Virus record (IMG/VR): IMGVR_UViG_3300033485_000048
Location: 1 to 36,969 of that record
Reading direction: 5' to 3' (one strand)
DNA: 36,969 nucleotides
Source of the DNA: a virus
Lineage: Duplodnaviria > Caudoviricetes
Shown: positions 1 through 36,969 of the stretch, in pieces
Layout of the letters: the number at the start of each line of letters is the position of its first letter
Position numbering within the stretch: the first letter of the stretch is position 1
Program-made: the position numbers and the translations under genes
Notes under the pieces: model-generated
Seen by the model: only the letters and a program-made list of their open reading frames with translations
Databases searched by the model: none
Told to the model about the DNA's origin: nothing

Positions 1-985
1 TGAAGCCAGCAACACCACTGAGCACCGCTTTTTGTGCTGATGCTGTCCTTGTCGCGTGTTTTGCGTTGAGCGCTGTTTGGGTGAGCATTTCGCCCATCGC
101 ATGTGCGGCGATCATGCCCACGTTGTGTCCCAACGTAGGGAGCTTCCCTCGCGTGTTCAACCCGTAGCATTTCTGGCACACACCGTCGGGTGCTTCGCAC
201 GTCATGGGAGAACGCACACGCAGTTGCTTCACGTTCTGGTCTTGCCAATTGCGAATGTTCTGAGGCGTGATGAGTTCACCGGTGTCGGCTCGATAGCGAT
301 CAATCGCGTTGCTGTCGGTCGTGTCCATCACGATGCCGTTCTTCGTACCGCAGTCCGGCATTGTGATGATCTGGTCGGTCATGTTGTTGACGAGGATTTT
401 ATTTACCTCGCCAGGCTCGGATACAGATGTGAATGACTCAACCGCATTTCGCCGTGCTTCTTGCAATGCGATCCAGTTGTCTGCGGGTTTGAGCCCCTCT
501 GCGTAGCTCTTGCTGATGAGCCACGGAATGGTGTTTTGTTGGTCATCCACCGCGGCGACAGGCGATGTGACCGTACGCATGAGCTGGTTGATTTTGCCTC
601 GCGCACCGCTGGTCGCCATCGCGGTCATCTGACCGGGATGCGTCTTGGTCGACTCTACGAGCTTCTGTTGCGTGTCGTGAATGAGTTTGATGCGCTTCGC
701 AGAATCCTTGGTCTTGCGTATCGCTGTGAGTGCTGGCTCCAGGATGCGGTCGCGAACAGCGTAGTCAGGTTCGATGTCATCAAGACCAACAGTGATGCCG
801 GTATCTGTAGAAACGGCGTCACCAACACGCTTCAACTTGCCGATGGTCTCAACATAGAGCTTGGGATCCTTGCGGGCAAGGTCCACCATCAGCGTGTTGA
901 GCTGTTTCTTACTGACCGAACCGTTGATCTGATGCGACGACGGAAGTACGTCGTTCAGCAGCAGTTGCCCGACCGTTGTGGCCAC
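1..985 (-). CDS. rpoC: Phage RNA polymerase beta' subunit, C-terminal half (RpoC2/A''-like); partial, runs off the window edge
   Basis: Not in the ORF track; translated by hand from GTG at 985, 2 nt after the upstream stop. Open to position 1: MATTVGQLLLNDVLP...GITVGLDDI...SGARG...SYAEGL...ARRNAVESFTSVSEPGEVNKILV (bridge helix)...DCGT...VRSPMTCEAPDGVCQKCYG (Zn site)...GHNVGMIAAHAMGEMLTQTALNAKH (trigger loop), colinear with bacterial beta'. Confidence 0.93.
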   Translation of the reverse strand, partial: MATTVGQLLLNDVLPSSHQINGSVSKKQLNTLMVDLARKDPKLYVETIGKLKRVGDAVSTDTGITVGLDDIEPDYAVRDRILEPALTAIRKTKDSAKRIKLIHDTQQKLVESTKTHPGQMTAMATSGARGKINQLMRTVTSPVAAVDDQQNTIPWLISKSYAEGLKPADNWIALQEARRNAVESFTSVSEPGEVNKILVNNMTDQIITMPDCGTKNGIVMDTTDSNAIDRYRADTGELITPQNIRNWQDQNVKQLRVRSPMTCEAPDGVCQKCYGLNTRGKLPTLGHNVGMIAAHAMGEMLTQTALNAKHATRTASAQKAVLSGVAGF

Positions 986-987
986 GG

Positions 988-1290
988 TTACCCCCGTGGG
1001 CTGAACGGCACCATGATGCCGGGGCCGACAGGTTGTCCTTCATCGAGCCCTGCCATACTGATGGGTGCGCCCCACGAGACATGCTTTCCCTTGCTGAAGA
1101 AGTGACCATTCTCGGGATAGATCTTCACTTCTTCATCCATCTGCTGTTGCAACATGTCGGCAAGACGCTCTGCCGGAATGTTCTTCGACTTGGAGGGAAA
1201 GGGTGTACCTAGCTCGTCTGCGCGCGAAGCGCACTTGAGGCCTAGTTCTTCGAGTGCGCGCAGCACTCCCTCTTTGTAGAAAGGCGTCAC
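988..1290 (-). CDS. Hypothetical protein with N-terminal leader motif (FYKEGVLRALEELGLKCA)
   Basis: GTGA overlap with the upstream gene and 2-nt gap to the downstream gene; shares the leader/KxA motif with neighbouring late proteins. Confidence 0.7.
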   Translation of the reverse strand: MTPFYKEGVLRALEELGLKCASRADELGTPFPSKSKNIPAERLADMLQQQMDEEVKIYPENGHFFSKGKHVSWGAPISMAGLDEGQPVGPGIMVPFSPRG

Positions 1291-1868
1291 TTGCCGTTCG
1301 TCTTTGCGGTGATGGCAGCCGCGCGCTCACCCGTGCTTCCGATGACACCGTCGCTACCTGCGCGGTTGAGATGCAGCACGCCCTCGATGAGCTGCGTGAG
1401 CTTCTCGTCGGTGTACTCCTTGCCGTAGCCCATGCTGTCGGCGACCTTCCAGAGCGCATCCTTGACCTTGGTGATCGTCTCTGCGCCGGGCGTTTTCACA
1501 CCGTCGCCATGGAGCACACGCTTCTCGAGTTGTTCTTCACCCCACGCGACGAGCTGCTTGGCTTTTTCTGCCAGGAGGTCTTCGACCTGTACGGGGATGT
1601 CGATCTTGAACTTGGCTTCGAGAAGCTGCACGAGCTTGCGCAGCCCTGCTGCGATGAACGCGGCTACTACCAGGCCAAGGGCGCTCGCGACGGGAAGCAA
1701 CAGCGCTTGCCACCACTTCTGCGTCACAGGCGCGGGTGTGGGGTCTGCCGCGAGAGCGACGAGCGGCCAGAAGCACACGGTCATGATGGTGCAGAACGCA
1801 GCGATGGCTGCGAGGCGAAGCTGAAGGATGTGTTGGGTGAGCCGTGTCATTATCATTCTCCTGTTCAT
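1287..1868 (-). CDS. Putative holin-like membrane protein (LL-H holin-like)
   Basis: Two hydrophobic segments, then QLVAWGEEQ...GAE...KVKDAL...TDEKLTQLIEGVL, resembling the C-terminal pattern of LL-H holins; 4-nt overlaps on both sides. Confidence 0.55.
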   Translation of the reverse strand: MNRRMIMTRLTQHILQLRLAAIAAFCTIMTVCFWPLVALAADPTPAPVTQKWWQALLLPVASALGLVVAAFIAAGLRKLVQLLEAKFKIDIPVQVEDLLAEKAKQLVAWGEEQLEKRVLHGDGVKTPGAETITKVKDALWKVADSMGYGKEYTDEKLTQLIEGVLHLNRAGSDGVIGSTGERAAAITAKTNGK

Positions 1869-2857
1869 GCGCGTGTTCGTTCGGGAGCGATGGCGCGACC
1901 TGCGTGGTAGCCACCGATGCCACCCCCTATGCCACCTGCAAGACTTAACAAGCTACCGGGAGCTACACCCGTGAAACGTCGAATTGCACGTGCGCCAAGA
2001 TTCGCACCTGCACCTGTGCCTGCCCCCATCAAAGCACCACGTAGACGATTTTCCGGACCTGCGGCAAGTGCACCGATGCCTGCACCTATTGCACTTGGAA
2101 GTAATATCCCGGCTGTTTTGGAGAACTGTTGAAGTGCACAGCGCACGCCGAGCCCATATGCCGCAGTCTTGCCCGCCTTGAGTTCATCTTCCATCTTCGC
2201 GAGAGGATCGTAGTAGTTGTCGAACTCCACGAGATGACCTTTCGTGATGGCCTTGCGGACAGGAAGACTGTCCGAGTGTTCTTTCTCTACTTCGATGCCC
2301 TTCGCAAGCTGATCGGGGCGGAAAGCGCTATCGGGACGATCGTGTGCTTTGAGCTGCGCGGCGATGTCTTCACCGGAGAGTTCGGCGCTGGTCTTCAGTT
2401 TTTCACCGAGCAGTTGATAGACTTGCTCCTCGAGCGTGTGAGGATCTGTACCGTATGCTTCGGCGAGTTCATGGACGTTGGCGTCTTCCGGTGTGGGATT
2501 CGCACGGAAAAAGGTGGTGAGCGCGGCTTCGGGAACTTTTTTGCCCTCGGTGATGGTAGGTTCTTGTTCGTCTGTGGAAGCGAGCTTGCGTGTCGCCACA
2601 GCCTTCAACTTGGCCAGCGACGGAGCCCCGATAGGCGTGGCGAGGGCTCCTGGTGCAGGCATGGTCACTTCGAGCGGCTTGGGTTGCGGAGGCAGCTTGA
2701 TTTCGAGAGGCGCGAACGTTGCCTTGGCGGCGTCGACCGCTTTTTTCACGTGCTCGGGCAGGTCCTTCCCTTTCGGGGTGTGCGCAGCCCACCGCTTGGC
2801 GATGCCTGGGTGTTTCGCGAACATGAACCGGCGTTGTGCGTCTGATTTGAAGGGCAT
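1865..2857 (-). CDS. Modular virion-type protein: MPFKS module, acidic helical module, DUF5661-like module and Gly-zipper tail, separated by KxA/S motifs
   Basis: N-terminal MPFKSDAQRRFMFAKHPGIAKRW (a pattern seen in small phage proteins); QLAKGIEVEKEH...GHLVEFDNYYDPLAKME resembles DUF5661; Gly/Ala-rich hydrophobic C-terminus; GAGG SD upstream. Confidence 0.75.
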   Translation of the reverse strand: MPFKSDAQRRFMFAKHPGIAKRWAAHTPKGKDLPEHVKKAVDAAKATFAPLEIKLPPQPKPLEVTMPAPGALATPIGAPSLAKLKAVATRKLASTDEQEPTITEGKKVPEAALTTFFRANPTPEDANVHELAEAYGTDPHTLEEQVYQLLGEKLKTSAELSGEDIAAQLKAHDRPDSAFRPDQLAKGIEVEKEHSDSLPVRKAITKGHLVEFDNYYDPLAKMEDELKAGKTAAYGLGVRCALQQFSKTAGILLPSAIGAGIGALAAGPENRLRGALMGAGTGAGANLGARAIRRFTGVAPGSLLSLAGGIGGGIGGYHAGRAIAPERTRA

Positions 2858-2858
2858 A

Positions 2859-2896
2859 CGCGAACCTCTTCGGGGAGAATTATAGGTGGGTTCGCG
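2859..2896 (-). promoter_or_regulatory. -10-like late promoter (CCTATAATT, 2878-2886) inside an 8-bp inverted repeat overlapping the RBS of 1865-2857
   Basis: CGCGAACC 2859-2866 pairs with GGTTCGCG 2889-2896; TATAAT lies in the loop. Confidence 0.55.
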
Positions 2897-2899
2897 GCG

Positions 2900-5719
2900 T
2901 TACTCAACCTTCTTGATGGGAATGCCGAGACGCACACGCGCCTTTCCGTGCTGGTCTACATCGTGCCAGCGTGCTCGGAACTCCGCGCCGGTCATCTTAC
3001 GGATGGGTTTCCTCGATGAGGGGTCGCTGAGATGTACGTAGCGGTCGACCTTGCTCACGACGGAGTAGTGTCCGTTGCGGTTTGATCGTGCCGGACCATC
3101 CTGGTACGCGGTGATGACGGGAGTACCGGCACGCGTCAGTTCGCGAAGCTTGGTAAGCGTCATGCCCTCACGAACTTTCGCACCCACGACCTTCGCGATG
3201 GCTTCGGGGTCAGTACCTCTGCGTGTGGTCTGCGTGACCTTGGCGAGCACTGCTTCAGGTGCATCCAGACCGTGGTGACGAAGCGCGATGCGCAGCGATG
3301 CGGGACCGCAATTGCCGCGTCGTTCACGGTACGCGTGAGCGGCGGGGTTGAGCATTGCGGTCTTCAAGTGCTGCTTCAATAGTTCGATGTCCGGTTGGTC
3401 TTTAGGTCGATTCATGCGCTGTTTCCAGTGCAACGCATGTTCGGGCGACCAATGCGGAGTCCCATAGTGTGTTGCTGTGGGCACTTCAGCTGCACCAAAA
3501 TCTTCGTCTTGTACCATCCAAGGACCCGTGAAGAGTTCAATCTCTCCTTGGGGCGTCTGGAAACGTACTCGAGGATTGCCCGGACGAATTTCGTCAACCG
3601 TAGCACCAGGAAGTCTGGTCAGCGCTTTGAAGGCCTTCGGGTCAGGGACATGCACATCGAGGTCATGTGTACGCTTGAGTCCAAGTGCTCCAAGGATGCC
3701 ACTGCCGCCAATTCTAACTTGCGTGGGGTCAACTTTTGCTTGTGCAAGTAGCGTATGCAGGTGTCCCACGTAGTTTTTATGCGCAGCGCGCAGAAGAACA
3801 CGTTGTCTTTGCAACATGCCTTCGTAAGGATCACCCGGGACTTCAAGAAGTGTTGCCCACGCTTTTTCAGTACCGAGACCTTCTTGTTTGAGAGCGCGAG
3901 CCTTCTCCGCTAGTTCGGGAAATTGTTTGGCCAGGGCACGTTCGACGTTACGATGTTGTACGCCGCGTCGTGCCAGTGTGGGGTCTGCGGTGGCGTAGAT
4001 GTTCACGGGACGTCCATATCCGGGCAAGCCATAGACAGAACGTCGTTCATCGTGCGTTTCGGTTGTACCCGCAGGAAACTTCGCAAGTAACTCTTGGGGC
4101 GAAGGAGTGAACAGACTTACATCGACATCGGAGAGTCTTCGGGCATCAGGAAGACCTCCACTTGCGTGTCGAAGTGGCAAGTCAGGAAACTGCTTTCGTA
4201 CTTGACGAAAAATGGCTTCTTGCGATTCGGCGGAAGTCTTCTCTTCGAGCGGCTGCATCCCCTTGTCGAGGTGCCAGTCCTGAAAGGACGGTGCCCGCAG
4301 TGCGCCTGGTTTCTTCGGGTGGTCCTTGTCGGTGTACAAACCCAATGCGCGAACGCGCGCCACGCGGCCGATGTACTTCTCGGGATGCGCCAACATGTCT
4401 TGTTTCAAGTCGTGGGTGATGCCGGTGCCGACACGTCCAACAATCTTGCCGCGAGGCGTCCACGAGTACGTGAAGCCACCGGCCAAGCCTTCGCGTCTTC
4501 CCGTTTCGGGGAACACTTCGCGCACGTACACGTCGTGATCGGGGCGGAACTTCGCCTTCACGGGAGGTCCACCGCCCAGCGGCCACATCACTACGCCTTC
4601 GCTCGTAACAGGCTCACGACCCGACCGGATGCGTTCCAGAAGCTGGATCTTCTCTTTCGCAGTCCCTGCCATCGGAGGCAGTTCGAGGAAGGGAAGGGCT
4701 TCGTTAACGCGCTTGAGGATGTCGAGCTTTTCTTGATAAGGGACCGACTCGACATCCTTTCCGTTACGGCGAGCCACGTCGAATACGACTGCGCGAAGTG
4801 GCGAGTGCGATTGGGTGTCGCGGCTCTTCCAGACGCCCGAGTTGAGCACCGCGCCGGTCTCGACAGCTTCACGGGCGCGTCCGGTGTGGGGGTCGGAGGC
4901 GAAGAGTTCGCCGCGGAGCACGAGTCCGTCCAGATGATCTGGTACACGTGATGTGAGCCCAGGCAAGAATCGGTGCGTGTGCTCAATGATGCCGGTGTCA
5001 CGTTCAGTGGGACGATAGGAGAAGATGCGGACGGGCTGACCCGCGTTGAGTTGAATCGTGTTATGGGCACCATCGACTTTCGCCATCATGAGTTGATCGT
5101 CGTTCGTGACGTCAACTTTGTCGGGCTCTGTTTCTTTGTAGGTGGGTTTGCTTTGCGGTAGATTCGGATTGGTCGCCCGCGTGACAGTCACGTTCTGAAG
5201 CAACCACTTGTTCTCGCGAGTTCGGCGCAGAACGTACTCGTTGTTCTGCTTTCCTTCGTAGAGATTAAAGCGCACCTTGTCATTGTTGGCTTCGATGATG
5301 TCGACAGGTGCCTTGACGGCCATTCGTACGCGGCCTTTACCGTAACCGGACTCAATCAGTTCCGGTTTCTTGTCTCCAAAGTGAAGGGCGTACTCTGGCG
5401 TGTGCGTGAACGTCTGTACCGCAAGGAGTTTCTCGCCAGGTTCGGGGAGTCGCGCTTTCGGGATGGCCCACGAGTGTGCCTTACCTGCGTCAGGATCAAC
5501 GAGCCGAAGGTCGTAGTGACGACCTGCTCTCGTAGCTTCGTGATCTTGAACGGCGAGCGTCCAGCGATTGAGCGTGGTGGGTTTGATCGAAGGCAGACGA
5601 CTGATCGGTTTCCCCGAAGGAATCCCCGGTGCGAATTCGGCAGCGGTCTTTACGTGGTAAAGCCCGAGGTCAGCGAGTGCAGCGAGTCTACCGCTCGTGG
5701 TGAATACGCGTGGTAGCAC
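2900..5719 (-). CDS. Multidomain polyprotein: LigD-type 3'-phosphoesterase + ATP-dependent DNA ligase + two Pol-beta-like nucleotidyltransferase domains + C39-like cysteine peptidase
   Basis: PE: HEATRAGRHYDLRL..SWAIPK..LAVQT..H..EY..GYGKG. Ligase: KVDG, LRGEL, VVFDV, EGVV, KAK, GRVGTG, LRAPSF. NTase: SGG..SDVDV and IGGSG..HDLDV..RPKDQPD. C39: NCGPASL..GT..GHYSVV..LSDPS. Confidence 0.85.
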   Translation of the reverse strand: MLPRVFTTSGRLAALADLGLYHVKTAAEFAPGIPSGKPISRLPSIKPTTLNRWTLAVQDHEATRAGRHYDLRLVDPDAGKAHSWAIPKARLPEPGEKLLAVQTFTHTPEYALHFGDKKPELIESGYGKGRVRMAVKAPVDIIEANNDKVRFNLYEGKQNNEYVLRRTRENKWLLQNVTVTRATNPNLPQSKPTYKETEPDKVDVTNDDQLMMAKVDGAHNTIQLNAGQPVRIFSYRPTERDTGIIEHTHRFLPGLTSRVPDHLDGLVLRGELFASDPHTGRAREAVETGAVLNSGVWKSRDTQSHSPLRAVVFDVARRNGKDVESVPYQEKLDILKRVNEALPFLELPPMAGTAKEKIQLLERIRSGREPVTSEGVVMWPLGGGPPVKAKFRPDHDVYVREVFPETGRREGLAGGFTYSWTPRGKIVGRVGTGITHDLKQDMLAHPEKYIGRVARVRALGLYTDKDHPKKPGALRAPSFQDWHLDKGMQPLEEKTSAESQEAIFRQVRKQFPDLPLRHASGGLPDARRLSDVDVSLFTPSPQELLAKFPAGTTETHDERRSVYGLPGYGRPVNIYATADPTLARRGVQHRNVERALAKQFPELAEKARALKQEGLGTEKAWATLLEVPGDPYEGMLQRQRVLLRAAHKNYVGHLHTLLAQAKVDPTQVRIGGSGILGALGLKRTHDLDVHVPDPKAFKALTRLPGATVDEIRPGNPRVRFQTPQGEIELFTGPWMVQDEDFGAAEVPTATHYGTPHWSPEHALHWKQRMNRPKDQPDIELLKQHLKTAMLNPAAHAYRERRGNCGPASLRIALRHHGLDAPEAVLAKVTQTTRRGTDPEAIAKVVGAKVREGMTLTKLRELTRAGTPVITAYQDGPARSNRNGHYSVVSKVDRYVHLSDPSSRKPIRKMTGAEFRARWHDVDQHGKARVRLGIPIKKVE

Positions 5720-5720
5720 A

Positions 5721-6149
5721 TTAGTGCCGCGTGTTCTTCAGTTGCTTTTTGCGTTTGAGCTTGGTTTTGAGCGCCTTGAAACTTGTTCCTTTGCTCATGG
5801 AAAGGCGCGAAGCGCGAGCCTTGGCGCTACGCGGTGTTCCTAGCTTCTCGAGGGCCTTCTCGACGGCGTACTCCGCGGCTGTCTTTCGCGGCGCATCCGT
5901 TGGGTTGTCGTAGTCGCGCTCGAGGAACGAACTGAAGAAGTCCTGCGAAAGCTTTGTGGCACTTCCGACCCCACCATCCGTGGGCATGGGTGAAGGACGA
6001 CCGCTACCCTGCGTGGGCTGTTGCACCGGGTTGCCCGTGCCACTGGTCGGCATCTGCGACGGCATGGGTGCGCCGGTGCCCGCGCTGATGTCGAGGGCAC
6101 ACTTCGCTGCTTCAACGCCCAGCCAGTACGCTGTGTCGAGGGCGTTCAT
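5721..6149 (-). CDS. Small putative head/internal protein with leader motif and very basic C-terminal tail
   Basis: MNALDTAYWLGVEAAKCA leader; internal KLS and KTAA; Lys/Arg-rich tail; 1-nt gap to the downstream gene. Confidence 0.7.
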   Translation of the reverse strand: MNALDTAYWLGVEAAKCALDISAGTGAPMPSQMPTSGTGNPVQQPTQGSGRPSPMPTDGGVGSATKLSQDFFSSFLERDYDNPTDAPRKTAAEYAVEKALEKLGTPRSAKARASRLSMSKGTSFKALKTKLKRKKQLKNTRH

Positions 6150-6156
6150 GGGAATG

Positions 6157-6369
6157 TCAGAAACCGCGCTTGGGACCTGCCAGGCCTGCGTTGGGACCTG
6201 GGTTCACGGGGCCCGGAGGGGCCGCCGGGGGGACTGCGCCGCCGGGAGCGCGGATGCCCGGAGGCGGTGTGACGGGCGCGGGCGGTGCCGCAAGCTTCTC
6301 CACTTCGGCCTGGAAGTCTTGCATCGCCTGGGCAGCGCCCAGCTTGTACGCGGTGTCGAGATGGCTCAT
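6157..6369 (-). CDS. Small Pro/Gly-rich protein with leader motif
   Basis: MSHLDTAYKLGAAQAMQDF..EKLA; AAGGAG SD; leader paralogous to that of 5721-6149. Confidence 0.7.
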   Translation of the reverse strand: MSHLDTAYKLGAAQAMQDFQAEVEKLAAPPAPVTPPPGIRAPGGAVPPAAPPGPVNPGPNAGLAGPKRGF

Positions 6370-6401
6370 TGAAAGCTCCTTGTCGGGTACTTCGTCGCTG
6401 A

Positions 6402-6410
6402 AAGTATAGG
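6402..6410 (-). promoter_or_regulatory. Putative late promoter -10-like element CCTATACTT
   Basis: In the intergenic gap upstream of 6369; similar elements precede other minus-strand genes. Confidence 0.5.
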
Positions 6411-6423
6411 ACAGATCAGCTCG

Positions 6424-9400
6424 TTAGCCAATCGTGACGTTATCGTTGAGCTGAATCTCTCCTCTTTTATATGCAGCGAGCGCCTCGGCCTTGGTCTTGA
6501 ACTTGACCGCCTTACCACCCTTCGTGCTACTCGCGGTGTAGATGCCGAGGATCGCTTCGTGCTGGGGGAACACCATGAGGTCGTTGCGCGTCTTATCGCC
6601 GAAGAGCAAGTTGGAGAGCGTCATCGATCGGACATCTTGCATGGCGCCTTCGCTCGCCGGTACGTGAATCTGCACCGTGTCCCCGTCGTAGTCCATGTTC
6701 ATGCCCTGTTCCATGAACGGGTTCACGCGGATGGTCTTCCCCGGTACGGGTACAGGGTACGCACCCACCATGCCGAAGCGATGAAGCGTAGGTGCTCTGT
6801 TCACGATGACGGGGCGCTGTTGCGTTTCGGCCATCATCGCATCACGCGCCACAGGATGTCGGTCTGCGATCATCTGCTGTGCATCGAGTGCTTTGTAGCC
6901 ACCCTGCACGAGACGCCGCATGATGTGCGGTTCGTAGGTCTTCCAGAGCATGTCTTCGGGTAGACCGACTTGGTCCATGTCGAGCGTTAGATCTGGAGCT
7001 ACTGTACCTCGAGCTGTCAGATCTTGGGTACGTTTGAGTACCTTCGCGTGAAAGAATCCTCGCTTCGGACTGCCCTGACCCGAGATGCTGCTGATGAAAC
7101 CTTGGGCTCCACGTGCTTTGAGTTGTGGACTGACTGCATCATCGAGCCCGAACACAGCGCGTGTTGCATCGTAGAGGTGCGTACGTGCCTTACCGATCTC
7201 GTTCTCGGGGAGACTCTTCTTCGCCGTCGCGAGGGACTCATTCGCGAGGATGGCATCCCTGTAGAAGTAGTTCGCATCCGCGATGAGCAGGTCACGTTTG
7301 CCGCGCGAGGGAAGCACCGGCCTCACCACCGGCGGCACGATAGGAATCTTCGACAACACGAAGGCTTCGTGTGGTTTGATCTGCTGCTTCTCGAGGGCCT
7401 TGAGCACTTTGAGTTGCTTGATGGCGTTATCGAGCTTTGCACCCGTGGCATCGCGAACTTCTTCTTCGAGTTCTTTGATACGTGTTTCGATGTCGAGCGC
7501 CTTCAGGCGCTTTTGGATGCCTGCGCCTCCCTCTGTGTGAATCGTGCGACGGAACTCTGCTTGGGTCATACCAAGCATGCGTCGAACAGGGTCTTCGAAC
7601 GAAGGATTCACGATGGGTTCTTCGAGAGACACATGGGACCAACGACTGCCGTTGGTACCGCCGGTGATCACGGGATCGAAGAGACCGCCCTTCTCAGGGT
7701 TGAGATCCTTTTCGCGGACCATCGTGCCGCGGGTGATGGCACCTGAAGACAGTTTATCGATGTCACGATCGGTGAGCGGACCGAGCGTCACGATGTTTTG
7801 ACTCTTGTCGATGCGGATACCCGCACCCCGCAACATGTCGGTGAATTTGTCGACTGCGAAAGGTGTCCGTACAGCAGGCAACGGTTGGCCGAGTTGATAC
7901 GCTCGCCACCACGCATCGTTCTTGGAACTCTTCAGTGTGCTTGTTTCGCGAAGGACGTTACGAGCGTTGTGTGCGAGTAGCGCACCGACCTCCATGCGGC
8001 CCAGGGCCTTCGCGCCCTCTGTGCCACCTTTCGCGGGTTGCAGGTTGATGTCGTAGTCAGACACGCCGCGTGCCGCATAGTTCGTCTCAGTCGACTTGAA
8101 GAGTTTGTAGATGTACTGCGGGCCAACCATGATGCCTTTGCCGTCAGGTCCTTCGATGTTCTTGCCCGAGACCGGGTTGTAGAGAACCTCTTTGTCGCTG
8201 ATGCCGTGTTTCTTGAGCAGATCTTTCGCCCACTTGACGTTGTTCCGACCCGACATCGAGGAAATCACGATGGGTTCGCCAGTTTTCTTGGCGACTTTCG
8301 CAACCGCTGTTTCGATGATTTGAGCCGGATTCACACGGGAGACGATGCCTGCGGAGGTCATCAGCAGATCGAGAGGTGCACCGTCTTGGGTGCGCACCAT
8401 CTGGTCATCCGGGATGACCTTCGAGATGACGCCTTTGTTTCCGTAGCGTCCTGCGATCTTGTCACCGATGGCTGCGGCTTCACGCGTTTTGACGGTCAGG
8501 ACTACACGGGTCTCATTCACTACGACGTCGATCACTTCCCCTTCATTGCGATGGTCCCATACGACGGTCACTTCGCGGTACGGTGTCGCGAGAGTCTTGT
8601 GCAAACGCCCCAGCATTTGTTGTTCGGCTGATGGGGCTGTCTTTCGTATCGCAAGGACCAGCGGGTCTCCGGGTTGTACGATCGCACCGCTCTTCGCAAT
8701 ACCGCGTTCATCGAGCTTGGCGTACTGATCTGCGGTCCAACGCATGCCGAACTGTGCTTGGTGCTTCTTCTTGTCGAGAACGATGTCGTTGTCGCGCGGC
8801 AGAGACTCCTTGTACATGTGCTCACTGGTGAGCTTCTTGGCGCCGGTCTCCGAGACGACGACAGCGTCGTTGGAGTTGAGCCCGTAGTACGCGAGATACC
8901 CCACGTTCAGGTTCTTGCCCAGCGCGAGCTTGCCGTCACGTGTGTAGTTGCTCTCCGCGAGGTGCTGATTCGCCTCAACGCGATCTCCGGCCTTCACGAT
9001 GACGTCATTGTGCAAGTACGTCTTCGAGGACAGCGGGAAGTTCGTGTCGTAAGGGATCTTGATGAGCGGGGTCGCAGTTGCTGCCGTTTTTGCGTCATCA
9101 TCGGGATCTGGTTCAGTGAGAACGTGTTCGATGGGGGCGATATGTCCGTAGGGGAAGAGCGTTGCTTCGTCTTCAGCCTTCTTACGGTACTCCGGCTTGA
9201 GGTAGATGTAGTCTTTGTCGACCTTCTTGATCACGCCCGCCATGGGTGCTGTGGGAACGATGAGATCGGCAAGTTCTCGCTCGAAGGTACGTCCTGGGTT
9301 GAAGGACGCGACCTGCACGAGGGGTTCTTCGCGGTCAACGAGGGGAAGTGCCTGCGTCGAATACTTTGCCCCCATCAGGGTACGATTTCCCTGAAGGCTC

Positions 9401-10887
9401 TCGGGCATGGGCACCGTGTTGGACGCAGGCGAGAACATGAAGGAAGGGTGCGGCAGCTCGTAGTCGACATCCTTTTTCGCGACCGAAACGAGTTTCCCTT
9501 CGCGCAGTGCGGACAGCCCAGACGTGCGCTTCATCTCACCAGGAAATGCCACGGTGGACTTTTCGATCTTCTGCACAGGAACGTCTTCGAGATAGCCCGT
9601 CTTTGCGTTGCGCATGAGTGAGTACATGCGCCCTTGTTCATCGCGTTTGGTCCAGATGGCTGCGCGCAGGTCTATCCCTGCACGAAACGACTCCGGTGTG
9701 CGTGCTGGGTCGATCAGTCCGAAGTGCGTGTGATGCAGGTTGCGTGCTTCGCTGGGGACGGCTCTCTCTGAGCTGATGCCCCCTTCCCCGAGGTTGGTCA
9801 CACGCACGGCGCTGTCGATGATCTCCATCGGGTTGATCTGTGTGGGGATGGCAGACAACGCCGCGTTCGTCACGAACGACCGAAGAGACCGAGTGAACGG
9901 TGACGCCGGCATGATCTTGGCGAGGGTTGGTGCGCTGCCTGCGGTGCTGACCTTCGTCTTGATCTTACGTGTGATGGCCCGCCCTTCGAGCTGGATGCGT
10001 TCCTTGATGAAGTCATCCACGCTGTGGAGCGCTTGAAACGAGAGGCTGTCACGATCGTCTGTGTCGCGGCCTTCGCGGTGTACATCGAGGAGCTTCTGCG
10101 ACGCCTTCAACAGTGCCTGAGGTGTGACCCTGTCGAAGCGTTCACCGAGCGTCTGTTCCGTGACGTTCGGGTCGAGCATCGTGTTCTGGTACTGTGCAGC
10201 GATTTCGCGCGCCATGCTCTCGGGTGCGGTCGCCGTTCTTTTGTACTCCGGTACGAGCCGCTCGTAGAGCTTCGTGATGGCTTGTTCTTGCTTTTTCGTG
10301 AACGCATCACGGTTTGTCGCTACAACCCCCTCACCCCAGTGTTTGTTGATCTGGGTGTCGTTCACCCCGAGCGACTTGAGCACGGGATAGAGCGGGATGT
10401 TGGTCGAACCGTACTGAAGGTACATGTGCCCCTTGGCAGGATCCATGTTGATGCGGAAGTTCTCGCCCTTCCCGAGGTTGAATGCAGCCTCCAGTTCTTC
10501 GTTGCCACGGACACGTGTGTAGACGCCGGGGCGCACCCGGCGTTGATGCGCCACGGAGTACTCATTGCCCTCCACGATGAAGGTGTGGCGCTGGGTGAAG
10601 TAGGGCAACTGCGCGAGGGTGACTCCCTCCTTCCTGTCGATCACTTTGCCCGCTGCATCACGCAGAACGAGGTCTCCGCGTAGTGGCTCTTGAAGCGTCT
10701 GTCCGTTGAGGATGGCTTCCTTTTGCTCACGGGAGGAATATTCGCGTGGCAATACGTGGACGTTTTTGACCTCCAACGCCACATTGCGATGCTGCAACGG
10801 AAAGACGCTCTGAACGCCTTCGATGGCTTTCTTGTGGATCTGTTCTCGTCGCGTGCCTGCATCGACGAGTACGGGTGTGAGCTTCAT
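6424..10887 (-). CDS. rpoBC: Phage multisubunit RNA polymerase, beta subunit fused to N-terminal half of beta'
   Basis: Beta motifs: TPES, GNRTLMGAKYSTQALPL, LALGKN..NSNDAVVVSE, GDKIAGRYGNKGVISK, GIVSRVN, LGRMEVGAL. Beta' motifs: GGLFD, IPIVPPVVRP, VIVNRAPTLHR, catalytic NMDYDGD at 6679-6699. Confidence 0.95.
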   Translation of the reverse strand: MKLTPVLVDAGTRREQIHKKAIEGVQSVFPLQHRNVALEVKNVHVLPREYSSREQKEAILNGQTLQEPLRGDLVLRDAAGKVIDRKEGVTLAQLPYFTQRHTFIVEGNEYSVAHQRRVRPGVYTRVRGNEELEAAFNLGKGENFRINMDPAKGHMYLQYGSTNIPLYPVLKSLGVNDTQINKHWGEGVVATNRDAFTKKQEQAITKLYERLVPEYKRTATAPESMAREIAAQYQNTMLDPNVTEQTLGERFDRVTPQALLKASQKLLDVHREGRDTDDRDSLSFQALHSVDDFIKERIQLEGRAITRKIKTKVSTAGSAPTLAKIMPASPFTRSLRSFVTNAALSAIPTQINPMEIIDSAVRVTNLGEGGISSERAVPSEARNLHHTHFGLIDPARTPESFRAGIDLRAAIWTKRDEQGRMYSLMRNAKTGYLEDVPVQKIEKSTVAFPGEMKRTSGLSALREGKLVSVAKKDVDYELPHPSFMFSPASNTVPMPESLQGNRTLMGAKYSTQALPLVDREEPLVQVASFNPGRTFERELADLIVPTAPMAGVIKKVDKDYIYLKPEYRKKAEDEATLFPYGHIAPIEHVLTEPDPDDDAKTAATATPLIKIPYDTNFPLSSKTYLHNDVIVKAGDRVEANQHLAESNYTRDGKLALGKNLNVGYLAYYGLNSNDAVVVSETGAKKLTSEHMYKESLPRDNDIVLDKKKHQAQFGMRWTADQYAKLDERGIAKSGAIVQPGDPLVLAIRKTAPSAEQQMLGRLHKTLATPYREVTVVWDHRNEGEVIDVVVNETRVVLTVKTREAAAIGDKIAGRYGNKGVISKVIPDDQMVRTQDGAPLDLLMTSAGIVSRVNPAQIIETAVAKVAKKTGEPIVISSMSGRNNVKWAKDLLKKHGISDKEVLYNPVSGKNIEGPDGKGIMVGPQYIYKLFKSTETNYAARGVSDYDINLQPAKGGTEGAKALGRMEVGALLAHNARNVLRETSTLKSSKNDAWWRAYQLGQPLPAVRTPFAVDKFTDMLRGAGIRIDKSQNIVTLGPLTDRDIDKLSSGAITRGTMVREKDLNPEKGGLFDPVITGGTNGSRWSHVSLEEPIVNPSFEDPVRRMLGMTQAEFRRTIHTEGGAGIQKRLKALDIETRIKELEEEVRDATGAKLDNAIKQLKVLKALEKQQIKPHEAFVLSKIPIVPPVVRPVLPSRGKRDLLIADANYFYRDAILANESLATAKKSLPENEIGKARTHLYDATRAVFGLDDAVSPQLKARGAQGFISSISGQGSPKRGFFHAKVLKRTQDLTARGTVAPDLTLDMDQVGLPEDMLWKTYEPHIMRRLVQGGYKALDAQQMIADRHPVARDAMMAETQQRPVIVNRAPTLHRFGMVGAYPVPVPGKTIRVNPFMEQGMNMDYDGDTVQIHVPASEGAMQDVRSMTLSNLLFGDKTRNDLMVFPQHEAILGIYTASSTKGGKAVKFKTKAEALAAYKRGEIQLNDNVTIG

Positions 10888-10892
10888 GGTCG

Positions 10893-10900
10893 AAGTATAG
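10893..10900 (-). promoter_or_regulatory. Putative -10-like element CTATACTT giving a leaderless RNAP mRNA
   Basis: TATACT is followed by 6 nt and then the ATG at 10887; no SD visible. Confidence 0.5.
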
Positions 10901-10939
10901 ACAAAAGCGCCACCTTTCTAAAGAAAGAGCGAATTCGGG

Positions 10940-11090
10940 TATAAGAACTAGCCCCGCACTCGTGTAGTCACTGGTATCCCCCCACCAGTGGCTGCACGAT
11001 GTGGGGTACTGAACACGGTTTGTGTTCTTTACGCATCATGGCTAGCCACAACGGGGGAGTGACCTCTGCACACCAATCCGGAGGTGATGC
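10940..11090 (+). promoter_or_regulatory. Structured 5' leader (long hairpin, possible pseudoknot, SD-sequestering stem) after a TATAAG -10-like box
   Basis: TATAAG 10940-10945; ~24-bp stem 10951-10975/10984-11007 with G-U pairs; loop TCCCCC complementary to GGGGGA 11053-11058; ACCTCTG 11062-11068 pairs with CGGAGGT 11079-11085 (SD). Confidence 0.55.
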
Positions 11091-11951
11091 ATGCCTGAAA
11101 CGGTTGCGGGGCGTTTCTGCCTCGCCTGGCCGGACCGCTTGAGTCTGTACGACATGAACAGACTCGTGCGGGCCAAACGAACCTGCTCCATCCCCGATGA
11201 GCTTGGCCGGCTCGCGGGGAAGGGCATCTGCATGACGAGCGAGGAAGCCTACTCGCTCATCGAGCAGCTCTACGCGCTGTGGGAGAAGCTGGGATTCTAC
11301 CCCCTCGACCCTGATCGGGAGCCGATGGAGTGGACCCAGGGCGACGAGGATCTGCCTCCGTGCGTGCTCGCCACCACGGAGTCCATGTACGTCGACGTCA
11401 ACGACATGGACAGGATCGTCGCGCTCTACAAGGGCACGAACCTTCCCGACTACCTCCCCGAGAACGAGCGCCAGGCACGGCTGCGACGGCAGCAGAGACG
11501 CCTGGTCATGACCACGCAGTGCCGGGAACCTGGCTGTGACGAAATGGTGGCGATCACCATCGGCATGGCCGGCAGGGCAATCGTGGAGCACAAGCTCCGC
11601 GAGAAAGGAGACGTGTACGAGCCCTCGACGCTGTGCAAGACGCACAGGCTCGCGAGGGACGCCAAGCTCGCAGAGAAAAGAGCCAACGGAGCGGGCCGAT
11701 TGAACGTGCCAATCGGCGACCATGTCAGCGCCAAGGGCAAAGCCCGCGGTGCGGCGAAGGCGGCCAAGGGAAGGGCACGTAAGGCTGCCGCTGCTACGCC
11801 CGAAAACGCTACGAGCGCAGTCCCGCAGGAGGCGCCACGGCAAGAGGAGAATAGCTGTGCTGATCAGAACGTTGCTGTTGATTCTGTTCCGGAGGTGACG
11901 TCGGCTTTGCCGGCAACGCAACCGGAAGCGGAGTCGGCAGTGACGACGTAG
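11091..11951 (+). CDS. Hypothetical protein with CxxxxC...CxxH zinc-finger-like motif and low-complexity tail
   Basis: Strong GGAGGT SD; GC3-rich codon usage; CREPGC...LCKTH. Confidence 0.75.
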   Translation: MPETVAGRFCLAWPDRLSLYDMNRLVRAKRTCSIPDELGRLAGKGICMTSEEAYSLIEQLYALWEKLGFYPLDPDREPMEWTQGDEDLPPCVLATTESMYVDVNDMDRIVALYKGTNLPDYLPENERQARLRRQQRRLVMTTQCREPGCDEMVAITIGMAGRAIVEHKLREKGDVYEPSTLCKTHRLARDAKLAEKRANGAGRLNVPIGDHVSAKGKARGAAKAAKGRARKAAAATPENATSAVPQEAPRQEENSCADQNVAVDSVPEVTSALPATQPEAESAVTT

Positions 11952-12177
11952 GAACCTGCACCATGACTGGGCGGCCCCCCTCGGACAGCACAACTGTCTG
12001 GGTGGGGGTCGCCGTTTCTTTTGGTGCGGTCTCTTCGGGTGTTCCGGTGAAGAGTTCACCCACCCAGTCCTTCACGGGACGGACCAGTTCTTTTCCCAAC
12101 TCTGTTCGAAGGAGTTGCGCTGTCTTGGCTCGGGTCAAGAAGTAATGCGCAGCTGCCTTGAAGAACGGAGGGATCAT
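11809..12177 (-). CDS. Hypothetical protein (KTA motif near N-terminus)
   Basis: ATGA overlap with 12174-12644; the 3' end overlaps the convergent + strand gene by 143 nt. Confidence 0.5.
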   Translation of the reverse strand: MIPPFFKAAAHYFLTRAKTAQLLRTELGKELVRPVKDWVGELFTGTPEETAPKETATPTQTVVLSEGGRPVMVQVPTSSLPTPLPVALPAKPTSPPEQNQQQRSDQHSYSPLAVAPPAGLRS

Positions 12178-12644
12178 GATGCGCTTTCAGTCGAAGGCGT
12201 TCCGTCAGCAGGTGCCTTCTTTACTTTATTTAGGGGTGTGAAGTAACTGACGGAGATCACCATGGTGCCGTCGTTCAGCGTCTTCCGTTCTTCCCAGCGC
12301 AGCATGGCTTCGCCTGCGAGGATGCGGTTCATCAGTTCTTCGTAGGCTACGGAATCGTCACGTTCCTCGTACTGGTAGCCTTCTTCTTTGCTGCCACCCA
12401 CGATCTGTTGACCCATGATGAAGCGTTCGAAGTGCGCACGCAGGTTGTATTGCGGTACGCCTTCAGGTCTCGCTGCTCCGGGCATTGGCTCGTCGTTGAC
12501 GACCTTCTCTCCCGGAGGAATGGGGAAGTTCATGTTCGGGAAGAGCTGCGGTAGCGTGACGTTGGCGCCCCCTTTTCCGTCATCGTCAGGAAACTCGGAT
12601 GCGCGCTTCACAACCTGAGCGATGCTTTCTTCTTGGCCCTTCAT
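12174..12644 (-). CDS. Hypothetical protein downstream of the portal-like gene
   Basis: Starts 3 nt after the portal stop, with a GGAGG SD in the portal 3' end. Confidence 0.7.
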   Translation of the reverse strand: MKGQEESIAQVVKRASEFPDDDGKGGANVTLPQLFPNMNFPIPPGEKVVNDEPMPGAARPEGVPQYNLRAHFERFIMGQQIVGGSKEEGYQYEERDDSVAYEELMNRILAGEAMLRWEERKTLNDGTMVISVSYFTPLNKVKKAPADGTPSTESAS

Positions 12645-12647
12645 GCG

Positions 12648-14366
12648 CTACCCTCCGCCTTGCGCCTGACGTTTTGCTTGGTACGCCTGTGAGGTTTCCA
12701 TTTCTTCGAGTCGTTGTACCACGACAGAGTACATGACGTAGTCTTCGACCTGAAGCGCATGGAGTCTGCTCTTGCGCATGCCCGGGTCAACGCTGGAGAG
12801 TTCCTGAACGAGCTGGTCAGCTTGGCCAATGACGGCCTGCTGGTCGTATTGCAAGCCCGTCTGACCGAGCATCGCTTGCGAACGTGCTTGCTGCGCGAGG
12901 GACTGTTGTAGCTGTTGGGTCTCCTGCTGCATCTTCTGCTGGAATCGAATCTCGTCGAGCTGTTCCTGGAGGCGTCTTTCACGTTCCTTCTTCAGGTCGA
13001 AGTCGTTCAGCTCCGCGATGGTCGTGTTCGAGATCAACTGAGCGTTTTGATTCAACTGGAGGATCAGTTGCTTCTGCTGCACGTCGTCGATGAGCTTGAA
13101 CTCGGTCAGCTCGACTTCCACATCGGGCCAGCCCAGCATCTTGCAAGAACGCGTGGTGATCCACTGGAGCAGTTCGTTCAGCTCTCCCGTGTAGGTGAGG
13201 AGTTGGTTCTCGAGCATACGCAGCGTGATCGCGGACCCCGTGAACGACAGACCTCCGTAGATGAACTCGCGGGGGATACCCATCGCGGCGATGATGGAGT
13301 CTTCGGCTTCTTTCACCTCGCCGAGGGTGAGCAGCGCACGTCCATCGCCCCCGATCTGGAGCGAGTCAACGGGTACGCCCGAGTGGAAGATGGTGAGCGG
13401 GTCTTTGCGATGTCGACCAAGGCCGCGCTTCACCTCTTCGAACATACGCGAAAGCGAGATGGTCTGGATGGGGTCCGCGTTCGCGGATGTCTGCTTCGGG
13501 AAGAGCACACGGAAGGGGACGAGGTGATCAAGCGCGATTGCTTCGTTCGCCTTGCGCAGGATCGCGGTGTAGAAGAAGAGTTTGATGGTGCTCGTGAGCG
13601 GCGGGAATCCCCACTGGGGGTCGATGCCGGCGGGCGGCGCGACCTTCATGTGGTAGATCTGCCCATCCTTGAAACGGAACATCTTGTTGTCCCGTGCCGC
13701 AGCGATGAACTCGAGGGGCAAGTGGTTCAGCAACAGCTTGTTGCCTTGCCGGATGCGGTTCTTGATGTCCGGTGGGATCGAGTAGTAGTAGATGGATTTC
13801 CCCGAGATGGGATCGTGGTCGATGTCCATCTGCTTGGGGTCCCAGCGGATGATGTGAATCTGGTTGGGGTCAGTCAGGCGCCGATCGATGACCTTGCCTC
13901 GTACCGTGCGTCGACACTTTCGGCACGTGTACTCAAAGGTCATCGGGGTGTACTTGAAACGGTAATTCACGTGCTGGATGTTGACGAGCTTGTTGCACTG
14001 TGGACACTTCAAAAAGCGCGCGAACGGCTGGTACAGGGAGATGAATGCGTTGCCGTAGATCCAACGGTCACGCCCACTGAGAATGAGGATCTCTTTCACG
14101 CGCAGTGTCTTCTCGAGCAACTCCTTGACGCGGTCCTCGGCGCCTCTGTTGGTGGTGTTGTAGGAGATGTCCGTGATGGGGTATTCGGAGAACTTCTTCA
14201 ACGCAGCAAAGACTTGCGCTGAGTTGTAGTAGAGGTACTCCATCCACGCGAACAGGTCACGGAGTCGACGGGGGACAAACCCCGTCACGAAGTCGAACAT
14301 CGGATTGGGATGCGCTGTGTTGTTTCGATACAGCGCTTCCAGATCCGTTACGGTCATATCAGACAT
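12648..14366 (-). CDS. Probable portal protein with zinc-ribbon insertion
   Basis: 572 aa; RWIYGNAF, WGFPPL, IIAAMGIPREFIYGGLSFTGS, a pattern typical of portal clip/tunnel regions; Gln-rich coiled-coil C-terminus; CPQC...CRKC insert; GAGGA SD. Confidence 0.7.
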   Translation of the reverse strand: MSDMTVTDLEALYRNNTAHPNPMFDFVTGFVPRRLRDLFAWMEYLYYNSAQVFAALKKFSEYPITDISYNTTNRGAEDRVKELLEKTLRVKEILILSGRDRWIYGNAFISLYQPFARFLKCPQCNKLVNIQHVNYRFKYTPMTFEYTCRKCRRTVRGKVIDRRLTDPNQIHIIRWDPKQMDIDHDPISGKSIYYYSIPPDIKNRIRQGNKLLLNHLPLEFIAAARDNKMFRFKDGQIYHMKVAPPAGIDPQWGFPPLTSTIKLFFYTAILRKANEAIALDHLVPFRVLFPKQTSANADPIQTISLSRMFEEVKRGLGRHRKDPLTIFHSGVPVDSLQIGGDGRALLTLGEVKEAEDSIIAAMGIPREFIYGGLSFTGSAITLRMLENQLLTYTGELNELLQWITTRSCKMLGWPDVEVELTEFKLIDDVQQKQLILQLNQNAQLISNTTIAELNDFDLKKERERRLQEQLDEIRFQQKMQQETQQLQQSLAQQARSQAMLGQTGLQYDQQAVIGQADQLVQELSSVDPGMRKSRLHALQVEDYVMYSVVVQRLEEMETSQAYQAKRQAQGGG

Positions 14367-14402
14367 GGAGTCCTCAATTCACCTGAAAGGAGAATAGGTT
14401 AG

Positions 14403-14882
14403 GTGCCATCGGATTACAAGCGCACGGTCTGTAACTTCTGCATCCACAAGGTGAATTGTGAAGGCCTTCGTGGACGACTCCTGTGTGGTCTCTGTCCCAA
14501 AGCACTACTGTGCACCATGCACGGTGATATTGGAAGTCGCACGTGTTCGTTCGTGACGGAACGCTGGACTGCAACTTTACCGAGTAAATGCTTGCTCGCC
14601 GTGAGCTTGTTGCCGGAGCTGACCGACAAGGGCGACAGCCAATCCCTCGCAGTGGGTTTCCGGACAGCACAGACACTTTTGCGTTTGGAAAACGGGGAGG
14701 GCGAGTCAAGTGAATTGTGGCTTTGCCCACGGTGTAGTCTCCCCACTTTGGCGAAAAAAGTCCATCACGATTGGAATGCGGGCATCGGTCGCAAGCACCA
14801 ATTGTCCACCGAATATCGCTTGGTCTGTTCGATTTGTGGCCTTGACGAGCGCAAAGTGCATGGAGTAATGTCGGCGAGATAA
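14403..14882 (+). CDS. Cys-rich zinc-finger protein
   Basis: CNFC, CGLC, CPRC and CSIC pairs; ends 2 nt before the helicase start. Confidence 0.6.
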   Translation: MPSDYKRTVCNFCIHKVNCEGLRGRLLCGLCPKALLCTMHGDIGSRTCSFVTERWTATLPSKCLLAVSLLPELTDKGDSQSLAVGFRTAQTLLRLENGEGESSELWLCPRCSLPTLAKKVHHDWNAGIGRKHQLSTEYRLVCSICGLDERKVHGVMSAR

Positions 14883-14884
14883 AC

Positions 14885-16783
14885 ATGGAAACGCAGGTCC
14901 TAAAAATAACGAGCCTCGGCGGAACGCCTGTTTTCGCCATCTACAGCACCGACCTTTCGTTCAAAAAGGTGTTCGGCGCTGTGACCAAGAAGGGTACGTT
15001 GCTTTGGTACTTCCCTGCGTTCTATCCCGTCTACAAGCTCGTGCTGAAGGATCTCAAAGCGCTGAAGTTGCGGTTCACCGTGTCGGATGCCGCGAAGCAA
15101 GCCATCACGCAGCTCGAACGCTACGATGAGCGGGTTGCGAAGAAAGTGCTGCCGTCAGGTTTCGCATTCAAGACGCAGCCCTACGAGCACCAGCTCGAGG
15201 GATTCATCCACGTCCTGTACAACATGCGCGTGGCGCTGTTCTACGCATGCGGTCTTGGCAAGACCAAGATCATCGTCGACTGGCAGCGCGCCATCAACGC
15301 CAAGCCCCTCATCCTTTGTCCGCGTGTGGTTCTTCACGTGTGGGCTACGGAAGCAGCACGCCACGGCATCGAACAGGAATACCGCATCGTCGATGGTTTG
15401 AGCCGCGAGGAAAAAACTGCCCAGATCGCCGACGCAAAGAACTACTCAGGGCTGGTCATCACCTACGGTTCAGCGCGTCTCTATCGGGAACAGATTCAAG
15501 AAGAATTTCCTTACAACGCCATCGTCGCGGATGAGAGTCACTACATCAAGGACGCGCGGAGTGGCCGCACGGAAGCGGCGTTGGAACTGAGCAAGAAACC
15601 GAGCCGGCGCGTCATCATGTCGGGAACACCATCGACGGGTGACCCTCGAGACATGTACTCGCAGTTTCGATTCCTTTCGCCTTGCTTCATGCCGGAGTCG
15701 TTCTGGAAGTTCAAGCAAACCTTCTGTCGCACAGCGCCGATGAACAAGCGCATCGTGATCGGGTACAAGAACCTGCACGTGCTCAACGAGCGTGTGCGCC
15801 TGGTTGCGCTTCGTCGCACGAAGAAGGAGTGTCTGGACCTCCCCGAGCAGTACGTCATCGATGTGCCCATCGATATGAAGCCGAGTCAGCAGAAGTTCTA
15901 CAACACGATCATTCTCTCGGAAGAGTTCGATGAACTAGCGCAAGCCTTGATGCGTGAAGAACGCATTCTGACCGAGCAGGGTGGCCTCATCGACATTCCA
16001 AACGCGGCTGTTCTCGTCAACAAGTTGCTCCAGGTCGCGTGTGGCTTCATGTATCTCAAGGCAGACGTGCCCAACATCTGCGATGGCTGCGAACACCTAC
16101 GCGACTGCGTCGATGCGCACATCAAGCCGTACACTACGAAGTGTCACGTGAACTCGACGCCGATGCCTCCCATCGTGCAGCGCATGCAAGAGAACGCCAA
16201 ACTCGAGGTGCTCCTCAACAAGCTCGACGAGATTCTGGCGGAGCCGACGCATAAGTGCATCATCTGGGCACAGTTCCGTCCGGAGATGGACTGGATCGAA
16301 GAGGCGATCAAGGACCACTGGAAGAAGACGAAGCGAGACTTCACGCTGGTGCGCGCAGATGGCAGCACCCCTGATGTTACGGTACCCGCCACGAAGTTCG
16401 AAACGGACGTGGCTTGTCGCATCTACCTCGGACAGGTCGAGACGGGTGTGGGCATCACGTTGAATGCTGCAAACTACATGATCTACTTCAGCCTGCCCTG
16501 GAAGCTGCTGGCGTACGATCAGTCCATCGACCGCAACCATCGCGTGGGGCAACGGCGAGACGTGACGGTGTTTCGATTGTTGTGCAGACACACGATCGAC
16601 ATTCACATCGCACGTGGTCTCTCCATGAAGCGTACGGTGTCCGAGACGATCATCTCTGCGCTGACGTGTGCACATTGTGACCGTCGTGAACGCTGTACCG
16701 AAATGGGCATCACGCTCTTCGAAGAGGGATGCCGTTACCAACGAGACGTGCAGCGTCACGTTGCGAGAGCAAAGCAGGTCTAA
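14885..16783 (+). CDS. SNF2-family (SF2) helicase/ATPase
   Basis: PYEHQ, CGLGKT (Walker A), DESH (Walker B), SGTP, GVGITL, QSIDRNHRVGQ. Confidence 0.92.
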   Translation: METQVLKITSLGGTPVFAIYSTDLSFKKVFGAVTKKGTLLWYFPAFYPVYKLVLKDLKALKLRFTVSDAAKQAITQLERYDERVAKKVLPSGFAFKTQPYEHQLEGFIHVLYNMRVALFYACGLGKTKIIVDWQRAINAKPLILCPRVVLHVWATEAARHGIEQEYRIVDGLSREEKTAQIADAKNYSGLVITYGSARLYREQIQEEFPYNAIVADESHYIKDARSGRTEAALELSKKPSRRVIMSGTPSTGDPRDMYSQFRFLSPCFMPESFWKFKQTFCRTAPMNKRIVIGYKNLHVLNERVRLVALRRTKKECLDLPEQYVIDVPIDMKPSQQKFYNTIILSEEFDELAQALMREERILTEQGGLIDIPNAAVLVNKLLQVACGFMYLKADVPNICDGCEHLRDCVDAHIKPYTTKCHVNSTPMPPIVQRMQENAKLEVLLNKLDEILAEPTHKCIIWAQFRPEMDWIEEAIKDHWKKTKRDFTLVRADGSTPDVTVPATKFETDVACRIYLGQVETGVGITLNAANYMIYFSLPWKLLAYDQSIDRNHRVGQRRDVTVFRLLCRHTIDIHIARGLSMKRTVSETIISALTCAHCDRRERCTEMGITLFEEGCRYQRDVQRHVARAKQV

Positions 16784-16784
16784 C

Positions 16785-17375
16785 ATGCCAAAGATCACGA
16801 TCACGTACACACATGAAGAGCTGGTCGCGTTCGTCACCGGGATGCTAGCAGTTCAGGGACTGCATCCTGTGACGGACATTCAGTTCGTATCCCTGGACTC
16901 CGATTTGAACCGGTTCAACGTGGTCATCGACTGCGAGCCCGGTCCGCTCAGTGAGAAGTGTCCCTCGTGTGGCGTGAAGCTCACGAATGGGGTTCCGGTG
17001 CCTGTGGCCATCGTAGCCGTTCCACACGAAGGGTCTGTTGTCTCTCTGCGATCAACAGAGAAGACCGCAGCGGCGCCTCCGCGTGAGTATCCTGTCGATG
17101 AAGAAACGCAAGAAGTCCAGGACCCCGTGGTCATCGACGAGGAACTGGGCGAATCGTTCGCTCCCCCCTCCCCGGGCGAGGGCGTGCCCTCTGTACACGT
17201 GTCCACCGCAGAAGAGCCCGAAGAGAGTGGTGGCAGCATGAAAGCACTGCTCGAAAAGAACAAGCACCTCACTGCGGTGCGTACGCGTGAACGTGAAGCC
17301 ACGTTGGGAAAGCGCGGTGGTCGGCGCATGCCGGGTGAATCCACGCGTCCTCCGAAGCCGGGAAGGGAAAGCTGA
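16785..17375 (+). CDS. Hypothetical protein with CPSC motif and acidic, likely disordered C-half
   Basis: ATG at 16785, 1 nt after the helicase stop (in frame with track ORF 16668-17375); TGATG coupling to the next gene. Confidence 0.65.
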   Translation: MPKITITYTHEELVAFVTGMLAVQGLHPVTDIQFVSLDSDLNRFNVVIDCEPGPLSEKCPSCGVKLTNGVPVPVAIVAVPHEGSVVSLRSTEKTAAAPPREYPVDEETQEVQDPVVIDEELGESFAPPSPGEGVPSVHVSTAEEPEESGGSMKALLEKNKHLTAVRTREREATLGKRGGRRMPGESTRPPKPGRES

Positions 17376-18319
17376 TGGCCAAAGGAAGAGAAGAGATCGC
17401 GAATCAGCCCATCATCGACATCGATGACAAGCTTCGCGAGTACATGGCGAAGAATGCACCCGTGGGTGGTTATCAGTTGCCCACGGGGTACCTGAGCAAT
17501 TCGCAGATCGACATGTACCTCAAGTGCCCGATGCAGTACTACCATCGGTACGTCTGTGACAACAAACGTCCACCCGGCGTCGCGATCACCTTGGGCTCCG
17601 GGACGCACAAGGCCGCAGAGGTGACGCACCATCACATCGTGGACCACGATGTGCCTGCGCCGATTGAGCAGGTCGTGGCTGCGTTCTCGGATCACTTCGA
17701 TAAGAAGTCCGAAGATGTCCCTGCGGAAGACTGGAAAGAAGACGGCATCAACAAGGGGCAGATCAAAGACGCGGGCATCCAGCTCGTCAGCATCTACAAT
17801 CGCGTGGTCGCACCCAAGGTCAAACCTCAAGTGAAAGATGGGGTGCGGGGCATCGAGAAGAAACTCGAGATCAATGTCGAGGGCATCCCCCTCGTGGGAT
17901 ACATCGACCTCATCGATACCAACGCAGATGCAATCATGAGCGAAGAAGAGAGGGCGCTTCTTCGTCAGTACGGTTCAGATGTGCCCGAGATCTTCCGTAC
18001 AGCCATCGCCGATTTCAAGACGCGCACCAAGTCCATCAGCGAGGACGAGGTCAAAGGTTCCCTTCAACTCACCATCTACTCCTACGCAGAACAGGTAGGG
18101 TTGGTGCGCTACGACCAGTTCTTGCGACAGAAGACACCCAAGGTGAAGCGCATTCACAGCATGCGCACCACACAAGACTACAAGTGGATGGCCGAGATCA
18201 TCACAGGTGTTGCTCGTGCCATCACGGCGGGCGTGTTCCCTCCGTGTGATCCTACGTCGTGGGCCTGCACACCGAAGTGGTGCGGGTACTACTACATGTG
18301 TCGCGGCAAAGCCCGCTGA
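17375..18319 (+). CDS. PD-(D/E)XK RecB/Cas4-like exonuclease
   Basis: LSNSQIDMYLKCP, GYIDLID, IADFKT, QLTIYS, C-terminal CTPKWCGYYYMC (Fe-S-type Cys staple). Confidence 0.85.
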   Translation: MAKGREEIANQPIIDIDDKLREYMAKNAPVGGYQLPTGYLSNSQIDMYLKCPMQYYHRYVCDNKRPPGVAITLGSGTHKAAEVTHHHIVDHDVPAPIEQVVAAFSDHFDKKSEDVPAEDWKEDGINKGQIKDAGIQLVSIYNRVVAPKVKPQVKDGVRGIEKKLEINVEGIPLVGYIDLIDTNADAIMSEEERALLRQYGSDVPEIFRTAIADFKTRTKSISEDEVKGSLQLTIYSYAEQVGLVRYDQFLRQKTPKVKRIHSMRTTQDYKWMAEIITGVARAITAGVFPPCDPTSWACTPKWCGYYYMCRGKAR

Positions 18320-18331
18320 GAGGAGTGCTCC

Positions 18332-19588
18332 GTGAAGCCCGAGTACATCAAGTATCTCCGTGATCACGAGATGGACATCCGGCAAGAGTTCGATGAGCTG
18401 TGGGAGAAGGCAGGAGCAGGACCGCTGACGCCGACGCAGGCGCAGAACACGCTCGATCGTCTCTATGACCGTACGCATCTGGACATTCTCGCGAAGCTCA
18501 AGGACTACACGGACTACTTTCCCACCGTGCAGTGTTACCCGGGCCGGTTGCTCAAGGTTCAAGACCTGTGGTGGCTGGATCACGCGACTGCCGGTATCAC
18601 CGAATGGGGAACGCTGAGTTGGTTCTCTTCACGCAAGGTCACACACCTTGAGAAATGTACAAACAAGACTGCGGCTGAAGCGCTTGCTGCCCGGCGTGGC
18701 GGCAAGGTCATCGAGAAGGGTGGTACGTTCTTCGCTCAGTGGGTCGGGTTGCCGGGTGCGTGTACGCACTTCGTGGTGGCACCCACGGGTGTGCCCTTCA
18801 TGCTCTTGCGCCTCTTCGATGGTGCTTGGGGCGAGCCGAAGCGCAACGGTGATGCAATCCAAGTCGAGATGGTCAACGCGCTCGTGTGCCATCTCAAAGA
18901 AGGTGTGTGGTGCTACTGGGCAGGGAAGCTGCCTCCGGCGCTACTTGCCGTGCAACGACCCGAAGCGCTCGAGAAGCCGTTCCGCGGTGCGACGCACATG
19001 CTGCCGTACACGTGGGAGCAAATCATCACGAACATCAAGCTGAAGCGCCTCTGCATTGCAGCGACAATGCGCCCCGACGGCTCCAAGCGCATGGCGCGTG
19101 ATCGGATGAGCCAGCACACGGATTGGCGTGAGTCGAAGTACGACATGGGTCCGCTCTGGCCCAAAGACTTGTGCAACGACGCGGCCTATGAGACGTATCC
19201 CATCGACGCTTACAGCTTCATGGAACGTTTCGTGAAGGCATCCGAAGCGGATGCAGTCGTGAACCTCGCTGAACTGAAACTTCTCGAACAGACCGCAGCG
19301 AGCGAAACCGACGACGTGGACCGTTGGGACGCAGATGACACGCTGGACTCCTCGGCTGAGGTTCAACAGGCGCTTGTGGACCTCTACGGACCCGCGATTC
19401 TTCCCAAGTACGGTGTGGATGGGAATCTCGGTGCGGAGAGCACGACAGCCACGAAACATTTCCAGCAAGACTGGAACAAGTACCAGCCAACTGACCGCAT
19501 CAAGGTCGACGGTGTGCCTGGCACCGAGACCCGTAAACGTTTGGTCCAGGCCCTACATGCGGATGGGTTCCGCACAACACCTCTCTGA
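18332..19588 (+). CDS. Putative endolysin: Amidase_2-like N-acetylmuramoyl-L-alanine amidase plus C-terminal peptidoglycan-binding domain
   Basis: LDHATAG, THFVV, IQVEMVN, QHTDW..SKYDMGPLWP (compare AmpD GH.D...K.DPGP.F.W); VDGNLGAES..ATKHFQ...IKVDGVPGTET is PG_binding_1-like. Confidence 0.75.
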   Translation: MKPEYIKYLRDHEMDIRQEFDELWEKAGAGPLTPTQAQNTLDRLYDRTHLDILAKLKDYTDYFPTVQCYPGRLLKVQDLWWLDHATAGITEWGTLSWFSSRKVTHLEKCTNKTAAEALAARRGGKVIEKGGTFFAQWVGLPGACTHFVVAPTGVPFMLLRLFDGAWGEPKRNGDAIQVEMVNALVCHLKEGVWCYWAGKLPPALLAVQRPEALEKPFRGATHMLPYTWEQIITNIKLKRLCIAATMRPDGSKRMARDRMSQHTDWRESKYDMGPLWPKDLCNDAAYETYPIDAYSFMERFVKASEADAVVNLAELKLLEQTAASETDDVDRWDADDTLDSSAEVQQALVDLYGPAILPKYGVDGNLGAESTTATKHFQQDWNKYQPTDRIKVDGVPGTETRKRLVQALHADGFRTTPL

Positions 19589-19600
19589 AAGGAAGAATCG

Positions 19601-19999
19601 ATGAAGCTCACCGCTACGCTCAAGTGCGACCGTTCGGGTCGTACCTTCGACAAAGAGATCGACACCACAGAAGTCGCGGCTTACGAAGGGCGACAGAAGG
19701 TACGTGAAGAAGGGCTTCGCAAGGTCGAAGAGTTCTTCGCAGCGTTTCCGAAAGAAGAGCTGCCTGATCTCGTCTGCGTGTACCAGGGCAAGCTCCAGGC
19801 GTTCATCAACGTCATCCCCGACTACAACGACAAGGCGATCTCGCGGTTGCTCGAGCAGCTCTTCCACGTGAGCGATCCCTCGGCACGTGCCAAGAAAGCG
19901 AAGGCCACGCGGAGCAGCAAGAACGGTGGGGAGAAAAAAGAGAAGGCCGACAAAAAAGCCGGCAAATCGGGGGTACAAGACAAGGCTGCCGCGACTTAG
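19601..19999 (+). CDS. Hypothetical protein with basic C-terminal tail
   Basis: AAGGAAG SD; GC3-rich codon usage; operon position. Confidence 0.7.
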   Translation: MKLTATLKCDRSGRTFDKEIDTTEVAAYEGRQKVREEGLRKVEEFFAAFPKEELPDLVCVYQGKLQAFINVIPDYNDKAISRLLEQLFHVSDPSARAKKAKATRSSKNGGEKKEKADKKAGKSGVQDKAAAT

Positions 20000-20017
20000 C
20001 CTGTAGCGGAGAACGAC

Positions 20018-20203
20018 ATGTTCGAGAAGGAGTTCGAAAAATACGGCGTGGAAGAAGGTGCGGACGCGAAGACAGCGTCACGTGACCTCGACGACACAGC
20101 GCGGATTTGTCCGCACTGTGGCACCCCGCTCGAGTCTGTCGAGAACACCAACGTGCTCAAATGTCCCCGTTGCGGGACGCTACCGTTCGAACAAAAGCCA
20201 TGA
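20018..20203 (+). CDS. Small zinc-ribbon protein
   Basis: CPHCG...CPRCG; GGAG SD. Confidence 0.7.
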   Translation: MFEKEFEKYGVEEGADAKTASRDLDDTARICPHCGTPLESVENTNVLKCPRCGTLPFEQKP

Positions 20204-20427
20204 GCAAGAGACGCGACAGACTGGTGCAGGAAATCGTCGAGCGGTACAAGCTCATCCGCGCGATTCACACGTGCGTCTACACCCGCGTGGGTGTGGACAT
20301 TCAGAAGGTCGCACCAGAGTTCTTTTTTCTGGTGAATGACATCCTGGAGGGCAAACCGATAGACGTATCCTGCCTTCGCTTCGTGGACATGGAACGTGTC
20401 TACGAGTTTCTGAAGGAGGACCGATGA
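20200..20427 (+). CDS. Hypothetical protein (MSKRRDRLVQ...)
   Basis: ATGA overlaps at both ends; likely start 20200, within track ORF 20107-20427. Confidence 0.65.
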   Translation: MSKRRDRLVQEIVERYKLIRAIHTCVYTRVGVDIQKVAPEFFFLVNDILEGKPIDVSCLRFVDMERVYEFLKEDR

Positions 20428-20780
20428 CCAAGTTGGATAGCTTGTTGGATGGACTGCATGCAGTCTCCACCACCGTGGCGAAAGCTACGGCACGAAAAAG
20501 ACGAATCAACCGCGATCAAGTGAGAGCTATCATGAACATCGCGGCGCACCTCGCGGGTGCCATTGGCTTGGTGGTGCCACAGGCACGACCCGCAGCCCTG
20601 GTTTTGAGTGGGTTGCAAGAAGCCGTCCCACAAGCTCTCATCCCGGAGAACCCGTTGTTCAGCAAGCTGCGTGCAGTGAACAACGAAATCAACCAGACCA
20701 CCGGCGAACAGCGCATGCGCCTCGAAGCCCAACGGGACCTGCTGCTTCGCCTCATCGAAGAGCAAGAACACAACCGATGA
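20424..20780 (+). CDS. Hypothetical protein, hydrophobic central segment and coiled-coil end
   Basis: AGGAGG SD; ATGA overlaps. Confidence 0.65.
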   Translation: MTKLDSLLDGLHAVSTTVAKATARKRRINRDQVRAIMNIAAHLAGAIGLVVPQARPAALVLSGLQEAVPQALIPENPLFSKLRAVNNEINQTTGEQRMRLEAQRDLLLRLIEEQEHNR

Positions 20781-21502
20781 TCCTGACGGGACCTGAGATC
20801 GTAGCTGCGCAACAGCGTGGAGAGCTGCGTATCGAGCCCTTCACGCTGGCGCAACTCAATCCGAACAGCTACAACCTGCGTCTTGCTTCAACGTTGCGGG
20901 TCTATACCGATCCCGACGTCGAACATGCCGTACATGCCGGATGGCCCCTACCTTCGACGGTGCTCGACTGTCGCGCGGACAATCCGACGTACGCCTTCGA
21001 AATCCCTGAAGAGGGTCTGATTCTTTACCCGGGAAAGTTGTACCTTGGAGCCACCGTCGAGTACACCGAGACAGCTACCTACGTTCCCATGCTGGATGGG
21101 CGTAGTTCCTTCGCGCGTCTCGGTCTCTCGATTCACCAAACAGGTGGCTTCGGTGATGTCGGTTTCCGGGGACATTGGACCATCGAAATCTCCTGTGTGG
21201 AACCTGTCCGTATCTACGCAGGGCTCGAGATTTGTCAGATACGGTTCCAGTCTGCACAGGGTGAACGCACGCTTCAGTATGATCAAATCCCCACGAGCAA
21301 GTATGCTCACCAAGTAGGACCTACTCCCAGTCGTTTGTTTCAAGAGACAACAAGGAGACACAAGCATGACAACCGAGAAGACGACAGAACAGCCGCCCAA
21401 GGCGGCAACACCCCCCGGGCCAACGGAGAAGAAGGAACCGGAGAAGAAGGAACCAGAGAAGAAGGCCGAGAAGAAGTCCGAGAAGCAGGCCGCAAAGGAT
21501 GA
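20777..21502 (+). CDS. dcd: dCTP deaminase
   Basis: ILTGPEI, QLNPNSYNLRL, DGRSSFARLGL, GDVGFRGHWTIEI, ICQI, KY..Q.GPTPSR; extra C-terminal tail overlaps parB. Confidence 0.92.
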   Translation: MILTGPEIVAAQQRGELRIEPFTLAQLNPNSYNLRLASTLRVYTDPDVEHAVHAGWPLPSTVLDCRADNPTYAFEIPEEGLILYPGKLYLGATVEYTETATYVPMLDGRSSFARLGLSIHQTGGFGDVGFRGHWTIEISCVEPVRIYAGLEICQIRFQSAQGERTLQYDQIPTSKYAHQVGPTPSRLFQETTRRHKHDNREDDRTAAQGGNTPRANGEEGTGEEGTREEGREEVREAGRKG

Positions 21503-22409
21503 CAAGAACGTCATCCAGGTGCCGATCGATGACGTCAACCTCGAGAAGGGTGCCAACCCTCGGCAGACCTTTGACCGGGAGCGTCTGACCAACTTGGCGC
21601 AGTCCATGAAACACGTCGGCATGATGAACCCGCTCACGGTGCGACTCAAGGACGGCAAGTACTACCTCGTGGCGGGTGAGCGTCGCTACAAGGCAGCCAA
21701 GATCGCGGGCTTCAAAACGGTGCCCGTGGTGGTCAAGCCGTACACCGATGGACAGGCAACCTACGCGCGGTTCACGGAGAACGCGCAGCAGGAACGGCTC
21801 AACCCCATCGAGTTCGCGCAGTCCCTCCAGGGTATGATCGGGCAGACCATCGAGCGCCCCGCGTCCGAGGGCAAGCCTGCCAAGCCGGAGACCGTCAACG
21901 CGAAGATCGCAGCCGAGATCGCGAACATCTCGCAGGCTGCGGTGAGCCAGTACCTCGCGCTCCTCGCGTTGCCCAAGCCCATCCAGGAAGACCTCCGGGC
22001 GGGCAAGGTGACCTTCGCCCAAGCACGCATCATCTGCGGTGCCAAGGAGCACGACGAGCAGATGAAGCTCTACAACAAGATCAAGTCGGGTGAGACCAAG
22101 CGCGCGTCGGACGTCAAGGAGGCCGCGGAGAAGTCTCGCGCCAAGAAGGCCACCAAGAGCGACGGCAAGCGCCGGGGTCGGCCGCCGCAGACCGATGCGG
22201 AGAAGCCCAGCATCCGGCAGGGTCTGGATGAAGCACTCGAGCGTCTGCGTCAGGTGAAGATCGAGGTGCGCGCGAACAAGGAGCTGCGCGAAGGCCTGGC
22301 CACCGCGTACGAGCGCTTCGATCGGTCGAAGAGCGACGACAAGAAGCTCTTCTACCGAGGGGTGATCGCGGCGATGGAGTGGAATGCCGGCCTGCGCGAG
22401 AACTTCTAG
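21366..22409 (+). CDS. parB: ParB/Spo0J-like protein
   Basis: NPRQTFD..L..LAQSMKHVGMMNPLTVR...LVAGERRYKAAK, ENAQQERLNPIE, HTH (IAAEIANISQAAVSQYL); AAGGAG SD. Confidence 0.9.
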   Translation: MTTEKTTEQPPKAATPPGPTEKKEPEKKEPEKKAEKKSEKQAAKDDKNVIQVPIDDVNLEKGANPRQTFDRERLTNLAQSMKHVGMMNPLTVRLKDGKYYLVAGERRYKAAKIAGFKTVPVVVKPYTDGQATYARFTENAQQERLNPIEFAQSLQGMIGQTIERPASEGKPAKPETVNAKIAAEIANISQAAVSQYLALLALPKPIQEDLRAGKVTFAQARIICGAKEHDEQMKLYNKIKSGETKRASDVKEAAEKSRAKKATKSDGKRRGRPPQTDAEKPSIRQGLDEALERLRQVKIEVRANKELREGLATAYERFDRSKSDDKKLFYRGVIAAMEWNAGLRENF

Positions 22410-23242
22410 TTCACCAGCACGTCACTGCTGTTGCGGACATTCAGCCGCATCAGTCGCGTCTTCAACTCCTGTAACGCTTCCTCTTTGATCTGCCGTACAC
22501 GTTCGGAACAGACACCGAGCTTCTGTGCAATCTCACGTAACGTCTTGGGGTCTTCGCGCAATCCGAAGTACGCGATGACGACGTACGCCTGTCGATCTTT
22601 CATGGATCGCAGGATGCTGTGCAACAACGAGAGTGCGTGTTGCTCCAGCGCTTCATGTTCGTGATTGCCGATGACCGCTTCGGCTTGTTCAGCCGCATCT
22701 TCGAATGAGACGTAGGTGAGACCGACAGCCTGTCCTTGCTGACGGGCACGATGGTGTTCTTTTTGTTTGTAGGGTGGGATATGAACCAGCGAGGACTCGT
22801 ACAGCTCTGTGCGTATCGCTTCTGAAATCCACCACGCGGCGTAGGTCAAAAAGCGCGTGGTGTAACGTTCGGCATCGAATTGACGCAAGCGTGCGTTGCA
22901 ATCATTGCAACGTTGGTGTTTGGGTGCGGCCACAAAATTCTGTTTGCCACAGCGTCGACATTTGATGACCCAGGGTCGGTAACGGTCGACAGCAACCATC
23001 AGACCTACGTTGCCTGCCGCGATGAGGTTCTTCAGAAACTCCGTGTCCCCGCGATAGTACTGCTTCGCGGTCTTGATGACGAAACGCAGGTTCCCTTCGA
23101 CGAGCCTGCGTTTCGCTTCAAGGTCACCGTGTTGGTGGTACCGCTCGAAGAGTGCCTGTTCCTCTATGGCATTTTCGGGCATGCGTGCGGCACTGACGTC
23201 TCTGAAGTACTGCGCGTAAATCCGATCCTCTTCAAAGCGCAC
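22406..23242 (-). CDS. Sigma-70 family factor with zinc-ribbon insertion in region 2
   Basis: LVEGNLRFVIKTAKQY (2.1), LIAAGNVGLMVAVDRY (2.2), RFLTYAAWWI (2.3), TLREIAQKLGVCSERVRQI (4.2); GGAGG SD. Confidence 0.92.
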   Translation of the reverse strand: MRFEEDRIYAQYFRDVSAARMPENAIEEQALFERYHQHGDLEAKRRLVEGNLRFVIKTAKQYYRGDTEFLKNLIAAGNVGLMVAVDRYRPWVIKCRRCGKQNFVAAPKHQRCNDCNARLRQFDAERYTTRFLTYAAWWISEAIRTELYESSLVHIPPYKQKEHHRARQQGQAVGLTYVSFEDAAEQAEAVIGNHEHEALEQHALSLLHSILRSMKDRQAYVVIAYFGLREDPKTLREIAQKLGVCSERVRQIKEEALQELKTRLMRLNVRNSSDVLVN

Positions 23243-23343
23243 GGCGGCCTCCGTCTTTTATGGCGGAAGTATATCAAATTAACCCTCAATGATGCAATTT
23301 TTGATGTCGTTAATGTTTATCTAACCGACATCCGTCGAGGGAC

Positions 23344-23373
23344 TTGACATACGAAAAGCTGCCGATGTAGGCT
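23344..23373 (+). promoter_or_regulatory. Putative sigma70-type promoter TTGACA-N18-TAGGCT for the replication operon
   Basis: Perfect -35 at 23344-23349; -10-like TAGGCT at 23368-23373; next to an AT-rich divergent intergenic stretch; AGGAG SD before 23409. Confidence 0.5.
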
Positions 23374-23408
23374 CAGAACCTCGCACCCCACTTAGGAGAA
23401 GAGACAAC

Positions 23409-24425
23409 ATGGCGAAAGACAAGGCGACCACGAAGGGCCCAGAAGCAACCTCAAACCCTCCATCCCAGGAGGCTCCCGCAGCAGGAAACGGAGGTACGCA
23501 GACCAGCACGTCGTCCAATCTCCCCGCTACCACCACCCAACCGGCACCCACCCTGGATGAGTACCGCCAGGTGTTCGCTCCTGCACGCGACCTGATGATC
23601 ACCAAGCTCGAAGCACTCTCCGCGAGCTTGACGGATGCACCCAAGGCCGCAGTGGAACAACTCATCAAGTCGGCGAACCCGCATCGCAAGGGCCGCGAGG
23701 AGATGGAATCCCGGTGGCTGATCCCCACCATCCGCATCGTACAAGGCATGACCAAGGAAAAGCCCGACAAGGCCGTGCCGGGCGATCTCATCACCACGAG
23801 CGGCTACATCCTGACACAGCCCTTCAAGGTGACTCCGCTCTACACCTTCCAGGCCAATCGCATGTTCCCCGAGGGCGGGGGCAGCGGCAACAAGGCGCCC
23901 GCGTGCTTCGCACCGGATGCGAAGTACGGCAAGCCGTTCGGAGAGTGCCTCAAGTGCAGCAACCTGCCCCTCGGGCAGAACGCTGCGGGGGCCATCACGG
24001 ACTGCGACAACGGACTCTGCTTCGTGGTGCTGTCGGAAGACCTGAAGCTCTACCGCATGGAGTTCTTCAAGACGAGCCGCAAGGCTGGTGTCCGCATGGA
24101 CCAGCTCTCGGCTGCCTGTGACAGCATCTGGGACCGCTGGTTCACGATCAAGACGCAGACCCAGACCGGCGGAGGCAACGAGTGGTCCATCTTCAGAGTG
24201 TCGCCTTCCGGTGAAGACACACCCGCGCACATCCGCGCTGCTGCGGACATCCTCTACGACCTCATCCACGCCGAACGCAAGATCTTCCTCAAGCTCTACT
24301 ACGACTCCATCGCACGCGGTGATGCGGCGGCGGCAGGCGTCAACGAGCAGGTCGATCTCGACGCCATGGGCATGAACCCCGCGACGGGGGGAGACAACCC
24401 GGACCTGTCGGACGGGGGGATCTAG
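23409..24425 (+). CDS. Putative single-stranded DNA-binding/annealing protein
   Basis: IPTIRIVQG, PACFAPD..G..GECLKC...DC Zn-type motif; acidic C-terminal tail; heads the nuclease-primase-polymerase cluster. Confidence 0.55.
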   Translation: MAKDKATTKGPEATSNPPSQEAPAAGNGGTQTSTSSNLPATTTQPAPTLDEYRQVFAPARDLMITKLEALSASLTDAPKAAVEQLIKSANPHRKGREEMESRWLIPTIRIVQGMTKEKPDKAVPGDLITTSGYILTQPFKVTPLYTFQANRMFPEGGGSGNKAPACFAPDAKYGKPFGECLKCSNLPLGQNAAGAITDCDNGLCFVVLSEDLKLYRMEFFKTSRKAGVRMDQLSAACDSIWDRWFTIKTQTQTGGGNEWSIFRVSPSGEDTPAHIRAAADILYDLIHAERKIFLKLYYDSIARGDAAAAGVNEQVDLDAMGMNPATGGDNPDLSDGGI

Positions 24426-24515
24426 TTTCACCAGGCAGGAGACCACATTCCGCTGGCTTGCAGCCTTGTGCTGCAAGCCAGCGGTTCTCGATTGGTCTAC
24501 CCAGAGGATGAGATC

Positions 24516-25346
24516 ATGGCACCTACCGACGCCGTTATGAAGCATGCTCCGTGGTCGTATTCGAAAGTCAGTGCTGCACTGACCTGTCCCTTCAACTTTC
24601 ATGAACGTTACGTGAAGAAGACGAAGGCTACGGTTGCAGAGGCGCAAGAAACGCGCGTCGGCGTGGTCGTCCACAAAATCCTGGAGTGGACGGATATGGG
24701 GCTCAGCGTCAACGAAGCCTTTCAGCGTGCCATGGACGCCTTTGATTTGACGCATGAAGCAAGCCTCGAAGTACAGACGTTTCGAAGTGCTGTCGAGGAG
24801 TGGGTGCAGGGCCTGGCATCCTTCTGTACGCGATTCAAAGTCGTCAAACGGTATCCCGAGAAAAAAGTCGCACTCAATCAGCATTTCATGATCACCGGTT
24901 ACAACAGTGACGACTGCCTCATTAGAGGCAACATCGACCTAACCCTTTTCACAGGGTATCGACAGGGTGTGGTCATCGATCACAAGAGTGGAACGCTCAA
25001 GAAGATCGAGTACCACCAAGATCAGCTCGAGCTGTACTGCATCATGGCTGATGCGCTGGTCAAAGGCGTGACCAGCGTTCGCGCTGCATTGCACTTCGTG
25101 GGCTCAGACCCCAATCGAAAAGGAAAGAGGACCAACTGGTTGCCGGAATACAGTGTCGACGTTGTTCGCTCGACTTTCCGCAACAAGTGGATGGACCTTC
25201 TCGAACGTGCTGCACGCATCGCAGAGGATGTTAATCCTCAACCAAAGCCATGCTGGATGTGCAACTTCTGTGGCTATCAGTCGATATGCCCGGGGAGGAT
25301 GCCGACGCATGCCAGGGAAGAAAGGCGGGAAGTCAACTCAGAGTAG
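24516..25346 (+). CDS. Second PD-(D/E)XK RecB/Cas4-like exonuclease
   Basis: WSYSKV..LTCP, RGNIDL, VIDHKSG, QLELYC, CNFCGYQSIC; likely ATG at 24516 after GAGGA. Confidence 0.85.
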   Translation: MAPTDAVMKHAPWSYSKVSAALTCPFNFHERYVKKTKATVAEAQETRVGVVVHKILEWTDMGLSVNEAFQRAMDAFDLTHEASLEVQTFRSAVEEWVQGLASFCTRFKVVKRYPEKKVALNQHFMITGYNSDDCLIRGNIDLTLFTGYRQGVVIDHKSGTLKKIEYHQDQLELYCIMADALVKGVTSVRAALHFVGSDPNRKGKRTNWLPEYSVDVVRSTFRNKWMDLLERAARIAEDVNPQPKPCWMCNFCGYQSICPGRMPTHAREERREVNSE

Positions 25347-28300
25347 CAAGACCAGTACAGCTGGCATCAAACAGATCTGGGGCCAGATCGATGCCAACGA
25401 CTGGTTGCATATTCTGCGTACTGCAAGACCATCCACGAACTGGACTTACGCGAGGAGACAGATCAAAGGGAAGTGCCCCTTTCACGATGACAGCCAGGCT
25501 TCGTTCATCGTAGACCTCGAGCGGCAGCAGGCGAAGTGCTGGGGCGGCGACTGCGGCAAGTACTACTGGGACCCCGTTCGGTTCTTCAAGGACCTGAACG
25601 AGGGGAATATGACCTACCAGAAGGCCCTTCTCGAGCTGAAGGACCGCTTCAACATCAAGATCTCCAAGCATCTTATCAGTGAGGTGGGCAAGCGCCAGCG
25701 CCACCGCGACATGAAGAAGCTCCTCTTCGAGGTGATGCGCGGGGAACTCATCGACTGCGTAGCGATGCGCAAGATGCCGATGCAGGAGTCCGAGCTTTTT
25801 TATGCTCGAGACGCCGTGACGTATCTGGAGGACCGCGGTATCAAAGACCTGTACCACTTCCTGCCCATCGGCGTGTTCCCGCCGAAGCTGCGACTGGAGA
25901 AGCTCATCAACAACCGGCTCCAGCTCATGCCCAAGGAGAAGGCGCAGTACTTCAAGGGTGTGTGGGAGGAAATCGAAGCGTACCTCGAAGTGCCCTGGAA
26001 CGACACGGCCTGGATGGGAGCGATCGTCTTCTTCACCGGCTCGAGCCCGAACGATGTGTGCAAGCTCAAGCTTCGCAAGGTTCCCCACAAGCAAGCCAAC
26101 CTGTACATGCCCCAGGACTTCGTGAAGGACATCTGCTTCGTTCACGATGACAACGAACCGAACAACGGCGCGTTTGGCCTCTTCGGCGTGCCGCCGTACT
26201 GGCATCGCATCGGAAAAGAGAACCAGACCTTCCACTGGGTCGAGGGCGAGTTCGATGCGCTCACCATGATGTACAACCAGTTCATCGATGGTGGGCAGAT
26301 CCTCACGATGGTCTTCGCGGGTGGGGGTAGTTCCACGTGCGGCCTCGACATGATGAAGGGCTTCCGCTTCGATGCGGGCTACATCGTGGGTGACCTCGAT
26401 GACAAGGGGCCCGCGTTCATCCAGAAGGTCCTCGAGCAGACCTCGCATCTGCCGGTGAAGGTCTTCGAGTGGCCAGACGTGTACAAACGCGACTTGCAGA
26501 ACAAGCCGCTCGACAAGAACGACCCCGACCGCGCTGTGAACATGCGAGGGCTGGAGAAGTTCCAACGCGAGTTACGTGATGAGACGAACTTCACCCCGCC
26601 GCACGTGTGGTGCCTTGCTGGTGCTTCGAAGGAGATGAGTGGCATCGACAGCAATGACATTCGGCAGCTCACGAATAAGGCTGCGACGTGGGGGCGGTAT
26701 GTTCGTGATGAAAGTGAACAACACGCATACGTGAACGAGCTTTCGAAGCGCTTTGGTGTTTCCTCAGGGCAGATCCTCTCCGAGATCAAGGTAGGAGACG
26801 AAGACGAGGATGCGTTCATCGAGCGACTCAAAGGAGTGCTAGCGAGTCGCTTGCAACCCATGCACGCATTTCGTACTGCCACCTCGCACATCATGCGTGT
26901 GTGGGATCGGCAGACGCAAGACATCTACGAGTTCGCGATTGCGGAAAAACCGCGCATCCTGACGACGATCTCCGCGATGTCAGGCAAAGACCCGCTTCAG
27001 TTCGTGAAGGATGAAGTAGGCGAACCCGCATTTCTGGAAGTAGACGAAGACGACGCGAAGAGCACGTACATCGCACGAAGCAACAAGTGTGCAGACTACA
27101 TCTGCTACGCCATCACACGGCTCTCCAATGCGTTGCCTGCGGACTCGCTGGTACGCCGCATGGGTGCAGGTTTGCACTGTGTTGCACCCACCGTCGATGA
27201 CCCCGAGGAGATTTTTCGACTTTACCTGGTAAACGGCACGGCCCTTTACCGAGGAGACTACAACGACCTCGGAAACGTGGTGTGGCGTCGGATGCCAGGG
27301 CCCTGTGATGGGGCCATCGTCATTCACGCGGAAGGCGCGATTCGTCCTCGAAAACTACTGCCCTTCGTGAATTCGGAAGCTGATCTCAACCAGCAGTCGA
27401 CCATAGGACTGCGTGAGATGTACGACACGCTGTTCGGGATGATCAGCAAAGGCTGGGTCTTCAAACAGCACACGGTCACCTCCGAACTCCTCGCTGCGGC
27501 AACCATGGTCATTCCTATCGCAGCGTGCGTACCGCGCCAACCGATCTTCATTCTCAACGCTGAGGCTTCGAGCGGGAAGTCGAGTTTCATTGGCGGCTTC
27601 ATTGGGCGTACAAACCTCCCCTCGATCAACGTGATCCACCAGGCGTACTACACTGACAACTACACCGTAGCGGGTATCCGCCAGTCATCGAACCATGGAA
27701 GTTTCTGTGTATGCCTGGATGAGTTCGAAGACAAGGGCGGCAACGATCGACGCAGCGGTGTCATACGCGGGGTTCTTCAGCTCTTTCGTGGACACTCCAA
27801 TGAAGAAGGCACCACGCTCATGGGCACCGCGCACGGGGTGTCACAGGAGTTCCGCTTCCACTGCATGGGATTCGTAGCCGGTATCCGTGGTCTGGAGGAC
27901 GTAGCAGACATCAGTAGGTTCATTCAGATCGAGATGAACAAGCAGGTGCACCGTGAGTCACCGGAGACTGCGTTGTTGCGCGAATTCGGTGCCGACAAGA
28001 TTCAAGAGGTACGCCGTAACCTACCGCTCTTGATGTTCCAGCACGCCAAGGAGTTTCGCGAGGCGTACTACCGCATCGTGGACGAGTACCGGGAAGGCGG
28101 AGGGCTCGAGTTCGGCAAGATGACGCGCAGCCTCAGTCACTTCTATCCCATGATGGCCATCATGTCGATCTGCGGGAAGGACTATCACAAGTTCATCCAC
28201 TCGTACTTCAAGCAGCATCGACGCAACCTTGAACGTGTCGCCAGTCTCGCGCTGAACAGTGATCTGCTGGATGATGTGTTCTACACACCTGCCATCCGCA

Positions 28301-28857
28301 TCCCTTCACTGGAGGGGTCTCGGCCACGTAGCGTGAATGAGATCCTGAACAGCGACCAACCGGAAGTGCTGAATCAGTCGGGCAGCGGTGTCTACTACGA
28401 CAAAGTACGCAAGTGGTTGGTGGTGCACTGGCCGGCTGCCAAGGGAGAACTGGTACGCAACAAGGAGCTACGGGACAAGACATCAGACCTGATGGTGCAA
28501 TATGCGTCTCGTAGCCCCTACTGCGTGCCTGACGAAGAAGCGCGCCGTGACGGTGTTTTTGCACGATTGCACAAGTACATGGGGGCAGCGATCTTCCGCA
28601 ACTCGTACTCGGTGTTCGACGTTACGACCATCGTGAACGCCGCGACGCAGGTGCCCAAAGCCAAAGGACGCGAAGACATCGACATGCTCAGCGAGTACAG
28701 AGAAAAACTGTCTCGCATTGCCACACCGAAGCCACCCGCCCGTGCGAAAAAAGCAGAAGTGAGTGGTACAAGTAGTGGCTCCCCACCTATTACTGGTGAA
28801 TCCCCATCGTCGGATGGGAGCGATGACGATGACGATGACGGAGGTTTGAACTGGTGA
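25309..28857 (+). CDS. DNA primase-helicase fusion (CHC2 Zn finger, TOPRIM, C-terminal P-loop helicase)
   Basis: CPFHDD..SF...CWGGDC; VEGEFDAL and DLDDKG (TOPRIM); AEASSGKSS Walker A; CLDEFE Walker B; likely start 25309 after GGGGAGG. Confidence 0.88.
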   Translation: MPGKKGGKSTQSSKTSTAGIKQIWGQIDANDWLHILRTARPSTNWTYARRQIKGKCPFHDDSQASFIVDLERQQAKCWGGDCGKYYWDPVRFFKDLNEGNMTYQKALLELKDRFNIKISKHLISEVGKRQRHRDMKKLLFEVMRGELIDCVAMRKMPMQESELFYARDAVTYLEDRGIKDLYHFLPIGVFPPKLRLEKLINNRLQLMPKEKAQYFKGVWEEIEAYLEVPWNDTAWMGAIVFFTGSSPNDVCKLKLRKVPHKQANLYMPQDFVKDICFVHDDNEPNNGAFGLFGVPPYWHRIGKENQTFHWVEGEFDALTMMYNQFIDGGQILTMVFAGGGSSTCGLDMMKGFRFDAGYIVGDLDDKGPAFIQKVLEQTSHLPVKVFEWPDVYKRDLQNKPLDKNDPDRAVNMRGLEKFQRELRDETNFTPPHVWCLAGASKEMSGIDSNDIRQLTNKAATWGRYVRDESEQHAYVNELSKRFGVSSGQILSEIKVGDEDEDAFIERLKGVLASRLQPMHAFRTATSHIMRVWDRQTQDIYEFAIAEKPRILTTISAMSGKDPLQFVKDEVGEPAFLEVDEDDAKSTYIARSNKCADYICYAITRLSNALPADSLVRRMGAGLHCVAPTVDDPEEIFRLYLVNGTALYRGDYNDLGNVVWRRMPGPCDGAIVIHAEGAIRPRKLLPFVNSEADLNQQSTIGLREMYDTLFGMISKGWVFKQHTVTSELLAAATMVIPIAACVPRQPIFILNAEASSGKSSFIGGFIGRTNLPSINVIHQAYYTDNYTVAGIRQSSNHGSFCVCLDEFEDKGGNDRRSGVIRGVLQLFRGHSNEEGTTLMGTAHGVSQEFRFHCMGFVAGIRGLEDVADISRFIQIEMNKQVHRESPETALLREFGADKIQEVRRNLPLLMFQHAKEFREAYYRIVDEYREGGGLEFGKMTRSLSHFYPMMAIMSICGKDYHKFIHSYFKQHRRNLERVASLALNSDLLDDVFYTPAIRIPSLEGSRPRSVNEILNSDQPEVLNQSGSGVYYDKVRKWLVVHWPAAKGELVRNKELRDKTSDLMVQYASRSPYCVPDEEARRDGVFARLHKYMGAAIFRNSYSVFDVTTIVNAATQVPKAKGREDIDMLSEYREKLSRIATPKPPARAKKAEVSGTSSGSPPITGESPSSDGSDDDDDDGGLNW

Positions 28858-28860
28858 GCA

Positions 28861-31800
28861 ATGTCATCGTTGGATAAACCCCCCACGTGCATTGCATGCA
28901 CCTTCTATCATGAACGGCGCATCGCTGCACGTGGGTCCAACAAATCGCCCATTGTTTTAGTGGGTGATTGTCCTTCCCCGCAGTTCCCAGCGGGGGGAGA
29001 GCCATTCCAAGATCGCAACGGCATTTCTGTAGGTATGGCACTGAAGCGTCTTCAGGTCTACTACAACACGCTTCCAAACGGACCAGCGCGCTGGTTCAAC
29101 TTGAAGACGTACAAGACCTACGTGGTTCAGTGCATCCACGCTGACAAGCCCAAGAAGGACGTCATCACACTCTGTCGCAAGACCTTTCTGGATGCGGATC
29201 TTGCGGTCATCAAGCCACGTCTTGTCATCGTGTTTGGAGCGTTGCCCTTGCAAACACTCCTACATGATGCCAAGGCCTCCTTCGAAGACAACCGGGGATC
29301 GTTCACCTCACGGACCATTCAGGTCAATGAGACGGATCATCACACGTTCGATCTCTTTGCGACGTACTCTCCCAAAGCGGTGCTTGCAAAGCCCGGTCTC
29401 TACGATGAGATGTATCGTGACTTGCAGCGCGCGTTCCTGCACGCAGAAGGTTGCGATGCAGTCACCGTCATTCCTGAAGAGACGCTACGCAAGAACTACC
29501 GCTTTCCCGATACGGTCCAAGAAGTCAAAGAGGTGTGCGATGAGATACTCGCATACGCCAACGATGGCGCGGACCCTGACAAGCACTTCATCTCGGTAGA
29601 CATCGAGACCTCGTGTCTGGAAATGCACGACCCCACGGCGAAGATCATCATGGTCTCTTTCGCCTGGGCACGTATGAAAGCGGCATCCATCTTCATCGAC
29701 CACCCACGTAAACGATGGTCCCCTGAAGATCGAGAACAAGTCGTCGCGCACGTACGCCGAGTGCTCGCATCCAGCAAACCCAAAGTCCTACACCACGAAA
29801 AGTTCGACCGCCAAGGCATCGTGCATCGCTATGGCTGGGAGTTGAACAATGTGATCTGGGACACTATGGGCGGCGAACATCTCCTGGAGGAAGACAAGAA
29901 GGGCGCGTATGGCTTGAAGGTCATGACGCGCTCTCGCCTTCCGGAGTACGCAGGGTACGAAGACAAGGTCGCAGAGATTCGCGAAGCACACGGCGGCGCT
30001 ACTCGTGCGGATGAGGCCAAGCGTTTCCGCAAGGCAACGCTCGAGCATCAGAAAGCCAGTGTAGAGTACACGCGGTTGATGAACGAATACGACCTGGCGT
30101 TTGGGTCGTATCAGCAAGAGTTGGCCGCGTGGGAAGCCAAGAAACGCGCAGAAAAACTGCGCGCAGATGGTGCACGCAAGACGGGGGAGACGGACAAAGC
30201 ACTTCGGGCTATGAACAAAGCAGCGTTCGGGCCGAAGCCAAAGAAACCCCACAAGCCGAAAGAGCCCAAAGCACCGGAGCACCATGAGCCTTTTGACTTC
30301 ACGATGATCGACCCAGAAGACCTGAAGCTCTATGCGGGTGTCGATGCAGACGTGACCCGGCAACATGCGGTCGCACAGAACACCCGCATGATGACCGAGC
30401 ACAAGAAAGACATCGCGGACTGTGTGCGGCTCAAACGAACGGCGCCCTTGCCGTTCAAGCGACTCATGGCGACACACGTTATCCCTACGAGTCGCACGCT
30501 TGCTGATATCGAGTTCACGGGCTTCCCGGTGGACTTACCGTATCTCGAAGAACTGGATGCGAAGCTCGAAGTCAAAGTTGCAGAAGCGCAGTCCAAACTC
30601 TTCGAGTTGGCGGGTGGTGACTTTGTGATCGATAACCCAGCTGCGTTGGGCAAAATCCTGTTCAACGATGGGTTCTACCAGAACGGACAGAAGGTTCTGG
30701 TTCCGCGTGATAGCAACATCAAGCACACCAGCCGGGGTCAAACCAAGTCTGACGAAGGCACGTTGAAGTACATCGCGAACACGTACGGCTTCGACTTCCC
30801 GCGTCTGATCTTGGACTACCGCAAAGCGCGCAAGGCCCGTGCACCGTTCCTCATCAACGTGCGGGAGCATGCACGTTTTGACGGGCGCATGCACTCGTCG
30901 TTTCATCTGGTAGGCACAGGCACAGGGCGCCTGTCATCGTCCAACGAGAATCTGCAAAACATCCCCAAGAAGCTGGCGGGCTTCAACATCAAGAAGATCT
31001 TCATCCCGCCCCCGGGGTACACGCTCATCAACACTGACGCGAAGGGCGCAGAGATTCGCATCTTCGCAACCTACTCCCACGACGAAAAGCTGATCAAAGC
31101 CATCCTCGATGGACTCGATACGCACAGTTTCTTCACGTCTCAGGTCTTCGGTGTCACCTACGAAGAAGTAGAGACAGCACGAGACTTGTGCGACCGCTTC
31201 TACGCGGGTGAGGCCATCGATGCAGCGATCATCAAGAACGCTGAGGCGTTGGTCCGCAAACGCACCAACTGCAAGCGCGTGGTCTTTGGTACGCTCTACG
31301 GCGCCATGGCTGCCAAGATTGCAGAGACAGCGGGCATCTCACTTGAGGAAGCACAACGCGTCATCGACCTCATGTTCAAGATGTTCCCGTCGATTCCGGC
31401 CTACATTGAAAGCACTCAGAACGAAGTTCGCTTCTTCAACTGGGTGGCTACGCTCACGGGTCGTAAGCGACGGTTCCCGCTCGCAGCAGTGCGCATGTTT
31501 CGCAATCGCTGCTTCCGGCAAGCAGTGAACTTCAAGATTCAGAGCACCAGTTCTGACATCGTGCTCTGGGTCATGAATCAGATTCATCCGGTTGTGAAAC
31601 ATGATCTGCGAGGCCAGTTCCACGCCACGGTCCACGATTCGATTGTGTTCTCGGTTCCGCACGCATACGTGCCACAGGTCAAAGACATCATGTATGAGTA
31701 CGGAACACGCCGCGCACAAATCGAATTTCCCTGGCTTTCAGTGCCATTCTTGTGGGATGTTGAAGCGGGTCCCTCCTACGGTGAAGTAACCGACGTCAAC

Positions 31801-31905
31801 AAATACCTACAAGGACAGCTCTATCATGACAAAATCACAGCGGCCGAAGAAGTCATTACCGACGAAGAAATCCGAGACGAAATCAACGAGTCCTTGGCAA
31901 GTTAG
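28861..31905 (+). CDS. polA: Family A DNA polymerase with N-terminal uracil-DNA-glycosylase (family 4)-like domain and 3'-5' exonuclease
   Basis: UDG-like: CIAC, IVLVGDCP, GEPF, IKPRLVIVFG, TYSP. Exo: DIET, HEKFD, YAGVD. Pol: TGRLSS..NLQNIP, motif A DAKGAEIR, motif B KRVVFGTLYG, motif C VHDS. Confidence 0.93.
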   Translation: MSSLDKPPTCIACTFYHERRIAARGSNKSPIVLVGDCPSPQFPAGGEPFQDRNGISVGMALKRLQVYYNTLPNGPARWFNLKTYKTYVVQCIHADKPKKDVITLCRKTFLDADLAVIKPRLVIVFGALPLQTLLHDAKASFEDNRGSFTSRTIQVNETDHHTFDLFATYSPKAVLAKPGLYDEMYRDLQRAFLHAEGCDAVTVIPEETLRKNYRFPDTVQEVKEVCDEILAYANDGADPDKHFISVDIETSCLEMHDPTAKIIMVSFAWARMKAASIFIDHPRKRWSPEDREQVVAHVRRVLASSKPKVLHHEKFDRQGIVHRYGWELNNVIWDTMGGEHLLEEDKKGAYGLKVMTRSRLPEYAGYEDKVAEIREAHGGATRADEAKRFRKATLEHQKASVEYTRLMNEYDLAFGSYQQELAAWEAKKRAEKLRADGARKTGETDKALRAMNKAAFGPKPKKPHKPKEPKAPEHHEPFDFTMIDPEDLKLYAGVDADVTRQHAVAQNTRMMTEHKKDIADCVRLKRTAPLPFKRLMATHVIPTSRTLADIEFTGFPVDLPYLEELDAKLEVKVAEAQSKLFELAGGDFVIDNPAALGKILFNDGFYQNGQKVLVPRDSNIKHTSRGQTKSDEGTLKYIANTYGFDFPRLILDYRKARKARAPFLINVREHARFDGRMHSSFHLVGTGTGRLSSSNENLQNIPKKLAGFNIKKIFIPPPGYTLINTDAKGAEIRIFATYSHDEKLIKAILDGLDTHSFFTSQVFGVTYEEVETARDLCDRFYAGEAIDAAIIKNAEALVRKRTNCKRVVFGTLYGAMAAKIAETAGISLEEAQRVIDLMFKMFPSIPAYIESTQNEVRFFNWVATLTGRKRRFPLAAVRMFRNRCFRQAVNFKIQSTSSDIVLWVMNQIHPVVKHDLRGQFHATVHDSIVFSVPHAYVPQVKDIMYEYGTRRAQIEFPWLSVPFLWDVEAGPSYGEVTDVNKYLQGQLYHDKITAAEEVITDEEIRDEINESLAS

Positions 31906-32740
31906 GACAACCAACGTTGCCGGGCACGCGCTCGAAGTGACGCGCTTCGAGCTGGGCAAACGAAGTGCCATGGTGGAGATCGCCGAGTCGGAGATCAGCA
32001 AGATTCCCGCGCAGGCGATCATCAGCAAAGAACCATTGCCTCCGGCAGTCTTTGCTGACCCCGAACCTCCCACGGTGGTGGAGCCGGGCAAAGAGGAGGA
32101 GAACTCGGCACTGTGGAAGCAGTACCGTGAAGCTAAGGATCGTTTCGAAAAAGCTCACGCCGATGACAAACCCATGCTCAAGGTCAACCTGTGGGTTCCG
32201 GTCACCGTCGTGAAAGACGCCAAGCTGGATGGGCACCGACTGCGTATCTTCCACACGCCGCGGGGACCCATAATGGGCGCGGTGACAAGTGAGGACACAC
32301 ATCGAGTCTTTCTCTTTTCACCGTGCTTCTTGGACCCCAACATCCAACGGGGTCGCGTCCACTATCTCCCCATCGCATTCGCCGGGTATGAGTTCGTGCT
32401 GTACAAGACCGGCATTGGGGAAAGTACACCGCAGGAGGCGGAGATCGAGGGCTACCCGCACTTTGTGGAACGCAATCGTGCCGGAGACTACACGTTCCGG
32501 ATGAAGGCGGCGTACCACCACATCGACGCGGACTATCCCGAGGACTCCAAGCTCATCTCGGCAGACTTTGCGCCGCGTGATGCGCTTCTGGGTCTGTTGC
32601 TGACAACTGATGCACGTGAGCAACAGATGGTCGACCAGGCACGTCAAGCACTCGCGCAACAGCAGGCGCAACGAGCTGCACAACAGGTTGCGCAGCCTGC
32701 TGCACAGCAAGAAGCACCTGCTGCTCCTGCCGCTGAGTAG
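31826..32740 (+). CDS. Hypothetical protein with Gln/Ala-rich tail
   Basis: 304-aa ORF with AAGGA SD, overlapping the polA 3' end; phage-like codon usage. Confidence 0.7.
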   Translation: MTKSQRPKKSLPTKKSETKSTSPWQVRTTNVAGHALEVTRFELGKRSAMVEIAESEISKIPAQAIISKEPLPPAVFADPEPPTVVEPGKEEENSALWKQYREAKDRFEKAHADDKPMLKVNLWVPVTVVKDAKLDGHRLRIFHTPRGPIMGAVTSEDTHRVFLFSPCFLDPNIQRGRVHYLPIAFAGYEFVLYKTGIGESTPQEAEIEGYPHFVERNRAGDYTFRMKAAYHHIDADYPEDSKLISADFAPRDALLGLLLTTDAREQQMVDQARQALAQQQAQRAAQQVAQPAAQQEAPAAPAAE

Positions 32741-32749
32741 TATCCTGCA

Positions 32750-33550
32750 CTGTCCGTAATGAGTCGATTCAGCCATAACTCGCGAGAGTTAGGTGGCGAA
32801 ACGCCACCATTGTTCACTCTTGCCCTTCGGCTAGTGTGAACAGTTGTTAGGGCCGAGCATTTGCGAGAACGCGCGCTCGAGCCGCGGCGACCCGAACGGG
32901 AATTCCAAGGAGCTGGCGGCCCCGCGGGCCCTTGCAAACGTAGTGAATCGACGTAGAATGTTTCTTGAACTGGATAGCTACTTTCAATGTACTCGGATGG
33001 CGAAACGCCATTCATTGATGGGTTCGAAGCGAACTGGAAGAGTTCGACCCACCACAGGGCCCGGACCTCGAGCTGCTTCCCGGAGGCAAACGAAGTATCC
33101 AGTTCACTGTGTAGCACGGCGACGGGCGTCACCACCGAAGGTGGCGACGCATCGTCGACCGAAGTAGAGCCACGCCACGAAGTTCGCGATGAACTTCGTG
33201 AGCGAAGTAGAGCGACGCTCTAGACTTGGGTGGCAACACCCGACGGCGTAACGCCGTCACTGTGCTGTGCTGGGGCTTGCATGCGCCGGCACATGGTATG
33301 TATCCCGTGGCGGCCACACGCCCTCGCTACGCTCGTGCGGAGGCCACCGCGGCACAACGAAGTAGAGCGTTGAACAGGTATACTCCAGATACGCCACGTC
33401 AGGTGGAGATGGCGGAACGCCATTGTTTGCGTTTCAAAGAAGCATGGTTCCCCCAACTTCGAGACTCGCGTCCCTCGCTTACGGCAATTTTCCGAAGCGG
33501 AAAATAGCCGAGACTCGGCCCGCTTCGCCTCGAAGTCGTGTGAAACGAAG
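32750..33550 (+). ncRNA. Candidate large structured non-coding RNA (~800 nt), family unknown
   Basis: No credible ORF; at least five long-range closing helices and about a dozen local hairpins; GNRA and GNRA+1 loops; G-U pairs mostly on + strand; CGAAGTAGAGC three times. Confidence 0.75.
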
Positions 33551-33555
33551 TGGAG

Positions 33556-35106
33556 TTAGCCTGTGAACTGAAGGTCGAGGAGCACAACCTTCGCAGCCAT
33601 CCACGCAAAGAGTTGTGCGTGGAAGCAGTCATCCGGTTGTGTAGGGGCATGCCGCCAGACCTTCTGGCCATTCAACGTGACTTCTTCGTAGATGTTGAGC
33701 GTATCCTCGATGGGTACACTCATGTACTCGAGTTTGGGGAAGACCACACCACCGCGTTTAAGGACCATGAAGAAGTTGTCCATGAGCGTGGTGCGATCCG
33801 CGTAGTAGCTGTTCGCGTCTTCGTTCCAGACGAGTGGCGCAGCTTGAGCTTGGTACTTGAGCTGCGCCACTCGGTTGTTTCCCAAACGTGCTTTGAGCAG
33901 GTTGTTCGCGAGGTGCCCTTCACCGCGGTCGCCGATGACGAATGAGCAGTTGTAGTTGTTCAGTACCTCGGCAACGTCATCCACAACCGCGACGGGGTTT
34001 GTTACCGGGTAAATTCGGAAGTAGAGTGTCTTGAGCTTGTGGTCTTGGGTGATACCAAAGATCCACACCACGGTGCGACTGATGCCCTCCGTGCCACCCC
34101 CGGACCAGTCCACACCACCCACGATGTGGCTAAACATCTCCAAATTGGTGGGCGGTGTGCGGTACAAGTCGTAGTCCCGACAGAGGTTCTGTAGCTCTTC
34201 TTTGCTGATGAGTCGGGCACCCAGCGCATCAGAAACGCCCAGCACCTCGTTCTTGAACTTGGTGGTCGAGTAACGTTCGAGCTTGTTCAGGATACGCTGC
34301 CACCGCGAAGAGATTTCGCTGTTGAGCGGCAGCATGGGTTGCGAGATGTGAAACGCTTTGAGGGTCGACCCCGGGTTGAAGTCGTACCACTGTCCTTCCC
34401 GTGGATTCAGCTTGTGACCACACTTCAAGCAGATCGGCCCGGTTTTTCCGATGGAACGATCTGTCTCGATGAAGTTCCAACGACCACAGCCGTCGCACTT
34501 CATGATCCACTCAGTGCGCGAGCTGATAGACCAGAGGTACTCGATGGTGTTTTCCATCGTCTTGGGCGTACCCGCGTAGGTCTCGTAGCCATAGTTCGAG
34601 TTGCCCATGCACTCGTTGATGACGGGGATTACTTCCTCGTAGAGGATGTCCTGAACCTCGTCGTAGCACACGCGATCAGCCGTGTTGCCTCGTGCGCGGT
34701 CAGGGTCATCAGAGGCGTAGGTGAACTTCACCTCTGCGCCATTGCGGAACATGCGCAACATCGTGCGGTGAGTGAAGTCGGTTGCGGTCCAGTACTTGCG
34801 AATGAGGGGCGAGTAGAAACACGTCTTCCCGAAGCGTGTATTCGAGAACGTTTGAGTTTGTTCTTCTGACGGAGACACATAGAGGTTCCTGAAGTGCGGA
34901 ATCCCGATGCTCTCGCAGATGATGAAGTTGCAGAGCGAAGTAGACTTGGCGACCTGCCGCCCACACTTCAACAGCAACCCCTGGTACTGACCATCGTAGA
35001 TGGCCGGATAGAACGGGTAGTCGATCAACGAGAAGGGTTCACCGCTCAGGTAGAGCAGCTTCTCAGCCAGTTGTGACCGACGCTGCGCTGGGAGGTCATC
35101 CGACAT
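33556..35106 (-). CDS. terL: Terminase large subunit (lambda gpA-like ATPase plus RNase H-like nuclease)
   Basis: GRQVAKST (Walker A), RARGNTADRVCYDEVQD (Walker B), GTPKT, CDGC..CLKC Zn motif, GVDWSGG, PDDCFHA. Confidence 0.9.
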   Translation of the reverse strand: MSDDLPAQRRSQLAEKLLYLSGEPFSLIDYPFYPAIYDGQYQGLLLKCGRQVAKSTSLCNFIICESIGIPHFRNLYVSPSEEQTQTFSNTRFGKTCFYSPLIRKYWTATDFTHRTMLRMFRNGAEVKFTYASDDPDRARGNTADRVCYDEVQDILYEEVIPVINECMGNSNYGYETYAGTPKTMENTIEYLWSISSRTEWIMKCDGCGRWNFIETDRSIGKTGPICLKCGHKLNPREGQWYDFNPGSTLKAFHISQPMLPLNSEISSRWQRILNKLERYSTTKFKNEVLGVSDALGARLISKEELQNLCRDYDLYRTPPTNLEMFSHIVGGVDWSGGGTEGISRTVVWIFGITQDHKLKTLYFRIYPVTNPVAVVDDVAEVLNNYNCSFVIGDRGEGHLANNLLKARLGNNRVAQLKYQAQAAPLVWNEDANSYYADRTTLMDNFFMVLKRGGVVFPKLEYMSVPIEDTLNIYEEVTLNGQKVWRHAPTQPDDCFHAQLFAWMAAKVVLLDLQFTG

Positions 35107-35140
35107 GAGATAAATGTAGGGAAAATTGGAGGAATTTACA

Positions 35141-35566
35141 ATGCCATCTTTTCACGTCCGGCTCACTGACCCTGCGGGTATCGTCATGGTGCGCCGTGCA
35201 CTCGAGGAAGGAAAGATCATCCTCGTATCGTTCGCTGCGCAGATGACGCACTATCCACTGCTCATTGGACCCGATACGGCGTTCACGCACATCGGCTTCG
35301 AAAAATCCTACGGGGGAGGACCTACGGGAGGTGGCTATCACTACGTGGGTCTGATGGAGTATGGTGGACTCTACCCGTTCCAGCTCGGGCACCTGTCTGC
35401 GGGCTACGTCAAAGAGAAGTTGAAGCTCAAGCACCGGGGCTGTGCTGGCAACATCACGGTGTTCCTGAACGCCCTTGGGCACCCCGACGGGGTGTATACG
35501 TACCTTTCCACGATCCCGATGATGGGGGATCATCCCGATCACGAGTCGGAGGCTCTCCATGTCTAA
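35141..35566 (+). CDS. Hypothetical protein
   Basis: ATG 35141 after GGAGGA SD; overlaps the next gene by 8 nt. Confidence 0.65.
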   Translation: MPSFHVRLTDPAGIVMVRRALEEGKIILVSFAAQMTHYPLLIGPDTAFTHIGFEKSYGGGPTGGGYHYVGLMEYGGLYPFQLGHLSAGYVKEKLKLKHRGCAGNITVFLNALGHPDGVYTYLSTIPMMGDHPDHESEALHV

Positions 35567-36956
35567 GACCAAAGTCGCCGCCGAGGAAGAGAAGTTCTTC
35601 TCGAAGCTCGGTATCAGCTTGACCTCGCTTCGTGGTGCCCAGGAGGCCATCGAGGCTAACCGCACTACGGGCAACGTCATTTGCCTCGTAGGCCCCGCCG
35701 GCATCGGCAAGACGCACATCACCAAACAGATCGCGGATAAGCGCGTTCCCCGTAAAGCGTTCGACTGGCATGGACGCACGTGGGAGACCTCCGTGCCGCT
35801 GATCGTGCTCTATCTCGCGCATATGCAGGCAGAGGACACCGGGGTGCCGTACCCTTCGCGGGCTCGCCGCAACGAGTTGCTGAAGGAGTGCGACCTCTTC
35901 ATGCGCATCGCAGCGCAAGCACAGAACGGCATGGGTGAACGAGCACGAGAGCACGCCTTGGGTATCGCAGAAGACGTGCTCACCAGCACCAGCGCTCAGG
36001 ACGAGGGAACCTTCGAGTTCCTCATCAACAAACAGCTCAACGACTTGCCGCCCGAAGGCATCCTGTTTCTCGACGAATGGAATCGCGCCGAAAAGCAGGT
36101 CATCAAGGCCTTCTTCACACTACTCGAGGACCGTGAGATCCACGGCCATCGCATTGTTCCGGACGGGGTGCAGATCGTTGCAGCAATGAATCCGTCGGAT
36201 GGCGCGTACTCGGTGAACGAAGCAGAGAAGGACCACGCGTTCAGACGACGGTTATCCTTTGTCGCAGTCACGTGCAACACCGGCGCGTGGCTCGAGTACG
36301 CGGCTAACAAATTTCACGTGCATGTCGTGAACTTCATCAAAGCGATGCCCGATGCGCTCTACGATACGAAGTTGCGTGACGCAGGTAAGGCCTTCCCGTG
36401 CCCTGCTACGTGGGAGAAGGTGAGCAAAATCCTGCAAGCGATCGAGAAGGAGGGCAAAGACATCGTTTCGACGGGCGTAGAGCTGAGTGTCTGTGGGCAC
36501 ATTGGCCAGGCCACCGGTACGCAGTTCATGGCCTACGTGAAGGACAACGAGACGGTCATCAATCCGGACGAGGTCATCCACAAGTACACGGAGAAAAGCG
36601 CCGTGCGCAAGAAGGTGCTGAAGCTCGTCGAGAGTGCACGGAACGACGTACTCAACGAGCTGTGCATGGGTGTGGCCATCACGCTGCTCTCCGCCAAGCC
36701 GGACCCCACCAGCATCGCACCCAACATCGCGCTCTACATGGGTGATCTTCAGCCCGAGATGGCTGTCAGCATGATCGTCCACAAGCTCAGTGCGGCTGCG
36801 GAAGAGACACAAAACTCCGAGAGCTATCTCAACAATCTTTCCATTGCGATGCACGACCAGAAGCCATATCAGCGGCTCTTCGAGGACATCGCAGCAGCTA
36901 TGGAGAAGGCTCGCGCAGAGGTCGGGGAAAAGAGTCCCGATCCTCTAAAGCCGTAG
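35559..36956 (+). CDS. MoxR-like AAA+ ATPase
   Basis: GPAGIGKT, LFLDEWNRA, VAAMNP, AFRRR, PCPATWE. Confidence 0.88.
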   Translation: MSKTKVAAEEEKFFSKLGISLTSLRGAQEAIEANRTTGNVICLVGPAGIGKTHITKQIADKRVPRKAFDWHGRTWETSVPLIVLYLAHMQAEDTGVPYPSRARRNELLKECDLFMRIAAQAQNGMGERAREHALGIAEDVLTSTSAQDEGTFEFLINKQLNDLPPEGILFLDEWNRAEKQVIKAFFTLLEDREIHGHRIVPDGVQIVAAMNPSDGAYSVNEAEKDHAFRRRLSFVAVTCNTGAWLEYAANKFHVHVVNFIKAMPDALYDTKLRDAGKAFPCPATWEKVSKILQAIEKEGKDIVSTGVELSVCGHIGQATGTQFMAYVKDNETVINPDEVIHKYTEKSAVRKKVLKLVESARNDVLNELCMGVAITLLSAKPDPTSIAPNIALYMGDLQPEMAVSMIVHKLSAAAEETQNSESYLNNLSIAMHDQKPYQRLFEDIAAAMEKARAEVGEKSPDPLKP

Positions 36957-36969
36957 CCGACTGATGTCC

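Follow-up and report, generated by a model that had tools for sequence, protein, structure and literature searches.

The window, the whole stretch of 36,969 nucleotides analyzed here, is a 37-kb piece of a phage genome of ~190 kb; the phage is a relative of Salmonella phage Arash. The window genes described below are all on the minus strand. The gene for the C-terminal subunit of RNA polymerase beta' is represented by its 5' part (2..985; Pfam Rpb1_5; 72% to the orthologue in the related genome G009) and runs off the window. Its positional equivalent in phage Arash, gp216, is present in virions, and the head-core module comes after this gene in relatives. A 1487-residue RNA polymerase beta-beta'N fusion is encoded at 6424..10887, as identified by Pfam, and is homologous to Arash gp206. 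The context genes include those of the portal protein (12648..14366; 35% to the annotated Arash portal), which is not enriched in the motif discussed below, and of the terminase large subunit (33556..35106), which contains no K-x-A in 516 residues.

The late proteins are built of modules, tags, and short K-x-A motifs. A conserved protein of 100 residues (988..1290), with orthologues in G001, G004, G006, and G009, carries an N-terminal tag and a K-C-A site (1228-1281). The 330-residue modular protein (1865..2857) is composed of an MPFKS module, KKA (2738-2752), KLA (2576-2590), a small helical module, KTSA (2384-2398), DUF5661, KTA (2162-2176), an internal tag with KTA (2111-2161), and a Gly-rich tail. 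K-x-[AS] stands at the end of the MPFKS module in all nine distinct forms, and DUF5661 is flanked by a site on both sides in four of four cases. The Gly-rich tail has no significant homology match among Arash virion proteins. The 939-residue polyprotein (2900..5719), interpreted from Pfam and PHROG matches and from junction swaps in relatives, consists of a tag with KTA (5642-5704), a LigD 3'-phosphoesterase and an ATP-dependent ligase, EKTSA (4229-4243), DUF4269, a phrog_12854-like domain, KTA (3356-3370), and a C39 peptidase. The original prediction placed motifs between recognizable domains, and in this polyprotein three of the five module boundaries carry one; the LigD-PE-ligase junction and that between DUF4269 and the next domain lack a site. 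The predicted structure of the polyprotein has a mean pLDDT of 39.8 and is uninformative on the linkers. Its C39 peptidase was rejected as a candidate for a general cutter, as C39 was seen in no other fetched locus. A Pro-rich, basic protein of 142 residues (5721..6149) has a shortened tag with KCA (6096-6140) and a KTA (5877-5891); its L090 orthologue has the full tag. A Pro-rich protein of 70 residues (6157..6369), recognized by a tag-profile match, contains a tag (6313-6360) and EKLA (6289-6300). The last two genes are tandem look-alikes. Finally, a 122-residue protein (11809..12177) has two N-terminal K-x-A sites (12118-12165), both of which are kept in its L002 and L003 orthologues. The six strings quoted in the original prediction were thus all found in their ORFs. 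The last of them had been called a looser match; it belongs to a real gene with two K-x-A sites, but its leader is different and does not match the tag profiles.

The sequence proposed as a shared leader is a recurring tag of 14 residues with the consensus aromatic-x-x-G-x-x-x-A-L-x-x-F/L-G, which is predicted to be helical and is present on unrelated proteins. It can be N-terminal, C-terminal, or internal, so the term leader is too narrow; the copy in 1865..2857, presented as a leader, is internal (residues 233-249). A first tag profile, trained on G001-G004 only, where some of the matched window proteins have orthologues, gave four matches among the 31 proteins of the window (988, 1865, 2900, and 6157) and none in reversed proteins. 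A second profile gives the protein at 5721 a score of 11.2. In 71 distinct DNA copies of the tag, the synonymous codons are scrambled at the invariant Gly and Ala, and therefore the tag appears to be kept at the protein level. K-x-[AS] follows the tag in 46 of the 71 copies, and precedes or follows it in 54, against a background of 0.18 per 24 residues, with the qualification that the seed pattern of the profile required a downstream site. Like the capsid-targeting sequence (CTS) of phage T4, the tag is a short peptide that recurs on late proteins of no mutual relationship and could be split off at a predicted protease motif. It differs from the strictly N-terminal CTS of about 10 residues in its length and its variable position.

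We are inclined to regard the tag as a loading signal that directs otherwise unrelated proteins into the head as it assembles. Codon scrambling indicates retention of the peptide, and a tag that moves between positions and is usually detachable at a site suits a signal acting before maturation. It is also conceivable, if rather unlikely, that K-x-A is a protease site while the tag is an ejection, membrane-binding, or oligomerization helix, or the remnant of a scaffold sequence that gene duplication has spread. Many of the proteins with a tag have no known domains and a Gly-rich, Pro-rich, or basic composition, 17 of the 71 tags have no nearby site, and repeats in three of seven scaffolds show a weak resemblance to the tag (scores 9.6, 6.1, and 6.1). 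The tandem look-alikes at 5721 and 6157 would also fit duplication. The hydrophobic moment of the tag shows no excess (0.233 vs. 0.232), which makes it a poor fit to a membrane helix, and the amphipathic reading was rejected for this reason. Arash, the only relative in culture for which virion data exist, has no match to the first tag profile, and we found no cultured phage that bears the tag.

Within the window, enrichment in late proteins is limited to a part of the motif. In the 12 late-strand ORFs of the window, there are 10 copies of K[TC]A, a pattern chosen post hoc once the sequences had been seen, against 2.2 in shuffled sequences (p 0.0005), and eight of KTA against 2.1. Bare K-x-A is at chance in these ORFs (29 vs. 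30.7) and was rejected as a signal within the window. The control set of 18 replication-side window proteins contains 48 K-x-A vs. 42.0 and nine [LMIVF]xKxA vs. 10.5. KTA is among the top 14 trimers of the genome-wide ranking in one of eight records (G009), because the signal is module-specific.

The head-core modules of the relatives, whose limits were set after inspecting the sequences, are strongly enriched in [LMIVF]xKxA. The observed and expected counts are 39 and 7.1 in G001, 43 and 7.2 in G009, 39 and 6.5 in G004, 40 and 6.5 in G006, 37 and 8.0 in G002, and 40 and 6.4 in G003 (z 10.7-13.7; G004 is closely related to G006). There is no such enrichment in replication orthologues (z -1.5 to 0.4). 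The core of Arash contains 34 of these motifs vs. 3.4 expected, and that of Vibrio phage D69 35 vs. 5.0; when each protein is shuffled separately, z exceeds 10 in all eight core modules. K-x-A is the top one-gap residue pair of the Arash core (42 vs. 17.4), where the enriched pairs are K-x-A and L-x-K, and the top six include no pair ending in Glu. A point against a protease site is that the portal is poor in the motif, unlike the portals of T4 and phiKZ, which are processed. Pfam named only LigD_N and InPase among 15 head-region proteins of G001.

The strongest evidence for K-x-A as a cut site comes from a variable loop of RNA polymerase beta (9082..9189; residues 567-602), which lies between KKA and KTA, matches the position of M. 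tuberculosis beta 654-680, and is predicted to be a protease-cut slot for cargo. K-x-[ASG] is present in the loop in all 120 homologues, and K-x-[AS] in 113. Among the inserts of at least 30 residues, 47 of 74 have K-x-[AS] at both ends, compared to 2.3 in shuffles (maximum 7), and the number rises to 71 once K-x-G is counted. The 37 inserts of at least 75 residues form 15 unrelated clusters, and 34 of them have a site at both ends. Long inserts include whole enzymes, such as pyrophosphatase and P-loop kinase-like domains, and GNAT-type domains were also found among the passengers. The motif positions are fixed within these otherwise hypervariable loops. The Arash polymerase has neither the insert nor its site; gp206 contains an N-terminal KSA and, in an insert of beta', a KEA.

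The candidate protease is encoded outside the window and is known from relatives (G009 22601-24532; portal identity of G009 80%), where its gene sits in the head module near the scaffold and capsid genes. It matches PHROG 18299, head maturation protease, with E-values of 1.5e-6 (G009), 5.8e-8 (G001), and 2.1e-6 (Arash gp222), and its family comprises 2,039 clusters at 50% identity (E <= 1e-10). The predicted structure (pLDDT 73.8) has T4 gp21 as its best VIA match among 48,161 chains (Z 9.1, rmsd 2.9, 127 aligned residues), with a margin of 1.3 over unrelated MCE domains, which reach Z 7.8. Other fold matches are to the proteases of VZV (Z 6.5) and HCMV (Z 5.0). Foldseek gave no match at E <= 0.001, and a PDB sequence search returned nothing relevant. 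The model thus suggests a gp21/assemblin barrel fold, although the match is modest. H130/H131, S182, and D235 are invariant in 104 of 104 sequences and may form the catalytic triad. K-x-A brackets the protease domain at residues ~41 (103/104) and 252 (104/104), and is also present at 277 (103/104). Of 150 diverse representatives examined, 119 could be anchored, and 114 of these have a K-x-A seven residues downstream of the PAD motif.

K-x-A is very probably the recognition site of this T4 gp21-like prohead protease, and if it is cut, the cut is probably after Ala. The entropy at the C-terminal site of the protease is 0.33 bits at Ala and 3.24 one residue later; as conservation ends right after Ala, the cut is likely Ala-specific, as in herpesviruses. 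The protease of T4 cuts at (Leu/Ile)-x-Glu, and HK97-type proteases are Lys-specific. A cut after Lys by the same protease (hydrophobic-x-Lys | x-Ala) would resemble the T4 site with Lys in place of Glu, or the HK97-type specificity. This register would make a P3 residue of the Leu, Met, or Phe that is ~3-fold enriched two positions before Lys in core proteins, and would fit the finding that Arg is no substitute for Lys (5 R-x-A vs. 8.3 expected in D69). We nevertheless consider it unlikely, and less likely than a cut after Ala. The C-terminal site of the protease is conserved through Val-Ala and then collapses, the polymerase-loop sites keep K and A/G/S followed by small or acidic residues while the hydrophobic residue before Lys is not conserved, and the herpes proteases, which have this fold, cleave behind Ala (YLQA-T and VQA-S; PMC4498786).

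Module junctions in relatives also argue for cleavage, as modules are exchanged exactly at K-x-A. Four of eight distinct forms of the ligase end continue, each through K-T-[AS], into four different domains, and the other four stop. LigD-PE starts without a site in 3 of 14 cases. The swaps, together with the bracketing of the protease domain and of the long polymerase inserts, speak against K-x-A being a modification or docking motif, for example for Lys acylation or core binding, which we regard as very improbable. The strict requirement for Lys and the GNAT-type passengers would suit such a role, and so would the high coverage listed for core proteins of Arash virions. Both the RNA polymerase and gp220-225 are found in these virions, and no virion protein is detected more than gp206. 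For gp206 and gp220-225, the Arash paper gives a coverage of 80-100%; read literally, this is evidence against their full removal. The paper also gives 100% coverage for proteins with two unique peptides and names gp222 only as a structural protein, and the parts covered report no processing. The ratio of unique to theoretical peptides is 0.30 for gp220 and 0.15 for gp225, both motif-dense, compared to 1.07-1.67 for the portal, polymerase, and capsid protein. That K-x-A is a compositional artifact of Lys/Ala-rich helical proteins, as its chance frequency in the window might suggest, is refuted by the shuffles of the eight core modules and by the fixed positions in hypervariable loops, and is scarcely credible.

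The observation in the original prediction thus holds with the above corrections, and its interpretation is partly supported. The idea of a Lys-x-Ala protease site at which polyproteins are cut gains strong, comparative support from the module-specific enrichment, the gp21-fold protease bracketed by the motif, the swaps at the motif, and the bounded polymerase inserts. Our joint reading, which appears fairly likely from the sequences, is that K-x-A, often with a hydrophobic residue two positions before Lys, is a gp21-like protease site cut after Ala, and that the tag loads proteins into the head. The prohead would be assembled with its scaffold and core proteins, the cargo bearing tags, and the virion RNA polymerase together. 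The protease would free itself at approximately K41-A43 and K252-A254, digest the motif-dense scaffolds, trim ~31 residues from the capsid protein, remove the tags, split the polyproteins into separate enzymes, and nick the polymerase beta loop, so that any passenger domain is released. In the window, cuts are predicted after residues 26, ~496, and 788 of the 939-residue polyprotein and after residues 571 and 602 of the polymerase. The cleavage products would be ejected together with the DNA. More tentatively, we hold it nearly as likely as not that the virion cargo is programmable, with one Ala-specific head protease for all K-x-A sites, a position-independent tag able to load any gene product, and a polymerase carrier nicked in beta during maturation and releasing passengers from its loop (at least 15 unrelated inserts); domains would move among free tagged genes, ligase tails, and the loop. 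If our joint reading is right, injected cargo could be read from sequence alone; the choice of proteins for the prohead core is described as open even in T4 in the covered part of PMC9958956. A polymerase cut inside beta would also bear on how a large RNA polymerase passes through the tail tube, posed as an open question for giant phages in the part of PMC5694885 covered.

The K-x-A system is likely a variant of the T4/phiKZ head-maturation system; we found no report on the motif in the largely open-access literature searched. The predicted system of the Arash-related phages would share with T4 the gp21-like fold, an N-terminal self-activation segment, core digestion, capsid and cargo trimming, and a short targeting peptide (T4 features from the covered part of PMC9958956). 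It differs in the predicted K-x-A/Ala specificity in place of Glu, which would be new to the gp21/assemblin clan, in the long extension, rich in motifs, at the C-terminus of the protease, and in cargo encoded as polyproteins. Phages phiKZ (gp175) and SPN3US (gp245), as described in the covered parts of PMC10052503 and PMC5694885, similarly package a multi-subunit RNA polymerase, cut many head proteins at a short motif, and have C-terminal self-cleavage of the protease, all of which is predicted here. However, SPN3US cuts at A-x-E and releases terminal propeptides, with the beta subunit described there as unprocessed, and in 201phi2-1, according to the parts covered, beta loses an N-terminal propeptide, whereas the site predicted here is inside beta and accommodates passengers. 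The herpesvirus assemblin-scaffold precursor belongs to the same fold family and likewise joins a protease to a C-terminal part through a release site ending in Ala, but has a Ser-His-His triad instead of the invariant His, Ser, and Asp, and the predicted site here has Lys at P3. The capsid protein, portal, polymerase, and head module have homologues in Arash (OQ632216) and in Vibrio phages D69, D148, and D181. Arash and D69 share the K-x-A motif in the head module, and Arash differs in the lack of the tag and of the beta-loop slot. The polyvalent proteins of phages (Iyer et al. 2017, PMC5512222), for which packaging and processing have been proposed, are multi-enzyme polypeptides as well; like the polyprotein here, they are variable and unite enzyme domains that are unrelated to each other. 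The covered part of that paper ascribes processing mainly to built-in zincin peptidases and defines no junction motif, and LigD and C39 have no occurrences in its text. The window polyprotein has no Pfam match to zincin MPTase or MuF and contains the C39 domain. The InPase domain is common to both systems.

The portal protein of the window shares 35% identity with its counterpart in Salmonella phage Arash, and ~33% with those of Vibrio phages D69, D148 and D181. A portal search provided 22 related viral loci, and the sampled relatives comprise four near-complete records of 170–198 kb and three fragments. The head-core module lies beyond the end of the window and was characterised in these relatives instead. 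Between the polymerase β' gene and the capsid genes of six relatives, a set that includes the close kin G004 and G006 and module limits chosen by us, [LMIVF]-x-K-x-A occurs 37–43 times, against 6–8 expected; in the replication orthologues of the same relatives it is at chance level. In Arash gp218 and gp220–225, picked after the sequences were read, K-x-A shows the strongest enrichment of all residue pairs with one gap, followed by L-x-K, and phage D69 is consistent with this ranking. The residue following hydrophobic-x-K-x is alanine in 245 of 456 cases, and Arg does not substitute for Lys. KEA is present near residues 29–31 of the capsid protein in 120 of 120 homologues, which is weak evidence because these are 73–95% identical. 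Another motif-rich gene lies apart from the main head module, close to the terminase (L044 789–1799 in relative G001, and Arash gp242).

The putative head protease is a 643-residue protein of relative G009, which, like its orthologues, matches a head maturation protease family. The best of 48,161 chains compared with its predicted structure is T4 gp21 (Z 9.1); herpes proteases scored below it, and unrelated MCE domains reached Z 7.8. Foldseek with the same model returned weak rows only, with herpes proteases at the top. His, Ser and Asp are invariant among the homologues. The protease domain is flanked by K-x-A on both sides in 103–104 of 104 close homologues. Of 150 diverse representatives, 119 could be anchored, and 114 of these carry K-x-A downstream of the domain; upstream of it, K-x-[ASG] is present in 85 of 85. 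K-x-A is very probably the recognition site of the protease. Conservation at the site drops abruptly past Ala; we therefore place the cut after Ala, a probable position if K-x-A is cut at all, and the one used at the herpes R and M sites according to the available part of the source (PMC4498786). Many protease and RNA polymerase homologues contain intein or LAGLIDADG insertions.

The Arash core contains 34 motifs, against 3.4 expected. A mild excess (39 vs 25.9, z 2.7) is seen in a further 62 well-detected proteins, and no enrichment in 45 weakly detected and 86 undetected ones, in a comparison covering 200 of 252 annotated genes, with most short ones excluded. In the accessible part of the virion data, motif-dense gp220 and gp225 yielded few unique peptides, which is consistent with digestion; the coverages of 80–100% listed there for core proteins do not fit digestion. 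In the Arash tRNA region (L082 5867–9971), gp95–97 and gp100 are basic, Gly/Ala-rich and virion-detected, with K-x-A in gp95, gp97 (12 copies) and gp100; they are likely Arash's own internal proteins.

The original prediction described a leader shared by late proteins and K-x-A motifs at their domain boundaries, and all six strings it quoted are located where it placed them. Across 12 late-strand window ORFs, K[TC]A is in excess (10 vs 2.2), but bare K-x-A stays near the expected number (29 vs 30.7); K-x-A is not enriched in the replication-side window proteins used as a control. The leader, here called the tag, has the consensus (A/F)-Y-x-x-G-x-x-x-A-L-x-x-(F/L)-G. A profile trained without the window recovered four window tag sites and none in reversed proteins; a fifth scored 11.2 on a second profile. 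The sampled loci contain 71 distinct DNA copies, in which the invariant Gly and Ala are encoded by a mixture of synonymous codons. A site (K-x-A or a near form) adjoins the tag in 54 copies and is lacking in 17, a count to be read with the requirement that profile seeds have a downstream site. Tags occur at N-termini, at C-termini following a site, and in protein interiors. They are no more amphipathic than chance, resemble scaffold repeats weakly, and were not found in Arash. On balance, we favor the tag as a loading signal. The supposed looser match at 11809–12177 (−) is a real gene with a leader of another kind; it overlaps ORF 11091–11951 (+) tail-to-tail by 143 bases (11809–11951), and both have orthologues. 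The more distant relative G003 also has leaders other than the tag (G003:C1 30920–31255, 154000–154890, 161792–163855 and 166103–167355), in the forms M-[IVL]-K-T-A-x-Q/E-[IV]-A, reminiscent of the T4 capsid-targeting sequence (CTS), and M-W-T-K-E-A-x-D-Q.

Sites also mark module joints. In eight distinct forms, the ligase ends with a stop in four and reads on via K-T-[AS] in four, into DUF4269 (window), GNAT (G004), a YHGS-type domain (locus L090), or a Gly-rich and kinase-like part (locus L089). In L089, DUF4269 instead separates the tag from the phosphoesterase and has KNA and KHA at its flanks. A site is present at the start of the LigD 3'-phosphoesterase in 11 of 14 forms, at the end of the MPFKS module in 9 of 9, and at 3 of 5 boundaries of the 939-residue window polyprotein (2900–5719, −). 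A 1269-residue polyprotein of G002 (L065 13921–17730) has at least six modules, among them LigD phosphoesterase and ligase, DUF5661, a HEIGH-motif domain and a Gly-rich tail, and most modules have K-x-A at their borders.

Residues 567–602 of the window β-β' polymerase make up a loop with KKA on one side and KTA on the other, corresponding to a short stretch of bacterial β (M. tuberculosis 654–680). In the top 120 of 599 homologues, a set headed by the window protein itself, every loop contains K-x-[ASG], and lengths range from 7 to 287 residues; loops of 7–13 residues mostly have a single KTA-like site and longer ones one per end. The 37 longest inserts of this set fall into 15 unrelated clusters, with both ends marked in 34. 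Seventeen cluster with pyrophosphatases that are also encoded by stand-alone genes; another matches the ligase tail of L090. The loop is absent from the polymerase of Arash, which, like that of D69, has an N-terminal K-x-A and a site within a β' insert. The polymerase homologue gp206 is the most-detected Arash virion protein in the available part of the report (PMC10585845).

Beyond the sequence patterns, we infer every step of the following mechanism. The prohead would take in cargo and polymerase, and the protease would activate itself and then cut at K-x-A throughout, clearing scaffolds, stripping off tags, freeing enzymes from one another and introducing a nick into the polymerase. As far as the accessible parts of the sources describe them, T4 gp21 with the CTS (PMC9958956) and SPN3US gp245 (PMC10052503, PMC5694885) work in a similar mode, and polyvalent proteins (PMC5512222) offer a parallel to the cargo; herpes precursors (PMC8537868) are background only. 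The proposed K-x-A system has neither the Glu specificity nor the strictly N-terminal targeting of T4 gp21 and the CTS, and is thus a variant outside narrow membership. Literature searches found no published report of it.

Genes were called with a custom script, and two window genes were entered manually. On the minus strand, positions 14366 down to 2 encode the portal and a multi-subunit RNA polymerase in two genes, with small genes in between; the replication genes are on the plus strand, and the terminase is at 33556–35106. Two gaps at strand switches, 14367–14884 (~0.5 kb) and 32741–33555 (~0.8 kb), have no gene called with confidence. A family A DNA polymerase with a fused N-terminal uracil-DNA glycosylase-like domain is encoded at 28861–31905 (+). 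Within the replication block, a 61-residue zinc-ribbon protein (20018–20203, +) has K-T-A or K-x-A before the ribbon in most orthologues, and may represent a head substrate whose gene lies outside the late module.
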